From a virus (lineage: Duplodnaviria; Caudoviricetes): a stretch of 64,000 nucleotides of DNA. The notes below the pieces were generated by a model. It did not search any database and was not told the origin of the DNA. It saw only the letters and a list, made by a program, of their open reading frames with translations. Positions 1 through 64,000 of this stretch are shown here, in pieces; position 1 is the stretch's first letter, and the number at the start of each line of letters is the position of its first letter. The position numbers were made by a program, and so were the translations under genes. The DNA is taken from positions 1,605-65,604 of IMG/VR virus record IMGVR_UViG_3300025099_000001; one strand, 5' to 3'.

Positions 1-3000
1 GAATCAGAAATTAAATTTTTAGATGCCAAAACGTATGATATTCTATCTTCTTGTAAAACTAATATATCAGTTTCTCTATCGTGCATTTTCATTATACTTC
101 CAAATGAATTTTCATAATCTCTATAGTTTACTAACCCTAAGTTAAACTCATTTGTATTGTTTAAATTAGTTTGACCTTGATATATTCCACTGTAAGTTAT
201 ACTTGCAAATCTTTTAGCTCTTTTAATATTTTCATTTGCAACGGCAGTAGTTCGTTCTCCTAAATTAAGAGACACCTCTGCAGGTAAATCTAAAATTTTC
301 ATACTTTCTACACCATTACCAAATGTATAACAATTAAAAAAAGGTAAATCTACTATGGCTGGTGATTGAGTTTGCAAGTCTTGATCTTGTACATTTCCTG
401 AATGTACTAAATTATTACTTGCGTCAAGTATAGTGTTATATGACTCAGAAGAATCATAAAATAAATTAGCGTCAGCTAAGCTTGGTTCAGTTTCAAATAT
501 TACTAAATCATTTTCTCGGTTTACTTTAACTCTTATCTCACAAGTAGTTGGGCTGGGATCATACCATGGTCCTTGCACTGGACAACCATGTGATAAATAA
601 AGCCAATACAATCCTGAACCAATGCTTACAACTTCTTGAAATCCGATAGTGTAAGTATTACATCCGTAGTAAGGAGCATTAGCCTCAACAGTTTGACCGA
701 ATGAAAGAGGTGATGACTCATAATATCCCACAGGTTTTATTAAACCAGTATTAGATGATCCTCCAACTAAATTACCTATATCTTCTCCGTCCCACCAGTC
801 TTTAAATGATGAATATTCTTGAGGTGAAATATATTTTTGATTCCATCTCCAATCAACTGTCTGAACACCTGATGTACGAGCTTTTCTCCTTATTTTCATC
901 TCTATTTTAATCTGTGTACCAGCAGGAATACTATAGTTTTGCCATGTAGAAGTTAGTCCACCATCAATATCAATAGTTGGGAAAGAAACAGTTCTTGCTA
1001 TTACTTGCGTATCACAATCTTCCGTATCCTCGTCTTTTGCTGATCTTTTATTATACATAAAAGAAGCTGTAGTCCCTATAGAACCTACATCTAAATTTCC
1101 TTGAACACTAAAGTATAGGCCAGCTAAAGATGCGGGAGTTGAACCTGCAGGACCTAACTCACCTGCTGCATAAGACTTAACCTCTAAAACCGTTTCCATT
1201 AATAAAAAATCTATTGGACCTGAATTATCTGCCTTAACAATTAATTTTGTTCCTTCTGTAACGATATTCTTTTGGTCTCCTTCTAACTTAAACCATATAA
1301 TATCTGGTTTTACACGATCTTTGTAGTACCTTGTAACATATAAAGTATTATATTCTGTAGCTGAAGGTTTTAATACAAATTTATATTTAGTAGCCCAAGG
1401 TGGAGGAGGGTTAGCTATTTGTACGCTTAAAGTGTTTTTTTTATCACTTAAAGATGCAGGTACATGAACCGAGCTGTTAATTGTTGATAAAGCAGGAGTA
1501 GCCCTTCCATATTCATCCATATAAACTATAGCCGCATCATAATCTCTATTAGAATGCAAGCTTGATGATGACGTTACAGAACCAAAAGTAAGAGAAGATT
1601 GATTAGCAACTAATCTAAAATAACTAAAAACCTGTGTATTACTCAAAGGGTTTAGAACTAAAAACCTTACAGCTGTAGTGTGTAGTAAAAACCCTGTTGG
1701 ACTTGTTTGTATTGAAAAACCTTGATTAGCAGCTGGATTATTAATTGAAGATCTTTTAAAACTATAGTCCTGATACCCAAGTGCAACTGATGGTTGTGCA
1801 TTTTGAACAAGTGTATTAAACCTGTCCGTTAGTGTTGAGCCGTTTTGTGATGCACCTGTCGGTTGTACATTAGCATTAGTACCAATAGCATTTTGAAACT
1901 CATCACCATTACACATATCTTGTACACTTGCGTAAGTTTGATTAGTAATCCATTGTAAGGGTATTGTAATAACAGCCCCATTAAAAGGTAAATATCCTAC
2001 AGGAAAATCTGCTGGTAATTGATTAAGTGGATTATCGGGTTCAGAAGTTATAGCTCTTACGGCTACACTCATATTAAAAACTGTATTTGCAGGTATCCCT
2101 GTAGCCCATTCAATTGGTAAATTACCTGTTGATGGATCAGTAAAATCAACACTAAATCCTGAACCTGTTGCAGTAAAATTACTTTGTGGATTTAGAGTCC
2201 ATGTAAATGTTGTTGTATTATTTTCTTGAACAGGTTGGTTTAAGGTGTTAGCCTCTACAATTTTTGAATTTATACTTGGTGTAAATAAAATATCTATAGG
2301 TTCACCTGTTGATAATGTAATATCCCTTCCATCTTCGTAATTACCATACATTAATCTATTTCCTTGTATTACTTGTGCTTGTGCAATTAAAGGAACATTA
2401 TCATACTGCCTTAATAATTCATCAGAACCTAATGTACTATATATTTTACGTGATGATAATGCTTGTGTAAAAAATGTATCGTTTCCAATTCCTTGTGCTT
2501 CTTTATTTATTTTTTCAAGAACATAAATTATATTACTATTAGACTCTTTGTATAATATATCAAATCCAATTACTCTACTTGAGCCAGTGTTTATCTTTAT
2601 GTTTACTGAGTTAAATTGGTTTTCCATACCCAAATTTTCTCTTGAAGCGTAATCTAATTCAAAATTTTTAGGCTCAAATGCAGCAACAGTAAATAATGAA
2701 GTAGCACTATATTGATTATCTTCATATCTATATCTATAAGCAAAAGATAAAAATTTATCAACTAAATAATTTTCTTCTTTTGAAGTAGAATTAAATAACG
2801 ATATTTCTGGTGCGGCAAGTTCGTTAAGAACAAAACCAGGTGGCCTAACAATTACGTTTAACACATCACTTGATGATGCATTGTAATTTCTTGTAACATT
2901 AAGATATCTTGGTGGGTTATAATTATCTGTAAAAAACAACAAATCTTCTATCTTACTTACACCAGTGATTAAATATGTAGGATTAAAATTTAAAATTGTA

Positions 3001-3368
3001 GTTCCTACTCCTACAGCAGTAAAATGTTGAGTTAAAATATTATCATCAGTATTATAAGAAAATATAACATCTGCAATTTGAGTTCCATTTTGAAATGCGT
3101 TGTCGTGAACAAACCAATATATTGTGTTTTTAGTATTATCTGTGTAAGAACCAATACACACTGCTGAAGTAGATAGTTCTGTTTTTCCTGCTGGTAATTC
3201 AATTGTTAAATTAGTATTACCTTTTGAGTTTTCTACAGCTCCAATTTCTGAAATTTCTGTAGAACCTAATCTAACATTTATTGCGTTTACATATTCTCCT
3301 GGAGGAACTAAGCGTTCATCAACGCTTTTATTCATTTTACCCCTTATAAAAGTGCTTTTAATATCCAT
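1..3368 (-). CDS. Tail stabilisation/nozzle protein (P22 gp10/T7 gp12-like), runs off the window edge
   Basis: ATG at 3368 gives MDIKSTFIRGKMNKSVDERLVPPGEYVNAINVRLGSTE, an N-terminus typical of Bacteroidota podophage tail proteins. Frame appears open towards position 1; not in the ORF track because it is truncated. Confidence 0.75.
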   Translation of the reverse strand, partial: MDIKSTFIRGKMNKSVDERLVPPGEYVNAINVRLGSTEISEIGAVENSKGNTNLTIELPAGKTELSTSAVCIGSYTDNTKNTIYWFVHDNAFQNGTQIADVIFSYNTDDNILTQHFTAVGVGTTILNFNPTYLITGVSKIEDLLFFTDNYNPPRYLNVTRNYNASSSDVLNVIVRPPGFVLNELAAPEISLFNSTSKEENYLVDKFLSFAYRYRYEDNQYSATSLFTVAAFEPKNFELDYASRENLGMENQFNSVNIKINTGSSRVIGFDILYKESNSNIIYVLEKINKEAQGIGNDTFFTQALSSRKIYSTLGSDELLRQYDNVPLIAQAQVIQGNRLMYGNYEDGRDITLSTGEPIDILFTPSINSKIVEANTLNQPVQENNTTTFTWTLNPQSNFTATGSGFSVDFTDPSTGNLPIEWATGIPANTVFNMSVAVRAITSEPDNPLNQLPADFPVGYLPFNGAVITIPLQWITNQTYASVQDMCNGDEFQNAIGTNANVQPTGASQNGSTLTDRFNTLVQNAQPSVALGYQDYSFKRSSINNPAANQGFSIQTSPTGFLLHTTAVRFLVLNPLSNTQVFSYFRLVANQSSLTFGSVTSSSSLHSNRDYDAAIVYMDEYGRATPALSTINSSVHVPASLSDKKNTLSVQIANPPPPWATKYKFVLKPSATEYNTLYVTRYYKDRVKPDIIWFKLEGDQKNIVTEGTKLIVKADNSGPIDFLLMETVLEVKSYAAGELGPAGSTPASLAGLYFSVQGNLDVGSIGTTASFMYNKRSAKDEDTEDCDTQVIARTVSFPTIDIDGGLTSTWQNYSIPAGTQIKIEMKIRRKARTSGVQTVDWRWNQKYISPQEYSSFKDWWDGEDIGNLVGGSSNTGLIKPVGYYESSPLSFGQTVEANAPYYGCNTYTIGFQEVVSIGSGLYWLYLSHGCPVQGPWYDPSPTTCEIRVKVNRENDLVIFETEPSLADANLFYDSSESYNTILDASNNLVHSGNVQDQDLQTQSPAIVDLPFFNCYTFGNGVESMKILDLPAEVSLNLGERTTAVANENIKRAKRFASITYSGIYQGQTNLNNTNEFNLGLVNYRDYENSFGSIMKMHDRETDILVLQEDRISYVLASKNLISD

Positions 3369-3369
3369 A

Positions 3370-4290
3370 TTATTTCAACCATTTATCTTTTCCTCTCATA
3401 TTCATTAACAACCTGCCTGGTTGAATATTACTTAATCTTATCTTAGCGTTTCTTAATAATGAAGACTTATCTTTTCTTGCTCTGTTTACTACATATTCTT
3501 GAACACCTAACTTGTTATTTAGTATAGAATATCTTATATATGCGTATAAATATTCTTCAAATAATTTATTTACACTTATGCTTGTGTCGTCACCATTATT
3601 CATACCGTCACTAACATATTCCATAACCACTGATGATCCCGACATTCCTGAACTAAAATAAATAGCACCAGATTGTCTATCAATAGTAAATGTTGGGTTT
3701 ATGTTTGCTGTTTCGGTATTTAGACCAAATCTTTCTCCTACACCCCAAGTAAAATACCAATCTCCATCACAACAATATCCCATTTGTCCATGATAGGGAC
3801 CAGGACCTAAATATAACTTAGACATACCTCCTTGTATTCTATCTAAGTCAACTTGAGAATTTGCAGGCCTTGTAGCATTTCCTTCTGCATCAAATATTAC
3901 CTCTGCATTTGCGTCTTGTAAATAAGATTGAGCAAACATTGTTTGTATATTTTCTACTAAAGGAAATAAAACACCATTTGCAAATTTTGATATTCTTACA
4001 TAGTTTACATAATCAGGTGGCAAAACAAATCTTATATCTGAATCTACAGTCATTTGTAGAATTTTTATTTGTTTCATTGCATCGTAATTCAACTCTTGAA
4101 TTCCTCTTTTTGCGTGAAACAAAACTTGATATCTTTCTACATTATTTATAATTTCATTATTACCTTGATACATTAACATAAAATTAGAAACTATATCGTT
4201 TAGCCCTACATATTGATATGAACCCCAATTTTTATCAGTTGGAGAAACACCATTGTTTTCATAATATTTATAATCAGTAATATAACTCAT
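3370..4290 (-). CDS. Tail tube/ring (adaptor-type) structural protein
   Basis: 306 aa; lies between head-tail genes and the nozzle gene; LPPDYVNYVRIS motif typical of ring/adaptor proteins. Confidence 0.6.
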   Translation of the reverse strand: MSYITDYKYYENNGVSPTDKNWGSYQYVGLNDIVSNFMLMYQGNNEIINNVERYQVLFHAKRGIQELNYDAMKQIKILQMTVDSDIRFVLPPDYVNYVRISKFANGVLFPLVENIQTMFAQSYLQDANAEVIFDAEGNATRPANSQVDLDRIQGGMSKLYLGPGPYHGQMGYCCDGDWYFTWGVGERFGLNTETANINPTFTIDRQSGAIYFSSGMSGSSVVMEYVSDGMNNGDDTSISVNKLFEEYLYAYIRYSILNNKLGVQEYVVNRARKDKSSLLRNAKIRLSNIQPGRLLMNMRGKDKWLK

Positions 4291-4293
4291 TTT

Positions 4294-5250
4294 TTATACT
4301 TGTATTTGGTTGTCTTGTACTATTTCTTGAGTACCAAATTGATACACATCTGATTCTCTTATTTCTATACCTATATACTGACATATTTTAGCAACTAAAC
4401 CAGGCATATCAGATAACGGTAATTCAAAGTCTTGATAACCAGCTACCGTAGGATCATAAAGAGGTGTTCCATTACTTAACAGAGTATATGTCCATTGAGG
4501 TGTTTTTGGATACCTTACATATTGTGCTTTTATTTGACCCGCTGTTTTAATAGATGTAGGGTAAACCGAAATATTATTGCCACTTAACACGTAAGCAGGA
4601 AATTGATTAGTAGGAGCTGACATTGTAGAGCTTGTAAGATAAAATATTTTATTTTGACTTACTCTTTCTACCTCTGTTATATTTGTATTACTATATATAG
4701 AATACTCTCCTGCAACTGCAAATAAGGCTTCAGCAACATTTATTTGAGATGTTGTAGCTACTCCTGTTATAAAAGTTTGTTTTAAAGTAGAAGTGTTTAC
4801 TATAAGACTATTAGTTGGTGGAAACTGAGGTACGTTAAAACCTCCTGGTGCAGTAAATGGTGTTGCTGGTGCTAAAGCATCCATTACATTTCCTACTGAG
4901 GCACTAAAAGTACCACTAAGTAATAACTCAGGGTAGTAGTATATTTTATTTACTAAATAATAGTCAGAAGGTAGGCTAAAAACATTTGCATTTGTTTGTG
5001 TTAAAAAAACTTCTTCTGAAAAAGAATCTATAACCTCAACTAATCCTTTTACTATATCTGCATAGCCTGTTCCCGATTGTCTTTGGTTTTCTTTATTAAT
5101 CCACTGATTGTATTGATAAAAATAATCTTCATATATATCCAACTGAGCTTGCGTTGCATATAAATTATAATCTTGAGGAGATAAGTATCCATAATTATTC
5201 TTATTGATAATACCTAATACTGTACTCCTAACCTCATCAATCATTGCCAT
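4294..5250 (-). CDS. Head-tail connector/ring protein with an inserted beta-domain
   Basis: 318 aa; helical N-terminus, FSLPSDYY and YVRYPKTP motifs of ring proteins; gene position. Confidence 0.6.
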   Translation of the reverse strand: MAMIDEVRSTVLGIINKNNYGYLSPQDYNLYATQAQLDIYEDYFYQYNQWINKENQRQSGTGYADIVKGLVEVIDSFSEEVFLTQTNANVFSLPSDYYLVNKIYYYPELLLSGTFSASVGNVMDALAPATPFTAPGGFNVPQFPPTNSLIVNTSTLKQTFITGVATTSQINVAEALFAVAGEYSIYSNTNITEVERVSQNKIFYLTSSTMSAPTNQFPAYVLSGNNISVYPTSIKTAGQIKAQYVRYPKTPQWTYTLLSNGTPLYDPTVAGYQDFELPLSDMPGLVAKICQYIGIEIRESDVYQFGTQEIVQDNQIQV

Positions 5251-5273
5251 AGATAGTGCGTTTTATTCTTTTA

Positions 5274-5281
5274 CAAATATA
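5274..5281 (-). promoter_or_regulatory. Bacteroidota sigmaA -7 element (TATATTTG)
   Basis: Matches TAnnTTTG, 23 nt upstream of the ATG at 5250. Confidence 0.6.
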
Positions 5282-5283
5282 GC

Positions 5284-5316
5284 AAAAAAAAAGAGGTTAC
5301 TTTTTTTGTAACCTCT
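5284..5316 (-). terminator. Rho-independent terminator
   Basis: AGAGGTTAC/GTAACCTCT stem followed by a U-run on the minus strand, just after the 5339..6301 gene. Confidence 0.75.
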
Positions 5317-5338
5317 CTTTAAATTTGTTATAAAACTG

Positions 5339-6301
5339 TTAAGACAGCACTACACTTTCAACTGTAATTATAGAGCTTTCAAATATAGGCATTTGTACTC
5401 TTGCAGCAGAAGGTCCAGGAGGTTCAGGCATATTCACGCCTATATATCCTCTTTTCATAGCATCTTGTATTGCAATAGCAACAGCCCTTCCTGATCCTTG
5501 ATCTGAATGGTCAATAGTTATGTAATTATTAGTTTGACCTGTAATGTTTAAGAATATTCTGGTTTGTTCCGCACCTGCTCTATCAACTAAAACTATTTGA
5601 TCCATAAGAACCAAATAAGTAGAAGCTACTGTTGAATCAAAAACATTAAAAGCGTCTCCAATTGCACCAACTGTAGAGCTACATCTAAATCTAAAGTCGT
5701 CTATAACAACAGAAACTAATTCACTGAAGTTTTGAGTTGTATTTTCATACACATCACCTACAGTAAGAGACGTTAAAAAAGACTTTCCATTGTCGTAAAC
5801 TTCTGTTGCAGGAGCTTCAATTGTAAAATTATCATTAAACAAAGTTGAACTGTTAAATATATCAGCCGTTAATGTTAATGATGTTTCGTTAATTAAAGCA
5901 GCTACAGTAGTTTGTGTACTTGCAGTTGTATTCTTTACAATATCTCCAACTCTAACTTTACGAGTTGTAAATGTTGCAACAGCATTTAATTGCTTTTCCT
6001 TACGAATTGCATAAACTTCATTACCATCAGGGAATAAGTCAGAAGCAAAACTCACTTCTTGTCCGTTAGCATTTACAGCTGTTATAGCAGCTTGAGTGCC
6101 GTCAGTAATGTTGTATGCAATATCACCTACAACAACACCATCAGCAACAAAAGTAGCACCAGTATCAACAAGCTTATCCTGTGTGTCAGTTGTAGCAGTT
6201 CCTTCGGCTATTCCCACTGAAGCGGTTGTTCCCACTACCAACTCATTTGTACCCGAAGCTACAACTGTGTTAATAGGGATTTCTAAATATTTTGCTTTCA
6301 T
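5339..6301 (-). CDS. Virion decoration protein; paralog of the 120-aa protein with three inserted beta-repeats
   Basis: Three DxGxxFxxxxVxVGDxxxNxT repeats; C-terminal part resembles 6327..6689. Confidence 0.5.
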   Translation of the reverse strand: MKAKYLEIPINTVVASGTNELVVGTTASVGIAEGTATTDTQDKLVDTGATFVADGVVVGDIAYNITDGTQAAITAVNANGQEVSFASDLFPDGNEVYAIRKEKQLNAVATFTTRKVRVGDIVKNTTASTQTTVAALINETSLTLTADIFNSSTLFNDNFTIEAPATEVYDNGKSFLTSLTVGDVYENTTQNFSELVSVVIDDFRFRCSSTVGAIGDAFNVFDSTVASTYLVLMDQIVLVDRAGAEQTRIFLNITGQTNNYITIDHSDQGSGRAVAIAIQDAMKRGYIGVNMPEPPGPSAARVQMPIFESSIITVESVVLS

Positions 6302-6326
6302 ATTATCTTATTTTTTTTAGTTAATA

Positions 6327-6689
6327 CTATGCCCAAGTAATGCTTGTAATCACAACTTGTGTTCCTGCTGCTGCTGCCACCAACTCAGTTGGTCCAGGAA
6401 TAACTAAATTAAATATAGGACTTGTCCATCCCGTTGATAATGATGAAGCTACTGTATCTGTAATTAAATCTCTCATTGCTGTACACTGATTAGGTGTTGC
6501 AGCGTTATAAGCAGGAATAGCTGTATGATTAATTTGTAATTCATCATAATCTGCTGAATGATTTTTGAAAGATACAGTTACTCTTGTAGCTGAAGTTTGT
6601 ACTATTGCAGCAACGTCTGCTGAAGGGAATATATTTAGTCCCCCCGCAATTGAAGCTGCAGTGTTTGTGAATGATATAAATTTTTCCAT
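6327..6689 (-). CDS. Putative capsid decoration/minor structural protein
   Basis: 120 aa, Ala/Thr-rich, downstream of the capsid gene, with its own -7 box at 6727-6734. Confidence 0.45.
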   Translation of the reverse strand: MEKFISFTNTAASIAGGLNIFPSADVAAIVQTSATRVTVSFKNHSADYDELQINHTAIPAYNAATPNQCTAMRDLITDTVASSLSTGWTSPIFNLVIPGPTELVAAAAGTQVVITSITWA

Positions 6690-6740
6690 AATAAAAATAT
6701 GATTAAGGGTATTAGTTAATAAAGTACAAATATAAAGAAA

Positions 6741-7499
6741 TTACTCTTCTTTATTTAAGGTCTTTTTTAACATTTTAAAAGTTTCTAACCCTTCATCACT
6801 TTGAAAATAAGAAGCCACAATATAGTAAGGATCTTCACCAAAAGGCACGGTTAACATACGTTTTTTATTTTTCTTGTAGTTAAAGTGTACGTCTTTTTGC
6901 CCATTTTTAAATTGTAACAAGTTAGATGAGAACATTTGTATTACAGTGTCTTGTAGGTCTAATAAAGGATCATTTAATATATTCATAAAATCTTCTGGCT
7001 GAGATTTAGAAAACATTAATACATCTCTTTTTAATTCTGCTGTAGACATTTTATCTACACTACCACCTAAGAAAACTCTACATACAGTTACAAGTTTATC
7101 TGTAGATAACTCTTTTGCCATAATTTGAGCATTAAGTTGCATTTCTGCTAACTCTAACTCTTCTTGAGCATCTCTTGCATGATTTATTTCTTCAAATACC
7201 ATACCATTTTGTGGATGATAATGTAAGAATTGTTGTAATACTTGATTTTGTTTTTCAACAGTTAGAAAACCATCTTCAAATACTACAGGTTCTAATATTG
7301 CATTTCCATCTTGCTCGTCTTCAAAAGGAGATTTTTGATTACGTGCATAACGTAACGGCCTGTTTGTCCCTGTGTCTTCGTCAAAGTGTAGTAATGGAAA
7401 TCTTGATGAGTGTCTTGACGCTAACATATAAGATAATGGTACGTCTGTTCTTTTTAGTCTATAAGACTTGGATACGAATTTTTCGTGTATTTTTTTCAT
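6741..7499 (-). CDS. Hypothetical head-module protein
   Basis: 252-aa ORF with strong AATTA-repeat leader, directly after the MCP gene. Confidence 0.6.
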   Translation of the reverse strand: MKKIHEKFVSKSYRLKRTDVPLSYMLASRHSSRFPLLHFDEDTGTNRPLRYARNQKSPFEDEQDGNAILEPVVFEDGFLTVEKQNQVLQQFLHYHPQNGMVFEEINHARDAQEELELAEMQLNAQIMAKELSTDKLVTVCRVFLGGSVDKMSTAELKRDVLMFSKSQPEDFMNILNDPLLDLQDTVIQMFSSNLLQFKNGQKDVHFNYKKNKKRMLTVPFGEDPYYIVASYFQSDEGLETFKMLKKTLNKEE

Positions 7500-7532
7500 A
7501 ATAATATTTAATTTAATTTAATTTTAAAATAA

Positions 7533-7552
7533 AGGGGGGACGAATCCCCCCT
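7533..7552 (-). terminator. Terminator/attenuator hairpin after the major capsid gene
   Basis: AGGGGGGA-TTCG-TCCCCCCT on the minus strand (UUCG loop) followed by a U-rich tail. Confidence 0.75.
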
Positions 7553-7570
7553 ATATTAATTTACTTCTGT

Positions 7571-9010
7571 TTAAGCATTGAATAGGAAGAAGTTGTTCGC
7601 ACCTAAAGTACAAACAGCTCTTTCTGTTAAGAAGTTAACTGTCATAGCATCTAAATCAGATGTAGCAGCACCTCCCGCAGAACCTGTAATCCAAGTCTTG
7701 TAACGTCTATTCTCAGTCTCAGACGCTCTGTATCTCACGTGTAAGAATGGTCTTTTAGCGTTTTTACCTAAGATTTGGTCATAAACTGATGTTGATCCTG
7801 CAGGAACTAAAAGTCCATTCACACCACCACCAATTAAACCACCTCTCATTGTAGGGTCATTTAGGTATTTCCAGTCAGACTTATAGAAGTCATAACCTCT
7901 TCTAAATCCTGTGAAACCTAAGTTTAACGCCATATCCTTATCATTGTCAAATAGACCATATGAAGTACCACCCGCTCCGTAAGAGTTTTGTGCAGCTAAC
8001 ATATCATCAATATCAAATGAGAAGTTTCTGTTACAGAAAATTACATTTTCTTCAATAGCACCTTGCTTGTCAAGTCTTTGAATCATAGAATCAAAACCTG
8101 CAAGAGTAGTTGGGTTTCCTCCACCCCAAACATTTCCTCTATTGTTTACTGCAAAGAATACACCTTCAGAACCAGCGTGTGGGAATGCACCCCCTGTAGC
8201 TGAACTTAAATAAGTTTCTGCACCAGAACCTGTTCCCGCAGGTACAGCCTCAATCATTGCAGTTTCCATGTAGTCTTCAAAACGTAATCTTGTTTCATGC
8301 TCAGACTTTAAGTACCATAGGTATCCGTTAGCACCATTTTCAGTTTGTATTTCTACCCAACCGATTTGTGCCATATCAGAACCAGAAACTTGGTAAGTAT
8401 CTTTCATGATAATAGGCTTATTAGAAAAGAATACATCATCCGCTTCTAAAGAACCGTCCATTCCTGTTGTTCCTTTTGCAAATTCAGAACCGTAAACAAA
8501 TACAGATACTGTTACACCTGCTGCAAAACTTTGTCCAGCTGCTTCGTAATACTCTACTTGGAAAGTATTAGCACCAGGAGTTGGAGCAATAGAAATAACA
8601 CCTTTATTAGATAATGTAGAACCAGGCGTGTTATCAGAAATCATAACTGTCTGACCTACTCTTAATCCAATACTTGTTTGGTTAGCAACTAATCCTGGTA
8701 TGTTAGGATCAGCAATAGTTATTACTGCTGTATTTACACCAGCTGCTTGAGCTGAAGAACAGTTTACATATTTAGTATGTAATCTTCCTTGTTCTGCCCA
8801 CTTAATCATATCTGAATTAGTTGGCATTTCAGCACCTACCATTCTTAAGAATGAAGCTACTGTTCTATTTCCATAACGCTCAAATTCCTTTTCATAAGTA
8901 TCTGGTAGATACTGATTTAAGAAATCAAAATTAGTTATGTAGTTTGTTGATAGAACTTGCTTTTGAGCTGATGGCTGTAAAGCAAATCCTGGGTTTAATT
9001 GTACTGACAT
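7571..9010 (-). CDS. Major capsid protein
   Basis: 479 aa; follows scaffold and portal; WAEQGRLH, GSEFAKGT and RPFLHVRYR motifs of Bacteroidota podophage MCPs; highly biased codons; terminator downstream. Confidence 0.85.
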   Translation of the reverse strand: MSVQLNPGFALQPSAQKQVLSTNYITNFDFLNQYLPDTYEKEFERYGNRTVASFLRMVGAEMPTNSDMIKWAEQGRLHTKYVNCSSAQAAGVNTAVITIADPNIPGLVANQTSIGLRVGQTVMISDNTPGSTLSNKGVISIAPTPGANTFQVEYYEAAGQSFAAGVTVSVFVYGSEFAKGTTGMDGSLEADDVFFSNKPIIMKDTYQVSGSDMAQIGWVEIQTENGANGYLWYLKSEHETRLRFEDYMETAMIEAVPAGTGSGAETYLSSATGGAFPHAGSEGVFFAVNNRGNVWGGGNPTTLAGFDSMIQRLDKQGAIEENVIFCNRNFSFDIDDMLAAQNSYGAGGTSYGLFDNDKDMALNLGFTGFRRGYDFYKSDWKYLNDPTMRGGLIGGGVNGLLVPAGSTSVYDQILGKNAKRPFLHVRYRASETENRRYKTWITGSAGGAATSDLDAMTVNFLTERAVCTLGANNFFLFNA

Positions 9011-9030
9011 TTTTTAATTTTTTTTAAAAT

Positions 9031-10170
9031 TTATACTCGTTTTATACTTTTAATTTTGAGTCCTCTACCACTGCTTGTATCTCCAATAGCTCTTATCTTC
9101 AAACCATCTTTTGACACACTCTGAGAAGCCTGTCTGACATCCATATTAATGTTTTTTGATTTTTTAGAAACATTATCTACAGCATCAGCCATTCCTTGCT
9201 CATAAAAAAACTTAGCGTACTTTTCGGGATTCATAGCAATTGATAATGCTTTATGGTATCCCTTTGCGTCTTTAATTAAACCTTTATCGTCCATATATTT
9301 GTTGACAAAATTTGCAACATCTTTTTGAACATTTTTAATTTCCGATGCATCACCAGGTTTATAAGTAAAATTTTTATCTCCTACATTAAATTCAAAACCT
9401 TTGAATTCATTGCTAAAAACCTCATCGGTTTTTTGAAGAAACCAATCATACTTCTTTTTCTGAGCTTCTTGCACAGTTTTAGATTCATCAATGTAACTTT
9501 TATAAGCATCTAATGTTTCTCTGTCTTTGTCAGATAACCCATCCCCACTTGACTCAAGAGGAATTTTATATTTATCTTTTTGATCATTGAAATACTTTTT
9601 TGCTTTCGCAAGTTCTCTTTTCTTAGCTAATTTTCTTTTTTTAATATCTCTTGGCTCATCTAATTCTTCATCAAAACTAAATTTATCTTCTAATAAATCT
9701 TGTATATCAAAAGTATCCAAACCATCTTCAATATTAGCATAGTAATCAGCTAAAACTTGATCATCTTCCATAGTAGTGTAGTCTTTTTGTAACTTGTAAA
9801 AGTCTTCAATACCACGGCCTGTTTCTTTTTTATATTTTAAATATTTAGAAACATCTTCTGGCAACTCTTCATTTGCTTGTTGTTGTGCAAATAAATCATC
9901 AACAGAATTAATATCTCTATCATATCTATTTTTAATATATTTAAGAACGTCTTCGTCATTTAACTCTGACGAGGGAGTTTCTTCTTGAACCTGAACTTCT
10001 TCTTTTACTTCTTCTTTTTCCTCTACTTCAGGTTGTGTTTCTGTTTGTTCTACTACATTTTCCGCAGTATCTTCTTGCTCTGCGTGTTCTTTTAGAAGTT
10101 TTTCTTCTATTTCTGCTTGAGATTTATTGTCTTCAATAAACTCTACAGCTTTTACTTTAATATTATCCAT
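9031..10170 (-). CDS. Capsid scaffolding protein
   Basis: Acidic disordered N-terminus, helical, located between portal and MCP. Confidence 0.7.
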   Translation of the reverse strand: MDNIKVKAVEFIEDNKSQAEIEEKLLKEHAEQEDTAENVVEQTETQPEVEEKEEVKEEVQVQEETPSSELNDEDVLKYIKNRYDRDINSVDDLFAQQQANEELPEDVSKYLKYKKETGRGIEDFYKLQKDYTTMEDDQVLADYYANIEDGLDTFDIQDLLEDKFSFDEELDEPRDIKKRKLAKKRELAKAKKYFNDQKDKYKIPLESSGDGLSDKDRETLDAYKSYIDESKTVQEAQKKKYDWFLQKTDEVFSNEFKGFEFNVGDKNFTYKPGDASEIKNVQKDVANFVNKYMDDKGLIKDAKGYHKALSIAMNPEKYAKFFYEQGMADAVDNVSKKSKNINMDVRQASQSVSKDGLKIRAIGDTSSGRGLKIKSIKRV

Positions 10171-10223
10171 TTAATTTAATTTAATTTATACAAAGTTAAT
10201 AATTATACAATAACTTTTTTAAG

Positions 10224-12662
10224 CTATCGTGGGTCAAACTCAGCTAAGTCAAAACCGTCTAAACTATCTTCATTAGACTCAAAATTTATAGGAGGTAAAT
10301 TATTTTTACGTTGGTCTATTAATCTTGATTGTTCTGATGACTGCTGACTTATTCTTTGGTTTTTAGATTTTTCTCTATTCTGCTCACGCATATCTATTTG
10401 TGATTGTTCTAAACCCTTTAACTGCATATTCATTTGAAATTCTGTTTGCATTAAAGATTCTTTTAACGCAGCTTCATTTTTAAGTTTTTCTATTTCAAAA
10501 CCAACCTCTGCTTGTTTTATTTGCATTTTAGATTGTGTCTCCATTTGAATTTTTTGCATAGCTATTTGAGCAGCCGCTTGTTGTGACTGCATATTAATCT
10601 GAGCCTGCATCTGTTGTTCTTTTTCTTTTTGTTGTGAGTCTTGTAGTTGCTTTTGTTTTCTTTTAACTTTTAACAACTGATTAGCCATTTTTATATTTTT
10701 TAACTCTCTTATATCTATAGCGTCTTCTAAATTAATATCTTGTTTGTTTAAAGCAGTTTGTATATTTGCCTCTAATAATGCTTGCTGTTCTTCATCAGGA
10801 GAAACTTCAATAAAAATACCAAAGTCATATATATATAAGTTTTTTATATCATCTAACAACCCTACATTGTATTTTCCAATTTGTTGAGTAAATTCATCTG
10901 CAAAGTCTGAATACTCTAAAACGTCAGCTGTTCTTATAGATAATGCTTCAGCTAAAGTTTGTGTTAAATACAAGCTACCCTCTAAAATATGTCTTGTTGC
11001 AGTATTAGAGTTAAGTGCGGCTAATTTTTGAACACCCACTAAAGAGTTAGGATCAGGCGTGCTTCCATCACGTGCTTCATTTAATCCCGTTACTTGCCTA
11101 ATCATATTCATATAATGATTGTAATTACCAATTAACATTTGCATTTTTTGTGAACCACTGGAAGAAGTAAGTTGTGTAATAGGTACTTTAGCATTATTAA
11201 ACTCACCATCTTGAGTAAAACTCCTACCAATAACACTACCCGTTTGAAAATATAATCTTAAAGCATCTTCAGGGTTATATGCATTTCCTGTTCCTAAATC
11301 AACTTCGTTTAATCCATCTGCATCTATAAATACACCATCAGGTACAACTCTTGAAATTACTTGTTGTAATTTTAAATGAGTCATCTGTATTAAATCAGTA
11401 AAAGGTATCATTCTTCTTACTAAAGATTCTATATTACCTTTGTACATTCTTGGTGCTGTAGCTACATAATTAGGCATAGCGTATTGACTTGCTGACTGTG
11501 GCCTAACCATATTTTTAGCAAGCTCCCACTTTAATAATATATTAGTTCCCATTACCATTACACCATCATACCATACATCTATTTTTTTTGTTACTTTTTC
11601 AAATTTACCTTCATCCATCATTTCTTGTGGTGGATTAAATTCGTCAGTTTTAGGAACTACTTTATAATTTCCTGTTGCAGTTTGTTTCTTTTTATATACA
11701 AAAGTATTTGTGCTTTTGTAATTAAAATACATTAATGTAACTGTATCTCTATAAAACATAGAGTTTTCATACATAGCAGCAACATTATAATACTGATACC
11801 ATGCTTGACTGTATTTTGATATTTCTTCTAAGTCTTCATTAGTTAAATCAGGTTTTATTTTTAACAACTCACCAATAGGTACTGTTTTAATTTCTCCCCA
11901 ATAAAAACAATCTTTAAAGTAAGGATCTTCAGTATAGCTATAAACTACATTAGCAGGATCAACATACTCCACTCTTATCCCATCACCTAACTGAAAGTTA
12001 TGTTTTACTACAGATAAACCTAAAGTCATTAAGTCCATGTCACATCTTTTACGAGTGTGTGAATAATGATTTTCTTCTAATAATGTATTAATAGCAACTT
12101 CATTTGCTATTTCAATTGCAGGTTTATAATTCATTTGCATATAAAGCTCCATTTCTAAATCACTTTCAGGTAATTCATCAGGATTCATGCTAAACAATTT
12201 TACATCAAAATCTTTTTCTATTTGTTGAAATAAGTCTTTAGAAATAACACTTTTTTCTACCATGTTTTGAAACTCACCCCTTTTTTCTGATGACATAGCA
12301 TCTTGAGCGTATGCCTTAACAGTAAATAATCTGTCCGACATTCCATTTACTACAATATCAACAAACTTAGGAATAACAGGAACAGGTGTCCAGTCTAAAT
12401 TTAAATAAGATAAATCACCGTCTACAGCTAATTCATTTTTATATTTAGCTATGGATTGTTCTCCACGAGCATATAATCTTAAACGATTAAATTCCCACCA
12501 TTGACTGTAAAACCTACATTGGTTTACCCCTTCTTTCCTGAACCATTCATACTGAATAGCTTGACCTACTTGTAATCCAAATTCTTTAGTTTTCTTTTGA
12601 GAATCAGAAACAAACTGATCGGGAAAAGCAGCGGATTTTATATCTATACTTATTCCTTTCAT
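10224..12662 (-). CDS. Portal protein
   Basis: 812 aa; follows terminase; PVIPKFVDIVVNG motif; Gln-rich coiled-coil C-terminus (P22-like barrel). Confidence 0.85.
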   Translation of the reverse strand: MKGISIDIKSAAFPDQFVSDSQKKTKEFGLQVGQAIQYEWFRKEGVNQCRFYSQWWEFNRLRLYARGEQSIAKYKNELAVDGDLSYLNLDWTPVPVIPKFVDIVVNGMSDRLFTVKAYAQDAMSSEKRGEFQNMVEKSVISKDLFQQIEKDFDVKLFSMNPDELPESDLEMELYMQMNYKPAIEIANEVAINTLLEENHYSHTRKRCDMDLMTLGLSVVKHNFQLGDGIRVEYVDPANVVYSYTEDPYFKDCFYWGEIKTVPIGELLKIKPDLTNEDLEEISKYSQAWYQYYNVAAMYENSMFYRDTVTLMYFNYKSTNTFVYKKKQTATGNYKVVPKTDEFNPPQEMMDEGKFEKVTKKIDVWYDGVMVMGTNILLKWELAKNMVRPQSASQYAMPNYVATAPRMYKGNIESLVRRMIPFTDLIQMTHLKLQQVISRVVPDGVFIDADGLNEVDLGTGNAYNPEDALRLYFQTGSVIGRSFTQDGEFNNAKVPITQLTSSSGSQKMQMLIGNYNHYMNMIRQVTGLNEARDGSTPDPNSLVGVQKLAALNSNTATRHILEGSLYLTQTLAEALSIRTADVLEYSDFADEFTQQIGKYNVGLLDDIKNLYIYDFGIFIEVSPDEEQQALLEANIQTALNKQDINLEDAIDIRELKNIKMANQLLKVKRKQKQLQDSQQKEKEQQMQAQINMQSQQAAAQIAMQKIQMETQSKMQIKQAEVGFEIEKLKNEAALKESLMQTEFQMNMQLKGLEQSQIDMREQNREKSKNQRISQQSSEQSRLIDQRKNNLPPINFESNEDSLDGFDLAEFDPR

Positions 12663-14909
12663 TTATCTTATTAATTGACTAATGGAACTCTTATTATCAT
12701 ATCGTGCAAAGTTAACACTTATTTTTGATTTTTGTTTAGTAGGTGTGTACAGATGCTTTTGATTAGCCATTATAGCCAATCCTGAACTTATTGCAGCATC
12801 AAACCTTGTTCTGTTTGTTATATCAAACTTTGCCCAATCCTCTAATGTACGTTGAAAAGGCATAGTTCCCATAATATCAACATCTCTAAATGTACCGTCT
12901 AAATCTAACCCTATATGTTTTTCAATATAGGATTCTATTGCAGCCGCATGAGATTGTTTTACATCTTCTGATGAATTAGGAATACCACCTAATTCTCTTT
13001 CTGTTTTTGATAATTTATTATATCTTTTGTCTGGTCTATTCATACAAAATCCTCTATACCCTCTGTTTTTAAAATGATACAATAATCTTGGTTTATTATT
13101 TTCACATAATATTGGCATACCATAAAATACACAAGCCATCAATACTTCTTCAAAAAATATCTCTGCTGTTTGTGGTCGTGCAATATATTCTAAAAAAAAT
13201 TCATTTGAAGGAGCATCATCCATATTAAATTTAGTCATTCCATGCAAAGCTCCGTTAGAACCTTTTCCTACAACAACTCCTGAAATATCATAACTATCAC
13301 AACCAAACGAACCTATATGTTCGTTAGCAGGATATTTTATTCCGTGTTTCAAAAAAATTTTATTTTGTAAATGTTTTGCTGGTGTCCAAGATACTAAAAA
13401 TCTACCACTTTTATTTGGACTAAATATTACCTTACTATCTTTAACCCCATTCTCCCATTGAAATGAACCTTTTGTAGTATGCTGTCCTAAAATTAAACTA
13501 TCATTAAAATCTATTTGTTGGTAAATTTTTGTTAAATTAAACAAAGATTGTTTTGATTCATCTCTAAATGCGTGAGATTCTGTTCTTGGAAACTGACGGT
13601 AAAATTCATTAAGTGCATCAGGATCAGAAGATAATGAGTCTACTTCATTTTTCCAATAGTTTATTGCTCCTGTATTTATATCTTCACCATCCATTCCTAC
13701 TACAGTTTTTTTAGGCGTAAACAACACTGGCATACCGTATTTATCTATATATCCTTCAAAATTCCATTCCATTGGTATAAACAAATTATATAAACCTGAT
13801 TTAGTTTGTCCATTTTGATTTCTTTTAGATGCATCAGAATCTTCAAACAATTTTTTAAAATTAGCACCTCCTTTATCTAATGCATTAGAGGTTGAACCCA
13901 TCATACACTTACCTATTATTTTACTACCAAGCCTTAAACAAGTTTTAGTAACTCGCCAATTATTTAAAATATTTTCAGGCCTTTCCCACTTACCACTTTC
14001 ATCATGTAATAAGTATTGAAGTTTTTCTCCATCATATGAGTTGTCTGATGTATTCTTCCAATCTATAGTTGTGTCTAACCCGTCTAAATCTTCATTATCA
14101 GTTACATACATATTTTTTTTAGTAATTTTAGACGCAGGAACACGATAAGCTAATTCAGTTTTTGGTTTATCCATACCATCTTGTATAGGTTTAAAAAAGA
14201 AAGGATAATTATTTGAAATAGGGACTACTTTGTCTGTAAACATTTTTTTAGCATCAGCACCAGTCTTAGATAAAATACCTATACGTGCATCTCTTGTAAT
14301 GGTTGCTTGATTAACGCCTTCCGAAGAACTCATAAATGAAAAACCTGAACGTCTTATTTTTAAATAACACATACCAAAACTACGATTATCAGCTTTACAA
14401 GCTTCCCAAAAAATATAAAATATTCTATTAGCCTCTCTAAAATCAGGATGTCCAACATCTATTTTAGTCCATTGCAAATACATATAATGCGTACCTGTTA
14501 TGTAAGTAGGTATACCATTGTTTAAAAACCAATGCCCTTCCTCTCTTTTATCAAATTCTTTTTCTATATAATCTACCCAAGAATTTTTGAAAGAAACTGG
14601 CATTTCATTCCACTGAAATATAGACTGTATTCTTTTTAATACTTTTGGTTGAATTGTAGGTGTCCAAACTTGATTTTCTTTTTTTTCTTTTTGATTATCA
14701 AAAGTTTTAGGCGTTTTTGGTAATCCAATAATTACATTACTAATCTCATAGATATCTCCTAAAGTACCGTCTCTTGATATAATTACTAATTTATATTTTT
14801 CATTATAACCGTATTTCCATGTTTTAGCTTTATTTTTATTAGCCATCACACTATTAGGTATATAGTTTTTTAAAACTTTATATATACTATTTTGATCTTG
14901 ACTCTGCAA
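12663..14909 (-). CDS. terL: Terminase large subunit
   Basis: Walker A variant KIRRSGFS, Walker B LLHDESGKW, motif III GSTSN, RNase H-like GCDSYD. Confidence 0.9.
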   Translation of the reverse strand: MQSQDQNSIYKVLKNYIPNSVMANKNKAKTWKYGYNEKYKLVIISRDGTLGDIYEISNVIIGLPKTPKTFDNQKEKKENQVWTPTIQPKVLKRIQSIFQWNEMPVSFKNSWVDYIEKEFDKREEGHWFLNNGIPTYITGTHYMYLQWTKIDVGHPDFREANRIFYIFWEACKADNRSFGMCYLKIRRSGFSFMSSSEGVNQATITRDARIGILSKTGADAKKMFTDKVVPISNNYPFFFKPIQDGMDKPKTELAYRVPASKITKKNMYVTDNEDLDGLDTTIDWKNTSDNSYDGEKLQYLLHDESGKWERPENILNNWRVTKTCLRLGSKIIGKCMMGSTSNALDKGGANFKKLFEDSDASKRNQNGQTKSGLYNLFIPMEWNFEGYIDKYGMPVLFTPKKTVVGMDGEDINTGAINYWKNEVDSLSSDPDALNEFYRQFPRTESHAFRDESKQSLFNLTKIYQQIDFNDSLILGQHTTKGSFQWENGVKDSKVIFSPNKSGRFLVSWTPAKHLQNKIFLKHGIKYPANEHIGSFGCDSYDISGVVVGKGSNGALHGMTKFNMDDAPSNEFFLEYIARPQTAEIFFEEVLMACVFYGMPILCENNKPRLLYHFKNRGYRGFCMNRPDKRYNKLSKTERELGGIPNSSEDVKQSHAAAIESYIEKHIGLDLDGTFRDVDIMGTMPFQRTLEDWAKFDITNRTRFDAAISSGLAIMANQKHLYTPTKQKSKISVNFARYDNKSSISQLIR

Positions 14910-15165
14910 ATCCTTTTAATGTATTATTTTTACTATTAACTATGTTACCATCTAATAAGTCTTTTTCTTCTTCTATTTTTTTTAGTATTTCAAAAGCATC
15001 CATAATACATAATTTTTTTGTAGCTGCAGCATTTTTTAATCTATCAGCCGCTAACTCATCTTCCGCATCATATTTAATAATATCTTCTTTAGCTACTTTT
15101 ACTAATTGTTTAACAGCTTTTTCTCCTGCTTCAATAATTTGTAATTTTAATTCTTTATTTGTCAT
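14887..15165 (-). CDS. Putative terminase small subunit
   Basis: 92-aa helical protein immediately upstream of and overlapping terL. Confidence 0.45.
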   Translation of the reverse strand: MTNKELKLQIIEAGEKAVKQLVKVAKEDIIKYDAEDELAADRLKNAAATKKLCIMDAFEILKKIEEEKDLLDGNIVNSKNNTLKGFAESRSK

Positions 15166-15727
15166 TTAATATTACTGTTATGTTATTAGTAAACATTCGG
15201 TATAATATTTCATCTTCAACTGTAAACTCATATTCGCTTTCGGGTTCAAAAATTACTTCGTCACCTTCTTTAACTCCTAACTGTAATAGTTGTTCGTTTA
15301 TGTATTTAACAATTCCAATTAAAGGTTCGTATTTTGTATGTTTATCTAAAAAAGTTTTCTTTTTATTTACTGGCTTTACAAAACAATATTTTCCATGTGC
15401 TTTCCATTTACCATTATGCTTGTATAAAAAGAATTGATCTTCTTCTACAAAAAACATATTTTCTTTAAAAAAACTTTTACCACTTTTAGTATTTCCATAC
15501 ATATCGTTGTAAAATTTAAAAACATTATGATGTACTAATAAAGTGTCTCCAATTTTTACCTCTCCTTTATAATTCAAAGGCAACGACATTACTTCTGCAT
15601 AACGATTAGACACAGTGTGGTCTTCTTCAGAAACACTTGTTACAAACTCTAATCCACCGATAGATTTTATATTGTCGTATCTTCGGTTATTGTAAGGCTT
15701 TACTATAAACGAATATAAAGCTCTCAT
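15155..15727 (-). CDS. Tandem double GroES-like (Cpn20-like) co-chaperonin
   Basis: Two GroES-like halves: FIVKP..KSIGGLEF..EVKIGDTLLV and KYCFVKPV..GVKEGDEVIF..EYEFTVEDEILYRM. Confidence 0.65.
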   Translation of the reverse strand: MRALYSFIVKPYNNRRYDNIKSIGGLEFVTSVSEEDHTVSNRYAEVMSLPLNYKGEVKIGDTLLVHHNVFKFYNDMYGNTKSGKSFFKENMFFVEEDQFFLYKHNGKWKAHGKYCFVKPVNKKKTFLDKHTKYEPLIGIVKYINEQLLQLGVKEGDEVIFEPESEYEFTVEDEILYRMFTNNITVILNDK

Positions 15728-15951
15728 TAAAAGTTTATATTATATTCTAATGTTATTGGTAAGGTGTAAAGAAATTCTTTCCATATAAATATTTCTTTAT
15801 TTTTTTCAACCCATAATTTATATGATTGGGTTTTTTCATTAGCCTGTATTAAGTGTATTTTATATTCACCACCCAGAACAGGTTGATTTATAATGTAATG
15901 CATTGAACCAGACTTATAGTCTGAGCCAACAGAAATTTTTCTAATATCCAT
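15727..15951 (-). CDS. Hypothetical protein
   Basis: 74-aa ORF, coupled stop/start with the next gene. Confidence 0.6.
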   Translation of the reverse strand: MDIRKISVGSDYKSGSMHYIINQPVLGGEYKIHLIQANEKTQSYKLWVEKNKEIFIWKEFLYTLPITLEYNINF

Positions 15952-15957
15952 TTAATT

Positions 15958-16092
15958 TTATTTTTTATCTTCTATTAAACCTTTATTTATTTCAGCTGTT
16001 ATTTCTTCTACAATTTCAATTGCACTAATTGGAAGTGATTTTAACAAGCGATTTATATGTTTAATAGACTCTTCATTTAGTTCTACTTTCAT
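15958..16092 (-). CDS. Small hypothetical protein (44 aa)
   Basis: MKVELNEESIKHINRLLKSLP..., fills the gap, A-rich leader; below the ORF-track cutoff. Confidence 0.6.
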   Translation of the reverse strand: MKVELNEESIKHINRLLKSLPISAIEIVEEITAEINKGLIEDKK

Positions 16093-16106
16093 TTAATTTT
16101 ATTTAA

Positions 16107-19100
16107 TTATGTACCTAAAGGTATTTTATATGCAGTTCCATCTATAGTTATTGGTAAATAATTTAGTAAAGTTCCCGCACTGCTGTTTACTACATTTCCA
16201 ATAGGGTTGCTTGAACTACCTATATATATACCCGCTCCTGAGGCTTCAGCTCCTTTACCAATTACAAGAGAGTTTTGAACTGCCGCAATTGCAGATTTAC
16301 CAATTGCTATAGCATTGTCTATATTGTTTCCTCCTGCAGCTGCGTCTGCCCCTATTGCTATTGTATCAATATTTAATGCTCTTGATCTTTTACCTATTGC
16401 TATTGTCCCTCCTGCCATAGAAGTAGCTTGAGTTGAGTCTGTTCCCGCTAAATATCCTATAGCTATATTTCCTTCTCCTGTTATTTCAGGATAAAAAGAA
16501 CCATTTGCTCCAAATGAATATGCACCTATAGATACATCCCAACTTGATTGAATTACTGGTGCAGCGTTTATAGTGTCAGTATATGCTTTTTCTCCTATTG
16601 CAATTGCACCTCTTTTAAAAGAAGTGTGATTCCACATTGCATAAGTTCCTATTGCAATTTGCCCTGAGTTATCTGCTGGGTTTGTTTGTCCTTGTTCATT
16701 AGCTCCTGCTTTGTATCCAATATGAGTTCTAAATCCTACTAAAGGACCAGTTGCAGTAGAACCTGGTGCATTTCCAGCAAAAGCTCCTATCGCCACACTA
16801 TATCTATTATTTCCTTGAAGAACAGTTGTTCCTGACACTAAACCTGACATTGCGTTTAAACCTATCGCAACTCTTTCCATTAACTGTGCTGTCCCAGGTG
16901 ATGCTGTTACATTTGTATTTCCATTACCTGCACTTCTTCCAATAAATACATCACCATCCCCATAAGCATTTTGTGCGGCTAAAGCACCAATAGCAACACT
17001 TCTTCTACTGTTTGTATTATTAGTTCCTGCACCAGCAGATTTTCCTATATATGTAGTTTCAAAACCAGTGGTTATATCTGCACCCGCTCCTTTTCCAATA
17101 AATGTATTACTGTAACCATCTGTTATAGACTCACCTGAATTATAACCTACATAAACACTGTCTACTGCAGTACCGTCATTTTCTGTTCCTAAATATCCCG
17201 AACCTAACCTTACAGTGTTTGAAGCAGCTGTTGTAGTTAATCCAATATAACCTGTTCCAGATATAAGTAGTTGATAATGTTCGTTGGTTGTTGCATTAGG
17301 ACCAATACCTTGAAGTTCTTTTAATCCCGTTGGTCTGTCTATAAAATTAGAATTTTCAACTGTAGTTCCAAGCTGATTAAACTTAGCAAGGAAATATTGT
17401 GTTCCGCCTGATATAGCCGTGTATCCTGGTGAATTAGTAAATTGACTTAAATCAGTTAATGAAGATGAAACTTGTATATCATTTGCCGATGTTAATGTAG
17501 AAATATTAATTGTACAACCACCATCACTACCTTGACCAATTAAAGTTACTGCACCACTTGTATATCCTTGGCCTTTTGCAAAAACTGAAACAGCAGATGG
17601 TACTCCTCCTACAGTAACACCTGTTACTAAAACAGTTAATCCTGTTCCACCACCACCCGTAGTTCTATACGTTCTATCAGCAACATAGCCTGTTCCTCCG
17701 CTAAGAGTTGCGTTATTTAAAGTTTCTACTCCATTTATTCCTATAATAATATCTCCTGATGATTTTATGTCAATATCACCCTCTAAAGAATTTACAGATG
17801 TAACACCGTCTTCTAAATCTTGTACATTAGAAATTTGTATTCTATTTTCATCTGTTATTGTATTAACATCAAAAGTAGCATTATTCCCACTTCCTAAACC
17901 TATTAAAGTTAAAGTCTCTCCTATCGCATATCCTCTACCTTTTGAATATATAACTCCTGTTGTTACAACATTTCCATTTACTCCTGTTACTTTTATAGTT
18001 GCTCCTGCACCTGATATTGATGATGTTGTAGAATAAATTTTATTTACAACATATCCTGTTCCACCTGCAATTACACCTGTCAAAGATTCTACACCACTCT
18101 CTCCTATTGTTATATCTCCTGAACCGTCTATCATGGCTGAGATTGTAACAGCATTATCGCTGTTTCTTGCAACTTTTATTCCTGTTTCTCCTAAAACTTG
18201 AATGTTATCTGCAACAATAGCACTTCCGTTAATATTAGTTCGTGTTAAAGTTAAGTTAGGATCAGTTGCAACTCCTAAAGAACTTTCAGACATTTTTATA
18301 TCATAAACATCTGCTGATTCTGTGGTTGAAACAACAATAGTGTTGTCAGCTGTTAAAGTAAAAACAGTTGTATTTGCTGTACCACTACTACTTTGCCCTA
18401 TTAGTGTTACTACGTCATTTGCAGTATAACCTTGTCCAGCTGAATAAACACTTACCTGTTGTGCTTCTCCTGCAGCACCAACTGCTGTGACTTTTAATGT
18501 TAAACCTGTTCCTCCTGAAGGAGCAACTGTAGTAGCGTAAATTCCGTTTAATGCATATCCTGAACCTTGATTTGTAAGAACAGTTACTACTGAAGCAACC
18601 CCAGATACACCTAAAGTTATATCGCCTGAACCAACTAATTCTATTCCATCTGTTAAAGTATTAATAGAAGTTACAGGTAAAGCCCATGTTCCGTTTACTT
18701 TTAAAAATTTATTTGTTCCAAAATCTGCAATAAGTGGACCAGGGACAAAACCTTGCACCCCATTGGTAGTTAAACCGTCACCTAAAGTAAAGACTGAACC
18801 TGTTATTGTAGCTGTATTAGTTGTTCCTGCAACAACCGTAACATTTAATCCGTCACCACCAAGTAAAGAAACAATACTGTTGTCTGTAATATTAGCAGTT
18901 CCTGTATCTCCATTTAAAGCCCAGCTACTTGTTGTATTTACGGCATCAGCTAATTGAGATATCTCTATATAACTTGCTTTGTCTGCAGTAACTGAGGTAA
19001 TATTTAAAAATGCGTCAACTGTTCCCGCAGGCGTAAGACTTGCTGCAGCAATTTGTAAAACGTCACTTGAATTATAACCTGAACCGTCATTTGTAACCTC

Positions 19101-22100
19101 TATTGAATTATTTGTTGCTACTATCTGTCCGTTATTATCTGTAAGGAAACTTATAGTTAAACCTGTACCTCCTGCAGGACTAACTGTAGTAGGTACATTA
19201 TTATATTGTTGATTAGGAGGAAATGCTCCTGGTGTCGCAATGCTTAAAGCATATTGTACCCTGTCATTAACTAAAACTTTATCAGTATTTTGTAAATATC
19301 CTTTTGCTGTTAAATTAACTGCATTATTAAACTGAACTAAGTTGTTTGCTTTTGTGACTACATTATCTCCTCCTGTATAGATTAATTCAAAATTATTTAA
19401 ACCATCTAAATTTATTGGAGCAGTTGCACCATAATTTGTTTGAGGTGCTGTATTTGTAAATTTAATTTCTGTATCACTAACTCTGTCTACATCTATCCCT
19501 GTACTTCCTGTAAAAGTAGTTTCTGTAAAATCATATTTTTGTGGAGTTTCAAAAACTATTTGAAGCTTAGGATCTGCATTAGATGGTACAGGACTACCTG
19601 TTTCTATTACTTTAGTTCTTAAATCAGAATTAGTATATGGCTTAGTAAATGATTGTATTGCCCCTGCTGCCGTAATAGTATCTACATTTAAAGAAACTCT
19701 GGTTGAAAGTGCAGGATATCCTAACGCCTCTTCAATATCTATAGTGTCATTTACTTGATATCCTTTTCCTGCAGAATAAACAGATAAATTAGATAATACT
19801 CCTGCTGTGTTAGTAGCTGTTATCATGCATCCTGAACCTGTAGCACTGTTAGTCGTAGTGCTAAAAGTAACAGGATAACCTACGTTATTCATTGTTTGAT
19901 AAAGAGAAGGAACTCCTGCATTAATACTAAATGTTGCTACACCGCCCGTTCCAATATCTGACTGACCCGAACCTTCTAAAGTTAATGCTCCCGTTAGAGT
20001 ATTTAAAGAATCTACTACAGTTCCCGCTACTGATGGAACACCCCATGTATTATCAGCACGTAAGTAATGCGTTAACATTGTTGTAGTATCTAAAGAACTT
20101 GTGTCTGCACTTAACCCTACTGTAAGCTCATTAAATGTAGATAAAGGATCGCTTAAGTCAAGAGAGATATAACTTTTATTTACCGCAGGTGCTCCTGCTA
20201 TAGTATCAACCTTTTCTACAAAGGTGATTGTGTTATTTGTAACATCTACCGTTCCTGTAAAACTTGCAGGGTTTGTTGCTAAACCAAAAGAAGTAATACC
20301 TGCCGCTGCAGTTGCAGCAATAGTGATAGAGTCAGCACCACTATCTGTAATAGAGATGTTTGCCCCTTCTACTATTTTTATTGTGTCTCTTACAGCACTT
20401 GCATTTACTAAAGATATGTCAGCTTCTGTAGGTGTTATTACCGTTACCGTTCCTGTTACCAAAGAACCAGGTGTACCACCATTTACTGTAAATGTATCTC
20501 CCACCGCATAACCTGTACCTGCTGCTACCACTGTAATACCATTTAAATCTATAGCACCACCTGTGTTGGTGTATGAAACTGTTAAATCGTTATTACCTGA
20601 TCCTGATGTAACCTGTGTTCCAACAGTTCCCGTTGCGGTATATCCTGCTCCTCCTGCGGGATTTGTTACAGTTGATGTAGTTCCAGCTGCATTTGCTGTT
20701 AGTGTGTATGGAGAGTCTGTTCCTGCTGTTATATTTGTTATTATACCATAATCATCTACAGTTACGGAGGCATTACTAAAAGTTCCTGAACTATAAGCTG
20801 TTTGAGTTGGTAAATCTATATCTATATCACCCGAACTTGTAATAGGACTTCCGCTAATTCCTATTGTAGAGTTAGTTGATGTCAATCCTACCGAAGTCAC
20901 TGTTCCTCCTGAAGCGTTAGATGATATAGTTAAATCATTATTGTTATCTAAATTTAAAGTAATACCTGAACCTTTGTCTATATTTACAGAACTTGTTCTA
21001 ACGGCATCAGTATTTTTTAAAGTTATTGTATTAGAATTTACTGAAGTAATTTCTAAAGTTCTTGGGGTAGTTGGTGGTACTCCAGTTATTATTGAAAGAA
21101 CATCTCCTACTGAATATCCTGAACCAGCAGCATTTAGAGTCATTGAATTTATAGTTCCCGAAGGACCTGTTTGTATATCAAAAGTAGCTCCTGAACCTCC
21201 CGCAGGTGTAACCGTTGTTGGAGTATTAGTTGAGGTGTTGTTGATTGGATAACCCGCACCACTGTTTAGGATTGTTGTTGTACTAACAGATCCCGTGGCC
21301 ACAAAACTTAAGTCCCAATCATTTCCTGCAGGTACTGTAAACCCTCCCGTTTGACCATAATATGTGCCTGATACTACTGCAACTACCGAGCTTACTGCAT
21401 CATTGTTTCCGCTTGTTATGGTATATGTGTCACCTTGTTGATATCCTATTCCAGGATTTGTAATAGCTACAATCTCATCTACACCTCCCAAACCATCAAC
21501 AGTTATCTGTACCTTCAAGCCTGTACCTGTGCTTGGTGAGATTGCTACAGTGTCAAAAACACCATTTGTATTATAACCTGTTCCAATTACTGATGGTGTG
21601 TCATTAATTAGACTAACAGGACCTCCTTGTACTAAATTATTAGTTACTAATGATGATGTAATAACAGGGTTTGCAGGTACAGTATTATCAATACCTGTGT
21701 TTACATAATTAGTATTTACAGAGCCAATACCTGTTAGCGTTCCTGATCCACCACCACCACCATTAGTTCCCCAAACAGGTGTGGCTCCAATTCCTTGAGA
21801 AATTAATACTTGACCAGCTGTACCTGCACTACCTTTTAATTGAAATTCACTAAAGTCTCCCCATAAATTAAAAGCTCCGTTTTGTGCCTGAATAATTCCT
21901 TCTGTAGGTGAAAGACCCACTGCTGCGTTACCAGTTACAGCTACTATTGCGTTTGTTCCTGTTGCTGCCGTTCCAGCTGAATTGTCTAATACGTTTTGTA
22001 ATGTCGGTGCTATTTGAGCATTAGACCATATTGGTGTTGCTGTTGTTCCTTGAGATAAAAGAACTTGTCCTGCAGTTCCTGCACTGCCTTTTAAACGTAA

Positions 22101-23018
22101 CTCCGAATAATCTCCTGCAATATCTAAAGCACCATTAGTAATTTTTAAAATACCTTTTGTTGTGGGTACTCCAGTATCTGCATCTCCTGTAATATTTACA
22201 AATCCTCCAAAATCAAATGTTACAGCATCACCAAAAGTTGATGTTGAAGTTCCTAAAAATGAAACACCTACATCTGTTGCTGTATTTCCTTGTGTTAATA
22301 CTTGTTGTAAAGTATGAGGTGTATTAGTTGGACCACTTGACCATTTTACTCCGCTTCCTGTTGATACAAGTGCTTGCCCCGCAGAACCTTTACTATAAAC
22401 AGGTGCTACAGGTGGAATTGTATTACCATCGTCTATAGATATACCTGTAGTCTGAGAAATTTTTAATGCTGTAGAATTAACAAGGTTAAAGTCACCTACA
22501 TTTACGTTTAAACTTCCTCCTACATTAATAGGTCCTGCCCAATTCAAACTTGTTAGTGTATCTCCCGATAAACTACCCGCAACATTTCCTGGTTGAGTAA
22601 TTGAAAAACTTCCGTCTTGTAAATTTAAATTTTGTGACGAAACGGTATTGCCTAAAGTTACTACCTCATCCCATGTTTGAGATCCTCCCGAAATAGTATC
22701 CCATGCAATTCCTGTTCCTGTAGATGTTAATACTTGTCCTGCAGCACCATGAGATCCTTGAGTACCTGCTGAAATTACAGTCGGGAATACATCAACAGCT
22801 GTTAGTATTCCCGTACCTGTAAGTGTTAAATTATTAGCGGCTGAGTTTCCAATGCTTAAAACTGATGTTAAGTCTTGAGCAACTCCACCACCACCTACTA
22901 TATCGCTAATTTTAAAAGTAACCGTCCTATTATTATCATTTACATCTGTTCCAATTATTAAATCAGAACCAGCGGGTGTAATAGTAGGATACGCTGATAC
23001 ATCAAATATTTTAGCCAT
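16107..23018 (-). CDS. Giant tail fibre/adhesin protein
   Basis: 2303 aa, Gly/Thr-rich; shaft repeats, eight GxGY...GxGYxxGD modules, C-terminal YadA-head-like (I/V)AIG repeats. Confidence 0.8.
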   Translation of the reverse strand: MAKIFDVSAYPTITPAGSDLIIGTDVNDNNRTVTFKISDIVGGGGVAQDLTSVLSIGNSAANNLTLTGTGILTAVDVFPTVISAGTQGSHGAAGQVLTSTGTGIAWDTISGGSQTWDEVVTLGNTVSSQNLNLQDGSFSITQPGNVAGSLSGDTLTSLNWAGPINVGGSLNVNVGDFNLVNSTALKISQTTGISIDDGNTIPPVAPVYSKGSAGQALVSTGSGVKWSSGPTNTPHTLQQVLTQGNTATDVGVSFLGTSTSTFGDAVTFDFGGFVNITGDADTGVPTTKGILKITNGALDIAGDYSELRLKGSAGTAGQVLLSQGTTATPIWSNAQIAPTLQNVLDNSAGTAATGTNAIVAVTGNAAVGLSPTEGIIQAQNGAFNLWGDFSEFQLKGSAGTAGQVLISQGIGATPVWGTNGGGGGSGTLTGIGSVNTNYVNTGIDNTVPANPVITSSLVTNNLVQGGPVSLINDTPSVIGTGYNTNGVFDTVAISPSTGTGLKVQITVDGLGGVDEIVAITNPGIGYQQGDTYTITSGNNDAVSSVVAVVSGTYYGQTGGFTVPAGNDWDLSFVATGSVSTTTILNSGAGYPINNTSTNTPTTVTPAGGSGATFDIQTGPSGTINSMTLNAAGSGYSVGDVLSIITGVPPTTPRTLEITSVNSNTITLKNTDAVRTSSVNIDKGSGITLNLDNNNDLTISSNASGGTVTSVGLTSTNSTIGISGSPITSSGDIDIDLPTQTAYSSGTFSNASVTVDDYGIITNITAGTDSPYTLTANAAGTTSTVTNPAGGAGYTATGTVGTQVTSGSGNNDLTVSYTNTGGAIDLNGITVVAAGTGYAVGDTFTVNGGTPGSLVTGTVTVITPTEADISLVNASAVRDTIKIVEGANISITDSGADSITIAATAAAGITSFGLATNPASFTGTVDVTNNTITFVEKVDTIAGAPAVNKSYISLDLSDPLSTFNELTVGLSADTSSLDTTTMLTHYLRADNTWGVPSVAGTVVDSLNTLTGALTLEGSGQSDIGTGGVATFSINAGVPSLYQTMNNVGYPVTFSTTTNSATGSGCMITATNTAGVLSNLSVYSAGKGYQVNDTIDIEEALGYPALSTRVSLNVDTITAAGAIQSFTKPYTNSDLRTKVIETGSPVPSNADPKLQIVFETPQKYDFTETTFTGSTGIDVDRVSDTEIKFTNTAPQTNYGATAPINLDGLNNFELIYTGGDNVVTKANNLVQFNNAVNLTAKGYLQNTDKVLVNDRVQYALSIATPGAFPPNQQYNNVPTTVSPAGGTGLTISFLTDNNGQIVATNNSIEVTNDGSGYNSSDVLQIAAASLTPAGTVDAFLNITSVTADKASYIEISQLADAVNTTSSWALNGDTGTANITDNSIVSLLGGDGLNVTVVAGTTNTATITGSVFTLGDGLTTNGVQGFVPGPLIADFGTNKFLKVNGTWALPVTSINTLTDGIELVGSGDITLGVSGVASVVTVLTNQGSGYALNGIYATTVAPSGGTGLTLKVTAVGAAGEAQQVSVYSAGQGYTANDVVTLIGQSSSGTANTTVFTLTADNTIVVSTTESADVYDIKMSESSLGVATDPNLTLTRTNINGSAIVADNIQVLGETGIKVARNSDNAVTISAMIDGSGDITIGESGVESLTGVIAGGTGYVVNKIYSTTSSISGAGATIKVTGVNGNVVTTGVIYSKGRGYAIGETLTLIGLGSGNNATFDVNTITDENRIQISNVQDLEDGVTSVNSLEGDIDIKSSGDIIIGINGVETLNNATLSGGTGYVADRTYRTTGGGGTGLTVLVTGVTVGGVPSAVSVFAKGQGYTSGAVTLIGQGSDGGCTINISTLTSANDIQVSSSLTDLSQFTNSPGYTAISGGTQYFLAKFNQLGTTVENSNFIDRPTGLKELQGIGPNATTNEHYQLLISGTGYIGLTTTAASNTVRLGSGYLGTENDGTAVDSVYVGYNSGESITDGYSNTFIGKGAGADITTGFETTYIGKSAGAGTNNTNSRRSVAIGALAAQNAYGDGDVFIGRSAGNGNTNVTASPGTAQLMERVAIGLNAMSGLVSGTTVLQGNNRYSVAIGAFAGNAPGSTATGPLVGFRTHIGYKAGANEQGQTNPADNSGQIAIGTYAMWNHTSFKRGAIAIGEKAYTDTINAAPVIQSSWDVSIGAYSFGANGSFYPEITGEGNIAIGYLAGTDSTQATSMAGGTIAIGKRSRALNIDTIAIGADAAAGGNNIDNAIAIGKSAIAAVQNSLVIGKGAEASGAGIYIGSSSNPIGNVVNSSAGTLLNYLPITIDGTAYKIPLGT

Positions 23019-23030
23019 ATAGTTTCATTT

Positions 23031-23303
23031 TTACTTTGTTATCTTTAAATCAGGAGTTTCTTCTTCTGGTTTTTCTGTTACCTCTCCTGTTTCTAAATTA
23101 ATGGTAGCATTTTTTCCATACTTTTCCATTAAAGGTCCTTCTTCTGCCTTGAAAGATTCTCTAATTTGAGAAATTTTTTCCATTAGCTGATTTTGTTGTA
23201 AAACAGTATCACCTAACTGTAATTTTAATTGATTATATTCTTGTTGTAAAGCTTGTAATTTGTTTAATTCTTCACTTGTTAATTTTACATCTTTTTTTGC
23301 CAT
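23031..23303 (-). CDS. Coiled-coil protein, possible fibre assembly chaperone
   Basis: 90-aa heptad-rich protein between fibre genes. Confidence 0.45.
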   Translation of the reverse strand: MAKKDVKLTSEELNKLQALQQEYNQLKLQLGDTVLQQNQLMEKISQIRESFKAEEGPLMEKYGKNATINLETGEVTEKPEEETPDLKITK

Positions 23304-23362
23304 TATAGTATTATTTTATTGATTAATATTTCAACAAAGATACAAATATTTTTATTATGAAA

Positions 23363-24253
23363 TTATGTTGGAACATTGGTACTCCAAGTAGGAGTATTGA
23401 CGCCTGAACCAGTAAATGAATTGGTTGAACTATCAGCGTAAGAAGTGCCAGTTCCTTCATTAAATCTCCACCATGCTGTTAAGTTAGACGACTGATTGTA
23501 ATTACCAGAATTTGTGCTTAAATCTATAGGTGCTCCTGAATTATAAATAGCTGCTATATTTGTAGCGTTAAGTGCTGTAGCAAATACTGCATAATTATTC
23601 ATTTCACCATCAAAATAGTTTGTATTACTTGCTCTTCTCCAAACCCCTAAACTTGAATTACCATTGTAAGCCAAAGTAACATTTTGATTTCCTGATTTTA
23701 CATAAGTGCTTGGATTTACTACAGAACCATTTTTATAAATACGCCATTCGTCTCTATCTTGTGTAGAACCCATACTACCTGACGGTACAACAATAGCCAA
23801 GTGATACCATTGTCCTGCTGAAACAGCTGAGTTGGCTGTTCTACAGGTATTTCTATTATTACTACCAGACCCTGCAAAACCTTGATTTAATCCCATAACA
23901 TGAAATACTAAAGACCCATTTCCGTTAACTACCATTTTTAATCCATAGTAACTATTAGTACAGCAATTTCCTAAGTCATAAATATACTCTCCACCTGAAA
24001 GTGAATCAATATATACCCAAGCCGTTAAAGTAAGTCCGCTACTATTAATAGATGCTTGAGATGGATTTAATGTTGAAGAGGTTTGATTTCCTAAATCAAT
24101 ATATTGCGAACTACCGTTTAAGTCTACAGAATAATCAACTGCAAATCCCGATGGCACATCAACATCGTTTAATTGAGATATTGTAGATTTTTGAATAGAA
24201 TCTATACTACTAACAGAACTAATATCTACACCTTGTACCTTTGATATAGACAT
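23363..24253 (-). CDS. LamG/concanavalin-like lectin domain fibre-tip protein
   Basis: TLTAWVY, WYHLAIV, FDGEMNNYAVF and WWRFNEGTG motifs of LamG domains. Confidence 0.8.
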   Translation of the reverse strand: MSISKVQGVDISSVSSIDSIQKSTISQLNDVDVPSGFAVDYSVDLNGSSQYIDLGNQTSSTLNPSQASINSSGLTLTAWVYIDSLSGGEYIYDLGNCCTNSYYGLKMVVNGNGSLVFHVMGLNQGFAGSGSNNRNTCRTANSAVSAGQWYHLAIVVPSGSMGSTQDRDEWRIYKNGSVVNPSTYVKSGNQNVTLAYNGNSSLGVWRRASNTNYFDGEMNNYAVFATALNATNIAAIYNSGAPIDLSTNSGNYNQSSNLTAWWRFNEGTGTSYADSSTNSFTGSGVNTPTWSTNVPT

Positions 24254-24254
24254 A

Positions 24255-25934
24255 TTAACTTAGTGTTATATATGTATTGTCTGGATGAAAAAACATTTGT
24301 CCATTGGTACTGTCAAGTAAAGTACCAACAATTCTTACTACTTTTTGTGATCCTGATGGCGGTTCAGTTGTTAAACTACCTGCTGTTGTGCTGATATATA
24401 AAATGTCTCCATTATCTCCTGGATCATAACTTAAAGTAAACATTCCTCTTGTTAACATACCTACCGTTCCTGAATTACCATTAGCCACAGACATAGCTAA
24501 CAATCCTTTTGATGTAGACTCTGCATCAGCATCAGCTGAAATCCAGTCTCCACCTGAATAAACATAAATTTTTCCTTTAACTACAGTAGTGCCTCCTAAA
24601 TAAACAAGTTCTCCTTGATAATCATTGTCTGTTGTTGATGTTTTATCTAATCTTGTATTAGAGTTCCACGTTCCTGTAGTTACAGTTCCTGTAGTTACTA
24701 AGTTAGATAATGAAGTCACAGCAGAAGAGTCAAACCCTATTGTGCCTGAACCTGTAATTGTTCCACCAGTAATTGGTGATGATGTCGCTACTGATGTAAC
24801 TGTTCCAGAATTTTGAGTTATGGTAGTCCACTCCATTCCTGACGCAACACTTTTTAAAAACTTTCCAACCCCTGGGTCTCCATCTATTTGTATACCTCCA
24901 GTTGCCGAAAGTAATATATCTCCTCCTGACTCCATATCAATATCACTTGTTACAGCTAAAACATCTGAAAAAGTTTTACCGCCTGAAATTGTTTGTGTGT
25001 TATTTGTAAGAACTACTGTATTATCTACAGATATAGTTCCTGAACTTGTGATTGTTCCACCACTAAGGCCAGTTCCTGTAGCAACTGAAGTAACTGTTCC
25101 TGTGTTAGTTGTAGCAGAAGTATTTATAGTAACAGTAGCCCCACTACGAGATGTTGTAATATTAGTTCCTCCAGCTATATCTACACTTTCTCCGTTTGTA
25201 ATTGTTTCACTTCCCCCACTATCTGCTGTAAGAGTCCAGCTTGACATTGAACCCGCTGAAGTTAAATAGCCAGAATCATTTGTCCATTGTGATATATTAC
25301 CAGATTTATTAGTAAATGTCTGTGTATTAGAAGCTGTTGTAGTCCCTGTGTTGGTTGTATATCCCTCTCCGTTAGTTAATTGGTTGTTGTTGGTAATACT
25401 ATTATTAAAAGTAACTGTTTCGTTAGATGATTGATTTAATGTAATCGTTCCTCCACCTGTTAACCCTGTTCCAGCTGAAAAAGTTATAGTAGCGTTATTT
25501 ACAGTTGGTAATGCACCATCTACATATGCTTTTGTTGCAGCGTCTTGTGCAGATGATGGATTGGCCATTCCTGTAATAGCATTAGCACCCATTGCAATAC
25601 CTGCCGACATATTTGCACCAGCAAGACTTGATGATGCCGTTGTAGTAAGCCCACCTGTTATGGTTGACCCTACACTTGTAGTTGCAAGTTTTAAACTTCC
25701 CGCACAATAGAGAGATACTGCTCCGCCATCAGTAGCAATAATCATATTTTGAGTATCTGCAGCGTTGTTTATCACAACACTTGCTGAATTAATTAATAGT
25801 TGCCTACCAAGTAATGAAGTTATTTTATTTTGGTTTGTTGAAGAATCATGATAAATTTCAAAATCCGTACTATTTCCAAACTGTAACTTTGCATCGTCAG
25901 AAAAATTAGTAGATTGAAGAAAATTGATAGCCAT
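24255..25934 (-). CDS. Tail fibre protein
   Basis: DAATKAYVD, GTVTSVATGTGLSGGTIT shaft repeats; MAINFLQ N-terminus. Confidence 0.75.
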   Translation of the reverse strand: MAINFLQSTNFSDDAKLQFGNSTDFEIYHDSSTNQNKITSLLGRQLLINSASVVINNAADTQNMIIATDGGAVSLYCAGSLKLATTSVGSTITGGLTTTASSSLAGANMSAGIAMGANAITGMANPSSAQDAATKAYVDGALPTVNNATITFSAGTGLTGGGTITLNQSSNETVTFNNSITNNNQLTNGEGYTTNTGTTTASNTQTFTNKSGNISQWTNDSGYLTSAGSMSSWTLTADSGGSETITNGESVDIAGGTNITTSRSGATVTINTSATTNTGTVTSVATGTGLSGGTITSSGTISVDNTVVLTNNTQTISGGKTFSDVLAVTSDIDMESGGDILLSATGGIQIDGDPGVGKFLKSVASGMEWTTITQNSGTVTSVATSSPITGGTITGSGTIGFDSSAVTSLSNLVTTGTVTTGTWNSNTRLDKTSTTDNDYQGELVYLGGTTVVKGKIYVYSGGDWISADADAESTSKGLLAMSVANGNSGTVGMLTRGMFTLSYDPGDNGDILYISTTAGSLTTEPPSGSQKVVRIVGTLLDSTNGQMFFHPDNTYITLS

Positions 25935-26012
25935 TAAAAATAGATTTTTACAAATATACGAATTAAATTAAAAGCGTTTTGCTAATAATCTAATCCGTAT
26001 ATGTAAGTTTGA

Positions 26013-28631
26013 TTAAAGTATCTCAGTAACTAAAACTCTAACAGAATCATTAGCTAAAGCCTCAACTGTACTTAAAGTAACTTGACTTGTAGAATTTCTT
26101 TCAACTTGAAGCTCTACTGTTCCATAAGGTGAAGCAGTGTAATAACATTGAACCATAACGTCTCTTGTTCCTAAGTTATGAGTAACAACATATGTTGTAG
26201 CAGAATCATCTCCAATATCTACTGCGTAATTATGATTGTTACCAATACAAGTTGTTACGGCTGCACAAAAATCTGTAATTTGTGATGCAGGAATAGCAAT
26301 ACTTGCATCTGCCATTGCTGTAACTCTACCCTTAGTATCTATAGTAGCTGTTAATGATTTTGTAACCCCACCGTAAGATCCGTTAGAAGTTTGAGTTGCC
26401 ATACTTACAGCTCCATTAGAAACTGAAAGTCCACCCGCAGTTGGGAAGTTAGCAATACCTTGAACTGTTGCTGATGCAACGTCAATGTTTTTGTTAATTT
26501 CAGTCCAATCAGCTGCCGATGCAGGATTATCTATATTAGCAATAACTAAATCACCAATTTCTAAAGTAGGACTCCAGAAGCCTGAAGCATTACCTGCTGC
26601 TGTTACAGCATAAGTAAATCCTTTTAATATTCCTTGGCCTGTACTTGTTAAGTTTGGAGTATTTGTACTTGCATTATATCCTCCTTGATAAATTAAAGCT
26701 CCTGAACCTGAAATACTTGTATCTACATAATTTTTAGATGCGGCATCAGTTGAAGCAGAAGGTGTTGTTGGCACAGTTACTTGTCCTGTAAATGAACCAG
26801 TACCCGTAACACTTAAATTACCACCTGTCATCGTTAAGTTGTCTCCAACTGTTAAATCCGATGATATAGTTACATCATTTGGTAAGCCAATAGTTATATC
26901 ACCTCCGTTTCCTGTACCAGGAGTTGTTATTTGTATTTCATTAGTAGTTCCAGAGAATTTAGCCGTTGTTGTAGAACCTCCCGAAGAACCAACTAAAGAT
27001 AATGTAGATTCATTTGACGATACAGCCCCTACACTTAACGCATAATTAGCATCAGTATTAGTAGATGTGTTAGTTATTGTAACGCCTCCAGTAGAAGCAC
27101 TAACGCTTATTCCTGTACCTCCCGTAACTGAAGTTACCCCTGTATTTGTAAAGGTAACTGATCCCGTAGCTGAACTAACACTAATACCTGTGCTTGCCGC
27201 TGCCTCAATAACCCCGTCATTAGTAAGAGTCATTCCTGTAGCAGTTGTTGCTGTAGATATACCGTCTCCACCCGCAATATCAGCAACCGATGTACTTGTT
27301 ACATTTAAGTTTGTTCCTGTATCACCTTGTAAAGTCCAGTATTGATAATTATCACTTGAAGGTACAGTAGGCATTGTAACAGTTTTTGTATTAACAGCTG
27401 TTACGTGACCTGTAGTATTAGTAGTAACCGAGTCAATAGCAGTAAATGTTCCTGCTGATCCTGGAGAAGTGGAGCTTGTATTGTTTGTTCTTGATGTTGT
27501 ATCGTGATCAAGAGTAACTGTTCTTGTTCCTCCAACTGCCCCTGTAATATATGTTCCACCAACTACATCTACTGTTTCTCCATCACTTACCGTTTGATCT
27601 GTTCCTGAAGTAGAGCCAATTTTCCATGTTGACATTGCCCCTGAAGAACCACTTGAAGCAGAAGTAATACGCCCTTGCTGGTCAACTGTAATAGATGCTA
27701 AAGTATATGAACCAGGAGATACTGCTGTATCATCAAGAGTAATAGTTAAATCATCCGATGCACTTGCAGCTGTTGTTAACCCCGTTCCACCAATAAAGGT
27801 TGCTGTATTTCCATTAACAATACTTTGAGAACCACTGTCTCCTGCTAAATTCCAAGAATTCATAGAACCTGTTCCTCCAGTGTATGCTATTGTTACTGCA
27901 CCTGTTGCACTACTTACAGATATATTTGATCCTGCTACTGCAGAAGTCACACCATCATTATCTATAGTCATTCCACTTGCTGTAGTCGCTGTAGAAATAC
28001 CCGTGCCACCTGCAATATCAATTGTTGTTCCGTCAGTTACCGTTCTATTAGTACCTGAATCACCTTGTAATGTCCATGAAGTATATCCACCAGGTACTGC
28101 TGCCCATGTATTATCACCTCTTAAGAAAGTAGAAGAACTTGGTGTTCCTCCTGCTGATAAATCAATAGTACCCATTGTTACAGCTCCCGTTGCTGAAGAG
28201 TTTGCTGTGCCTGCCGAAATAAATGTTCCGTTAGCATTTGTAAATGATGTTACCCCTAATGTAGCAGTACCATTTGATGCTGCAGTTATAATACCTTGTG
28301 CATTTACAGTAATACTTGCATGAGTATATGATGTTGCAGTTACGCCAGAACTTGGCATATTAACTGCTATTGTTCCACTACTTGTTATTGGCGAATTACT
28401 AATACTTAAGTAATTACTTGAAACACCTACAGAAGTAACTGATCCGCCTGTGCTTAATTCCTCCCAAGAGTTAGATCCTTTGTGTAAATAAAGCTCGTTA
28501 GTATCTGTTTTATATATTAACTGACCCTCTCCTGCCAAACTTGACGGAAGTGTTCCTGTTAAATTTTGTACCTTAAAATTTGTTAATTGCGTATTGTTTA
28601 AGGATACGTCTTGTAAAAAATTAATTGCCAT
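26013..28631 (-). CDS. Tail fibre protein
   Basis: WTLQGDSG..DIAGGTGI repeats, ASITVDQQGRITSA motif, DAASKNYVD; C-terminal VTHNLGT domain. Confidence 0.75.
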   Translation of the reverse strand: MAINFLQDVSLNNTQLTNFKVQNLTGTLPSSLAGEGQLIYKTDTNELYLHKGSNSWEELSTGGSVTSVGVSSNYLSISNSPITSSGTIAVNMPSSGVTATSYTHASITVNAQGIITAASNGTATLGVTSFTNANGTFISAGTANSSATGAVTMGTIDLSAGGTPSSSTFLRGDNTWAAVPGGYTSWTLQGDSGTNRTVTDGTTIDIAGGTGISTATTASGMTIDNDGVTSAVAGSNISVSSATGAVTIAYTGGTGSMNSWNLAGDSGSQSIVNGNTATFIGGTGLTTAASASDDLTITLDDTAVSPGSYTLASITVDQQGRITSASSGSSGAMSTWKIGSTSGTDQTVSDGETVDVVGGTYITGAVGGTRTVTLDHDTTSRTNNTSSTSPGSAGTFTAIDSVTTNTTGHVTAVNTKTVTMPTVPSSDNYQYWTLQGDTGTNLNVTSTSVADIAGGDGISTATTATGMTLTNDGVIEAAASTGISVSSATGSVTFTNTGVTSVTGGTGISVSASTGGVTITNTSTNTDANYALSVGAVSSNESTLSLVGSSGGSTTTAKFSGTTNEIQITTPGTGNGGDITIGLPNDVTISSDLTVGDNLTMTGGNLSVTGTGSFTGQVTVPTTPSASTDAASKNYVDTSISGSGALIYQGGYNASTNTPNLTSTGQGILKGFTYAVTAAGNASGFWSPTLEIGDLVIANIDNPASAADWTEINKNIDVASATVQGIANFPTAGGLSVSNGAVSMATQTSNGSYGGVTKSLTATIDTKGRVTAMADASIAIPASQITDFCAAVTTCIGNNHNYAVDIGDDSATTYVVTHNLGTRDVMVQCYYTASPYGTVELQVERNSTSQVTLSTVEALANDSVRVLVTEIL

Positions 28632-28651
28632 AGCGTTTCTGTTTTTTTATA

Positions 28652-29044
28652 TTAAAATTTATAGGTTAAACTTAATTTAAGTTCTCCCTCACTGTCTTCT
28701 GATTCCATGTCTAATAAATAGGATGGTTCAATATATAGTTCGTTCCATACATTTAATGCATATCCTACTCCTAATGATATTTCTTCTTCTTCAGTCATTA
28801 AACCATATGCATACAAATGGTCTCCAAAAGAATATCTTGCTACTAAATTATAATCATCTCCATTCATCATTATTCCTGCACTTATTTTATCCATAGAGTA
28901 CAATACTCCTATGTTATCTGTTAAGTTATCTAAACTCATTTCTTCTCCATCTGCTGGCGAACTTACCATACTTGTTACCATAAATTGTGCTGAAGCTACT
29001 GATGTAAATAAACTTAATAATAATACTAATAATATATTTTTCAT
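28652..29044 (-). CDS. Small outer-membrane beta-barrel protein
   Basis: Sec signal peptide (MKNILLVLLLSLFTSVASA), alternating beta-strands, C-terminal LSLTYKF BAM-type signature. Confidence 0.7.
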   Translation of the reverse strand: MKNILLVLLLSLFTSVASAQFMVTSMVSSPADGEEMSLDNLTDNIGVLYSMDKISAGIMMNGDDYNLVARYSFGDHLYAYGLMTEEEEISLGVGYALNVWNELYIEPSYLLDMESEDSEGELKLSLTYKF

Positions 29045-29056
29045 TTTTTTGTTTTT

Positions 29057-29776
29057 TTAGTTAAAATATGCTTTTCCATTAGTTGGATCTGCAAATGTTA
29101 TTGTTACTTGATTCAAAGAATCATATTCTACTTCTCCATAAACAGTTATGTTTGCATTGTTCACAACACTTACTGATGGGTATTTATTTAATCCGTGATT
29201 TACCACCCAAGGGTTTGCATTTGTAGCTTGAGTGAACACATAATTTTTATCAGCTGACGTTGGACCATACGTGAGCAAAGATATAAAATAATCTTTGTTA
29301 CTATTTAAGCTACCTGAACCTACTAAATAACTTAATGTTATATCAAAAAACTCAGTTTCTTGAGGATTTTGAGTGGCACTATTCCATAAATAAAGTCCAA
29401 AAACAGAAGGATCATCACATTGTGATATCAATACAGTTGATGAAACTAAAGGGATTGAATAGTAGGAAGATACATTTACCGTAGATTCAGTCATAAATTG
29501 ACTTAACATAAAAGAATTTATGTTTGAAAACAAAGGATTACCTGCGTCTGAATTTGAAAATGATATTGTTCCAGGATTTCTTACATCTCCTTTTTTCCAA
29601 TTTTGATATTTATATCTTAATGCATTTAATTCTATTTTATTGTAAGTATTTAAAAACTTAGCAACATCATTAAATGTAAAGTTTTTTGTAGCTCCGCTAT
29701 TTAATACGTCAGTACCAATAACTTTATCAGTACCTATTATGGTGCTTTGAATTGGATACGAACCTATTTTAGCCAT
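29057..29776 (-). CDS. Fibre anchor/adaptor protein
   Basis: N-terminus similar to that of the 2303-aa fibre (MAKI..YP..IGTD..TxxFxxxD); C-terminal VNHGLNKYPSV domain. Confidence 0.55.
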   Translation of the reverse strand: MAKIGSYPIQSTIIGTDKVIGTDVLNSGATKNFTFNDVAKFLNTYNKIELNALRYKYQNWKKGDVRNPGTISFSNSDAGNPLFSNINSFMLSQFMTESTVNVSSYYSIPLVSSTVLISQCDDPSVFGLYLWNSATQNPQETEFFDITLSYLVGSGSLNSNKDYFISLLTYGPTSADKNYVFTQATNANPWVVNHGLNKYPSVSVVNNANITVYGEVEYDSLNQVTITFADPTNGKAYFN

Positions 29777-30180
29777 TACCTGTTTTTTATCTTAGTTCCT
29801 TTTTCATATGAACGGCCACCAAAGTATGCCGCAACTGTAGTCATGAGTATAAGTTTTAATAATTCTTTCCACTCATCATCAACTACAAAGGTAATAAAAC
29901 CTGAGTCAATAAAAATAAGCACAATTGTGCTTAAAATTAAAAATATTAGTACAGCAGGTCTTACCGTTTTAGATAAAATATTGTCAGATGACATATCACT
30001 TTGCCATCTTTCCGTAATGTTTTTTTGTTCACTGGCTGCTGCTTGATTAAACACCTCAAACATAGCTTTTTTAGCTTCTATTTTTTCATCAGGGGTTTGA
30101 ACAAAGCGATCAACAACATCACCCACTTGTTTAGCCACGTCCATTCCTTGTGAACCGAAAATTTTAGTCCATATATTCAT
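29776..30180 (-). CDS. Holin (3TM/GTA-holin-like)
   Basis: RWQSDMSSDNILSKTVRP and AYFGGRSYEK motifs with hydrophobic segments; adjacent to the endolysin. Confidence 0.7.
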   Translation of the reverse strand: MNIWTKIFGSQGMDVAKQVGDVVDRFVQTPDEKIEAKKAMFEVFNQAAASEQKNITERWQSDMSSDNILSKTVRPAVLIFLILSTIVLIFIDSGFITFVVDDEWKELLKLILMTTVAAYFGGRSYEKGTKIKNR

Positions 30181-30593
30181 TTTATATCTTTGTATTCTTC
30201 TTTTGCGTCAAAACTTGGACACATTTTAGAGGAAAAATCTCTATGTCCATAAATTATAGCCTCTTTATGTGCTTTTTTTAACATTTTAAGCAAAATAATT
30301 AACGATTCTTTTTGTTTTTCTGTTCTGGTGTCTTCCCATTCATTCATTTCTTTGTCCATTCCTCCAATATAACAAATTCCTAAACTATCATAGTTATGAC
30401 TTGAAACGTGTGCTCCGTATTTATCTACCATTCTACCGTATTCTATAACACCATCAAGTCTAATTACAAAATGATAGCCTATATCATCCCACCCATTACC
30501 TTTTACGTGCCAATCTCTTATATCTTCAGCAGAAAAATCTTTATTTCGTGGAGTAGCAGAACAGTGAACAATAATTTTTTTTATTGTTCTCAT
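30177..30593 (-). CDS. Endolysin, N-acetylmuramoyl-L-alanine amidase (T7 lysozyme-like)
   Basis: IIVHCSAT, GWDDIGYHFVI, GAHV..HN..SLGICYIGG, GHRDF..KMCPSF Zn-amidase motifs. Confidence 0.92.
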   Translation of the reverse strand: MRTIKKIIVHCSATPRNKDFSAEDIRDWHVKGNGWDDIGYHFVIRLDGVIEYGRMVDKYGAHVSSHNYDSLGICYIGGMDKEMNEWEDTRTEKQKESLIILLKMLKKAHKEAIIYGHRDFSSKMCPSFDAKEEYKDIK

Positions 30594-30596
30594 AAT

Positions 30597-30863
30597 TTAC
30601 TTTTTTAAACTATAAATTCTATCGTCTAATCTATTAAGAGTTTCTTTCATTTCTAACATTTCTGTTTTAATAAAAACTAACTCTTTTTGTATCTCTATCA
30701 TTTGTTCTGTAGGCGTTTGACTTGGCTTTGGTAATTCTTTTGCCTCTTCTATTTGAGCTTGTAAAGAATAATACATTCCTACCATACTTCCTACTAACAC
30801 AATTATAGTGATAAAATTTTTAGGACTTAGACTGACTTTTGTGTTTTCAGAAATTACTGTCAT
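30597..30863 (-). CDS. Membrane-anchored coiled-coil protein (lysis accessory)
   Basis: One TM helix plus coiled coil, upstream of the endolysin. Confidence 0.5.
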   Translation of the reverse strand: MTVISENTKVSLSPKNFITIIVLVGSMVGMYYSLQAQIEEAKELPKPSQTPTEQMIEIQKELVFIKTEMLEMKETLNRLDDRIYSLKK

Positions 30864-30864
30864 A

Positions 30865-31635
30865 TTACCAAATAGCTACAGAATTAAATCTTGCTGTTAC
30901 ATCTGTTCCTGTAGAATATAGTTGCAATACTTGTACAGGTAAATATTCTCCAACAGGAAAGTTATAAAAGGTTATGTCATCTCCTGCTACTGTTTTAACT
31001 TTAACATCAACATATGACAATTCAACTGTCATGGCAGCTGTGTCAGTACCAACATATAATAAACATCCTTCTGAAGAATCAATTCTTTGGCTTGGTAAAG
31101 GACCATCACCTGCTACATATATTACATAATTATCATCGTAAGTAGTGCTTGTTCCAAAGATATCTGCAGATAAAGTAAGATCAACAGCATTATTTACTGC
31201 AGTTACTGTAGCTACTGTTTCTGCTGTAGTATTATATACAATATCACCAACACTTACTCCGTTAGTTATAAAGTCTCCCACTGCATCTATTAAATGATTT
31301 GGTCTTGTTACAATATAGGCTTGTGTTCCTGTAGCAAATGGATTTGTAGCAAACGATAACACAGTAGGGGCTACTCCTGTAACTACTGCATTTGCTGGAG
31401 TAGTTATATTAAATGCTTTATCTCCATTAACAACAGGAAAAGGAACTCCGCCTGTTGTAAAGGATGCTCCTGCATCTATTAATTCATCATTGTTTTGTCC
31501 AGTTGTAGTTCCTGATGTTACTGCATCAGCTACTCCCGTTACTTGTTGTAAGCCTGGATAAGGAATTCTAATTGTGTCACTTGCTAATACATTTAATGCT
31601 AAGCCAGTGTTTACGGTAATTTTTGGGTACGCCAT
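30865..31635 (-). CDS. Structural protein with two inserted beta-repeats
   Basis: GCLLYVG..DVKVKTVAGD..FPVGEYLPVQVLQLYSTGT core plus repeats shared with 5339..6301. Confidence 0.55.
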   Translation of the reverse strand: MAYPKITVNTGLALNVLASDTIRIPYPGLQQVTGVADAVTSGTTTGQNNDELIDAGASFTTGGVPFPVVNGDKAFNITTPANAVVTGVAPTVLSFATNPFATGTQAYIVTRPNHLIDAVGDFITNGVSVGDIVYNTTAETVATVTAVNNAVDLTLSADIFGTSTTYDDNYVIYVAGDGPLPSQRIDSSEGCLLYVGTDTAAMTVELSYVDVKVKTVAGDDITFYNFPVGEYLPVQVLQLYSTGTDVTARFNSVAIW

Positions 31636-31664
31636 TTTTTTCTTTTTGAGGGTTAAAAATCTCT

Positions 31665-31835
31665 TTATCTTTTATATGGAAATACTCTGTTAAGAGTATC
31701 TCTTCTTTGATTACATCCGCAGTCTTCTTTACCAACTGCTTTTGCCATCTGATGTGCTACTTTATCTAATCCAGTAGCTTTTGTTACTTTAGCTATAGTA
31801 TCTCCTAAGCCTCTTGATTTATTTAGATTTTGCAT
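31665..31835 (-). CDS. Small conserved phage protein (GLGDT...DCGC family)
   Basis: MQNLNKSRGLGDTIAKVTKATG...EDCGCNQRRDTLNRVFPYKR, 56 aa, translated by hand. Confidence 0.7.
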   Translation of the reverse strand: MQNLNKSRGLGDTIAKVTKATGLDKVAHQMAKAVGKEDCGCNQRRDTLNRVFPYKR

Positions 31836-31942
31836 GAACATTTATCCTTAGGACAACACTCTACGTTCATAGTTAAAAATCTCATTAAACCATTCCAGCT
31901 GCATTGTAAATAACAATACAAAGATATTAATTTTTCTTTCAT
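31823..31942 (-). CDS. Small Cys-rich protein (39 aa)
   Basis: MKEKLISLYCYLQCSWNGLMRFLTMNVECCPKDKCSCKI; fills the gap. Confidence 0.5.
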   Translation of the reverse strand: MKEKLISLYCYLQCSWNGLMRFLTMNVECCPKDKCSCKI

Positions 31943-31943
31943 T

Positions 31944-32150
31944 TTATCGTGTTCTTATTCTATCGTTAATAGGTGTTTTAACTCTTGGCTTTACATACTG
32001 TACATGAGAGTCAGGAGTTAACACTTCCTTTTTTTCTATTGTTTTTGCTTTTAGCTTACCTTTTGATTTTAACTCTACTTTTTCCTCAAAAGTCATATTA
32101 GGAGGAGTAAGAGGTTTGTTTTTCGCAAGGTTTTTTCTTTTTTTCGCCAT
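31944..32150 (-). CDS. Small basic protein
   Basis: 68 aa, Lys/Arg-rich. Confidence 0.6.
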   Translation of the reverse strand: MAKKRKNLAKNKPLTPPNMTFEEKVELKSKGKLKAKTIEKKEVLTPDSHVQYVKPRVKTPINDRIRTR

Positions 32151-32171
32151 TTTTATTTTATTAAATTAAAC

Positions 32172-32372
32172 TTATGCTTTACTACAACCAAAGTTTTTTG
32201 CATAGTTAGCCATTTTTACAACTGACTCTGAGTATTTGTTTGTGTTTTTCATAACAGCTGATGCTGCTGAACACGTACTTTTACCAGGCATATTGCTTTT
32301 GACCCAAGCAGTAAACTTTCCCTCATTTCCTTTTTTAATTTCTGGAAATGCTTTTTTTGTACGACCAGCCAT
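32172..32372 (-). CDS. Small basic protein
   Basis: 66 aa; GKFTAW..KMANYAKN motif seen in small phage proteins. Confidence 0.65.
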   Translation of the reverse strand: MAGRTKKAFPEIKKGNEGKFTAWVKSNMPGKSTCSAASAVMKNTNKYSESVVKMANYAKNFGCSKA

Positions 32373-32566
32373 TATTTAAGATGATCGTGAGTCTTCCAAG
32401 AAGACGTGTGTCTGTAAGACATTGACTTGTCAGCTCCATAAGAGTGACCATACATTTTTTTAGACATTGCTTTTGACTCATCTCTTCTATCTTTCATAGA
32501 TTGAGATTTCTTTCCGTTTCTTGATCCTAAAGATTCGTCAAGTCTGTCGTTATATCCTTGTTCCAT
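32372..32566 (-). CDS. Small hypothetical protein
   Basis: 64 aa; QGYNDRLDESLG..QSMKDRRDESKAM. Confidence 0.65.
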   Translation of the reverse strand: MEQGYNDRLDESLGSRNGKKSQSMKDRRDESKAMSKKMYGHSYGADKSMSYRHTSSWKTHDHLK

Positions 32567-32581
32567 TTTTCTTTTTTTAAA

Positions 32582-32752
32582 TTAATAACCTGAATTAGTT
32601 TTCTTCTCCATACCATAACCTGGATTGTTCTTAATAGAACCATTCATAGTTTTGGCAAATTCTGCTGCTTGTGCTTTCCCTACAGCATTGTAAGGAAATG
32701 TTCTTTTAATTGTTTTTCCTGTATCAGGACATTTATGTGTTACTGTAGGCAT
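32582..32752 (-). CDS. Small hypothetical protein (56 aa)
   Basis: MPTVTHKCPDTGKTIKRTFPYNAVGKAQA..., translated by hand. Confidence 0.6.
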   Translation of the reverse strand: MPTVTHKCPDTGKTIKRTFPYNAVGKAQAAEFAKTMNGSIKNNPGYGMEKKTNSGY

Positions 32753-32754
32753 AA

Positions 32755-32919
32755 TTAAGCTTTTTTCTTTTTTCCTTTTGTTGCACCAGCAATAACATCA
32801 GCTCGTGTAACTTTAGGATTGTTATCTATTCCGTGTTTTATACTAAGCATACCTAATCTATCAATATCCTTATTTTTAAACGCTATACTGTTATAGTCTT
32901 TCTTTGACATTTTTCCCAT
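32755..32919 (-). CDS. Small basic protein (54 aa)
   Basis: MGKMSKKDY...GMLSIKHGIDNNPKVTRADVIAGATKGKKKKA. Confidence 0.6.
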   Translation of the reverse strand: MGKMSKKDYNSIAFKNKDIDRLGMLSIKHGIDNNPKVTRADVIAGATKGKKKKA

Positions 32920-32943
32920 AGTGCAAATATAATAATTAATTTA

Positions 32944-33237
32944 TTAGCATCTCCAACGTCTCAAAGCCATAGCTTTTCTTGTTGGCCTACCTTTTTTATC
33001 TTTTAATGGTCCTTTCATTCCACTCATTCTTGCACAGAAAGATCTTCTACGTGCAGCTCTTTTTCCTTTAGCATTTTTTTCTGTTACTGCAGTTTTTAAA
33101 TTACCTCCTGTCTTTCTGTTATATGCAGCTACACCTTTAGCAGTCATTCCTGCACCCGATTTAGTAGAACGATAATTACCTCCTTTACCTGTCGTTCTTC
33201 TTATCTGTGCTTTTTTTGTTCTGCCTTTTGTAGCCAT
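32944..33237 (-). CDS. Small highly basic protein (RRSFCARM family)
   Basis: GAGMTAKGVAAYNR..LKTAV..RRRSFCARMSG..ALRRWRC, a widespread small phage protein pattern. Confidence 0.75.
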   Translation of the reverse strand: MATKGRTKKAQIRRTTGKGGNYRSTKSGAGMTAKGVAAYNRKTGGNLKTAVTEKNAKGKRAARRRSFCARMSGMKGPLKDKKGRPTRKAMALRRWRC

Positions 33238-33359
33238 TACTTTTTCTTAGACGGGTGGGTGTATCCAGCTTTTTTTAATCTAAAATGTTCCTTCATAGAA
33301 GTGACCTTAATACATTTGTCTTTCTTGCACATCATATGAGTTTTAAATTTTTTTGCCAT
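33237..33359 (-). CDS. Small basic protein (40 aa)
   Basis: MAKKFKTHMMCKKDKCIKVTSMKEHFRLKKAGYTHPSKKK; TAATG coupling on both sides. Confidence 0.65.
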   Translation of the reverse strand: MAKKFKTHMMCKKDKCIKVTSMKEHFRLKKAGYTHPSKKK

Positions 33360-33511
33360 TACTTTTTCTTAGGCAATGACTTAACCTTTCCGTTTTCAGT
33401 ACGTGCATATCTATGTGTTGCAGTTTCCATACTTGGTATTAATGTACCACAGTATCTACCACTGCCATATTTCCAACATACTTTTTTACCTGTTCTCATT
33501 TTCTTTGCCAT
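33359..33511 (-). CDS. Small basic protein (50 aa)
   Basis: MAKKMRTGKKVCWKYGSGRYCGTLIP..RTENGKVKSLPKKK. Confidence 0.65.
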   Translation of the reverse strand: MAKKMRTGKKVCWKYGSGRYCGTLIPSMETATHRYARTENGKVKSLPKKK

Positions 33512-33517
33512 AGTATT

Positions 33518-33808
33518 TTATCTTGTTCTTCTAATCCTCATTCTTGTACTTGTTCTTCTTGATTTAGGAGGCGGAAAGAAATCTGTCTTTGTAGTTTTCT
33601 TTTTTACGTTTCCATCTTTATCAAGTTTTTTTCTTTTTGATGCAGCTAAATCTTCTTGAGCAGATTTGTTTTTATTAATTTTTTTCTGTACTCTTTTTCT
33701 TCTAAGGTTTCCTAAAAAAGTTGTCTTTCCTTCTTCTTTTCTTTTCTTAAGCTTTTCTCTTTTCTTAATTAGCTTATTTAATTTTTCTCTTGAAGTTTTT
33801 TTAGCCAT
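33518..33808 (-). CDS. Very basic (protamine-like) protein
   Basis: 96 aa, extremely Lys/Arg-rich; -7 box at 33829-33836. Confidence 0.6.
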   Translation of the reverse strand: MAKKTSREKLNKLIKKREKLKKRKEEGKTTFLGNLRRKRVQKKINKNKSAQEDLAASKRKKLDKDGNVKKKTTKTDFFPPPKSRRTSTRMRIRRTR

Positions 33809-33837
33809 AATATATTTTTTTATTTAAACAAAGATAA

Positions 33838-34257
33838 TTATAATTTTATATTATTTTTAAACCATTTAAAAGCTTTACTTACTAAAGTGTTTTCTTTTTT
33901 CTTTTGTATTTCTCTACAGTTAACACACAAAGAATCGCTAACAGTAATCCTAACACTGTCTACTATTTCCTTCACAACTATCTTATAATCAAAGACTAAA
34001 CTGTCTTCACTTATAAGTTTTAAGTTGTTTAATTCATAAACACTTTCGTTAAACTTCTTTTCTATTTCTTTTATGTCTCTTTTTTTACGCCAAAGATCTT
34101 GTTCAAGTAAAACTTTTTGTTTTTTCTGTTTGTTTACTTGTTGTATTGTTACGTCAGCTAAACTATCTATATTTATTGTTGGTTCTTCTGTTTCAATAAT
34201 TAATTCTTCTGGTTGTGTACAAGAAAACAATAACATTATGAGAACAAACCTATTCAT
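33838..34257 (-). CDS. Lipoprotein, possible o-spanin
   Basis: Short signal peptide with lipobox LFSC, coiled coil, CxxC near the C-terminus. Confidence 0.55.
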   Translation of the reverse strand: MNRFVLIMLLFSCTQPEELIIETEEPTINIDSLADVTIQQVNKQKKQKVLLEQDLWRKKRDIKEIEKKFNESVYELNNLKLISEDSLVFDYKIVVKEIVDSVRITVSDSLCVNCREIQKKKENTLVSKAFKWFKNNIKL

Positions 34258-34465
34258 TTATTTCTTGTAAAGTTTTTATAAACTTATCATTTAACTTTTT
34301 ATAATCACTTCGTAAAGTAATTACCTCTTCTTGCAATGCTTTAATTTGATTTGTAAGAGTTGTTTTATTATCAATATATAAATATCCAATTGCAATTAAA
34401 CAAAAGAATAGTAATCCTGTTACAGGATTAGCTGCAAAATCTTTAAAGTCTATTGGTGACTTCAT
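34250..34465 (-). CDS. TM plus coiled-coil protein, possible i-spanin/holin
   Basis: One TM segment followed by heptads; overlaps the lipoprotein gene. Confidence 0.45.
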   Translation of the reverse strand: MKSPIDFKDFAANPVTGLLFFCLIAIGYLYIDNKTTLTNQIKALQEEVITLRSDYKKLNDKFIKTLQEINE

Positions 34466-34665
34466 TCTATAATTAGTGTATCTCCGTTTGCCTTCATACT
34501 TGCAGCTACTTCTTCATCTGTAAACGTATATGATGTATCTGTATCTACCATATCTACAAATAAATCTACATCAAGAGTAAATATTTCATAAAGCTCTTGG
34601 CCTTCTGGTATCATATACTCCATAACATAATCATAATACTCTTGTGATCCTTTTACTATTTCCAT
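34462..34665 (-). CDS. Small acidic hypothetical protein
   Basis: Likely start MEIVKGSQ at 34665, downstream of the -7 box at 34680-34687. Confidence 0.5.
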   Translation of the reverse strand: MEIVKGSQEYYDYVMEYMIPEGQELYEIFTLDVDLFVDMVDTDTSYTFTDEEVAASMKANGDTLIIE

Positions 34666-34700
34666 TTTTTGTATTTTTACAAAGATATAAATTAAATTAA

Positions 34701-35141
34701 ATGCCAAAGTCTACTCACAACTACCTAAAGTATTGGAGAGTTATACGTTATTGGGTAAAGGCTAAATACAATCTTACAACCCCTGATATAGAAATGATTC
34801 TATTTTTATATAGTGAAGAGTATTTTAATAAAACAAAGTTTAAAGAGTTTGAAGAATTAATGTCTTGGGATATAAAAAGATTTGATAGACTACTTAGGGA
34901 TGGGTGGATTCATGTATGGAGAAAAGGATATGGTAAACATACAACATTATACGAGCTTTCCTACAAAGGGAAGCGAGTAGCGAGTACAATTTATAAAAAA
35001 CTTAATGGTGAAGAGATAGCAGAGTCACCATCTATTAATCCTTTATTTAGAGCGGACGCTTCTTATATGGATAAGGTTTATAGAAATTCTATAAAAGAAC
35101 TTAATGAATTTATAAAACAACAACGATATCTCTCTCAGTAA
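34701..35141 (+). CDS. MarR-like winged-helix DNA-binding protein
   Basis: YNLTTPDIEMILFL..FDRLLRDGWI..LYELSYKGK pattern; only plus-strand gene in the late block. Confidence 0.65.
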   Translation: MPKSTHNYLKYWRVIRYWVKAKYNLTTPDIEMILFLYSEEYFNKTKFKEFEELMSWDIKRFDRLLRDGWIHVWRKGYGKHTTLYELSYKGKRVASTIYKKLNGEEIAESPSINPLFRADASYMDKVYRNSIKELNEFIKQQRYLSQ

Positions 35142-35367
35142 TAATAGTAAAAGTATCATTATGTATAAGCATACTAAAGCCAGCAGACTTATCATAATAA
35201 ATAATTTGACCTTCTTTGATTTCTGAGACATCAGTACCTGGTTTTATTACTTCACCTTTTTTATATCTAAACTCATCTGCATCTTCTGCAGTAAGTATTA
35301 ACCCTGACTTAGTTTTTAATTCTTCTTTTACAGGTTTTATTATAACATACTTGCCAATTGGTTTCAT
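35110..35367 (-). CDS. groES: Co-chaperonin GroES
   Basis: MKPIGKYVIIKP..KTKSGLIL..GEVIKPG..IKEGQIIYY..ITERDIVVVL. Confidence 0.9.
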   Translation of the reverse strand: MKPIGKYVIIKPVKEELKTKSGLILTAEDADEFRYKKGEVIKPGTDVSEIKEGQIIYYDKSAGFSMLIHNDTFTIITERDIVVVL

Positions 35368-35370
35368 ATC

Positions 35371-35541
35371 TTAATGTTTAAATATAGCATAAATTTTTGC
35401 TTTTCTTGATTGCTCAGTAATACGTCCTTTTATAGTTCTTGTAGGAACTTCACATATTAATTCTTTACGAGGTTCATCTTCTATTATTTGAGCCGAAGGC
35501 TCAAATTTTGGATTTTTTGAGTTAAGCTTTCTTTTCTTCAC
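35371..35541 (-). CDS. Small hypothetical protein (56 aa, GTG start)
   Basis: MKKRKLNSKNPKFEPSAQ...KIYAIFKH; fills the groEL-groES gap. Confidence 0.5.
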   Translation of the reverse strand: MKKRKLNSKNPKFEPSAQIIEDEPRKELICEVPTRTIKGRITEQSRKAKIYAIFKH

Positions 35542-35614
35542 GTTTCTCTATGTTTTTAATTATGTTGTTTGTTTCTGTTTTTACACCAAACAGTTTTAAA
35601 ATAAACTCTATCAT
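35522..35614 (-). CDS. 30-aa hypothetical peptide
   Basis: ATGA overlap with the groEL stop; MIEFILKLFGVK... Confidence 0.35.
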   Translation of the reverse strand: MIEFILKLFGVKTETNNIIKNIEKREEKKA

Positions 35615-37200
35615 GCTCTCATATTTGTTACAATAGCATTAGTGCTAAGTATAGTTGTTGCAACACTTACTGCATTAGTCAATGCGTTCTTTGTTACTTT
35701 CAGCGGATCAATAACACCCATCTCATACATATCTCCGTACTTATTATTCTTTACATCATAGCCGTAGTTATATTTTTTATCAAATACTTGGTCAATAACT
35801 TTATCATTATTTTTACCAGCGTTATTTAATATTTGTATAAGTGGTGAGCGAAGAGCTGATTCTAATATTAAGACAGCATCTTTCTCATCTTGGTTTTTGG
35901 TTTTGGCTTTTAACTTTAATGATTCTCTAAACAATGCTATACCTCCACCCGCTAATATACCTTCTTCAAGTGCTGATCTTACTGCACACACTGAATCATC
36001 TACTCTGTCATACTTTTCTTTTTGTTCCATCTCAGAGTTACCCCCTACATAAATACAACCTATAGCACCCGCTAAACTTGCTATACGTTCTTTTATAAAT
36101 TCTTTAGTAGACTTATCTTTTGTGTTTTTTTGTTGAACTTTTAATTCAGCAATTCTATCGTTTAACTCTGGTGTGTTATTGTCTTTTTTAAATATTACAG
36201 TTGAATGCTCTCCTGCAATAACTTTATCTGCACTACCTAAGTCATTAGGCATAATTAAACTTAAATCATCACCAGTCTTCTCTGAATAATATTTAGCACC
36301 AACTGACATAGCAATATCTTGCATAAGTTCATGTTGCTTGTATCCAAACTGAGGAGGAGCTATATTACAAAACTTTAAACCATTACGAACTACGTTAGCC
36401 GCTAAAGTATTAATAACATTAGTTGAGCAAGGGGCAATGATTAACAGTTTGTCTCCGTTGTTTATTACAGGCTTTAACACGTTCTCTATTTGAAGTATGC
36501 TATTAATTTCTGCATCGCAAACTAAAATCTTAACATCTTCAAGTATACACTCATCTTTCTTTTGATTATTTATAAATAAATTAGAAGACCAACCTCTTGC
36601 TATTTTTATACCGTTAGTAACCTCAGCATAGGTTTCAGATGTCATAGACTTTTCTACAGTTACCATTCCGTTTATTCCAACTTGTGTATAGGCATCTTTA
36701 ATTATTTTACCTATAGTCTTATCATTATTGGCAGAGATAGACGCAACGTCTAACAATCTTTCCTCTGTTACTTTTTTTGAATTACTTTTTAAATTAGATA
36801 TAATTTTAGATGCGTGATTGTTAATATGCCTAATAACTTCTGTTGTGTTTGACTCTGATGTTAATGTTTGCTGACCAGCTTTAACCAAAGCTTCTGTTAG
36901 AACAATAGCTGTTGTTGTCCCATCACCTGCAGACTGAGCTGTACGGCTTGAAGCTTCCTTCATCATCCTAACTGCTAAGTTTTCTATAGGATCATTTAAA
37001 AACACAGACTCAGCAACTGTTACACCGTCCTTAGTAACTGTCATGCCTGAAGTATGATTTGGTGATTCTAATAACACAGTCTTACCTAAAGGTCCTAATG
37101 TACTTTTGACTGCTTTGGAAATTTTAGTAATTCCTGTAATTAATTTCTGACGAGCTTCATCATCAAAGCTAAGCGTCTTTGGTATATAACCTTGTTCCAT
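35611..37200 (-). CDS. groEL: Chaperonin GroEL (phage-encoded)
   Basis: TLGPLG, VTKDGVTVA, AGDGTTTA, GILAGGG, GVIDPLKV motifs; lacks the GGM tail. Confidence 0.95.
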   Translation of the reverse strand: MEQGYIPKTLSFDDEARQKLITGITKISKAVKSTLGPLGKTVLLESPNHTSGMTVTKDGVTVAESVFLNDPIENLAVRMMKEASSRTAQSAGDGTTTAIVLTEALVKAGQQTLTSESNTTEVIRHINNHASKIISNLKSNSKKVTEERLLDVASISANNDKTIGKIIKDAYTQVGINGMVTVEKSMTSETYAEVTNGIKIARGWSSNLFINNQKKDECILEDVKILVCDAEINSILQIENVLKPVINNGDKLLIIAPCSTNVINTLAANVVRNGLKFCNIAPPQFGYKQHELMQDIAMSVGAKYYSEKTGDDLSLIMPNDLGSADKVIAGEHSTVIFKKDNNTPELNDRIAELKVQQKNTKDKSTKEFIKERIASLAGAIGCIYVGGNSEMEQKEKYDRVDDSVCAVRSALEEGILAGGGIALFRESLKLKAKTKNQDEKDAVLILESALRSPLIQILNNAGKNNDKVIDQVFDKKYNYGYDVKNNKYGDMYEMGVIDPLKVTKNALTNAVSVATTILSTNAIVTNMRA

Positions 37201-37220
37201 TGTATTAAATTTAATTTGAA

Positions 37221-37228
37221 CAAATATA
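37221..37228 (-). promoter_or_regulatory. Bacteroidota -7 element for groEL
   Basis: TATATTTG 20 nt upstream of the groEL ATG. Confidence 0.6.
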
Positions 37229-37249
37229 ATAAATTAATTGTAATATCAC

Positions 37250-37449
37250 ATTCCAGCATTCCAAAGAAATTTTATTTTTTTTATATAAATATATTTAAAC
37301 GTATATACTTTATTATTATTTATTTTTTTTTAACGTACCTAAGTATGGAATAAATAAAGAATATATAGTTAAATAGTTGAAAATCAAAAAGTTAGAAAAA
37401 TTAAAGTTTGGAATATCGTTGGAATATCGTTGGAATATGAAGGAATATC
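37250..37449. repeat. Origin-like region: TTGGAAT iterons, IHF-consensus site, AT-rich segment
   Basis: 11-bp tandem TTGGAATATCG x2, TTGGAATATGA and AGGAATATC (37408-37449); inverted ATTCCA x2 (37250-37264); AATCAAAAAGTTA at 37382. Confidence 0.6.
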
Positions 37450-37463
37450 TCTGGTTTTTGTAT

Positions 37464-37489
37464 AAAAAAAGAGGAGACTAAGCTCCTCT
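37464..37489 (-). terminator. Rho-independent terminator
   Basis: AGAGGAG/CTCCTCT stem with a U-run on the minus strand, after the 37516 gene. Confidence 0.7.
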
Positions 37490-37515
37490 AATTTCAAAAC
37501 AAACAAATTAAATTT

Positions 37516-37713
37516 TTAGTATTCGTATATATTACGATCACCATCCATACGCATTTTAGCTCTTTCAATACCGTCAGCGATACAGTCTATCTTATATTGT
37601 TTTTTCATTTGTTGTCTCATCATTGACGCTCTCTCAATACCTGACACACCATCTGGGCGTTCATTTATTAAGCGACCATCTTTTATAGTTAGGCCTTGAT
37701 AGTTATTGTTCAT
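37516..37713 (-). CDS. Small hypothetical protein
   Basis: Likely start MNNNYQGLTIKDGRLINERP at 37713; own promoter-like TATCTTTA and terminator. Confidence 0.6.
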   Translation of the reverse strand: MNNNYQGLTIKDGRLINERPDGVSGIERASMMRQQMKKQYKIDCIADGIERAKMRMDGDRNIYEY

Positions 37714-38219
37714 AGTATGATTTTTTTGTAAAGATAATAAATTTTTATTAGACATTTAGGGGTTGAGGGTTCTACATACTTATACGCATAACTACTGCTT
37801 ACGGAAACGGAGTTTTTTTTATTGGGGGGGTTGTATTTTGTTTTGATTTTTGTGGAATTTTTTGTCTTTTACTTTCACCCCACACGCACACGCACTGCCC
37901 ACTCACGTACGCACAGACATATATATGATGCGTTCTAACGCACTAACTCAAATCGGAGCTCCACCTTCCCTTACTCACTTGCAAAGTAGAAGAGAGAGGA
38001 AGAGACTTCCCTTAACGACAGTCCGACACACTCACACACTAAACAAATCACACCGACAGACATCACACAATATATTCACTATCAATATCTTATTAGAGAA
38101 CTTTAATTATTTTATTTATACTAATACATTAAAAGAAAAAGATAGTCCTTTAGAACGCATTAAACACCTCTAAATATCAAAATCCAGAATCAACCCAAAA
38201 AAAATCCGACATCACTTTA

Positions 38220-38251
38220 TTTGCATATTTATTAAGTATTTAGTATCTTTA
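38220..38251 (+). promoter_or_regulatory. Early promoter (TTTG-N20-TATCTTTA)
   Basis: Bacteroidota -33/-7 geometry; similar sites at about 40995-41026 and 43430-43461. Confidence 0.55.
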
Positions 38252-38297
38252 TATTAATAATAACAGAGGGTAACACCTCACTTAAAAAACAAACAAA

Positions 38298-38975
38298 ATG
38301 AACACAAAATCGTTAATCGGACTTACGAATCAGAAATCATCTGATATCGTATCACAGTGGAGTAATCAGTATTTAAATGCTGACTTTAGTATTACAATGT
38401 TGAATAAGGTATCCACTAAATTAGAGTGTGACGATAAGGTACAAGTTGTACTATTTATCAAATATTGTCAAGCATTTAACATTAGACTTGATTCTTGTCG
38501 CACTCAAAATAAAATAGGTAATCCATACACGGCATTCAGTCAAATATTATGGATAGCAAAATTTGGTGATGGAGTTGCTACTCGCCAACTGACTCACGCA
38601 CTCAAAGAATTATGGAAAGGTAATGCAGATGTAATCAAAAACTGCAAACAAATGGGTGGTAGTTTTGTGTCATCATTATTTGAGGGTGATATTGATTCAT
38701 CATTCAGCTACGCAGACAATGGTAACAAACGTGCATTGATTCAAGGATTCTGTGATGATAACAACAGAGATGAACAAGAAATGCAAAAGGTGTTAAGTAA
38801 CTATCAAGATGAAGAAATGTATTTCAATTATTGGATGCATAGTGGTAATGTTGTTGAGAATGTTGATGGTAGTTTTTCAACTCAAGATGCCCAATACAGA
38901 AACAAGTTTGTAAGTATTGAACAACTAAAAAACTATTACAATAAAGAATTTGCATATTGGAATTTAGTTAAATAA
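38298..38975 (+). CDS. Early hypothetical protein
   Basis: 225-aa ORF, first plus-strand gene, AAACAAAATG leader. Confidence 0.7.
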   Translation: MNTKSLIGLTNQKSSDIVSQWSNQYLNADFSITMLNKVSTKLECDDKVQVVLFIKYCQAFNIRLDSCRTQNKIGNPYTAFSQILWIAKFGDGVATRQLTHALKELWKGNADVIKNCKQMGGSFVSSLFEGDIDSSFSYADNGNKRALIQGFCDDNNRDEQEMQKVLSNYQDEEMYFNYWMHSGNVVENVDGSFSTQDAQYRNKFVSIEQLKNYYNKEFAYWNLVK

Positions 38976-38987
38976 AACCAACTCACT

Positions 38988-39042
38988 CCACGTGCCTCAA
39001 TGCTAATCGCATTGGGGTTTTCGTGGTAGAGGACTAATCCTC
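38988..39042 (+). ncRNA. Conserved intergenic RNA hairpin, copy 1
   Basis: CCACG-TG-CCTCAATGC-TAATC-GCATTGGGG-TTTT-CGTGG-TAG plus small GAGGA/TCCTC hairpin. Confidence 0.65.
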
Positions 39043-39063
39043 GCAAAATTAAAATCAAACAAA

Positions 39064-39528
39064 ATGAACTTAGAACAATTTAAAAACATAGATAAATATA
39101 AAGTAACTAATTTAAGTAATGCAATTGATAATGCAATTGATGTATCATTTAGTCAAATGATTGACACAGTAAGAACTCAATGTTATATGTCACAGAAACA
39201 AGATAGTTGGGAAGACTGTGATGAATTAGAATTTCTTGAAGACATTCCAATGTTATTCACTGATGGTAGAGATATCAAAGAGTCAATTAAAAATCAAATG
39301 AAACGTGTAGTTATATCAGCACTAACTGATTCAGATTGGGTAGGTAAGAATGATGCAATGTACCAACATTTACCTTCTGATATTGAAGATAGACTACATA
39401 AAAATTCTGATGAATATCAATCACAATTTGAGACTGAGACAGAAAGACTTGAACGTGAAGATGAAGAAGAATATGATATTAGTCCAAATGGAAAATCTAA
39501 ACCATCTGATTCTTTTGGCTGGAAATAA
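39064..39528 (+). CDS. Early acidic hypothetical protein
   Basis: 154 aa, Asp/Glu-rich. Confidence 0.7.
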   Translation: MNLEQFKNIDKYKVTNLSNAIDNAIDVSFSQMIDTVRTQCYMSQKQDSWEDCDELEFLEDIPMLFTDGRDIKESIKNQMKRVVISALTDSDWVGKNDAMYQHLPSDIEDRLHKNSDEYQSQFETETERLEREDEEEYDISPNGKSKPSDSFGWK

Positions 39529-39548
39529 ATTTTGATCATAAGAAATTT

Positions 39549-39590
39549 CCACGTGCCTCACTACTAATCGTAGTGGGGATTTCGTGGTAG
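39549..39590 (+). ncRNA. Conserved intergenic RNA hairpin, copy 2
   Basis: CCACG-TG-CCTCACTAC-TAATC-GTAGTGGGG-ATTT-CGTGG-TAG. Confidence 0.65.
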
Positions 39591-39618
39591 AAAACAAATA
39601 ATAATTAAATTAAATAAA

Positions 39619-40263
39619 ATGAAAAAGACAGTAAAAAAACTTGTGATGAAGGCAATGAGAATGCCTCACATACATCACATCAATAAACAAGGTAATGCAA
39701 TTGTTAGAAAAAAAGAGTTGCAACACATGATATGTCAAGCACAGAAAATGATTGAACATAAAAATAAACCTCTTGGTGAAAATTCAGATTCAGTAACTGA
39801 AAAAACTGATGACAATGGTAATATATACTACACTCATTCAACAGGATTTTATAATGTAACAATTGGAAAATGGGTTGATGAAGGTTTGTTGACTCGTAGC
39901 AAGGAAAATGGATATAAATTAACAGAGTTAGGTAGATTATTTGCATCCACAGATACACGTGCATATGAGATTGATAAGTGGAAACGTAAATTCAAATTAG
40001 AAAAGGCACGTGCTGATAGATTAAATTCTCACACTAATGATTTGTTAATTCAGAAAAGAAAATTACAAGACAGAATTGATGAGATTTATTTTGGAAAAGA
40101 ATTTATGGATTCAGATGACAAAGGTAGTTTACAAGAATATTTTGTTACAGATGAATGTGAATCTATTGTGACATCATCACCACCAAATTCAATCATCAAC
40201 ACTTGCTTAACTAATATGCAAGAAAGTTTAAATTGCATAACACAACATATTAATAAAGAATAA
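39619..40263 (+). CDS. Early protein with winged-helix-like motif and coiled coil
   Basis: IGKWVDEGLLTRSKENGYKLTELGR resembles a wHTH wing. Confidence 0.55.
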   Translation: MKKTVKKLVMKAMRMPHIHHINKQGNAIVRKKELQHMICQAQKMIEHKNKPLGENSDSVTEKTDDNGNIYYTHSTGFYNVTIGKWVDEGLLTRSKENGYKLTELGRLFASTDTRAYEIDKWKRKFKLEKARADRLNSHTNDLLIQKRKLQDRIDEIYFGKEFMDSDDKGSLQEYFVTDECESIVTSSPPNSIINTCLTNMQESLNCITQHINKE

Positions 40264-40280
40264 TTTTGTTTGTTTTTGTT

Positions 40281-40337
40281 CCACCAACCTCACTGTTAGT
40301 CGCAGTGGGGATTTGGTGGTAGTGGGCAATAGTGCCT
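40281..40337 (+). ncRNA. Conserved intergenic RNA hairpin, copy 3
   Basis: CCACC-AA-CCTCACTGT-TAGTC-GCAGTGGGG-ATTT-GGTGG-TAG plus GGCA/TGCC hairpin. Confidence 0.65.
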
Positions 40338-40355
40338 TAATTAAATTACAAACAA

Positions 40356-40655
40356 ATGAAAAAATTAACTGACACAACTGATATGCTTAATGAAGTATAT
40401 AGAGTTGTACTTAATCACTATGTTGCAATTGGTAGAGATAATTCAAAAACTATTTTTGATAAGATAGATGATTTGCAAAGAACAATAAAAAATAGTATTG
40501 CTATCATTCCTATTCAAGATTATGAACTCACTGATTCTGGAAATTTAAAATTATTTAGAAACGGAGTTTTGTTTAATACTTATTATGATGTAGATAGTAT
40601 TGCACAAGCTAAAATAATAATTGATGATGAAAATAAAAAACTTGGTTATGAATAA
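40356..40655 (+). CDS. Early hypothetical protein
   Basis: 99-aa ORF with A-rich leader. Confidence 0.65.
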   Translation: MKKLTDTTDMLNEVYRVVLNHYVAIGRDNSKTIFDKIDDLQRTIKNSIAIIPIQDYELTDSGNLKLFRNGVLFNTYYDVDSIAQAKIIIDDENKKLGYE

Positions 40656-40851
40656 AATAGAGATAGAAAGAAATGATGTGATTAGATTCACAGAAGTTAC
40701 TCCAAATAATTTTTGGACAATAAAATGGGAACGTGGAAGTGGATACGCATATAAAGATAAAAGTGATGCTTGTATTGGACACGTTAATAAAGATTGGTTG
40801 CTTTGGATGATTAAAAAAGGAAGTGCAGAGTTAATCAAGGCAAAATCATAA
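40648..40851 (+). CDS. Early hypothetical protein
   Basis: Likely start MNKIEIER overlapping the previous stop. Confidence 0.6.
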   Translation: MNKIEIERNDVIRFTEVTPNNFWTIKWERGSGYAYKDKSDACIGHVNKDWLLWMIKKGSAELIKAKS

Positions 40852-40859
40852 AATAATTT

Positions 40860-40907
40860 AAGGCACGATTTCGTATCTAAAAAGATATGATGTCGTGTCT
40901 TTTTTTT
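40860..40907 (+). terminator. Rho-independent terminator closing the first early operon
   Basis: Long interrupted stem AGGCACGA..TCGTATCT/AGATATGA..TCGTGTCT followed by a T-run. Confidence 0.75.
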
Positions 40908-40914
40908 GTCCTAT

Positions 40915-40975
40915 GGACTTACGAGCTCTATGGACTTACGAAAAAAAATACAAAAAGATCCGTAGGGACTTACGA
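40915..40975 (+). repeat. Cluster of three GGACTTACGA direct repeats
   Basis: Copies at 40915, 40932 and 40966, between a terminator and a promoter. Confidence 0.8.
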
Positions 40976-41055
40976 TAAATTAAAAGCCATTTCATTAGGT
41001 TATTAAGTATTTATTATGTATTTTTACCAAAGTTATTAATTAAATTTACTTACAA

Positions 41056-41283
41056 ATGAATACAAACTATGGGACATACGACTATTTATTGTCACCAAAC
41101 AATAATATAGTTGTTCATTATGAGCTGTATGAACAGCCAGAATCTGAAGACAGAATAACTCCTGAAAGAAAAGAAATTATAATAAACAAATTAATTCTTC
41201 ACGGTGATGAAGTGCAGGATGAATTAGAAGGTTTGTTAGAAAATATTCAATCTGATATGGAATTAAATTACGAGAAATTATGA
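41056..41283 (+). CDS. Hypothetical protein
   Basis: 75-aa acidic ORF downstream of a promoter-like site. Confidence 0.6.
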   Translation: MNTNYGTYDYLLSPNNNIVVHYELYEQPESEDRITPERKEIIINKLILHGDEVQDELEGLLENIQSDMELNYEKL

Positions 41284-41393
41284 AGGATATAAAATTTTGG
41301 ACAGCTCTTAAGAGACAAGCATTAAAGAGTGGAGATATAATGTATGCAATACATTGTGATAAAATGATTTATGAACTTAAAAATAAAAAATAA
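41280..41393 (+). CDS. Small hypothetical protein (37 aa)
   Basis: ATGA-coupled; MKDIKFWTALKRQALKSGDIMYAIHCDKMIYELKNKK. Confidence 0.5.
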   Translation: MKDIKFWTALKRQALKSGDIMYAIHCDKMIYELKNKK

Positions 41394-41397
41394 AAAA

Positions 41398-42153
41398 ATG
41401 AAAGTATTAGAATTATTTAGTGGTAGCCGTTCTATTGGAAAGGTTGCTGAAGAAAAAGGACACGAAGTATTTTCTGTAGATGCTATAGGTTACCCAAACA
41501 CAGATTGGGTTGGAGATATTTTAGATTGGGACTACAGACTTAATGAAATGAATGTAGGTGAGTTAGATGAGCTTTGGATACCCGATGTAATATGGGCATC
41601 GCCACCTTGCACAGATTTTTCAGTAGCTTGTATAGGTAAAAAATGGGTAAGTGGACACGAGTACCAACCAAGAGATCCTGAGCTCTTAGGTATAAAAATT
41701 TTCAATCAAACATTAGAAATTATAGCAACGTATTTAGAAAAAAATCCTAATCTTGTTTGGTACATAGAGAATCCACGTGGAAAGATGAGAAAGTCTCCAG
41801 AATGGGCTAATCTTCAACACGTTAGACAAACTGTGTCATACTGTTCTTACGGTGATTCACGAATGAAGCCAACTGACATATGGACTAATGCTTTAAATTG
41901 GAAACCAAAGCCATTATGTAAAAACTACAAGTACGATGCTGATGGTAATATAATAAATAGACACTGTCATCACGAGGCATCACAAAGAGGAGAGACAGTT
42001 AGGAAACTTAGAGAGAGAGGTATAGATGCTAAGAAAGGAGGTACGGAGTCACTTAAAAATAATCATGAACGTAGTAAGATACCAAGAGAGTTATGCGAAG
42101 AGATAGTTGATAATATGCTTTTTGAATACGAGGGGAGCCTACTACCATTTTAA
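41398..42153 (+). CDS. DNA cytosine-C5 methyltransferase (short phage type)
   Basis: Motif I LELFSGS, catalytic WASPPC, motif VI IENP; likely start at 41398. Confidence 0.85.
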   Translation: MKVLELFSGSRSIGKVAEEKGHEVFSVDAIGYPNTDWVGDILDWDYRLNEMNVGELDELWIPDVIWASPPCTDFSVACIGKKWVSGHEYQPRDPELLGIKIFNQTLEIIATYLEKNPNLVWYIENPRGKMRKSPEWANLQHVRQTVSYCSYGDSRMKPTDIWTNALNWKPKPLCKNYKYDADGNIINRHCHHEASQRGETVRKLRERGIDAKKGGTESLKNNHERSKIPRELCEEIVDNMLFEYEGSLLPF

Positions 42154-42174
42154 TAATCAAATCAATAATAAATT

Positions 42175-42315
42175 ATGGAAGAAAAACTAAAAACTTATAA
42201 ATGTATAGAACACGGAGAGATATTTTATATAGATGCAAAAAATATGGAACAAGCAATAGAATTTGCATTAATGTATGGTGGAAGTGTAATTAGAGAAGTT
42301 AAATCAAATAAATAA
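42175..42315 (+). CDS. Small hypothetical protein (46 aa)
   Basis: MEEKLKTYKCIEHGEIFYIDAKNMEQAIEFALMYGGSVIREVKSNK. Confidence 0.55.
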   Translation: MEEKLKTYKCIEHGEIFYIDAKNMEQAIEFALMYGGSVIREVKSNK

Positions 42316-42333
42316 TAAATTAAATTAAAAAAA

Positions 42334-42750
42334 ATGAAGAAAATAAATATTGACAGATATATGTCTACAAATGACTTTGTGTATAAAAACAAATTAGATA
42401 AAGAGGCTATTGAGCTCTTTGGTGAAGGCTGGGAATCCGAAGATGATATAGATCAGATTGAAAAATTATGTGATCACGTAAGCCCTAATAAATACATGGT
42501 TAGTTCTATACATGGATTAAAATATGAGGATGATATTGAAGTTCGTGAAATAGATGGACTTACGACTAAAGAAGATATTATGGAGTTTTGCGATGATTTA
42601 GCTACAAAAATAACAGAGGATATACATGGTGATGCTAAAACCTGTACAGGTAATATGCCTGAAGAAAGTCTTAAATCATATCATAATATTTACGGGGTTA
42701 TAGAAGATTATATAGATAAAAATTATATCCTTAACTTTGTAAGAAAGTAA
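42334..42750 (+). CDS. Hypothetical acidic protein
   Basis: 138-aa ORF, AATTA leader. Confidence 0.65.
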   Translation: MKKINIDRYMSTNDFVYKNKLDKEAIELFGEGWESEDDIDQIEKLCDHVSPNKYMVSSIHGLKYEDDIEVREIDGLTTKEDIMEFCDDLATKITEDIHGDAKTCTGNMPEESLKSYHNIYGVIEDYIDKNYILNFVRK

Positions 42751-42755
42751 AAATC

Positions 42756-43445
42756 ATGGATAAATTTATAGCAATAGTATCATGTGACTCACAAAGCAGC
42801 TCACATGGAGTAAGGGAAAAGTTAAGAAAACCTACATCTTACATTGATGTTGGCTATTCTCACAGCACAACAGCTGTACTACACAGTGCTTTAAAATCTT
42901 GGAAGAAAGGAAAAGATTTATGGTTTTGGAAAACCTACCCTAAAGAGCTTAAGTTTTTAGAGGTAGAAGAACACGCTCATAAGAGTTTTATTCAAGAATT
43001 AAAATACGATAAAAACAATATTTCACGTAGATTAAAAAATATTCCTTTTACGCATTTTTATTATATGACAGATAATTTTTTAAAGTTAACAGATGGATAT
43101 AATTCACAAGTTCTTTCAGTAATTCCATACGATGAGAGTATATATGGGGTAATTACAGATATAGACACTTTAGATCCTCAGTTTGTAACACGTGAAATTT
43201 ATGATAAAATTCAAGATAATGCAAACAATATAATAAAGATGTATTTTGACTCTGAGGGACTTACGAGTGACATATATAACTTTCCTAAAGAACTCCATTT
43301 ATCGCCTAAAAAAAATGAGTTTAGAATACCAAACGAAGTAATTGACTATAATAAATTTAATTATGAAACTGGAATGGTAAGGGGTGACAGCTATTCCTTT
43401 GAAGCAAAAGAAAACTTTTTACATTTTGATTTGGTTGGTAAGTAA
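42756..43445 (+). CDS. Hypothetical protein
   Basis: 229-aa ORF. Confidence 0.65.
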   Translation: MDKFIAIVSCDSQSSSHGVREKLRKPTSYIDVGYSHSTTAVLHSALKSWKKGKDLWFWKTYPKELKFLEVEEHAHKSFIQELKYDKNNISRRLKNIPFTHFYYMTDNFLKLTDGYNSQVLSVIPYDESIYGVITDIDTLDPQFVTREIYDKIQDNANNIIKMYFDSEGLTSDIYNFPKELHLSPKKNEFRIPNEVIDYNKFNYETGMVRGDSYSFEAKENFLHFDLVGK

Positions 43446-43569
43446 TTATTATGTATTTTTAAACCGAATTTGATTTGTACACGAGTTGATGTTAGGCGAA
43501 ATCAACAACGTAATTAGAAACTGTATGGCGTGTTTCTTCCTCGTTTTTTATTAATATAAATATTAAATT

Positions 43570-43746
43570 ATGGATAAAGAATATCAAGAAAAATTAGGAA
43601 ACTATAAGTACAGAGTATTAAACTTTAATAAATGGAACGAATATATTAAAGAAGAATACCAAAAGACAGCTCTTAAGAATATAAATAGAAAAGCTAAAAA
43701 ACAAAGAGAGCAAATTAAAAACAGTCCTTTAAATTTCTGTATATAA
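43570..43746 (+). CDS. Small hypothetical protein (58 aa)
   Basis: MDKEYQEKLGNYKYRVLNFNKWNEYIKEEY..., translated by hand. Confidence 0.55.
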   Translation: MDKEYQEKLGNYKYRVLNFNKWNEYIKEEYQKTALKNINRKAKKQREQIKNSPLNFCI

Positions 43747-43889
43747 TGAAAGAAGTTCATCAGTTGATCTTGAAAGAAAAATTAAAAGATAAGCCAAATG
43801 TAAAATATATACAATGGCTACAAAAATTAAATCAAGATATACTTAAGAAAATTATTATAAATAACTATACGCATAAAGAGAGGGAATAA
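43746..43889 (+). CDS. Small hypothetical protein (47 aa)
   Basis: TAATG-coupled; MKEVHQLILKEKLKDKPNVKYIQWLQKLN... Confidence 0.55.
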   Translation: MKEVHQLILKEKLKDKPNVKYIQWLQKLNQDILKKIIINNYTHKERE

Positions 43890-44035
43890 TCCCAATAATT
43901 TTATAGGTGTAAGATACCTTAATATTAAATGTTTGCTCTTTATATTTTATAAGGGGGTGGTTATAAAGGCGATATTGCCAAACACGTTAATACTTTTAGC
44001 TACTCCCTTATGAAAATTAAATTAAATTAAATGTA

Positions 44036-44281
44036 ATGAAATCACTTTCACTATACTTAGTGGAGCAGCTAAAGTCTGCTCAAAAACAAAAAATTTACAA
44101 TAAAAAAAACCGATTAAATCATATTGATCTTAATGATTTTTTTAAATACAGTGGTAACATAGAAATAAAAAATAAATTTGTTTCTGCGTGTAGATTGCCA
44201 ATACCACGTTTTGAGAGAGAAATTATTAATAATGATATGAGTAAATATAAATTAATTAAAAGATATGAGCCAAGAAATTGA
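44036..44281 (+). CDS. Hypothetical protein
   Basis: 81 aa, (AAATT)n leader. Confidence 0.6.
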   Translation: MKSLSLYLVEQLKSAQKQKIYNKKNRLNHIDLNDFFKYSGNIEIKNKFVSACRLPIPRFEREIINNDMSKYKLIKRYEPRN

Positions 44282-44519
44282 TGTGCCAGATTATTATGTA
44301 GGAGACACCTACAGAGAAGGATATTACCAAGCAAGATACGTTGTAGAAGATTTTAATTGTACGTGGAATGTAGGCAATGTTGTAACATATTGTTTACGAA
44401 GTTCTGAAAAACATGAGAGTCCAATAGAATGTTTAAAAAAATCAATCAACCACTTAAAATTTGAAATAGAAAGATTAGAAAAATTAGAAAAAAAAAGAAA
44501 TGAAAAAAGAGATATTTAA
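44265..44519 (+). CDS. DUF3310/SaV-like (T7 gp1.7-related) protein
   Basis: PDYY..VVEDF..WNVGNVVTYCLRS..KH..PIECLKKSINHL pattern. Confidence 0.7.
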   Translation: MSQEIDVPDYYVGDTYREGYYQARYVVEDFNCTWNVGNVVTYCLRSSEKHESPIECLKKSINHLKFEIERLEKLEKKRNEKRDI

Positions 44520-44799
44520 CACTTACGCAACTTTAGTTGCAGATAAATTTTACATTTCACTACAAGAAATGTTTTCCAAGTCACGTGTTCACCCACGTCC
44601 TGAAGCCAGGCAAATGCTTTATTACTTAGCTTATGAACGTCCTATAAAAATTGGTAGTATTAGAAGGTTCATGGAAGAAAATGGGCTTCCTGTTCAGCAC
44701 AATACCATAATGAAAGGATATAAAAAAGCAAAAAAAGCTGTTGAGGAAGATAAAGATTATCAAGCTTTTGTTAAAAAAACAACAGAGAATGTACAGTAA
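44500..44799 (+). CDS. DnaA C-terminal (domain IV) HTH-like protein
   Basis: ISLQEMFSKSR..EARQMLYYLA..HNTIMKGYKK matches the Bac_DnaA_C pattern. Confidence 0.65.
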   Translation: MKKEIFNTYATLVADKFYISLQEMFSKSRVHPRPEARQMLYYLAYERPIKIGSIRRFMEENGLPVQHNTIMKGYKKAKKAVEEDKDYQAFVKKTTENVQ

Positions 44800-45181
44800 G
44801 AAGGATATATTTAATCAAGCTCTAAAGGATGATACAATATACTATCATAGAAACGGTGGAATTAGCATGATTAATTTAGGTGTTAAGATCAATAAGTTTC
44901 CAAGTAAATTAGAAATTTTAAATTGTTCAAAAAACGGAGATTATTATCAAGAATTAACAGACGAAGAATATCAAATATTTTATGCTCACGGTTGGGAAAA
45001 AGGTTGTAGATTGTTAGCCTTAAGCAATTGTAAACGTAAGGTTGATCTTATACAATATAAGATGAAGACAGAAGTAAACACACGTAAAAACGATAAGTTT
45101 ATTAAAAATCTTAAAACTAAAAGAGATTTAATAATGAAAAAATATACTTATCACACAAATAAACTAATTAAATTAAATTAA
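44789..45181 (+). CDS. Hypothetical protein
   Basis: Likely start MYSKKDIF. Confidence 0.6.
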   Translation: MYSKKDIFNQALKDDTIYYHRNGGISMINLGVKINKFPSKLEILNCSKNGDYYQELTDEEYQIFYAHGWEKGCRLLALSNCKRKVDLIQYKMKTEVNTRKNDKFIKNLKTKRDLIMKKYTYHTNKLIKLN

Positions 45182-45186
45182 ATAAA

Positions 45187-45765
45187 ATGGAAAAGAAAAA
45201 CATTTACAAAGCTCTTGCTGATTTTCAACAAGAAGTACCTGTGCTTTTAAAAGGCACAGATGGTTATGGATACAAGTATATAAAACTTGAACATATAATA
45301 ACACAGATTAATCCACTATTAAAAAAACATAATTTAGGATTTACACAACTGTTACAGGATGATGGTTTAACAACAGTTTTGTTTCATCATCCGAGTGGAG
45401 AAAAACTATCATCTCATGCAGTCATTCCTGAGTGTTCAATGAAAGGTATGAATGTATATCAGTCAAAAGGTAGTGGAATAACATATTACAGAAGATATAT
45501 GTTGTCATCAATGTTAGGAATAATAAGTGATGCAGATACAGACGCTAACATTTACAATACAGTAGTTCCACAAGTTAAAAAGAAAGCTGATAAAAGTGTC
45601 ACTAAGGTTAGATTAGAAGTGGGAGGTGAAGACTGGAAAAATGTATTAAAATATATTGCTGATCCACAAATTAAAGCATTAGGACTGCCTGTTATAGTAG
45701 AACATATACAACAAAAGTTTGATGTTTCTGCTAAAATTAAAAAAGAGCTTTCTAAGCATATATAA
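45187..45765 (+). CDS. ERF-family ssDNA annealing protein
   Basis: IYKALADFQ..YGYKY..INPLLKKHNL..QSKGSGITYYRRYMLSSMLGI..DTDA. Confidence 0.85.
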   Translation: MEKKNIYKALADFQQEVPVLLKGTDGYGYKYIKLEHIITQINPLLKKHNLGFTQLLQDDGLTTVLFHHPSGEKLSSHAVIPECSMKGMNVYQSKGSGITYYRRYMLSSMLGIISDADTDANIYNTVVPQVKKKADKSVTKVRLEVGGEDWKNVLKYIADPQIKALGLPVIVEHIQQKFDVSAKIKKELSKHI

Positions 45766-46520
45766 TGGAGCTTATTAATTTAATTGAGGTTGTAAACAAC
45801 CTTAAAGATGATTCTAAGTATTATGGGACTTACGGGAAACAATGGTTATCTAATTCAGACATTGGTACACTTTTAAAAAATCCTAAAAATTTTAGAAAAC
45901 CTCAACAAGAAACTAAGGCAATGATTGAGGGAAGGTATTTTCATACTGCTATGTTAGAGCCACATAAGTTAGATGATTTTGTGTGTTTAACTTTGGCAAG
46001 TAGAAATACAAAAGCATATAAAGATTATGTTGCAGCTAATGATAAAGAAATTTATTTATTAGCGAAAGAAGTTCAGTCTTTAAATATCATTGTAGATGTT
46101 ATGAAAAATAATCATAAAATGAGAAACGCTATTTATGATAAAAGTAATTTTTATGAAGTTCCTATGGTTAAAGAAATTGGAGGTGTAAAATGGAAAGGTA
46201 AGGCTGATATAGTATGTAAGGATCAGTTAATTGATATAAAAACTACCTCTGATATTTCTAAGTTTAAATTTTCTGCACGTAAATACAATTATGATAGCCA
46301 GGCATATATATATCAACAGCTTTTTGGAAAGCCATTAGTTTTTTACGTTATTGATAAACTTACTCATGATTTAGGAATATACGAGCCATCATCAGATTTT
46401 TTAAATTACGGAGAAGAAAAGGTTATGAGGGCTATTGAGGTATACAATACATTTTATAATGAAGAAGGACCTCATATGTTAGCAGATATAAATCAATACG
46501 TTCATTATGAAACATTATAG
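45765..46520 (+). CDS. PD-(D/E)xK exonuclease (RecE/DUF3799-like)
   Basis: LSNSDI, GRYFHTAMLEP, KGKADI..IDIKTT, YDSQAYIY. Confidence 0.8.
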   Translation: MELINLIEVVNNLKDDSKYYGTYGKQWLSNSDIGTLLKNPKNFRKPQQETKAMIEGRYFHTAMLEPHKLDDFVCLTLASRNTKAYKDYVAANDKEIYLLAKEVQSLNIIVDVMKNNHKMRNAIYDKSNFYEVPMVKEIGGVKWKGKADIVCKDQLIDIKTTSDISKFKFSARKYNYDSQAYIYQQLFGKPLVFYVIDKLTHDLGIYEPSSDFLNYGEEKVMRAIEVYNTFYNEEGPHMLADINQYVHYETL

Positions 46521-46719
46521 AAACATAATATGGCATAGAAAAATGTTTTTTGTTATTAAGGTTGTTTATAAGGTAATAAAACATTATCTTTCAAAGCTCT
46601 CTTGGAAACGAGAAATATTTATAGTAGAAGTTCCAACTACTATGAAAAACGAACAGGATAAGCAAAGACTTATGGCTGACGTTTTAGAAATTTTGGAGCA
46701 TGAAATTAAAATACATTAA
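46507..46719 (+). CDS. Hypothetical protein
   Basis: 70-aa ORF filling the operon gap. Confidence 0.5.
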   Translation: MKHYRNIIWHRKMFFVIKVVYKVIKHYLSKLSWKREIFIVEVPTTMKNEQDKQRLMADVLEILEHEIKIH

Positions 46720-46720
46720 A

Positions 46721-46975
46721 ATGGATAATAAAATTTATGTAGGAGGTGGTACTGAAAAGTTTGACGGTAATCTTGTATCGGTTAGCGTTTGCTTATCTGA
46801 CTTACCTTCTGAGCATATTCAAACAGGTAAAAACGGTAAAAAGTATATCAATCTAAATGTTCAAAAGAAAAAAGAAATTGATCAGTTTGGTAAAACACAT
46901 TACGTTGCTGTTGATACGTGGAAACCTGAAGCTAAAAAAGAGGTGGTAAATTCCAACGATGACTTACCTTTCTAA
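46721..46975 (+). CDS. Small ssDNA-binding-like protein
   Basis: NGKKYINLNV..DQFGKTH..DTWKP with acidic DDLPF tail (SSB-like C-terminus). Confidence 0.6.
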   Translation: MDNKIYVGGGTEKFDGNLVSVSVCLSDLPSEHIQTGKNGKKYINLNVQKKKEIDQFGKTHYVAVDTWKPEAKKEVVNSNDDLPF

Positions 46976-46985
46976 TAATTGTGTG

Positions 46986-47030
46986 TAGTAAAAGGGAGGG
47001 GAAGATATTTCTTTCCCTCTTTTTTTACTA
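46986..47030 (+). terminator. Rho-independent terminator
   Basis: GAGGGGAAGA/TCTTTCCCTC stem with T-run. Confidence 0.65.
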
Positions 47031-47037
47031 TATTCTT

Positions 47038-47116
47038 TGGAATATAAAAAATAATAATATAATATAATAATAATCAATAAGTTAGCTAAAAAATAGCTTG
47101 GAATAAGTTTGGAATG
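47038..47116. repeat. Second IHF-site plus TTGGAAT iteron module
   Basis: AATCAATAAGTTA at 47072; TTGGAAT at 47098 and 47109; TGGAATA at 47038. Confidence 0.6.
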
Positions 47117-49510
47117 GAAATGGAAATAACAATATTTAAGGACATAAAAAATACTGATCAACCTTTTTATAGAGAAGTAGAAATAACGTTAGAAAGAATT
47201 GAAAAAGGTAATTCAGCTGATATAGTAAAACAAGTAAGAGCTGAAAAAGACAAAGAAAAAAGAAACGAATTAAAAAAATTATTACCAGCTATATGTTTTA
47301 GTGGTAAGTTTTTAAAAAGAAATGACAAATCTTTAATTGAACATAGTGGACTTATATGTTTAGATTTTGATGGATACAAGACTAATAAAGAGTTATTACA
47401 AGAAAAAGAAAAGTTAACAAAAAACAAGTTTGTTTTTAGTGTATTTGTTTCTCCAAGTGGTAAAGGACTTAAAGCATTAGTTAAGATTCCATCTTTAGTA
47501 GAAAATCATAAAAGGTATTTTAAATCATTACAAAAATATTTAGATTCACCTTATTTTGATTCAACATCACAAAACGTTTCACGTGTATGTTATGAAAGTT
47601 ATGATCCTCTTATTTATGTAAATAAAACCTCAAGTATATGGGATAAAATAGAAGAGGCTGAGTTTGTTGAGGTAAATAAAAAAATAGATAAGCCTACTAT
47701 TCCAATAACAGATGAAAATAAAATTGTTGATATTTTAGTTAAATGGTGGGAGAAAAAATATGGATTAAAAAATGGAGAAAGAAATAATAATGTATACATT
47801 CTTGCTGCTGCATTTAATGATTTTGGAGTACCTCAAAATTTAGCTGAGTATGTTATGGGTAATTTTGATTCTAAAGATTTTAATATAAATGAAATAAAAA
47901 GAACAATTCAATCTGCATATGCAAACACACAAAATTTTGGAACAAAATATTATGAAGACGAAGACAGAGTTAATTTAGTAAAACAGCAATTAAGACGTGG
48001 AGTGCCAAAAAAAGAAATACGATGTCAATTAGAAGACGAAAATATTGATGTCGTAGATATTGAAAACGTAATGGTTCGTCTGGAAGAAGAACAAGCAGTA
48101 AGACAATTTTGGACAAAAAATGATAAAGGTGTTGTAAAAATTACTCATATATTATTTAAAAACTTTTTAGAAGATAATGGATTTTATAAATTTAATCCTG
48201 AAGGAAGTAAGAATTATGTTTTTGTTAGAGTTACAAACAATCTTATTGATCATACATCTGAAAAAGAAATAAAAGATTTTGTTTTAGATTATTTATTAAC
48301 TATAGATGACTTGTCGGTATACAATTATTTTGCTGAAAAAACCAAATACTTTAGGGAAGAATTTTTAACTCTTTTAGCATCTATAAATGTTTTTTTTATT
48401 GAAGACACAAAGACGACTGCTTATTTATATTATATGAATTGTGCAGTTAAAATTACTGTTAATGAAATTACTTTAATAGACTACATTGATTTAGGTGGTT
48501 ATGTATGGAGAGATCATGTTATAGATAGAAATTTTACTATGTGTAAGGTTGGTAAATGTGATTATAAAACTTTTATATCTAATATTTGTGGTGAGGATAG
48601 GAGCAGAATAGATTCTATGGAGTCTACTATAGGTTATTTATTACACGGTTGGAAAAATTTATCTTACTGTCCTGCTGTTATTTTAAATGACGAAGTTATC
48701 TCTGATAACCCTGAGGGAGGTACGGGTAAAGGTTTGTTTATGAATGGTTTATCTCATATGAAAAAAAATGTAACAATAGATGGAAAATCATTTGCTTTTG
48801 AAAGATCTTTTGCATATCAATTAGTTTCTGCCGACACACAGATATTGTGTTTTGATGACGTAAAAAAATCATTTGATTTTGAAAGATTGTTTTCTGTTAT
48901 TACTGAAGGATTAACTTTAGAAAAGAAAAATAAAGATGCAATTAAAATACCTTTTTCTAAATCACCTAAAGTAGCATTAACAACTAACTATGCGATAAAA
49001 GGTAAAGGTTCTTCATTTGAAAGAAGAAAGTGGGAGTTAGAGCTTGCACAACACTATACTAAAGAGTTTACACCTTTAGTAGAGTTTGGTAAGCTAATGT
49101 TTGGTGAATGGGATGATAACGAATGGTGTCAATTTGATAATTATATGATACAAAACCTACAAATTTATTTAAATAAGGGCTTACTTAAAAGTCAGTTTGT
49201 AAATTTAAAAATTAGAAAATTATCAGCAGAAACTTGTCATGAGTTTATAGAATGGTGTGGCTTAATTGGAGGTAGTCAGCCTAATGAAATGTTAAAACCT
49301 AACATAAGAATATTTAAACAAGATTTGTATGAAGACTTTATACATGAGCATCCTGATTTTGCTCCTAAATCAAAATTTACTATATCACGTAACAAATTTT
49401 GGTCCTGGATAAGATCTTATTCAATATTTAAATATAATATAGAATTTATAGAGGGTAGAAATATGAACGGTAGGTACATTGAATTTAAAACAGATGATGA
49501 TGAAATTTAG
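47114..49510 (+). CDS. Primase-helicase (VirE-N/BT4734-like primase, PriCT, SF3-like helicase)
   Basis: LKKLLPAICFSG..HSGLICLDFD..SPSGKGLK; GERNN; Walker A GGTGKG, Walker B ILCFDD. Confidence 0.8.
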   Translation: MEMEITIFKDIKNTDQPFYREVEITLERIEKGNSADIVKQVRAEKDKEKRNELKKLLPAICFSGKFLKRNDKSLIEHSGLICLDFDGYKTNKELLQEKEKLTKNKFVFSVFVSPSGKGLKALVKIPSLVENHKRYFKSLQKYLDSPYFDSTSQNVSRVCYESYDPLIYVNKTSSIWDKIEEAEFVEVNKKIDKPTIPITDENKIVDILVKWWEKKYGLKNGERNNNVYILAAAFNDFGVPQNLAEYVMGNFDSKDFNINEIKRTIQSAYANTQNFGTKYYEDEDRVNLVKQQLRRGVPKKEIRCQLEDENIDVVDIENVMVRLEEEQAVRQFWTKNDKGVVKITHILFKNFLEDNGFYKFNPEGSKNYVFVRVTNNLIDHTSEKEIKDFVLDYLLTIDDLSVYNYFAEKTKYFREEFLTLLASINVFFIEDTKTTAYLYYMNCAVKITVNEITLIDYIDLGGYVWRDHVIDRNFTMCKVGKCDYKTFISNICGEDRSRIDSMESTIGYLLHGWKNLSYCPAVILNDEVISDNPEGGTGKGLFMNGLSHMKKNVTIDGKSFAFERSFAYQLVSADTQILCFDDVKKSFDFERLFSVITEGLTLEKKNKDAIKIPFSKSPKVALTTNYAIKGKGSSFERRKWELELAQHYTKEFTPLVEFGKLMFGEWDDNEWCQFDNYMIQNLQIYLNKGLLKSQFVNLKIRKLSAETCHEFIEWCGLIGGSQPNEMLKPNIRIFKQDLYEDFIHEHPDFAPKSKFTISRNKFWSWIRSYSIFKYNIEFIEGRNMNGRYIEFKTDDDEI

Positions 49511-50735
49511 AGATTATCAATCAGAGATAATAAAAAAAGCTACTGATATATTTATGTATGGTTATAGTAATTTTGTTTACTTAGCTATGGAAGTTAGGAC
49601 AGGCAAAACACTGACTGCATTAGGAATTTGTTCTGAACTTAACGCAAAGAATGTTTTGTTTATTACAAAGAAAAAAGCTATTTCAAGTATTGAGCATGAT
49701 TTTTATTTACTTAAACCTCCCTACTATTTGGAAGTTATAAACTATGAATCTCTACATAAAATACCACAAACAAATTGGGATGCGGTTATTTGTGATGAAG
49801 CACATTCATTAGGGGCGTTCCCAAAGCCTAATAAAAGAGCTAAACAAGTAAAAGAAATATTAAGAAGATCAGCACCCTATGTTTTGTTTTTATCAGGTAC
49901 ACCAACACCTGAGTCTTACAGTCAAATGTATCATCAAGTATACGGAGTAGCTGGTAATCCGTTTTATAAATATAAAAACTTTTATGCTTTTGCTAAAACT
50001 CATGTAAACGTTACTCAGCGTAAAATAAATAGTATGATGATTAATGACTACTCAAAAGGATTAAAGTCCATTATAGAGGCTGTAAACCCCTTTAAAATAA
50101 ATTATACTCAACGTTCTGCAGGGTTTAAAACACAAACAGAAGAAAAAATATTATATGTAGAGTTAAATGAGCCAACAAAAAATTTAATAAAAAGATTAAA
50201 AAGAGACAGAGTTGTAGAAGGTGATGGCGAAATATTATTAGGAGACACAGGTGTTAAGCTTATGTCAAAAGTTCATCAACTTTGCTCAGGTACTGTAAAG
50301 TTTGAAAGCGGTAACGCTTTAACTATAGATTATAGTAAAGTACATTTTATAAAAAAATACTTTAAAGGTAAAAAAATAGCTATATTCTATAAATTTACAC
50401 AAGAGTACAAGGCATTAAAAGAAATTTATGGTGACGAATTAACTAATGACTTAGAAGAATTTAAAAGTACAGATAAATGCATAGCACTACAAATAGTTGC
50501 AGGGAGAGAAGGCGTTAGTTTAAAAGAGGCAGAAGCTCTGGTATACTATAATATTGATTTTAGTGCTACTTCTTATTTTCAAAGTCGTGATCGTATGACT
50601 ACAAAAGATAGAAAGTACAATAAAATTTATTGGATTTTTAGTAATAAAGGAATTGAAAATGATATCTACAAAGCTGTAGTAAAAAAGAAAGATTATACGC
50701 TATCACACTTTAAAAGAGATTCATTAGATTTGTAA
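49494..50735 (+). CDS. Superfamily 2 (SNF2-like) helicase
   Basis: FRDYQ, RTGKT, ICDEAH, LSGTP, QSRDR motifs. Confidence 0.85.
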   Translation: MMMKFRDYQSEIIKKATDIFMYGYSNFVYLAMEVRTGKTLTALGICSELNAKNVLFITKKKAISSIEHDFYLLKPPYYLEVINYESLHKIPQTNWDAVICDEAHSLGAFPKPNKRAKQVKEILRRSAPYVLFLSGTPTPESYSQMYHQVYGVAGNPFYKYKNFYAFAKTHVNVTQRKINSMMINDYSKGLKSIIEAVNPFKINYTQRSAGFKTQTEEKILYVELNEPTKNLIKRLKRDRVVEGDGEILLGDTGVKLMSKVHQLCSGTVKFESGNALTIDYSKVHFIKKYFKGKKIAIFYKFTQEYKALKEIYGDELTNDLEEFKSTDKCIALQIVAGREGVSLKEAEALVYYNIDFSATSYFQSRDRMTTKDRKYNKIYWIFSNKGIENDIYKAVVKKKDYTLSHFKRDSLDL

Positions 50736-50736
50736 A

Positions 50737-50979
50737 ATGACAGAGAATCAAATCCAATTGAAAAGAATAAAACAATTGGAAGAGATGGGTTATTATGTAA
50801 TTAAATTAACTGTAACAAACAAGAACGGAATACCTGATTTAATAGCTATACCAAAAGACTCAGATGTTTTGTTTTCGGAAATAAAAAAACCAAGAGGTAA
50901 AGTGTCTGCTATACAGCAGTTTAGAATAAAACAATTAAATGATCATGGAATTAAAACAGAAATCTACAGAGGCGATTAA
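50737..50979 (+). CDS. VRR-NUC nuclease / Holliday junction resolvase-like
   Basis: TENQIQ..GIPDLI..FSEIK..SAIQ. Confidence 0.8.
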   Translation: MTENQIQLKRIKQLEEMGYYVIKLTVTNKNGIPDLIAIPKDSDVLFSEIKKPRGKVSAIQQFRIKQLNDHGIKTEIYRGD

Positions 50980-51283
50980 ATGGAGTGTTGAAGATCATTT
51001 TATAGAAAACTTACAAGAAGAATTTAAAATAGTAAGAGCTGTAAAAATAGCAAACTTCATACAAAAAAATTTACCTGAAATGCCAAAAAATAATCTTACA
51101 TCACAGATTTTAGGCGGATGTATTGTTGATATTGACAAATCTCTTATAACTTTTGCTATTGAAATTATTCGTGAAGATAAAGGTCCTACTATCTTAAGCG
51201 ACATAACAATGATATCTATGGATGAGTATTTAGACTTACGACTTTTAAATTGTTATATAAAAAATCCTGAAGAATTAGGATAA
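50945..51283 (+). CDS. Hypothetical protein
   Basis: About 112-aa ORF continuing the operon. Confidence 0.55.
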   Translation: MELKQKSTEAIKWSVEDHFIENLQEEFKIVRAVKIANFIQKNLPEMPKNNLTSQILGGCIVDIDKSLITFAIEIIREDKGPTILSDITMISMDEYLDLRLLNCYIKNPEELG

Positions 51284-51321
51284 GTCACATTTTTTTTTAT
51301 ATTTGATAAAATCAAGTATAA

Positions 51322-51513
51322 ATGTCCCGAATTGCACGTGAAGATAAATCTACAATAAGTCATATAAATTATGTGACTGATCGTATACATGGCTTTGGAG
51401 ACGAGCTGTATGAGGATTTGATGGAACGTGAACACCAAAAAGCTAAAGAAAAAGCACAAGATTTAATGAAGGTATTAGCTGACTTAATCAACTCCCTGAC
51501 TGATGAAATCTAA
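51322..51513 (+). CDS. Hypothetical protein
   Basis: 63 aa; preceded by TATATTTG at 51298-51305. Confidence 0.6.
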   Translation: MSRIAREDKSTISHINYVTDRIHGFGDELYEDLMEREHQKAKEKAQDLMKVLADLINSLTDEI

Positions 51514-51543
51514 TATAATACAAACAATAATAATCTGGCCATC

Positions 51544-51939
51544 ATGAACAAAGAACGAGCAAAAGAATTAGACGTGTTCTGCAAAACAGTTGCAGAAAGA
51601 TTTTCAAACAAAACAAGACAAGGTAATATTAATAATGAAACATTTAGTGTAGATGAAATTATACCTACATCAGATGATTCAGCTGTGGTAAACTTTAAAA
51701 AAAATACAGGTAAATTAGCTGTAGCTTTTTGTTACTATATAAATAGAGGTAGGTCTAAAGGGTGGAAATATTTTTTTCCAACTGATGCTCACACCGTAGG
51801 CATGAACGCTTTTTCATTCTATAAGTTAGAGGCCGAAAGAAAAAATTACAAGAAGAATTTTGAGAATGATTTAATCTCTCAATATAATAGAAATAGAAGC
51901 CATAGTGATCATATAACATCTCTTGACGAAATTAATTAA
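51544..51939 (+). CDS. Hypothetical protein
   Basis: 131-aa ORF, last plus-strand gene. Confidence 0.65.
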   Translation: MNKERAKELDVFCKTVAERFSNKTRQGNINNETFSVDEIIPTSDDSAVVNFKKNTGKLAVAFCYYINRGRSKGWKYFFPTDAHTVGMNAFSFYKLEAERKNYKKNFENDLISQYNRNRSHSDHITSLDEIN

Positions 51940-52201
51940 ATAAAGATTGTTTTAGTTTTTCTTGGATTTCCAGTATTTCAGCACACTTTTCATACTCTTC
52001 AGTATAGATAAAATAATTAATAAGCTCACCATATATAGGGTCGTTGTGTCTTAATTTTTCTTTATTAGGATCATGTAAAAACCATAACTCATCCTCTGTA
52101 TCTAAAAAATCTATTAAACTTCTTTTCCCTGTAATTAGTTCATAGGTGTTGTTAAAACACTTGTCTTCATCAAAATTATTCTTCTCCATATATTTGCTCA
52201 T
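51932..52201 (-). CDS. Small protein with UVR-like C-terminal motif
   Basis: YFIYTEEYEKCAEILE resembles a UVR motif. Confidence 0.55.
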   Translation of the reverse strand: MSKYMEKNNFDEDKCFNNTYELITGKRSLIDFLDTEDELWFLHDPNKEKLRHNDPIYGELINYFIYTEEYEKCAEILEIQEKLKQSLFN

Positions 52202-55200
52202 ACATTTCAGGGTTAGTACGTTTCATTTCTGACTTACTCATTTTCTTACTACTATTTTTTAATTTTTTATTTTCTTGTATTTGCCGATACAAATCAGGAT
52301 TAGTTTGTTTTATATACTTCATATCTTCAGAACTATAAGCAGTCCCTGTTCCTGGACGATAGGACGGGCTAATACCAAATATATCATAAAATGCTTCGTT
52401 CTTGTCCTTACCTTGTCCTGCAAAATAATTATACATTCCTACAAAAGGATCAACCTGTGCTCCTAATAAAATCTCTACTAATGGCCTTAGACTTTTATCA
52501 ACTCTTCCATCTTTTAATCCTTTATTTACTTTTCTCATAACAGACTTGATAGGATTTACAACATCATCAGCATATCCTGAAGACTTACCTAAAGCTCTGT
52601 TTCTTGTTTCTTGTACTGCTGCACCAAAAAAAGGTATTTGATAAAGTAAGTTTAAACCATACATAGCTTCTTTTAATCTGTCCATAGCTTCTTCTTCGTC
52701 TTTATCATTACCCATAAATTTAAACATATTTGCTGCCAAAGCAAACATTACGTTAGCACCTGCAAAGTTTAAAACAAAAGCTCTTATGTCTTGTCTTCTT
52801 GGGGCTTTTTTACGAAATATAGCTCCCATAATATTACTTGTAGAACTCATAACTTTATTTATTTGTAAAAACAACGTACTACCAAACATAGTAAAAGCTC
52901 TTGTCATTTCATTTTGACTTTGCTGTAAAGGAATTTTATCTGTCTCTCTTCTTGACTGCTGAGTTGCATTATAATTATTAAAAGCTTCAGCCGCTTTAGC
53001 TTTGGACATTCCATTTGCAATATTAGCTTCGTAATTTACCATATAACCCATGACACCCATAATATCTCCCATTACCGTAGGCATAGCTGCACCTTTTTGA
53101 AACAGTGTAATAATTTTATTTTTAAAAGCTTTATAATCTTTTTCATTCAAAGCTTGTCTTAAATCTTTAATTCTTCTTTCAATTGGAGCTGTAGTTCTAC
53201 TTCCTGTTTCCAATCTGTATAAGTCTCCTTCTAATCCTTTACGCAAACGGTCTCTAAAGTCTGGAGATATTTCTTGTGCCAATTTCATGTAGTAAGGCAG
53301 CCTTGCAACAACTTTAGCCATACCAATCATAAAACCACCTGCACCACCCTTACCTTTATATTCTTCAAAGGCATTAACAAAAGATGTTGATTGTTTTAAT
53401 AATTGAATTGCTTTAAATGATAAAGCAAAACCTGTAAATTTACGTTGCAGTTTTGCAAGAACACCTTGATCCTTTACTCCCATAGATGGGTTTATAGCTA
53501 AATTTACTGATTCGTTTACTCTATCAGCAATACCTAAACGTGTTAGTAAAGTATTTACAGCAGGAACATTAAAAACTGCTTGTAAATTTTTTACTCCTAA
53601 TGCATAAGCCTTATATCTTTCCATTTGTGCAACATGGTTTTCTAAAGTTTCTACAAAATCAGGACCTGGATCTATTTCTCCAAACTCGTCTGTTCTTTCT
53701 TTTAATGACGGAGCAGTCTCAGCACTAAATACTTTTGAAAAATTACCACCCTTTATTAAATCTTGAGTTACATTTGAAGCTGATATACTTTTTGTAGGAA
53801 AATAGTTTTCTACAAAACCTAAATCAGTATAGTTAGCTTGTTTATATATATTGTTTATACTATTAAAGTAATCTGTACTTAACCAGTTTACAATTTTATC
53901 TACAAACTCTACAGCATCTGTTCCTATGGCTCCTTCTATTTGTGATATTTGATATTGGCCGAATCCTGAGTTTTCTAATTTTATTCTTTGAGTTTCGTTT
54001 TTACTTAAAGCGTATATTCTCATTAACTGTGTAACACTAAATACTTCTTGTGCTTTCCCTGTGGCTTTATTAATATATTTTGTATCTCCAAAGTCTATTT
54101 TTACAGGCTCAAATGGTAATTTTTGTTTTAAATCTTGATAGCTTTCTATACCTTCAATACTTGCGGCAATAGAATTTATCATTGTCTGTGCATTATAATA
54201 TCCTCTCAAGGCTTTAGTATGCATTCTATTTAATCCTTGATAAACAGTATCGTAGAAAAATGTATTTTTTAAATTTACATTATCTAAAATATTCATTAGA
54301 GTTCCTAAATGAGAAAGTCTGTTTCGTAAATAAGCACGTATACCTACTGTAGATGTAAATTTAAATTGATTAAAAAAGTTATTAATTTTACTTCTTGTGT
54401 CTCCTAAAAATCCTTCTTTATCTAAAGCATCAAAGTCTCTTTTATTTTTTAACTCTCCCTTACCATCATCATTAAACATTTCAGGATAGTTTTGTCTTAT
54501 TTGATTAGTTGCTGATTCAAAAATTTCATTATTAACTTCAGCTCGTTCTAATCTTGCCATATTTAACATAGCAATAGATTCTTTTTTAGCATCTTTCATT
54601 TTCTCTAATATATCAGTAACGGCCTCTAAGTCTAAGTTATATATATTATTAAATGTATCAAAAGCTAAAACACGAGCTAACAAGGTTTGTTCTCTTAAAG
54701 TAAGAGGTTCACCTCTTTTTTGTTTCTCTAATGTTATTTGAGTTTCTTGTTGATTAGAATCAATTAATGCAGAAATTGATAATAGCTTTTCTCCTCTGGA
54801 AACATTGTCTGGTGTCAAGGCAGCTTGTAACACTGATCTTACTTCTTTAAAAAATGCAACGCCTCCACCTTCTATGTTGGACGCTATTGGCCTTGATGAT
54901 TTAGTAGAAGCAGACTTGGCTAATTTACTAACCATAGCTTTTATCTCTTTAATCTTTTTTATCTTAACTTGTTTTCTTTTTCTTTCAACTGCGTTAAATA
55001 TTTTTTCACCTACAGACAAAATAGAATCAGGTCCTGCTGTTATAATTTTGTTTAGCATTCTATCTAATTCTGCCTTAGTAAACGTAGCTTCTTTTGGCAC
55101 GTACTTTCTAATTAATTGCTTTAACTGAAGTTGTATTTTTCTTAAATCTCTTTGTCCTTGTTTTTTTATAAACAAGTCTCTTTTCAAACGGCTAATACGT

Positions 55201-58200
55201 TTACTTATCTCTACACTTTGTACTTTACCTAACACACCTTTATAAGATATTTCTATGTTGTTTTGTATGTTTTTATCTTGTGCTTTAAATATGTCATTGT
55301 TTCTTAATATTTCAAAAGCTTTCTTTTCAGTTTGTATACGAGTAGCATCAGGCTTTTCTACTAAAAATTTATTTAACTCATATGATATTTGATTAAATAA
55401 AGTTTGACCTTCACTTATACCACCGTTTACTAATTGAAACTCCATTGGTATATCAGTAAAAGCTCCTTCTTTTTGTTCTAATGCAGCACGAGCTTCGTCT
55501 GTAGATAGTTTTCTGTTGTTGCGTAAATATTCAAATATAGCTGCCTCACTATAGTCTAATCCTCTTGCTTTAGCAACCACATCATTTATAGTATCTTGTT
55601 TGTTAAATATTCTTTTCTCTTGTGTTTCTCCTGTATACACTGATGTCTTGTCTGGTGCTTTATAACTACCCTCTACAACAGACACATTACGAACTGCGTA
55701 ATCTTTTCCTGATTTTTGCACAAGAACTTTACTTCCCGACTCTCTGTTTTGTGGTAAATGTAGTATTGGTTTACTACCGTCCTTTAATGATATATGAAAT
55801 GGATAGCTTGGGTGTGTATCTTTCTTGACTTCTACAGGACCATTAATTTCAACTATAGCATATATATCTCCCGTATTTAATCCTTTAGTTAATTTTTCAG
55901 CTGCCACTTGAGCAAGTAAGTCAACTAATGCTTGAGAACCAGGTTTTCCTGAAACTAATTTAGTTGTACCTTTACCAACTGATCTTGATTTGTCACCTCC
56001 TAAAAACTCAGCTATAGCAGCTTGGTCTTCTTTAGGTAGGTTTTTAGCTATTTCACCTACAATATCTTTAACCACAAATCCTCTTTTTTCAAACGTAGTA
56101 GTGTTTGGATTAGTAAAATATTTTTGTATATCAGTTTTTAAATCTCTGGCACTTTGTCTTAAATTTATAGTACCACCTGCTTTTTTTACAGCTGAAGAAA
56201 CTGCAGTTCTAAAATTAGATGCAGATATTAATTTTTTATCTAACATAGTATTTAGAATAGCTAAAGTAGAGTTAACACCTGAAGCACTACTGACTAATTT
56301 TGAGTCTGTTCCTTTTGTTAAAGTTAAAAAAGCCCTACCTCCATTTGCTTTTAATTGTTCATTTAATCCTCTCGCTATAGAGTTTGCTGTTCCTTTTTTT
56401 CCCGATGCCCAAACATCGCCAAATTTAGTTACAAAAAACACACCACCTTCTCCTTCAAAAATAACCTTACCATTAAACTTTATTTCACCTGCAAGCATAT
56501 CATCAGGAGATGTAATTACCGTTTCAAAACCTTCTAAGAAATTTACATTTTTAGGTTGAGTAACTAAACCTTTTTTAATCATTTCTGCAATACTATCTTG
56601 CTGGGTGTAGCTTACTTCAAACCCACCTACAACCATTGTTTTTAAAGCAGTTGATGGATTTTTTACTTCTTTACCACCTGCAAATAAATCAAGTTGTTTT
56701 ACATCTGACTTAGTAATTGTTTCTCCTGTTTGTACTTTACCTGCTACTACGTTTAATAAATCAATCAAAGCCTTATCAGTTCCAATAACATCTTCTGCTG
56801 TAAGCCCTAATAAATTACTTAGTTTGCTTATAAACCTTTTTATAATAGATTTTTGAGGTGCTTTTAAAGATGTATAGTTATTTGACAAATAACTAAAGAT
56901 TTCAGCCATATATTCTTCATTTGCATATGCTAATCTTGACGCATCATCTTTATTTCTTTCTTTATATAACGCAATATATTCGTCAATTTTCTTTTTTATT
57001 TCAGGGTCTAAATCAGCCTTTGCAAGAGCCTTCATCATTCTGTCTGTTAAAACTGCTATTTTACTTTCTGACCCTAATTTGTTTCTAAGTATAGCATGAA
57101 ATATTTCATGACTTAATACACGATCATTTGCAAGTTCAGCATTAATATGAATTACATTATCACCTCTAAAAACACCAGCAGACCTACCTTTTGGATTCCC
57201 AATAGCATTCATATAGTCTACCTCATTCTCATGTATTACTACCATCACATCAGGAAGTAATTTTTTTAATGCAGCTAAAGCTCTTTTAGCAGGTTTTATA
57301 AATTTTTCTGAGTTTATTCTTTTTGATTTGTCTGACTCGTTTACATAAGCGTTAGGTGCTATAGCTTTAAGTTCTTTTATTTTCGTTTTCTTTTGCGTGT
57401 CTTTTTTCTGTTGCTCAACTTTGTCTTTGACTTTCTTTCTGGTAGGCTTTTTACGTCCAGTGTTTCGTTTAGAAACTTTTGAAATAGGCTTGGCTTGTTT
57501 TTTGCCATCCACCTTAGTTGTGCTTTGCTTTGTAGTGGCATCGGGTTTAGTTTTTAATTCAGTTGGTGCTGTTAATTTAATAATACTTTTATCTAATACA
57601 ATAGTTTCAGGTGCTATAGGATTTGTAACCACAATAGCATCGTGGCCTGCTTCTATAATAGGTTTTAGTTTTTCTACTGTCCATACATCAGATTTTTCTA
57701 CTTTATACGGATTCTTTGGTGTAATTGTTGCTGTAAATTTATTACGAGTACCATCCGCTTTATACGTTCCTGCTCTATTAGCAGGACCAAAAAAGGCTAA
57801 GTTTGCAGGTGCAGGACCAAAAGTGGTATTGTTAGTGTTTTCAAAATCTAATGGTGCAAACAAATCTTGCTCAGACTCTTCACCGTATCTAATCATTGCC
57901 TCACCTTCATCTACTTTTTCTCCTACTACTTCTCCTTGTTCATTTGTAACTGTCTCTTCTGTATCTAATGCTACAGCTTCGGCTAAGTCTTGTGCTTCTT
58001 CTTTAGTTTCAGGAGTAGCTGTAATTTCTGTTTCTGTTTCTGTTTCTGTTTCAGCTACTTTTGCGGCAGCATCTCTTTTATCTTTTGCTACTAAATTTCT
58101 TGCATAAGCTCTTTCTTCTGAAGTAGCTGTATCAGTATTGGGTTTTAATTCTTTTAACTTTTTATCTATTTCTTCTTCAGTTATTTCTGTTTCTTCAACT

Positions 58201-59837
58201 TTAGTTTCTTTTGCTTCTTCAACCGCATTCATTTCCTCTATAATCTCAGCCCTTCTTTTCTTTGCAGGTTGTGATTTATTCCCTTCTAAACTATTTAATT
58301 CTTCTTGTAACGGAACTAATTTATCTAATTTTTCTTGACTTAACTTTGGGTTTGCATCTAAAATTTCTTTTTGTGCTGTTGATTTGCTATGAATTTTTTT
58401 CTTTCTATCAGCCGCTACTTTTTCTAACTCTGGATTGTTTTTAATAGTTATTTCAGCTGCGGCAAATTCTTCGTCTGTAGAATTATACACTAAATCTTCC
58501 ATTATTTCAGGATCAACACGTGTTAAATCTTTTTGACTCTCATCAAAATTTCCTTTATTTATATAGTATTTAGGTGATTTATATGCTGCTATTCCAAGTG
58601 TAGCAGGTAAAGTTGCTGTTCCCGCAAACCCTTCAAATAAAACTTCAGCTGCGTCCATTTCTTGATCAGCTGCTAATCGCCCTCCTACTTCACCAAGAGA
58701 ACCTCCCGCTGCCTCTATTGCTGCAACTTGCCCTGTCGCTTTAACTTTCTTACCTAAACCGTATGCTTTTCCACCTAATGTTCTTGCTCCTACTTTTATA
58801 CCTATCTTAGAAGCCATACCGTCAATAGCACCAATAACAAGTCCTCTTCCTGCTGATTTGTTTCTTATACTACTCATTGCTTCTTTATCTTCTAAGACTT
58901 TTCGTACCCCTGCTTCATCTAACTTTAAACCTCTGTCAACAACTTCTTTTTGTAATAATTCAGCAAAAGTTAATCCTGTTTCTAATGTTATTCCTGCACC
59001 CATAAAAAAACCTGCAGCACTTCCTATAGGTGAAGCAACAGAACCTGCAGCAGCACCTGCAGCAGCACCTGCTAATACAGTGGGGTTTACCATAGCACTC
59101 ATGGAAGAAACAAATAATTGAGGAATAGTGGATGGGTTATTCCAAACTCCCTTAACCCAACCCCAAGCACCACCACCGTTAGCTTGGTATATACGATTAA
59201 AGTCTTTCATCTCATCTGAAACACCTGCACTTTGTAATTGTCTTTGTGCTACTAAAAAGTCTTGTATGTCTTCTGAGGTTACTTCAGCTCCAATACGGGA
59301 TTTACCTAATATTTCTAATGACTCATCAATAGTGCCTCCCTGCACTTGTCCTTGAACACCTGCACGCCACATATCGCCAAAAAAATCTGTAAATTCATTT
59401 TTACCAAATACTCTTTCAATTGCAGTATCCTTCTCACCAACTGATAAGTCTTGCATTTGAGCATCGGCATAAACAGGGCTGTAGGGTTTAACCTCAGCCA
59501 TTTCAAAATCAAGGTTTTGACTTTGTAAATAATCCGAAGTACCAACTCCTTCTTGTTCCGTGATAACTTCCTCCGTAATTTCCGTGTCCCCAGAACCATC
59601 TGAAACCACTTCTGGACTTTCTTGAGTCGGTTCTTTTTTTTTTACAGGTTGCTGAAATCCAACTAATATATTAAAATCGTCTTCAGACTTTTGATATCCA
59701 TTTTTTCTTGCAAGTCCATACATCTGATTTACTGCTTCAGGATTTTGTTGCATTAAAATAGTAAACTCTTCTAAAGATTTTTTATAACCATCTTGTTGAG
59801 CTAACCCATATAAAGTTTCTAAAGCTTCTTTATTCAT
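52176..59837 (-). CDS. Giant internal virion/ejection polyvalent protein
   Basis: 2553 aa; Gly/Ala hydrophobic segments; zincin HEIFH..EEYMAE; ART-like segment; follows pilot and GNAT genes as in T7 gp13-16. Confidence 0.7.
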   Translation of the reverse strand: MNKEALETLYGLAQQDGYKKSLEEFTILMQQNPEAVNQMYGLARKNGYQKSEDDFNILVGFQQPVKKKEPTQESPEVVSDGSGDTEITEEVITEQEGVGTSDYLQSQNLDFEMAEVKPYSPVYADAQMQDLSVGEKDTAIERVFGKNEFTDFFGDMWRAGVQGQVQGGTIDESLEILGKSRIGAEVTSEDIQDFLVAQRQLQSAGVSDEMKDFNRIYQANGGGAWGWVKGVWNNPSTIPQLFVSSMSAMVNPTVLAGAAAGAAAGSVASPIGSAAGFFMGAGITLETGLTFAELLQKEVVDRGLKLDEAGVRKVLEDKEAMSSIRNKSAGRGLVIGAIDGMASKIGIKVGARTLGGKAYGLGKKVKATGQVAAIEAAGGSLGEVGGRLAADQEMDAAEVLFEGFAGTATLPATLGIAAYKSPKYYINKGNFDESQKDLTRVDPEIMEDLVYNSTDEEFAAAEITIKNNPELEKVAADRKKKIHSKSTAQKEILDANPKLSQEKLDKLVPLQEELNSLEGNKSQPAKKRRAEIIEEMNAVEEAKETKVEETEITEEEIDKKLKELKPNTDTATSEERAYARNLVAKDKRDAAAKVAETETETETEITATPETKEEAQDLAEAVALDTEETVTNEQGEVVGEKVDEGEAMIRYGEESEQDLFAPLDFENTNNTTFGPAPANLAFFGPANRAGTYKADGTRNKFTATITPKNPYKVEKSDVWTVEKLKPIIEAGHDAIVVTNPIAPETIVLDKSIIKLTAPTELKTKPDATTKQSTTKVDGKKQAKPISKVSKRNTGRKKPTRKKVKDKVEQQKKDTQKKTKIKELKAIAPNAYVNESDKSKRINSEKFIKPAKRALAALKKLLPDVMVVIHENEVDYMNAIGNPKGRSAGVFRGDNVIHINAELANDRVLSHEIFHAILRNKLGSESKIAVLTDRMMKALAKADLDPEIKKKIDEYIALYKERNKDDASRLAYANEEYMAEIFSYLSNNYTSLKAPQKSIIKRFISKLSNLLGLTAEDVIGTDKALIDLLNVVAGKVQTGETITKSDVKQLDLFAGGKEVKNPSTALKTMVVGGFEVSYTQQDSIAEMIKKGLVTQPKNVNFLEGFETVITSPDDMLAGEIKFNGKVIFEGEGGVFFVTKFGDVWASGKKGTANSIARGLNEQLKANGGRAFLTLTKGTDSKLVSSASGVNSTLAILNTMLDKKLISASNFRTAVSSAVKKAGGTINLRQSARDLKTDIQKYFTNPNTTTFEKRGFVVKDIVGEIAKNLPKEDQAAIAEFLGGDKSRSVGKGTTKLVSGKPGSQALVDLLAQVAAEKLTKGLNTGDIYAIVEINGPVEVKKDTHPSYPFHISLKDGSKPILHLPQNRESGSKVLVQKSGKDYAVRNVSVVEGSYKAPDKTSVYTGETQEKRIFNKQDTINDVVAKARGLDYSEAAIFEYLRNNRKLSTDEARAALEQKEGAFTDIPMEFQLVNGGISEGQTLFNQISYELNKFLVEKPDATRIQTEKKAFEILRNNDIFKAQDKNIQNNIEISYKGVLGKVQSVEISKRISRLKRDLFIKKQGQRDLRKIQLQLKQLIRKYVPKEATFTKAELDRMLNKIITAGPDSILSVGEKIFNAVERKRKQVKIKKIKEIKAMVSKLAKSASTKSSRPIASNIEGGGVAFFKEVRSVLQAALTPDNVSRGEKLLSISALIDSNQQETQITLEKQKRGEPLTLREQTLLARVLAFDTFNNIYNLDLEAVTDILEKMKDAKKESIAMLNMARLERAEVNNEIFESATNQIRQNYPEMFNDDGKGELKNKRDFDALDKEGFLGDTRSKINNFFNQFKFTSTVGIRAYLRNRLSHLGTLMNILDNVNLKNTFFYDTVYQGLNRMHTKALRGYYNAQTMINSIAASIEGIESYQDLKQKLPFEPVKIDFGDTKYINKATGKAQEVFSVTQLMRIYALSKNETQRIKLENSGFGQYQISQIEGAIGTDAVEFVDKIVNWLSTDYFNSINNIYKQANYTDLGFVENYFPTKSISASNVTQDLIKGGNFSKVFSAETAPSLKERTDEFGEIDPGPDFVETLENHVAQMERYKAYALGVKNLQAVFNVPAVNTLLTRLGIADRVNESVNLAINPSMGVKDQGVLAKLQRKFTGFALSFKAIQLLKQSTSFVNAFEEYKGKGGAGGFMIGMAKVVARLPYYMKLAQEISPDFRDRLRKGLEGDLYRLETGSRTTAPIERRIKDLRQALNEKDYKAFKNKIITLFQKGAAMPTVMGDIMGVMGYMVNYEANIANGMSKAKAAEAFNNYNATQQSRRETDKIPLQQSQNEMTRAFTMFGSTLFLQINKVMSSTSNIMGAIFRKKAPRRQDIRAFVLNFAGANVMFALAANMFKFMGNDKDEEEAMDRLKEAMYGLNLLYQIPFFGAAVQETRNRALGKSSGYADDVVNPIKSVMRKVNKGLKDGRVDKSLRPLVEILLGAQVDPFVGMYNYFAGQGKDKNEAFYDIFGISPSYRPGTGTAYSSEDMKYIKQTNPDLYRQIQENKKLKNSSKKMSKSEMKRTNPEMYEQIYGEE
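57377..57541 (-). CDS. Overprinted small basic protein (+1 frame inside the giant ORF)
   Basis: MPLQSKAQLRWMAKNKPSLFQKFLNETLDVKSLPERKSKTKLSNRKKTRKRKRK. Confidence 0.6.
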   Translation of the reverse strand: MPLQSKAQLRWMAKNKPSLFQKFLNETLDVKSLPERKSKTKLSNRKKTRKRKRK

Positions 59838-59840
59838 ATG

Positions 59841-61583
59841 TTAAAAATTACCCATTGAGTTGTCACTATAAATTCTTGAATACTCCGCATCATTATATGG
59901 CTGTATAGCAGGATTAATTATTTCTTCTTGTATTTGTTTCCAAACAGGTTGACTTCGTTTAGTTCTTATCTTGTCTATTTTTAAATTTCTTCCCGCAAAA
60001 TCAACAAGCATATATTCAGCATCTCTACCTTCTAAAGTTGTATTATCTATTATATACTCACTATTTTGTGTAGCTGATCTCTCGTTGTAAAACACTTCAG
60101 TTTCTAAAAGCGTTCCATGAGGATTTACAAGCTCTTCCATTGATGGGGAAGAACCAGCACTTACTGTAGTTGGCTGGTGCATTACTACATATATTTTTTT
60201 GTCAGGCTGATCAGCAAAACGTACCCTATCAGGGTGTTCTTCAGGTAAATCACCAATCGTGAGTGGCATAATTATTGAATCATCTACATAAGTAGTTTTT
60301 AAACCTTGACCTTTATTATTATAAAACCTCTTTACTTTTGGCGGAAGGTAAGCGTCTGTAACTGAAGTATAAGTTTCTAATATCTGTTCATCAGAATCAT
60401 TAATACCTATTTCTTCATTTAATGCTTCTGTTACATATTCTGTCCCTGTAGTTGTAGAATTGTTAGGACCAATTTGTCTATCAGTAGTATAATCAGGCAT
60501 ATCTACTTTTACCTCTTGATATTTCTGATCATTAAGTTGATTTTTTCGTTCGTTAAGTGCATTGTTATTTGTCTCAAACTTAGTTCTAATAGCTTTTTGT
60601 TTGTTATCTATTTGATCATCAAAAACTTGACCCATATATTCTTTAGCTTTTTCTTTTTGGTTTGCCCAGTTTGGAGCGTCATCAATTATGGTAGGTTGAT
60701 TGTTATCAGAATAGTTAATATGAATTGCATTTGGGTTAGTATCATTAGTATCTGTAGTAGTGTAAAAATCACCCATTGAATCAGTTAATACACTGGCAAC
60801 ATCCAAATCTTTTGCCATAAACCCACTTATATATTTGTCTTTATTTGCAGTTGCTGTTTCAGTAAATATAGTTGCATCATCTAAAGTTCCTGTGTTGCTT
60901 ATTGTTGTCCCTAAAGAATCAACAATAGTTTTTGTTTTTCCTAAAACATCAAACTTGTCTAACCTAAAATTCATTCTATTATTCATACCAGAGAAAGGCA
61001 TATGCTTAGAAGGGTCTTTAGGTATTGAGCCATCGTCATTTGGTCTTACTAAAGATATCTCTCCAGTAGTAGGGTTTACATATTCTACTAACCCTTTTAA
61101 ATTACCAAAAGCTAAAGCTCCTTCAGCAAAATCTTGTTCTATAGATGATGAGCCTAAAAATCCTTTTGAAGGATCAGCAGCTATTCTATCTTGATAAGCC
61201 TTATAAGATGCGTCATAATTTTTTGCAGCCTTAGAAAAATCAGTAAAGTTTCCCGATATCCTATCCATTGCTTTTGTGTAATCTGTTTCACTAATCAATC
61301 CTCTTTTAAATAAATCGTTTTGTGTTTTTAAAAAGTTTTGTGCAGAACCTGAAGCACTAATAACTAATTGATTTAAAGAAGGACTATCGTATTGTTCTAA
61401 ATCTCTAAGCTCTCTATTTTTTTTATATGTGTCGTCTTCTATTTTATCTCTACGAGCTTCTTTATCTTTTTTTATAGCCGTCAATTGAGTTGTTAATCCT
61501 GTAGCTACCGCACCCCAATCAATAGTAGATTTAGTTAAATCTTCAGGTACAAAAGTGTTAAAATTTATATTTTGTTTAGCCAT
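59841..61583 (-). CDS. Internal virion (ejection) protein
   Basis: 580 aa, helical, between pilot and giant genes. Confidence 0.55.
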   Translation of the reverse strand: MAKQNINFNTFVPEDLTKSTIDWGAVATGLTTQLTAIKKDKEARRDKIEDDTYKKNRELRDLEQYDSPSLNQLVISASGSAQNFLKTQNDLFKRGLISETDYTKAMDRISGNFTDFSKAAKNYDASYKAYQDRIAADPSKGFLGSSSIEQDFAEGALAFGNLKGLVEYVNPTTGEISLVRPNDDGSIPKDPSKHMPFSGMNNRMNFRLDKFDVLGKTKTIVDSLGTTISNTGTLDDATIFTETATANKDKYISGFMAKDLDVASVLTDSMGDFYTTTDTNDTNPNAIHINYSDNNQPTIIDDAPNWANQKEKAKEYMGQVFDDQIDNKQKAIRTKFETNNNALNERKNQLNDQKYQEVKVDMPDYTTDRQIGPNNSTTTGTEYVTEALNEEIGINDSDEQILETYTSVTDAYLPPKVKRFYNNKGQGLKTTYVDDSIIMPLTIGDLPEEHPDRVRFADQPDKKIYVVMHQPTTVSAGSSPSMEELVNPHGTLLETEVFYNERSATQNSEYIIDNTTLEGRDAEYMLVDFAGRNLKIDKIRTKRSQPVWKQIQEEIINPAIQPYNDAEYSRIYSDNSMGNF

Positions 61584-61586
61584 AGG

Positions 61587-62579
61587 TTAGCGATTTAGTG
61601 TAAGTCCATACTTTTCAAATATAGACTGTGGGTTTAAATTAAAGCCACTTCTGTTTGGTACATTTATTCTTGTATCATTTACAAAAGGTGGTGCAGCATC
61701 AAACAAACTATAATTTGGCTGAAACATACCAAGTTCATTTACGTTGCTTTGTGTAGTGGTATTATTTAAAACATTTTGTGTAAAAGCTTCAGGTGTGTCA
61801 GCAAAACTATCATATACTTTCTCAGACGTACCTACAATTGCATTCATAGAGTCAGCATTATTGTCTTGTGCCGCTGCAAAGGCTGATAAAGAACCAAACT
61901 TTTCAATTCCTGCAGCTTGAGCGTTTAAATTTTCTAATAGTTTTGGATTTTTATAAAAGTCTATTTCAGTTATACCTTGTGCGTCTAACGTTAATTTATT
62001 GTCTTTATATAATTTTTTTAAAGCTCTATCTTCCTTACTTAAACTGTTTAAATCAGAGTTTGCAGAAATAGAAGTTAAAGCACTACCCAAAGAAGAAATA
62101 CCTGACTGTATTTGTTGTGCTTGTGCGGCTCTTGATTGAGCGTTTCTTGCTGCTTTGTCTTGTATTGCAGCTGTATCTATTGCTAATAATTGCTGATTAA
62201 TATCAGCTTGTTCTTGCGTTTGTATTGCCTCTAAAGCACTTAATTCTTGTTGCTGACTTAATCTTGCTTTTTCAGCTCGGTCAGTTTGCATAGCCCCTAT
62301 TCTTCCTGCTGAAGCAGCTACTTCTCTTCCACCACCTTCTCTTGCAGCATTTATTAAATCTGCACTAACTTGTAAATTATTTTCTAATTCCTGCCTATAT
62401 AAGTCATCACTAATGCTTAATTCGTCCATAACATTAACATTAGCTTTTCTTTTTAATTCAGCCATTTTATTTGCAGCATCTCTATTAGCCTGTCTATTAT
62501 CATTTGCTAATTTACGAGCTTGTGCAAAGCTAAGTCCCGCACCTGCTAAACCTATTACTGCTGTTGTTACTGCACCCAT
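61587..62579 (-). CDS. Pilot/ejection protein (T7 gp14-like position)
   Basis: Gly/Ala hydrophobic N-terminus, Gln/Ala coiled coil. Confidence 0.6.
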   Translation of the reverse strand: MGAVTTAVIGLAGAGLSFAQARKLANDNRQANRDAANKMAELKRKANVNVMDELSISDDLYRQELENNLQVSADLINAAREGGGREVAASAGRIGAMQTDRAEKARLSQQQELSALEAIQTQEQADINQQLLAIDTAAIQDKAARNAQSRAAQAQQIQSGISSLGSALTSISANSDLNSLSKEDRALKKLYKDNKLTLDAQGITEIDFYKNPKLLENLNAQAAGIEKFGSLSAFAAAQDNNADSMNAIVGTSEKVYDSFADTPEAFTQNVLNNTTTQSNVNELGMFQPNYSLFDAAPPFVNDTRINVPNRSGFNLNPQSIFEKYGLTLNR

Positions 62580-62580
62580 A

Positions 62581-62982
62581 TTATAATTTTTTTATCATTT
62601 CTGTTGCGTTTGAATCCCCTTCTAAATAACCTAACTCTTTATAAAGAGTAATTAACGGTTTACTTTTTAAAAGTGAATATATATATTTTTTTCCCAATCC
62701 TGTTGCTAAAGATGTTATTGTTTCTATTAACATTAATAAAGCTTCTTTTCTAATTTCTTTATTTTTAAATTTAAAATTAGATATAATCCATTCTAATAAC
62801 ACTACGTCAGAGTTTGTCATATAAACATAACCTGCACAAATTGGTTCGTCATTATAATAAACCATATACCCTGTATCGGGTAAAAAATCTTTTGCAGGAG
62901 GTGTCCATCTCCAATCTTTCCACCACTTGCACAACACATTCTCATAATCATCACTTGTAAGTGGCTTTATATTTAAACTCAT
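62581..62982 (-). CDS. GNAT-fold protein (internal virion protein A-like)
   Basis: LNIKPL..PICAGYVY..LLEWIISN..LYKELGY GNAT pattern. Confidence 0.65.
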   Translation of the reverse strand: MSLNIKPLTSDDYENVLCKWWKDWRWTPPAKDFLPDTGYMVYYNDEPICAGYVYMTNSDVVLLEWIISNFKFKNKEIRKEALLMLIETITSLATGLGKKYIYSLLKSKPLITLYKELGYLEGDSNATEMIKKL

Positions 62983-63002
62983 TCTTACAAAGATAATAAA
63001 AT

Positions 63003-63773
63003 CTATGGATAACTTTTCATCACACTACTTCCTAAAGAAAACATTTCTACAGGACTATTAGATGAGTTTTTCAACGTAAATTCCATAAAGTAACCTCTAA
63101 CCCCATTAGACTCTGCTTGTGGATTTTTATAATAAAACCAAAAATTATTACCTACAAGAGTAACAGCTCCTGGATTTGTCATTGTTAAAGTATTAGTTGC
63201 CTTATCTATTTTTACCACCTCTCCTATTTTTAAATCATTAGGTGTGCTTTTTACATATACTGCATCTCCACCACTAATCATATTGTCTATTGTAAGACTT
63301 GAAGGAAATAATAATTCCCACTCACCTGGAGTTGTAGATGCGGTAAAGTTAGCCCCATCAATAGTTCCTATACCATGTGTTGATCTTAATTTAAAATTTT
63401 CTGTGTTTAATGGAGTTCTAATATAACTAAACCATTCACCTTCTTTTTGTTCAAAGAAAGAAGATTCTATTATACCTATACCTAAGTCAGTAGCTAAATT
63501 GGTGCATTCCCATGCAGCACTACTCTCTAAAGATATAGTTTTAAATAATTTTATAGTAGTTGGTTCTGCGTTAAAAACTCCCGTTATTTCAGACGGAGTA
63601 AATATTCCGTAATAAGTATTTCTTAATTCATTAGTATTATGCCTATAAAGCCTACCTTGCTTAAAAGAATAAAAATAAGAATTCATACCTATCATGAATT
63701 CAGGTAAAAAAGAATAAAAAGACGGCCATCCTTTTACACCTTCACTATATGATAATGTTTCTGTTTTTGACAT
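63003..63773 (-). CDS. Tail structural protein
   Basis: TLSYSEGVKGWPSFYSF..KLFKTISLES..GVRGYFM resembles the C-terminal module of tail stabilisation proteins. Confidence 0.6.
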   Translation of the reverse strand: MSKTETLSYSEGVKGWPSFYSFLPEFMIGMNSYFYSFKQGRLYRHNTNELRNTYYGIFTPSEITGVFNAEPTTIKLFKTISLESSAAWECTNLATDLGIGIIESSFFEQKEGEWFSYIRTPLNTENFKLRSTHGIGTIDGANFTASTTPGEWELLFPSSLTIDNMISGGDAVYVKSTPNDLKIGEVVKIDKATNTLTMTNPGAVTLVGNNFWFYYKNPQAESNGVRGYFMEFTLKNSSNSPVEMFSLGSSVMKSYP

Positions 63774-63783
63774 ATTTTATTAT

Positions 63784-63975
63784 TTAACAACTCGCACAAG
63801 GACCAAGAGTTTTTGTTGAAAAAGTCCAACTTCTTTTGTATCCATTAAAAATTATTTCTACAGCTTGACCTGCAGGAACACCTGGGTCATAATAAGTAGT
63901 AAGTGTTGAATCAGTAAATACTCCTACTGCGTCACACCAACTTATTCCATCAAAATATAAATTAACTACTGGCAT
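63784..63975 (-). CDS. Small structural hypothetical protein
   Basis: 63 aa ending in CxxC, in the tail block. Confidence 0.45.
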   Translation of the reverse strand: MPVVNLYFDGISWCDAVGVFTDSTLTTYYDPGVPAGQAVEIIFNGYKRSWTFSTKTLGPCASC

Positions 63976-64000
63976 CTTAACAATTTATTTTATTTATTAC

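Follow-up and report, generated by a model that had tools for sequence, protein, structure and literature searches.

RNase III substrates generally comprise about two turns of double-stranded RNA, a rule that may not be that of the Bacteroidota RNase III. The put RNA of phage HK022 consists of two obligatory stem-loops of ~65-70 nt, occurs as one site per operon and acts on RNA polymerase (RNAP) in cis. The lambda nut site carries a conserved boxB loop read by the N protein, and the N4-type hairpin promoter combines a short stem and a 3-nt loop of fixed character with a gene for a giant virion RNAP. To our knowledge, almost nothing is known about transcript organisation in phages of Bacteroidota. 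These hosts have an unusual primary sigma factor and make no use of Shine-Dalgarno sites, and in Flavobacterium initiation depends on structure and on A-rich leaders (available text of PMC6847099). The available text of PMC6121014 describes the T7 R1.1 site as an RNA of 60 nt whose two helices flank an asymmetric internal loop of 4/5 nt and which is located between genes 1.0 and 1.1, and the PeSLs of T4-type phages are described in the available sections of PMC2839356 and PMC4122927.

Here we examined a stretch of 64,000 nt (the window), which corresponds to bases 1605-65604 of a virus record; this record is 65.6 kb long and has direct terminal repeats. The nearest named relative by primase/helicase is the uncultured podovirus MW202828 (66.8% amino-acid identity), and the other nearest named relatives by the same protein are phages of Flavobacterium, Polaribacter, Maribacter and Cellulophaga.

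Three elements in one gene block

The genes of the window run leftward from ~37200 and rightward from 38298, where a block of five ORFs begins (Table 1). From this layout, the label of early operon is plausible for the block; no informative family was found for ORFs A-D when the four were tested. A canonical intrinsic terminator closes the block, and 3' of it lie three 'GGACTTACGA' direct repeats followed by replication and recombination genes on the + strand (methyltransferase, DnaA-C-like HTH, Erf, exonuclease, primase/helicase and helicase). Ahead of ORF A, the sequence TATCTTTA has one mismatch to the -7 consensus TANNTTTG taken from the available text of PMC6847099. Since the window shows no enrichment of the exact motif, we treat this candidate promoter only as a lead.

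Table 1 Features of the gene block and its elements, in window coordinates.
Feature	Position	Strand	Details
Weak candidate host-type promoter	38220..38251	+	TTTG, 20 nt, TATCTTTA; by reading
Small hairpin GAGG-GUAACA-CCUC, leader of gene A	38266..38279	+	RNA folding, z = -2.8
Five co-directional ORFs punctuated by elements	38298..40851	+	ORF list; fifth by eye
ORF A	38298-38975	+	225 aa
Element copy 1	38988..39029	+	42 nt; z = -5.9; R1 76.3 bits
Small second hairpin GAGGA-CUAA-UCCUC after copy 1	39029..39042	+	RNA folding
ORF B	39064-39528	+	154 aa
Element copy 2	39549..39590	+	42 nt; z = -3.6; R1 78.1 bits
ORF C	39619-40263	+	214 aa
Element copy 3	40281..40322	+	42 nt; z = -4.8; R1 69 bits
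Small second hairpin GGGCA-AUAG-UGCCU after copy 3	40324..40337	+	RNA folding
ORF D	40356-40655	+	99 aa
ORF E	~40674-40851	+	~59 aa, read by eye
Canonical intrinsic terminator closing the gene block	40862..40907	+	long hairpin 40862-40899, then T8; by reading

A preliminary description of this DNA had placed three elements of ~42 nt in three consecutive gaps, and our re-reading agrees: the gaps between ORFs A/B, B/C and C/D hold one element each. The pattern CCTCANNNNTARTCNNNNTGGGG has three matches in the window, all on the + strand, against 0.05 expected from shuffles, and three were reached in 0/100 shuffles. Over the whole 65.6-kb record, the same pattern gave three forward, 0 reverse and 0 control matches.

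RNA folding of the three gaps reproduces the two-tier structure described before (z values in Table 1). The outer, or basal, stems are CCACG/CGTGG in copies 1 and 2 and CCACC/GGTGG in copy 3, where the basal strands with their flanking pairs read CCACC(AA)/(UU)GGUGG. The inner 9-bp stems have CCTCA/TGGGG in common, the third pair being T.G, and differ in their apical parts (ATGC/GCAT in copy 1, CTAC/GTAG in copy 2, CTGT/GCAG in copy 3). In copy 1, the apical helix is CCUCAAUGC/GCAUUGGGG and the 3' internal loop is UUUU. The apical loops are TAATC in copies 1 and 2 and TAGTC in copy 3, and TAG ends every copy.

The small hairpins reported earlier after copies 1 and 3 and before the first gene are all present on RNA folding, and none follows copy 2 when its gap is folded. 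Similar second hairpins stand after some members of the wider family, while many others, copy 2 included, are without one. The hairpin in the leader of gene A resembles the small hairpins that start the leaders after copies 1 and 3. A same-strand gene begins 24-30 nt past the covariance-model match.

Homologues, carriers and conservation

An exact-pattern scan of IMG/VR returned 59 stretches, in which ~10 loci held a full look-alike by eye and the rest looked like chance. With the conserved 3' half TGGGGWTTTSGTGGTA as the query, at least 119 stretches were obtained. The matches listed fell into two classes, an unrelated coding class with a W-G-F-R-G motif and true hairpin elements whose apical stems and loops are quite different. 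We built a covariance model from 8 copies, and it picked up additional copies that the pattern queries had missed in the same contigs. When 34 chosen sources were searched in this way, 53 matches were recovered, 50 of them distinct. Model R2 has a match in 33/33 carrier records, with 1-4 clustered copies in each; the six complete or near-complete carrier genomes have 3, 1, 1, 2, 2 and 1 copies. With 1-4 copies per genome, the element is not a general punctuation of all operons.

Catalogued families and the named phages tested gave no counterpart. Rfam 15 has no match at the elements in window positions 37500-41500 (E<=10) and 0 matches in 10 carrier loci totalling 36.7 kb (E<=1), which bears out the earlier statement that no named RNA family was recognised. 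Our literature searches found no prior description of the motif. The Mu-gpT-DE motif was considered as one; it is absent from the main text of PMC5737381. The region itself and two elements, used as blastn queries, found nothing real in named phages, and model R2 matched 0/5 named relatives (Flavobacterium elemoE, Maribacter Panino, Polaribacter Leef_1, Cellulophaga phi46:1 and MW202828).

Among bacteria, scanning one genome per species with a pattern returned 100 stretches, with 10 rows in 8 loci judged real by eye; these loci lie in contigs that are prophage-like or probably mis-binned and bear the labels Mucilaginibacter, Saprospiraceae, Parvicellaceae and others. Model R2 matched 4/151 genomes sampled from one Bacteroidota order, the seed genome included. 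The three elements are best explained as belonging to a family of structured, cis-acting RNAs that had not been catalogued before, carried by phages that are uncultured and have Bacteroidota as their probable hosts.

The genomic setting was examined in 40 instances, where the element lies between same-strand ORFs and is co-oriented with them. The next ATG follows within 41 nt in 37/40 and the upstream stop lies within 32 nt in 31/40; the remaining gaps are mostly filled by short ORFs when read by eye. The leader of the next gene, 3' of the element, is A-rich and has no Shine-Dalgarno sequence. Relatives of the window phage form group 1, which has GroEL/GroES and a replication module in common and carries the element among small early-type ORFs. 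At group 2 loci, a single copy stands directly after the major head gene, identified as phrog_10 in two tested loci (E 9e-38 and 6e-36; L011, L106), and before an ORF of ~50 aa. Other carriers have arrays of small ORFs.

Across the family, the element measures about 45-55 nt and follows the consensus YCAC(S), 0-9 nt, R, CCUCAC, a variable tip and loop of 4-8 nt, GUGGGG, W-U-U-U, (S)GUGGUA, N-A-A-R-N-C. In the 50 distinct sequences, the invariant or nearly invariant parts are CCUC/GGGG with its U.G pair, the 3' WUUU and (S)GUGGUA. The conservation of GUGGUA is partly a matter of ascertainment, because most members were first found with a pattern containing GTGGTA; most of the copies found by the model alone that were read also keep it. 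The apical helix has 7-13 bp, with a nearly invariant base and a freely varying tip and loop. The UA(A/G)UC loop and the 3' UAG of the preliminary description thus hold for the three window copies, but in the family neither the size nor the sequence of the loop (4-8 nt) is conserved, nor is the final G.

Covariation in these 50 homologues upholds the earlier claim that the stem substitutions are compensatory. In the alignment, which was fitted to the covariance model, 91.9% of the cells of the whole structure are paired; shuffles give 77.3 +/- 0.9%, and sliding the 3' partner leaves 39-55%. The apical helix has 97.4% of its cells paired, and 7/9 of its pairs have changed on both sides. Its third pair is a U.G wobble in 46/50, and summing the pairing table gives G.U wobbles in 93/665 cells. 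These wobbles would be A.C mismatches on the other strand, so the fold belongs to the sense strand, and the kept U-G pair speaks for RNA over DNA as was first proposed. The element is an RNA-level, sense-strand structure with real covariation.

The basal helix is moderately supported as a real helix. Taken alone, it pairs in 82.4% of cells against 73.9% in shuffles, and a slide of -3 still gives 65% because UGG recurs 3 nt apart. Cells changed on both sides number 16 against 4.8 expected, a value reached in 0/500 shuffles (examples are CCACG/CGUGG, CCACC/GGUGG, CCUAC/GUAGG and ACACG/CGUGU). In a minimum-free-energy test, upstream pairing of 5 or more nt of the tail was seen in 43/50 sequences; with shuffled 5' flanks the mean was 37.2 and the maximum 44. 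This test does not discriminate, and the support for the basal helix comes from its covariation. The consensus model contains 14 bp stacked, 5 basal and 9 apical, and an invariant UUU with A or U before it stands directly 3' of the GC-rich stem base. Judged by sequence comparison, the element is an intercistronic structured RNA of phages that belongs to a sizeable uncatalogued motif family. The structure given in the preliminary description is right, and its functional options are narrowed.

Candidate functions of the element

The six complete or near-complete carrier genomes bear on the question of what reads the element. By BLASTP, which remote homologues could escape, no protein family occurs in more than 3/6 of them, and ORFs above 1151 aa are absent from 4/6. 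With no common phage protein, the conserved nucleotides would most simply be read by a factor common to the hosts, or the RNA would act alone. The element is not a normal host signal, because the sampled host genomes rarely carry it. We therefore favour a conserved host factor as the probable reader; RNase E/G and RNase III domains are each found in 5/5 Bacteroidota genomes tested. The earlier suggestion of a site for a phage RNA-binding protein loses ground with the BLASTP result, and so does a boxB-like reading with a loop whose sequence and size vary freely.

Our leading proposal, tentative and short of an even chance, is that the element serves as an intercistronic mRNA processing and stabilising signal, with the enzyme left open. 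In the sense transcript, each element folds into a two-tier hairpin with an apical helix, a 3' bulge or internal loop W-U-U-U and a basal helix that pairs (S)GUGGUA with an upstream CCAC-like strand, sometimes followed by the small second hairpin. A conserved host endoribonuclease would then cut at or within the U-rich 3' strand of the internal loop, acting either as an RNase III type on the two stacked helices or as an RNase E/G type at GG|WUU. The upstream cistron would keep the apical hairpin as a 3' cap, and the downstream cistron would be released with its own leader, beginning with the small hairpin after copies 1 and 3. Neighbouring genes would thereby become independent of one another in stability and yield, as happens at the T7 early RNase III sites. 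The copy after the major head gene would fit a 3' stabiliser, since there it would raise capsid mRNA, and the gene block that encloses the window copies is closed by a separate hairpin and T8 terminator. A look for RNA runs covering 37200-42200 found none, and four runs gave only contigs of relatives, in which no transcript ends were seen. Islands of ~50 nt at the elements coincide with homology break points between related phages, so they probably double as recombination joints.

For an RNase III type of enzyme, the 14-bp stacked helices are shorter than usual substrates, and the strict sequence conservation is unusual. For an RNase E/G type, the frame G-G-W-U-U is all but fixed (G 50/50, G 49/50, W 50/50, U 49/50, U 50/50) and fits the RNase E core motif RN|WUU (available text of PMC5222698), a motif low in information. 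Access for such an enzyme is uncertain, because the G-G is base-paired and the loop has only 2-4 nt.

A signal at the level of RNAP is a doubtful alternative. Expression across the operon would here be graded by the element as a pause site or as a leaky terminator (attenuator), or the element would act in cis on host RNAP as HK022 put does. The invariant UUU directly after the GC-rich stem base suits this reading, as does the commonest tail, UUUUGGUG, with 5 U in 8; attenuation would also suit the positions after the major head gene and between early genes, and a host machine as reader agrees with the lack of a common phage protein. A put-like design would need a downstream terminator and then more + genes, both of which are present past the three copies, and copies 1 and 3 have two adjacent hairpins. 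Yet a terminator scan (a hairpin plus at least 5 T in 8) called 0/3 window copies, the family tail being WUUU followed by SGUGG, and the clear terminators of this phage have T7-T8. The preliminary view that the elements are not terminators is upheld, as none is canonical and the operon has its own terminator. Its statement that they have no U-tail is right in that the U-run is short beside the T7-T8 of ordinary terminators, but the invariant UUU does follow the stem base directly. The covarying bases of the basal helix would still be inside RNAP at termination, so their covariation implies selection on read-through RNA. For a put-like loader, three copies in 1.4 kb exceed the need, and the second hairpin is missing from many members, copy 2 among them.

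It is unlikely that the element is chiefly a site for a sequence-specific RNA-binding protein, of host or phage, that controls downstream translation or coupling in mRNAs without Shine-Dalgarno sequences. In its favour, the invariant CCUC/GGGG with U.G, WUUU and GUGGUA-N-AA are set in a defined structural frame, a start codon is near (<=41 nt in 37/40), and initiation in Flavobacterium is structure-dependent (PMC6847099, available text). It is weakened by the absence of a phage protein common to the carriers, by a leader-masking long-range helix that proved unsupported (p about 0.71), and by pairing of GGUG to the 16S tail, which is broken in C variants that covary with the 5' strand. Similarly low odds attach to a bolder idea, that phages of Shine-Dalgarno-less Bacteroidota seize a conserved host machine by an RNA without any phage protein. 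If true, a put-like RNA would make host RNAP terminator-resistant, or a ribosome-loading or insulating device would replace the Shine-Dalgarno site for internal cistrons, and CCUC/GGGG with U.G, UUU and GUGGUA would be the contact surface.

Still less probable is that the element is chiefly a mobile or recombinogenic regulatory cassette, kept like the T4-type PeSLs for the exchange of small genes. There are real traces of recombination here. In two loci (L012 and L058), the elements form islands of 43-67 nt with 97-98% identity in otherwise unalignable flanks. In two others (L026 and L050), homology begins or ends within ~40 nt of the elements (block edges 38974, 39523 and 40361), gene D being missing in L050 immediately after copy 3, and the window phage encodes Erf and an exonuclease. 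Recombination alone, however, does not explain the compensatory changes, the fixed U.G pair and the sense-strand bias, and the element contains no host-type promoter: none of the three copies has TAHHTTTG inside it, only copy 3 has one 13 nt upstream (40261-40268), and the motif is not enriched in the window (79 vs 75 expected). On these comparisons, the recombination aspect would be a side effect of the element.

A DNA-level signal, whether an N4-like hairpin promoter for a virion RNAP or a double-stranded operator, is very improbable. The window phage does have two giant ORFs of 2553 and 2303 aa with no assigned function, and genes are preceded by elements. These ORFs have no Pfam match, one PHROG of unknown function only and no meaningful match among PDB sequences, hence no polymerase match in any of the three, and in 4/6 complete or near-complete carriers no ORF exceeds 1151 aa. 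The loops of 4-8 nt are free in sequence on stems of 7-13 bp, one group has the element after the major head gene, which is a late position, and stems that vary yet stay complementary would be superfluous in an operator.

Three further ideas were tried and set aside. A long-range helix in which the A/C-rich leader would pair with a U/G-rich tract on the 5' side of the element looked striking in copy 3 and in L058, but over 46 instances cognate flanks gave a mean of -4.16 kcal/mol against -4.32 kcal/mol for non-cognate ones (the permutation p given above). Pairing with, or mimicry of, the 16S 3' tail (GGAACACCUCCUUU) was suggested by GGUG, which could pair with CACC; C occupies that position in 11/50 sequences and is compensated in the 5' strand, so this pairing is unsupported. 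The early promoters of the crAss-like phage phi14:2 are not relevant; according to the phi14:2 preprint, early transcripts share no upstream motif.

Compact, strongly covarying in its apical helix and spread across phage lineages without a detectable common protein, the motif is a candidate new RNA family. It may offer a handle on the conserved host factor (RNase, RNAP or ribosome) that these phages would exploit, and could possibly serve Flavobacterium or Bacteroides genetics as a natural insulator between cistrons. The elements would also mark joints where phages swap small early genes.

Comparison with known systems

Two of the systems outlined above differ clearly from the element. Unlike the N4-type hairpin promoter, it has variable loops longer than 3 nt, and most complete or near-complete carriers are without ORFs of giant size. 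Unlike lambda nut (boxA/boxB), it has no conserved loop, and its carriers have no common protein by BLASTP. Intrinsic terminators and attenuators likewise have U residues immediately 3' of a GC-rich hairpin base, but the element has only 3-4 U and then a conserved G-rich strand that pairs back upstream; the elements are operon-internal, whereas true T7-T8 terminators stand elsewhere in the same phage. HK022 put resembles the element as a phage-borne stem-loop RNA of an early operon, upstream of terminators, that needs no phage protein, and the element would also be read by a conserved host machine. It differs in that copies of the element are reiterated and the second hairpin is not a constant part.

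RNase E/G sites share with the element the G-G-W-U-U at the stem/loop junction, which agrees with RN|WUU as given in the available text of PMC5222698, but in the element helices surround the site, which is thus not in open AU-rich RNA, and the motif is a short, common one. PeSL cassettes of T4-type phages are also repeated intergenic stem-loop units beside small ORFan genes in plastic early regions, and both they and the element are found at break points of indels or replacements (available sections of PMC2839356). PeSLs, however, include a promoter for the host sigma-70, have stems that terminate effectively and reach ~50 copies, whereas the element has no host promoter motif and 1-4 copies.

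The T7 early RNase III sites are the closest documented parallel to the anatomy of the element. The differences are that T7 R1.1 has 60 nt, against about 42-52 nt with 14 bp in the consensus model, that the primary sequence of the element is far more conserved across unrelated phages, and that the element occurs in Bacteroidota-type phages, where its cleavage is a prediction. In common, both lie between cistrons of one transcription unit (predicted in our case) and recur at successive gene junctions, both stack two helices with an asymmetric internal loop between them (the basal helix here being moderately supported), and both have no long U-run, a separate terminator ending the operon (PMC6121014, in its available text).

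Look-alikes of the hairpin family and the terminator standard

The 16-nt pattern TGGGGWTTTSGTGGTA, which matches the intercistronic hairpin elements, also matches a large unrelated class in IMG/VR (for example, loci L064, L066 and L068-L070), and this class lies within a conserved coding region with a W-G-F-R-G motif. A weak look-alike, scoring 25.4 bits against the covariance model, was identical in eight IMG/VR contigs (L008, L016, L017, L024, L035, L038, L053 and L062) and reads CCTCAAATT-TAGTC-GCTTTGGGG, followed by GTTTTTCGAGGTGG. As an internal standard for how a terminator appears in this phage, we used the two ordinary terminators listed in the table.

Chaperonins and giant ORFs

Genes for GroEL-like and GroES-like chaperonins, both encoded by the phage, are kept in eight related loci. 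For the two giant ORFs, searches of Pfam and of PDB sequences returned zero Pfam matches and no meaningful PDB match. Residues 130-609 of the 2553-aa ORF gave one PHROG match of unknown function. The uncultured podovirus MW202828, a relative by primase/helicase, carries an ORF of ~3860 aa at the corresponding place.

Features of the window outside the hairpin family
Feature	Position	Strand	Detail
GroES-like chaperonin	35110-35367	-	
GroEL-like chaperonin	35611-37200	-	
Terminator	37489-37470	-	hairpin + T-run
Terminator	46993-47018	+	hairpin + T-run
Giant ORF	16107-23018	-	2303 aa
Giant ORF	52176-59837	-	2553 aa
GGAATAT(C/G) array	37410-37451		4 tandem copies, period 10-11 nt
C/A-rich stretch	37760-38200		sole ORF TTG-start, 37850-38173
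Direct repeats (n=3)	40911-40975		CTATGGACTTACGA at 40911-40924 and 40928-40941; GTAGGGACTTACGA at 40962-40975

Candidate regulatory regions

No convincing gene was found in the C/A-rich stretch, only the TTG-start ORF. Within it, 38000-38072 retains 89-94% identity in the IMG/VR loci L012 and L058, where the flanking genes differ. Runs that carry a metatranscriptomic label have contigs spanning 37335-38156. The stretch may encode a non-coding RNA, contain an origin or serve in regulation. Located downstream of the operon terminator and before the next + strand gene (41056), the three direct repeats probably act as operators for a regulated promoter that drives the replication module. The GGAATAT(C/G) copies, in order GGAATATCGTT twice, GGAATATGAA and GGAATATCTC, are situated just past the terminator of a leftward gene of 79 aa and resemble an array of iterons or operators.

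What the first reader, a model, noticed from the sequence alone, without database searches (positions are those of the whole stretch)
57377..57541. Overprinted gene nested in the +1 frame of the giant virion protein
Seen: a complete 54-codon ORF (ATG 57541, TAA 57377) with an A-rich leader (GAATTAAAAACTAAA) lies inside the 2553-aa gene, in a low-complexity linker between its ART-like and zincin regions. Its product MPLQSKAQLRWMAKNKP..ET....LPERK resembles, from memory, a small phage protein family (MPFxSKAQxRxxxAxxP) that elsewhere occurs as a stand-alone gene. It also resembles this genome's cluster of tiny basic proteins. Standard gene callers would miss it.
Basis: partly seen in the sequence, partly recalled or inferred. 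Interest (0 to 1): 0.75.

Follow-up and report, generated by a model that had tools for sequence, protein, structure and literature searches.

The report
Small conserved gene nested in giant virion gene
A 54-codon gene hidden in a shifted reading frame inside a giant phage virion gene is real, kept by selection, and belongs to a widespread small phage protein family that gene finders routinely miss when it is nested like this.

Summary
The ORF exists exactly as described (ATG 57541, TAA 57377, minus strand, +1 frame of the 2553-aa ORF 59837..52176). Its length alone is unremarkable. Its conservation is not. All 10 related loci that cover the region, and 5 of 5 near-complete relatives, keep an intact copy in the same frame. 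A control +1 ORF in the same gene decays. Over the overlap, changes silent in the small frame but replacing in the host frame run about 4 times faster than the reverse (206/1815 vs 66/2372). The giant protein's "linker" is therefore the passenger. The peptide belongs to a large family. A profile finds 319 called small proteins and 678 longer proteins, and 103 of the 120 longer ones listed carry the motif at residue 1. The family has no Pfam entry and is linked to phrog_1375 only through relatives. In 80 viral loci it is nested in giant virion genes (29), nested in a scaffold-position gene (30), stand-alone (19, some next to portal genes) or fused (2). It is always +1 of its host, the one frame that silent changes can always open. 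Each of 11 genomes or records searched has one copy. Function is inferred only: a helical hairpin with a basic tail, probably a virion or assembly-associated module. Translation is untested.

The parts
57377..57541 (-). Nested 54-codon gene (ATG 57541, stop TAA 57379-57377), in the +1 frame of the giant gene. The product has a helical hairpin (residues 6-26) and a Lys/Arg-rich tail.
   Evidence: Searches give sequence, ORF and translation. Searches show it intact in all relatives examined. Searches show selection acting in this frame. One search gives a family profile hit at E 1.7e-17. One search is the AlphaFold2 model (mean pLDDT 78.7, first 30 residues 85-92).
57542..57566 (-). A-rich, weakly structured leader of the nested start; no Shine-Dalgarno motif.
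   Evidence: One search gives the sequence. In one search the predicted folding energy of -25..+20 is -0.4 kcal/mol, against a mean of -4.37 for the 79 out-of-frame ATGs of the gene; 6% are as open. A-rich leaders are shared by 55 nested copies. SD-like words occur in 5 of 32 giant-nested, 0 of 23 scaffold-nested and 8 of 19 stand-alone copies.
52176..59837 (-). Host gene: 2553-aa giant virion protein. Its residues about 766-820 are the frame-0 reading of the nested gene (a low-complexity linker).
   Evidence: phrog_32588 on residues 130-609; full-length homologs L002 and L003; homology to the 3694-aa 'structural protein' of Flavobacterium phage elemoF_6-3D. The host frame has 0 stops across the overlap in 55 of 55 nested copies.

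Best explanation
Window 57541..57377 (minus strand) is a real protein-coding gene of 54 codons nested in the +1 frame of the 2553-aa virion gene. It is this phage's only copy of a widespread small phage protein or module. The family has an N-terminal motif starting MPFKS/MPLQS..AQ, an aromatic residue, ET(P), LP.K, and then a Lys/Arg tail. The predicted fold is a two-helix hairpin with a disordered basic tail. Shown here: the frame and its start and stop are kept in every relative examined; purifying selection acts on the small frame; and the host frame over these 55 codons is constrained only to stay open. Inferred: the small gene is the older one. The giant gene (and, in other phages, a scaffold-position gene) extended or fused across it. 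This used the one frame that can always be freed of stops by silent T-to-C changes at the small gene's third codon positions, which explains why the small gene is always +1 of its host. Inferred: it is translated from its own AUG on the late mRNA by Shine-Dalgarno-independent initiation at an A-rich, unstructured leader, as is usual in Bacteroidia hosts. The genome is syntenic with Flavobacterium phages. Function is inferred at about 35-40% odds. It would be a head-assembly or virion-associated basic module that binds nucleic acid or a head component. It would work free here, and elsewhere as the N-terminal module of larger phage proteins, some of them carrying lysozyme, MuF, NUDIX or SET domains.
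For: Conservation. The nested ORF is intact in 10 of 10 homologous loci covering the region and in 5 of 5 relatives that are at least 99% complete. It always starts at the same Met, with a stop 0-9 codons upstream in its frame, and in the 9 copies aligned it always ends in a basic tail (R49, K52, R53, K54 invariant).

Frame of selection. These figures come from 55 distinct nested copies, their first 27 codons, and 24 independent nearest pairs with each pair counted in both directions. Silent-in-small/replacing-in-host changes are 206 of 1815 possible (0.1135). Replacing-in-small/silent-in-host changes are 66 of 2372 (0.0278). Replacing-in-both changes are 144 of 5831 (0.0247). Fisher's test on halved counts gives p = 3e-15. 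Mean pairwise amino-acid identity is 0.542 in the small frame and 0.378 in the host frame. Variability peaks at the small gene's third codon position. Window against L010: small frame 52%, host frame 21%.

Family. phmmer with the peptide alone finds 14 proteins at E <= 1e-3 in 1.84 billion (best 3.4e-6). A profile of 9 nested copies finds 319 called small proteins (E <= 0.01 among 860 candidates). The wider profile finds 678 longer proteins (E <= 1e-3 among 8000 scored). Of the 120 listed, 103 have the motif at residue 1.

Single copy. There is exactly one match in each of 11 of 11 genomes or records searched.

Contexts. The 80 loci split into 29 giant-nested, 30 scaffold-position-nested, 19 stand-alone and 2 fusions. 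All 59 nested copies are +1 of their host.

Frame logic. A stop-free host frame is attainable by silent changes for 74 of 74 peptides, and the other frame for 56 of 74. Stand-alone copies average 3.89 stops in the host frame. Phe3 before an A-starting codon is TTC 24 times and TTT 0 times in nested copies, against 13 and 5 in stand-alone copies.

Leader. See, and the abstract of Baez et al. 2019 (PMC6847099).

Function hints. Stand-alone copies lie directly next to portal-like genes (L027, L094; their homologous neighbours are in L043, L048 and L057). The scaffold-position host follows the portal gene. Fusions occur to the MuF head domain, GH24 lysozyme, NUDIX, SET and others.
Against: There is no direct evidence of translation. 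No RNA, ribosome-profiling or peptide data were available. The window copy has C rather than A at -3 of its start. The abstract of Baez et al. names A at -3 as a positive determinant. The Pfam, NCBIfam and PHROG models do not hit the window peptide itself. The link to phrog_1375 is only through stand-alone relatives. Function rests on gene neighbourhood and fusions only. Structure searches found nothing but uncharacterised small phage proteins and no solved structure. The 45-column tree is poorly resolved, so the number of independent nesting events is uncertain. Substitution classes in overlapping frames are not independent of mutation bias, and transitions and transversions were not weighted separately.
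Confidence: 0.85

Rival explanations
1. Relic: a once stand-alone small gene was swallowed when the flanking genes fused. It is no longer translated, and its sequence persists only because the giant protein needs an open linker.
For: The host frame is open through it in all nested copies. The window start lacks A at -3. No expression data exist. A decayed second copy with in-frame stops lies upstream in L005 and L011, so copies can decay.
Against: The substitution pattern within nested copies alone shows strong purifying selection on the small frame. In the giant class the figures are 117/903 against 33/1216, and in the scaffold class 78/842 against 30/1055. Start, stop and basic tail are kept in all relatives, even where the host-frame peptide is only 21-39% identical. 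The nested copy is the only copy in each of the 11 records searched.
Confidence: 0.05
2. Frameshift product: the small frame is reached by, or left through, programmed ribosomal frameshifting. This would give either a truncated giant protein with an alternative C-terminus, or the small module joined to the C-terminal 1730 residues.
For: The Lys-rich tail contains A-rich runs that could be slippery. One database protein (P0007, 96 aa, 1 member on 1 contig) joins the small module in frame to a downstream giant-protein domain. In-frame N-terminal fusions of the module are common.
Against: A stop lies 0-9 codons upstream of the conserved Met in the small frame, which leaves almost no room to enter by frameshift. 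Stand-alone homologs begin at the same Met. The small frame's own C-terminal tail and stop are conserved, so ribosomes read it to its end. A-runs are expected in any Lys-rich sequence. No conserved downstream stimulatory structure was looked for.
Confidence: 0.05
3. Chance ORF: the conservation of the +1 peptide is only the shadow of a conserved motif in the giant protein.
For: The host-frame peptide over the overlap shows a recurring pattern (D/N-A-x-x-x-x-S-T..V) across distant homologs. The ORF length alone is not unusual.
Against: Changes that are silent in the host frame are no more frequent than changes replacing in both frames (0.0278 against 0.0247), while changes silent in the small frame are 4 times more frequent. 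Stand-alone family members encode the same peptide with stops in the host frame in 17 of 19 cases. The same peptide is nested in an unrelated scaffold-position gene. A control +1 ORF in the same gene is not conserved.
Confidence: 0.02

Closest known systems
Rz1 nested in Rz (lambda-type spanin genes); comparison from established knowledge, not from a call
   Same: A small late phage gene lies wholly embedded in the +1 frame of a larger late gene on the same strand. Both are protein-coding, and annotation often misses the small one.
   Different: Rz1 is a lipoprotein that pairs functionally with its host gene product. The peptide here has no signal peptide, lipobox or hydrophobic segment. It belongs to a family that is common as a stand-alone gene and as an N-terminal module. 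It is nested in at least two unrelated host genes.
phrog_1375 (PHROGs family of unknown function) and the unnamed small-protein clusters found
   Same: Stand-alone relatives of the window peptide hit phrog_1375 (7 of 8 at E <= 1, best 1.6e-6). They share length, the N-terminal motif and the basic tail.
   Different: The window peptide itself does not hit phrog_1375. PHROGs holds only annotated genes, so nested copies are not represented there.
Pfam DUF3008 (PF11450)
   Same: It is the nearest named cluster by language-model features (score 0.86, 37% of members carry PF11450). It is also a family of small viral and bacterial proteins.
   Different: The HMM does not match any of 17 family members scanned or the window genome. 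A score of 0.86 is a lead only.
Polyvalent, virion-packaged multidomain phage proteins and MuF-fused effectors (Iyer et al. 2017, PMC5512222; passages read)
   Same: The host gene is a giant multidomain virion protein in a portal-terminase phage. The small module is fused to MuF and to enzymatic domains in other phages.
   Different: The passages found describe no nested gene and no such N-terminal module. The word 'overlapping' occurs 0 times and 'reading frame' once in the main text.

Membership tests
Small phage protein/module family defined here by profiles A1 and A2 (MPFKS-type) | Significant match to the family profile | tested here: met
   The A2 profile against the window's genome gives one match, at the nested ORF, E 1.7e-17, positions 1-53 of 54. 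A2 includes the window peptide as one of its 121 rows. Independently, phmmer with the peptide alone finds 14 proteins at E <= 1e-3 in 1.84 billion.
Small phage protein/module family defined here by profiles A1 and A2 (MPFKS-type) | Invariant or near-invariant residues: M1, P2, S5, Q8, P17, L33 (invariant); F3, K4, R9, M12, A20, W23, E26, T27, P34 (at least 90%) | tested here: met
   One search lists these columns. The window peptide has all six invariant residues, and M12, E26, T27 and P34 of the near-invariant ones. It differs at F3 (L), K4 (Q), R9 (L), A20 (F) and W23 (F).
Small phage protein/module family defined here by profiles A1 and A2 (MPFKS-type) | Two-helix core followed by a Lys/Arg-rich tail | tested here: met
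   AlphaFold2 with the 121-row alignment gives helices 6-15 and 17-26, block pLDDT of 87, 92 and 85 for the first 30 residues, and a tail at 58-77.
phrog_1375 | Match to the PHROG profile | tested here: not met
   The window peptide gets no phrog_1375 hit, and there are 0 matches in the genome. Stand-alone relatives do match, so the relation is transitive only.
Pfam DUF3008 (PF11450) | Match to the Pfam profile at or near the cut-off of 24 bits | tested here: not met
   0 hits among 17 family members scanned; 0 matches in the genome.
Functional nested (overlapping) protein-coding gene | ORF, start and stop retained in homologs of the host gene | tested here: met
   10 of 10 loci covering the region and 5 of 5 near-complete relatives. 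The control ORF is not retained.
Functional nested (overlapping) protein-coding gene | Purifying selection on the nested frame beyond what the host frame imposes | tested here: met
   0.1135 against 0.0278 per possible change; Fisher p = 3e-15 on halved counts.
Functional nested (overlapping) protein-coding gene | Direct evidence of translation (initiating ribosomes or peptide) | not testable with these tools
   No RNA holder was listed. No proteomic or ribosome-profiling data are at hand.
Ribosomal protein bS21 (considered because small basic phage-encoded bS21 is known in marine phages; recalled, not from a call) | Match to a ribosomal S21 profile or fold | tested here: not met
   No Pfam hit of any kind. 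The Foldseek PDB search returned no ribosomal protein.

The most novel reading that the evidence does not exclude
The family is a general N-terminal 'address' module of tailed phages. It would attach itself and its fused cargo enzymes (lysozyme, MuF, NUDIX, SET and others) to the packaged DNA or to a head component, for incorporation into the capsid and delivery into the host. The free 40-60-aa form would be a small basic internal virion protein. Its repeated engulfment by neighbouring morphogenesis genes, always in the one frame that silent changes can open, would be a general and so far unnoticed route by which structural genes fuse across small genes. A whole class of conserved nested phage genes would then be missing from annotation.
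Probability: 0.25. Interest if true: 0.85.

Novelty: new variant of a known kind. Interest (0 to 1): 0.8.

Why it matters
Nested genes in tailed phages are known from only a few cases. Standard gene callers forbid them, so their true frequency is unknown. Here one old, single-copy small gene family is nested in two unrelated virion-assembly genes across many uncultured marine phages and in cultured Flavobacterium phages. None of the 7 nested products checked is present among about 15 billion predicted proteins. There are three consequences. (1) A recurring 'motif' in giant virion and scaffold-position proteins is really the shadow of another gene, so domain and disorder annotations of those linkers are misleading. 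(2) The case gives a clean natural example of which frame is used when a long gene grows over a short one, and why (third-position T-to-C changes are always silent). (3) A cultured host-phage pair (Elemovirus on Flavobacterium sp. BAL314) carries a nested copy. Shine-Dalgarno-independent internal initiation, and the function of a very common unknown phage module, therefore become directly testable.

Tried and rejected
Searches that found nothing with the window peptide or region:
- Pfam, PHROGs and NCBIfam on the window peptide.
- blastn of the region and tblastn of the peptide against 50,697 phage records. The low-complexity filter may have hidden matches.
- A word-seeded search with the peptide alone.
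- Profile against PDB sequences: only a 13-residue chance match, E 0.025.
- Foldseek against PDB: nothing below E 4.
- Foldseek against BFVD: only uncharacterised small phage proteins, best E 4.5e-3.
- The DUF3008 and phrog_1375 models against the genome: 0 matches.

Searches on neighbours and fusions that led nowhere:
- Pfam and PHROGs on the scaffold-position host and on fusion proteins: no family.
- tblastn of the L066 neighbours: no match.

Complex prediction of the window's portal (812 aa, 19-row alignment) with the small protein: no verdict, score 0.00 in both runs. This counts neither for nor against binding.

Sequencing runs: no RNA holder was listed.

Literature: the motif search, the overlapping-gene and nested-gene searches, the Elemovirus search and the DUF3008 search listed no paper on this gene. 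I saw only listings for these. Supplements were not available.

Ideas rejected:
- bS21-like ribosomal protein: no profile or fold match.
- Spanin or lysis lipoprotein: no signal or lipobox.
- Charge complementarity between the small protein and its host-frame shadow: the shadow is basic in the window but acidic in scaffold hosts.
- Paralogy with other tiny basic proteins of this genome.
Full report
OBSERVATION. On the minus strand an ATG at 57541 opens a 54-codon frame that ends at TAA 57379-57377. It is preceded by gaattaaaaactaaacccg. It lies inside the 2553-codon ORF 59837..52176, 2296 nt after that ORF's start, which is the +1 frame. The product is MPLQSKAQLRWMAKNKPSLFQKFLNETLDVKSLPERKSKTKLSNRKKTRKRKRK. 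The length alone means little. Within the giant gene, one search lists 18 alternative-frame ORFs of 40 aa or more, and 11 others are at least as long as this one.

CONSERVATION IN HOMOLOGS OF THE GIANT GENE. A scan of viral contigs with the giant protein returned 11 loci, at 95% to 33% identity. In all 10 that cover the region (L002-L005, L007-L012) the +1 frame holds an intact ORF of 50-57 codons. Each starts with the same Met-Pro, with a stop 0-9 codons upstream in that frame. In the 9 copies aligned (window plus 8 loci; L008 and L011 match L007 and L005), each ends in a basic tail. L006 ends at its contig edge before the region. The small peptide stays 40-91% identical to the window's over its whole length. 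The host-frame peptide over the same bases falls much further. Over the first 27 codons, window against L012 is 70% in the small frame and 36% in the host frame. Against L010 the figures are 52% and 21%. Five further relatives that are at least 99% complete were reached through portal homologs. Each has exactly one family match. In each, the copy sits in a frame-shifted position inside an ORF that is open over the whole 3.1-kb locus.

Two controls behave as chance ORFs should. The other same-strand nested ORF (59599..59315, 94 aa) is open only in the 95%-identical L002 and has 1-6 stops in six other homologs. The 236-aa antisense ORF has at least 9 stops in every antisense frame in L003.

WHICH FRAME IS SELECTED. 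I collected 55 distinct nested copies (32 in giant genes, 23 in a second host, described below). I compared their gap-free first 27 codons in 24 independent nearest-neighbour pairs, counting each pair in both directions. The counts are:
- Silent in the small frame, replacing in the host frame: 206 of 1815 possible (0.1135).
- Replacing in the small frame, silent in the host frame: 66 of 2372 (0.0278).
- Replacing in both frames: 144 of 5831 (0.0247).

On halved counts the first contrast gives Fisher p = 3e-15. The pattern holds separately in giant hosts (117/903 against 33/1216) and in scaffold-position hosts (78/842 against 30/1055). Being silent in the host frame confers no advantage (0.0278 against 0.0247). 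So the host amino-acid sequence here shows no detectable selection beyond staying open. Column variability peaks at the small gene's third codon position (0.85, 0.69, 1.10 bits). The giant protein's 'low-complexity linker' is therefore the passenger reading of the small gene. Caveat: I did not weight transitions and transversions.

THE FAMILY. No curated family matches the window peptide (Pfam, PHROGs, NCBIfam). An exhaustive phmmer search of 1.84 billion representatives found 14 proteins at E <= 1e-3, best 3.4e-6. A profile of nine nested copies (A1) found 319 called proteins of 27-100 aa at E <= 0.01 among 860 candidates. These are 40-60-aa proteins with the same N-terminal motif, an aromatic residue, ET(P), LP.K and a basic tail. 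Seven of eight such stand-alone proteins hit phrog_1375, of unknown function (best 1.6e-6). The phrog_1375 and DUF3008 models do not hit the window copy. DUF3008 is only the nearest named cluster by language-model features, at 0.86.

With a 121-row alignment (A2), AlphaFold2 predicts two helices (6-15 and 17-26; pLDDT 85-92 over the first 30 residues) and a disordered tail. Fold searches return only uncharacterised small phage proteins and no solved structure.

Searching longer proteins with A2 gave 678 hits at E <= 1e-3 among 8000 scored candidates. Of the 120 listed, 103 carry the motif at residue 1, 5 within the first 30 residues, 4 near the C-terminus and 2 internally; 6 did not match my pattern. 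Most have no Pfam domain. A minority carry GH24 lysozyme, Phage_Mu_F, NUDIX with a Mu-like protease, SET, PF13298, PF18823, PF18905 and others.

WHERE THE GENE SITS IN OTHER PHAGES. A scan of viral contigs with A1 kept 80 loci. By my script:
- 29 loci are nested in same-strand ORFs of 700 codons or more. Two of these, L082 and L083, are GC-rich with a strong SD and are doubtful.
- 30 loci are nested near the 5' end of an ORF of about 400 codons.
- 19 loci are stand-alone.
- 2 loci are N-terminal fusions.

All 59 nested copies have the same relation to their host: the small gene is +1 of it. The 400-codon host lies between the portal gene and a capsid-like structural gene. That is the scaffold position. 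It is unrelated to the giant protein by BLAST. Its homologs in cultured Flavobacterium, Cellulophaga and Maribacter phages match only the part downstream of the nested region.

Stand-alone copies lie 4 nt after a portal-like gene (L027; portal identified, homologous neighbours in L043 and L048). Others overlap the start of a portal-like gene (L094; L057 is 73% identical). Two sit right at the end of a giant gene (L023 overlaps it by 17 nt, L042 follows it by 7 nt). In Streptomyces phage FlowerPower the annotated 72-aa gene 48 lies between a small 'peptidase' gene and the holin gene. In phage C75C1 a copy lies unannotated in an intergenic gap.

The window's genome is a complete 65.6-kb record with terminal repeats. 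It is syntenic with Flavobacterium phage elemoF_6-3D (terminase 45%, portal 47% identity). That cultured phage carries an unannotated 42-codon copy in the +1 frame of its 3694-aa 'structural protein' gp18. Every genome or record searched with the profile has exactly one copy (11 of 11). In the window's genome it is the nested one. A 45-column tree needs at least 10 changes of context, but it is poorly resolved.

WHY ALWAYS +1. In the host frame, every possible stop begins with the third base of a small-gene codon. NNT and NNC are always synonymous, so any such stop can be removed without touching the small protein. A dynamic check shows a stop-free host frame is attainable for 74 of 74 family peptides. 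The other frame is attainable for only 56 of 74. Stand-alone copies carry on average 3.89 stops in the would-be host frame, and 17 of 19 have at least one. Nested copies carry none. Phe3 before an A-starting codon is TTC 24 times and TTT 0 times when nested, against 13 and 5 when stand-alone. This fits a history in which the small gene came first and the larger genes grew or fused across it. That is the reverse of classical overprinting. The order of events is inferred, not shown.

EXPRESSION (INFERRED). Nested copies have A-rich leaders and rarely an SD-like word: 5 of 32 in giant hosts, 0 of 23 in scaffold hosts, and 8 of 19 stand-alone. Around the window's nested AUG the predicted structure is almost nil, at -0.4 kcal/mol against a mean of -4.37 for the 79 out-of-frame AUGs of the gene; 6% are as open. 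Bacteroidetes lack SD-led initiation and rely on low structure and upstream adenines such as A at -3 (abstract of Baez et al. 2019, PMC6847099). The window has C at -3, which is a point against. A frameshift route is unlikely. The upstream stop, the conserved Met and the conserved C-terminus all fit a free product. No translation data exist, and no RNA run was listed.

FUNCTION (INFERRED, ABOUT 35-40%). The evidence is as follows:
- One copy per genome.
- Location in or beside portal, scaffold-position and giant virion genes.
- Frequent use as the N-terminal module of larger phage proteins, including MuF-type head proteins and enzymes of the kind that polyvalent virion proteins carry (passages of Iyer et al. 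2017, PMC5512222).
- A basic tail.

Together these suggest a head-assembly or virion-associated module that binds nucleic acid or a head component. A portal-peptide complex prediction gave no verdict and counts neither way.

NOVELTY. Searches of the paper library by motif, by overlapping-gene and nested-gene terms, by the Elemovirus name and by DUF3008 listed nothing on this gene (listings only). None of 7 nested products is present as a called protein among about 15 billion. Nested +1 genes are a known kind in phages (Rz1 in Rz, recalled). What is new is an old, widespread, single-copy gene family nested again and again in different morphogenesis genes, together with a simple code-based reason for the frame.

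VERDICT. I put the probability that this is a selected, translated nested gene at about 0.85. Function remains a hypothesis.

Noticed in passing
L005 and L011, about 90 codons upstream of their nested copy (host residues about 700-715): A second, decayed copy of the small gene in the same +1 frame. It begins MPFKR and is then interrupted by stops. This suggests past duplication and decay inside the giant gene.
   Followed up: no
window 7571-14909 (minus strand) and 35611-37200 (minus strand): The genome is syntenic with the Flavobacterium phage genus Elemovirus: terminase 12663..14909, portal 10224..12662, scaffold-like 9031..10170 and capsid-like 7571..9010. It also encodes a GroEL-like chaperonin (phrog_5725, E 1e-134). 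The host is therefore probably a member of the Flavobacteriia.
   Followed up: partly
host-frame peptides over the nested gene in giant and scaffold-position proteins (window residues about 766-800; L029, L041, L092 and others): A recurring acidic pattern (D/N-A-x-x-E-Q-S-T-x-E-V..) appears in many marine phage structural proteins. It is simply the frame-0 reading of the nested gene, so it should not be treated as a protein motif.
   Followed up: yes
L014 (Phage C75C1, OQ984151.1) 6001-6105: An unannotated stand-alone 34-codon family member with a clear Shine-Dalgarno sequence lies in the gap between CDS0043 and CDS0044. The same phage has a giant gene running across the record's origin.
   Followed up: partly
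protein P0007 (96 aa, one contig): The small module's first 41 or so residues continue in frame into a domain that is downstream giant-protein sequence in L010-type phages. This is either a natural fusion variant or a one-base assembly error.
   Followed up: no
window about 57100-57130 (minus strand), giant protein residues about 905-913: An HExxH motif (SHEIFHAIL) lies roughly 85 residues after the nested gene's end. This region is homologous to residues 1464-2039 of the Elemovirus giant protein. The zincin assignment was not tested.
   Followed up: no
scaffold-position host proteins (L019, L025, L032, L089), upstream of the nested gene: A conserved KKPGRPKKL-type AT-hook-like motif lies in the host frame just before the nested gene. 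This supports translation of the host starting upstream of the nested ORF.
   Followed up: no
viral contigs: 350 portal relatives at 73-96% identity were found. This Elemovirus-like group is very common in the metagenomic virus collection.
   Followed up: no

Follow-up and report, generated by a model that had tools for sequence, protein, structure and literature searches.

A conserved homopolymer in the giant gene of an uncultured phage group: a probable site of programmed -1 recoding

Why should the largest gene of a tailed phage carry an unbroken run of ten A residues close to its 5′ end, and why should both alternative frames be open downstream of it? The window studied here (the whole 64,000-nt stretch of viral DNA that was analysed) contains such a gene. 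A sequence-only reading had placed an A10 run at codon 65 of a 2553-aa gene (T10 on the plus strand, 59634-59643), as the letters confirm, and had suggested that ribosomal frameshifting or transcriptional slippage at the run gives short isoforms of about 109 and about 174 residues. Comparison with relatives leads us to a narrower proposal, to which we give a probability of about 0.8: that the run is a programmed -1 recoding site, at which polymerase slippage (where there is an A or T run) or ribosomal frameshifting (in one clade with a heptamer instead) would generate a short product, of 109 aa in this phage. As a conserved slip site leads onto a hidden conserved frame, a second protein of about 109 residues from the same gene seems the most likely consequence. 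The features concerned are as follows.

52176..59837, minus strand: giant-protein gene, frame 0, 2553 aa, with a match to PHROG 32588
59643..59837, minus strand: shared N-terminal domain, codons 1-65 (from alignment, an AlphaFold2 model and charge)
59634..59643, minus strand: putative slip site A10, GTA AAA AAA AAA G in the mRNA sense, proposed for a polymerase +1 A or a ribosomal -1 shift
59512..59634, minus strand: proposed trans-frame tail in the -1 frame, 41 codons, RTDSRKSRSGFRWFWGHGNYGGSYHGTRRSWYFGLFTKSKP (from comparison and shuffles)
59572..59577, minus strand: Tyr-Gly pair conserved in the -1 peptide (its Gly occurs in 78 of 79 distinct tails, with a variable third base)
59533..59544, minus strand: conserved -1 peptide motif W-[FLY]-[IF]-G, which here reads WYFG (from the tail alignment)
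59509..59511, minus strand: TGA that closes the -1 frame and at which the 109-aa product would terminate (from reading the frame)
59315..59632, minus strand: +1 frame, with 105 open codons beyond the run that include a 94-aa ORF (59315..59599); lineage-specific

The giant gene and its A-run

A PHROGs family scan of the giant protein returned phrog_32588, a family of unknown function, as the sole match, and a Pfam scan of it gave no family; parts of the protein are similar to Flavobacterium phage proteins annotated 'structural protein'. In a related GenBank record (MW202828.1) one CDS is annotated across the site. The mRNA strand reads GTA AAA AAA AAA GAA, with the run at codons 65-68, and this is the sole homopolymer of at least 10 in the 64 kb, the next longest being 9. 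AAA accounts for 80% of Lys codons, yet nine of the ten KKK tripeptides in the window are interrupted by AAG. No tRNA genes were found.

Is the run kept by relatives? Our comparison set consisted of 108 distinct homologous genes (124 loci reach the site). If the run were of no consequence, the sequence-only reading had supposed, homologues would break it with AAG codons and show early stops in the alternative frames; instead, 92 of the 108 keep at least ten A residues, with the -1 frame open. The 92 runs (A10-A13, at nt 170-233) are found in 35 of the 44 clusters defined at 80% core identity, on both sides of the midpoint root, and the codon in front of them has A as its third base in every case, whatever residue it specifies (GTA 48, TTA 29, CAA 7, CCA 3, GAA 2, TCA 1, GCA 1, GGA 1). 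Elsewhere in the giant genes KKK is spelled entirely with AAA in 2 of 75 cases, against 32 expected (Fisher, 9e-46).

Other devices occupy the site in two nested clades. Six genes have T9 (gaT TTT TTT TTA) at the same place, and five have an in-frame G_GGA_AAG heptamer, which is also the motif of phage lambda G/GT; in one of the relatives (L025) the -1 ORF begins exactly at this heptamer. Here KKK becomes FF(L) or LGK and the -1 peptide is retained, all three devices leading into the same conserved peptide. It is therefore slipperiness, rather than the lysines, that is conserved, since the nested clades carry T9 or G_GGA_AAG at the site. One or other device is present in 103 of the 108 genes, and homopolymers of at least nine A or T, the kind used in transcriptional slippage, in the window (A10), in 92 of 108 (at least ten A) and in 6 of 108 (T9), with avoidance elsewhere. 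Five of the 108 genes have none of the three (L030, L103, L104, L106 and L121), from which it follows that some lineages either do without the isoform or produce it by a different route. L121 does retain a -1 ORF with the tail motif, and has an in-frame G_GGA_AAT inside that ORF; a slip site ahead of its tail motif was looked for and not found.

The peptide in the -1 frame

Past the run the -1 frame reads KKK+RTDSRKSRSGFRWFWGHGNYGGSYHGTRRSWYFGLFTKSKP and then TGA (59509-59511); it had been described as open to this stop, and so it is, for KKK plus 41 codons. Among relatives it is open for 19-49 codons. How readily might such openness arise by chance? In the window it was matched by only 0.5% of 5000 synonymous-codon shuffles, which preserve amino-acid composition, and P ranged from 0.0002 to 0.095 across 12 of 12 representatives (combined 4e-13 for 11 representatives counted once). 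The G-ending codons that had been singled out as unusual are indeed so: ACG makes up three of the five Thr codons of the overlap as against 9 of 149 in the remainder of the gene, and none of the 14 codons in the overlap that precede a codon starting with GA, AA or AG ends in T, compared with 294 of 838 elsewhere (binomial, 0.0024).

The alignments point the same way. MAFFT sum-of-pairs scores were 1477 (z 9.5) for the -1 reading, 148 (z 4.9) for frame 0 and -138 (z 5.6) for +1, so that, at the level of sequence comparison, the -1 peptide is the conserved reading among the three frames. Its pattern is R-Y-G-[IF]-x-[YI] ... W-[FL]-[IF]-G, and the 'RWF' region whose conservation had been put forward as a check is conserved in homologues, along with the YG and W-x-x-G motifs. 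Of 79 distinct tails, 78 have the Gly of Tyr-Gly, and the entropy of its codon is 0, 0.10 and 1.45 bits at positions 1-3; a second Gly is present in 73, the Tyr in 67 and the Trp in 59 of the 79. The near-invariant Gly codons change at their own third base only; in frame 0 this base is the middle one of its codon. Slip site, open -1 frame and -1 peptide are conserved together in these sequences, and an open, conserved -1 frame with its own third-position coding signature is, on comparative grounds, what a shifted-frame product of a slippage site would be expected to leave; we infer from it that the shift takes place.

Might there nevertheless be no second product? The lysines and the linker could serve the giant protein or the nucleic acid (as a flexible basic hinge, a protease site, or a DNA or RNA signal), the -1 opening being a by-product of linker composition. 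Asp, Glu, Ser, Thr and Gly codons read one base early do give Arg, Gly, Phe, Tyr and Trp, Lys is encoded by AAA in preference (80%), and, with the residues as they are, A10 is expected by chance with a probability of 0.14-0.37 per lineage. This explanation is already disfavoured by the data, however, and we consider it highly improbable: the clades with other devices give up KKK for FF(L) or LGK and keep the -1 peptide, the frame-0 linker is weakly conserved while the -1 Gly codons are fixed at bases 1 and 2 and free at base 3, stop-creating NNT|GAN pairs number 0 of 14 as against 35%, and shuffles that preserve composition still reject chance. A separate start for the -1 ORF was also considered, and rejected: in 88 of the 102 -1 ORFs no ATG, GTG or TTG precedes the motif (in one clade of eight there is an ATG, 15 nt upstream of the run).

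What would recoding at the run produce? Most transcripts or ribosomes would read through A10 to give the 2553-aa virion protein, and a fraction would enter the -1 frame after codon 68 and terminate 41 codons on, giving a 109-aa protein made up of an acidic four-helix N-terminal domain, KKK, and a basic, aromatic, beta-rich tail with Y-G and W-x-x-G. Giant protein and short isoform would thus share the N-terminal domain. This domain is a tandem duplication, as had been recognized from the window alone, of two acidic helix-loop-helix units of about 28 aa that are aligned in all relatives; its AlphaFold2 model has four helices (pLDDT 73), and its net charge has a median of -8 across relatives. 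The model found no match in the PDB (best E 5.2); its top BFVD matches are uncharacterised long proteins of uncultured viruses, evidently members of the family, and the nearest ESM Atlas clusters are viral hypothetical proteins of 49-62 aa with no Pfam family.

The tail lies over an acidic, weakly conserved linker in frame 0, and its basic, aromatic, Gly-rich make-up is partly due to an acidic Ser/Thr/Gly linker being read one base early. It is basic and aromatic, with three beta strands predicted at moderate confidence (pLDDT 69.7), and no solved fold in the PDB matched its model (best E 3.4). Its predicted tryptic peptides include those spanning WFWGHGNYGGSYHGTR, and SWYFGLFTK.

The proposal of two isoforms has therefore fared unevenly. 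A programmed shift at the A-run into a product of about 109 aa that shares the N-terminal domain has gained from the conservation of the run, the open -1 frame and the -1 motifs. The +1 frame is open to 59315 in the window, as had been stated, but the isoform of about 174 aa is rejected as a conserved feature: the 105-codon opening is limited to the close clade of the window, a gene 84% identical over the first 400 aa has 8 open codons (L035), and most other clades have 20-59. Shuffle P for +1 openness is 0.0002 in the window and in one other representative (L003), and in the other 10 representatives it is 0.03-0.86, mostly within expectation. The +1 opening probably reflects the reading of transcripts short of one A, or chance.

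Polymerase or ribosome?

Which machine would slip? A_AAA_AAA and T_TTT_TTA are legitimate -1 ribosomal heptamers; a heptamer is sufficient for ribosomal slippage, and A_AAA_AAG is synonymous with A_AAA_AAA and usually more shift-prone. The ribosome might therefore slip at the A and T runs as well, on A_AAA_AAA or T_TTT_TTA or by sliding on poly(A), to give an identical product from mRNA colinear with the DNA. In-frame X_XXY_YYZ heptamers do lie inside the runs (A_AAA_AAA is present twice in the A10 of the window), and ribosomal access to the -1 frame seems to be used in the family, since a sister clade enters the same peptide via G_GGA_AAG with a hairpin 6 nt downstream. For the A and T runs we nevertheless regard a slipping ribosome as rather unlikely. 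Seven A residues would suffice for it, yet all 92 A-runs have at least ten, none being shorter, and they include the wobble base of a variable preceding codon; A_AAA_AAG, although the more shift-prone, is used in none of the relatives; and in 18 representatives with A or T runs we found no common downstream helix (z -2.8 to +1.3). For the 70 nt that follow the run in the window the folding energy is -15.4 kcal/mol (z -0.41), and a stimulatory structure 5-9 nt downstream is absent there and present only in the G_GGA_AAG clade, where a hairpin with the stem GCUGUC(G)/(C)GACAGC begins 6 nt downstream (four sequences, with little covariation).

The sequences thus favour RNA polymerase slippage for the A and T runs, and ribosomal -1 frameshifting for the G_GGA_AAG clade. 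In lineages with A or T runs, this phage included, RNA polymerase would most likely insert one extra A (or U), and one related clade would reach the same -1 peptide through a ribosomal -1 shift on G_GGA_AAG aided by its hairpin. The T-runs (9) are shorter than the A-runs. Efficient slippage of bacterial RNA polymerase with nine A or T is described in PMC5009743, and a requirement for at least seven T, and more for A, in PMC6260861. A profile of T7-like RNA polymerase (PF00940) gave no match in the phage record, nor in the control genomes that were meant to give one. A contig from one sequencing run (X17, labelled RNA, probably DNA) crosses the site with A10 and no indel, and contigs of two RNA runs (X19 and X20) give coverage limited to 59242-59499, 59752-59785 and 59304-59454.

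Parallels, possible roles and run-length variants

How does this compare with known recoding? In dnaX, according to PMC5009743, related lineages use either a ribosomal heptamer with a structure or polymerase slippage on some 9-10 A or T. The tau and gamma products (from an A_AAA_AAG -1 shift in E. coli and homopolymer slippage in Thermus thermophilus) resemble the situation here in being a full-length and a shorter protein with a common N-terminus, but the short dnaX product ends almost at once after the shift, with no conserved domain in the new frame. Here the shift would come at codon 68 of 2553, and what follows in the new frame is a conserved module of 19-49 residues, in a gene of the phage structural module rather than of replication. 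PMC5009743 also describes selected runs of at least about nine A or T inside coding regions, leading to trans-frame or truncated products, in orfA/orfB of IS elements and in Shigella spa13, mxiE, spa33 and mxiA. Some IS families, like the phages, alternate between frameshift motifs and longer A-runs; these cases mostly fuse two ORFs into a longer product, however, whereas here the shifted product is much shorter than that of frame 0.

Recoding in phage morphogenesis, with a fixed ratio of two proteins that have a common N-terminus, is also familiar from lambda G/GT and T7 10A/10B. There the shift is near the 3′ end and the protein is extended, and G/GT precedes the tape-measure gene, while here the shift would lie close to the 5′ end of a giant gene and lead to a shorter product, with a homopolymer rather than a heptamer in most lineages. 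A lambda-type tail assembly chaperone of the G/GT kind was rejected on the grounds of the shift position (codon 68 of 2553), the shorter product, and the lack of a chaperone match in Pfam or PHROGs for the proteins tested. Potyvirus P3N-PIPO (PMC5027478) is a short conserved ORF over a long polyprotein gene, reached by the addition of one A at a conserved A-run; like the -1 ORF here, it overlaps another frame, has no start codon of its own, and was recognized through the conservation of its own, overlapping frame. It differs in belonging to an RNA virus with its own replicase and a eukaryotic host, and in its shorter run (GA6).

We found no earlier description of the site in the literature searched, which comprised openly accessible main texts, so that mention in subscription-only papers or supplementary files is possible. 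Known examples of recoding in tailed phages come mainly from tail-chaperone and capsid genes. To these the present case would add a site of deep conservation, in the largest gene of widespread uncultured marine phages (an abundant group, with hosts presumably of the Bacteroidota type), and it would reveal a protein missed by gene callers. Because homopolymer and heptamer signals alternate for one product, the family should be a good system in which to study the choice between polymerase and ribosome, and would also be suited to measuring slippage by Bacteroidota-type RNA polymerases. For annotation, a homopolymer in metagenomic phage contigs can look like a 'sequencing-error hotspot' and yet have a function as a signal, and short ORFs arising from run-length variants may be more than junk calls.

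What the short product does can only be guessed: it may be a small partner or internal protein bearing the docking domain of the giant protein's N-terminus, in a ratio to the giant protein fixed by the rate of slipping. A fuller conjecture, which taken as a whole we find tentative and somewhat doubtful, is that these marine phages, with genomes of about 60-65 kb, have a small protein encoded within the 5′ region of the gene for their giant virion protein; that in it slippage joins the N-terminal docking domain of the giant protein to a three-stranded beta module, cationic and aromatic, which binds DNA or membrane; that the small protein is packaged or acts with the giant one, in amounts governed by how often host RNA polymerase slips on A10 or T9; that lineages have exchanged polymerase slippage and ribosomal frameshifting in order to keep it; and that the run may also be an A10/A11 toggle in the DNA, tolerable through high slippage.

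In keeping with a short product, a profile search with the tail recovered 25 public ORFs of 62-124 aa in which it is C-terminal, with the N-terminal domain in the same frame. One of them (P0016) is identical to the predicted 109-aa product and occurs on four contigs, the longest of 21,574 bp. All 25 are singleton clusters on 1-4 contigs each, and they may be homopolymer errors, variants or sequences derived from RNA. Alternatively, could the tract be hypermutable, with A10 and A11 subpopulations (phase variation), so that the two proteins come from different genomes? Besides these ORFs, and the recurrence of P0016 on four contigs, this would fit one of the 124 loci (L057), where the run is one base shorter than in a close relative (L051) and the N-terminal domain is out of frame with the body. 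We think it a decidedly improbable source of the two proteins: the giant frame is intact in 92 of 92 A-run genes of the distinct 108 (L057 lies outside that set), the variant ORFs are singletons on so few contigs, and a genome fixed for A11 would be without the giant protein unless slippage restored the frame. Nor do the loci look like a tract whose length switches the gene at the DNA level, 1 of 124 being out of frame. Phase variation is in any case compatible with, and secondary to, a slippage mechanism.

The giant gene and its adenine run

The source virus record (65,604 bp) has direct terminal repeats at its ends, and the window has a G+C content of 32%. The features at issue are:

52176-59837, minus strand: giant protein, 2553 aa (ORF call)
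59634-59643, minus strand: A10 run, the proposed slip site, GTA AAA AAA AAA GAA in the mRNA, codons 65-68 of the giant gene (from the sequence)
59509-59511, minus strand: TGA stop of the -1 frame, which covers 41 codons after the run (by translation)
59315-59632, minus strand: +1 frame, open for 105 codons after the run (by translation)

A Pfam scan found no family in the giant protein. Its residues 130-609 match PHROG 32588 (unknown function), and parts of it resemble both Flavobacterium phage proteins annotated 'structural protein' and the giant protein of the uncultured podovirus MW202828.1. Because of this likeness to structural proteins, the PHROG 'virion structural protein' families among the adjoining genes, and the P22-like portal encoded elsewhere in the window, 'giant virion or ejection protein' is a reasonable, though not proven, label for the product. 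There is a second giant ORF (2303 aa, 16107-23018, minus strand), likewise without a Pfam family, so the phage has two proteins of more than 2300 aa. Separately, a primase-like ORF (47114-49510, plus strand; BT4734-like N-terminal domain, PriCT_1, DUF5906) shares 32 nt with a helicase ORF (49479-50735, plus strand; ResIII, SNF2) that was called with a TTG start.

The A10 run, which the sequence-only reading had picked out together with the open frames on either side of the coding frame, is indeed followed by both openings, and is the only homopolymer of at least ten in the window. Homologues were collected from viral contigs (29 loci), metagenome contigs (80), via a divergent member (17) and from one GenBank record; the 5' part was readable in 123 genes, 108 of them distinct over the first 1200 nt. 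Rather than the AAG-broken runs and early stops that the same reading had named as counter-evidence, 92 of these 108 have an A-run (A10 in 81, A11 in seven, A12 in one and A13 in three), never shorter than ten, at nt 170-233 and immediately 3' of the N-terminal domain. The codon preceding the lysine codons ends in A in all 92, whether it specifies Val, Leu, Gln, Pro, Glu, Ser, Ala or Gly. Clustered at 80% identity of the conserved core, the genes form 44 clusters, 35 of which have an A-run, and A-runs occur on either side of the midpoint root of a FastTree phylogeny of that core. Elsewhere such runs are avoided: among the 41 window ORFs that reach 120 aa, nine of ten KKK tripeptides contain AAG, despite AAA making up 80% of lysine codons, suggesting a cost to long A-runs in this phage and its host. 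The giant genes themselves, outside the site, have all-AAA codons in two of 75 distinct KKK (32 expected) and no further A-run of at least ten.

Of the 124 loci reaching the site, L057 alone has an N-terminal domain that does not share a frame with the rest of the giant gene; the domain continues instead into the +1 reading. The run of L057, which lies some 900 nt ahead of the tblastn match, is A11 versus A12 in its close relative L051, a difference that may stem from misassembly or from a genuine indel.

The -1 frame as a coding frame

In synonymous-codon shuffles that preserved both the encoded frame-0 protein and the codon usage of the gene (5000 shuffles per representative), -1 openness at least equal to that observed arose in 0.02-9.5% of shuffles for all 12 representatives, and in at most 1.6% for ten of them; the combined P for eleven representatives, from related lineages, was 4e-13. 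In the window's overlap, T-ending codons precede a codon starting with GA, AA or AG in 0 of 14 cases, versus 35% elsewhere in the gene, and this avoidance of -1 stops accounts for the odd ACG, CCG, TCG and GTG codons that had earlier been remarked on. Pairwise, changes within the overlap are spread about evenly over the three codon positions of frame 0 (10, 9 and 10 changes in 40 codons between the window and L004; 4, 6 and 9 in 32 codons between L014 and L019), and within the conserved core they fall mainly at third positions. Sum-of-pairs scores for 11 clade representatives were 1477 in the -1 frame (z 9.5 against shuffled peptides), and on the same nucleotides 148 in frame 0 (z 4.9) and -138 in the +1 frame (z 5.6).

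The 70 unique -1 peptides have the consensus R-(R)-F-x-x-[WF]... [RK]-Y-G-[IF]-x-[YI], a variable loop, and W-[FL]-[IF]-G-x-[FT], shortly followed by a stop; KKKRRYGIRIGRWFFGAYPLIS is the shortest of them. The first glycine is present in 78 of 79 distinct tails, with entropies of 0, 0.10 and 1.45 bits at its three codon positions, and the third base, the free one, is also the second base of a frame-0 codon. The second glycine (73/79) has the same pattern. Such a signature shows selection for the -1 protein, not for frame 0 or for a signal in the nucleic acid. As ATG, GTG or TTG ahead of the motif is absent in 88 of 102 -1 ORFs, entry into the frame has to come from frame 0. Comparison of the run, the openness, the peptide and the glycine codons thus lends strong support to the -1 shift proposed in the sequence-only reading.

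Slip devices and the machinery that may use them

In a clade of six genes the A-run position is occupied by T9 (gaT TTT TTT TTA, FFL in frame 0); in the tree this clade branches among the A-run clades (local support 99%). A further nested clade, of five genes, has no homopolymer and instead an in-frame G_GGA_AAG, a classical -1 heptamer, at which the -1 frame of L025 begins exactly. What is conserved here is slipperiness and not lysine. Five of the 108 genes (L030, L103, L104, L106 and L121) have none of the three devices. L121, a divergent member with a single-unit N-terminus and a gene start at locus position 1366, retains a -1 ORF, ending ...QYGIQLGKYFVGITRR, without a homopolymer; G_GGA_AAT lies in frame within its motif, and A_AAA_AAC lies upstream with a -1 stop almost directly after it. 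A slip site giving access to the L121 motif was looked for and not found.

In the heptamer clade a stem, GCUGUC(G)/(C)GACAGC, lies 6 nt 3' of the heptamer (perfect in L024, with one G-U pair in L025 and L027, and with a larger loop in L028; four sequences, weak covariation). Heptamer, spacer and hairpin together point to ribosomal -1 frameshifting in these genes. For the A- and T-runs, slippage by RNA polymerase is favoured, at about two to one, over slippage by the ribosome. At least ten A's are held, including the upstream wobble base, though a heptamer would suffice for a ribosome; the synonymous A_AAA_AAG is never used at the site in A-run genes, though the sister clade would shift at AAG; and no common 3' RNA structure was found at the A- and T-runs. 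The T-run is also shorter than the A-runs, in keeping with a reported requirement of bacterial RNA polymerase for at least seven T's, and more for A (PMC6260861), and nine A's or T's are reported to be enough for efficient slippage, the RNA-DNA hybrid being 9-10 bp (PMC5009743). Under polymerase slippage, one A added to the transcript would give exactly the -1 product, and one A lost would give the +1 reading as a tolerated by-product. The closest precedent is dnaX, whose single product pair is reported to arise by a ribosomal shift in E. coli and by polymerase slippage in Thermus (PMC5009743).

A search of the literature outside subscription journals and supplementary files found no description of the site. 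Well conserved as it is, the site would be a new case of a class already known, programmed frameshift or slippage sites, in an unusual location and with a predicted short product. The locus in the GenBank podovirus MW202828.1 (10575-13820, reverse complement), from a freshwater spring, has A11 at the equivalent place, behind the same two-repeat domain and with a more divergent -1 peptide, KKKRRGRPKYKRYCIKLGRYSICIERKY; its annotation gives one CDS, 'reticulocyte binding/rhoptry protein', and notes no recoding.

The predicted short product and its counterparts

In this phage the product would consist of giant-protein residues 1-68 and 41 new residues (109 aa); across the family, predicted lengths are 82-130 aa (median 99). 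The N-terminal domain common to both products is a tandem duplication in sequence, is acidic (median net charge -8) and has four helices in its model (pLDDT 73). The tail, in which 23% of residues are aromatic, is basic (median +6) and, when modelled with its alignment, forms three beta strands at moderate confidence (pLDDT 69.7). Neither model matched a solved structure, and BFVD yielded only uncharacterised family members. That the tail is conserved speaks for a role of the peptide itself. One guess is a partner or internal protein combining the giant protein's N-terminal docking domain with a cationic aromatic beta module; another is a device setting giant-protein yield.

The +1 isoform also proposed from the sequence is not supported: its open length is not conserved, varying from 105 codons (shuffle P 0.0002) in the window and the relatives nearest to it to eight in L035. 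The long opening in the window's clade is a peculiarity of that lineage or else due to chance.

A profile of 49 tails, run against 1.84 billion representative proteins, matched 25 public predicted ORFs (P0002-P0026; 62-124 aa, E 1e-9 to 8e-4), all with the tail at the C-terminus and an N-domain-like part before it in one frame. P0016, found on four contigs (the longest 21,574 bp), is identical letter for letter to the window's predicted product (59512-59837, minus strand). Ten of these ORFs were checked; each is a singleton cluster on one to four contigs and hence a rare variant in run length (A11 or A8) within assemblies. Such variants may reflect DNA polymorphism, homopolymer error or RNA-derived assemblies. 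The N-terminal parts of P0006, P0014, P0017/P0020, P0024 and P0025 are unlike the usual two-repeat domain.
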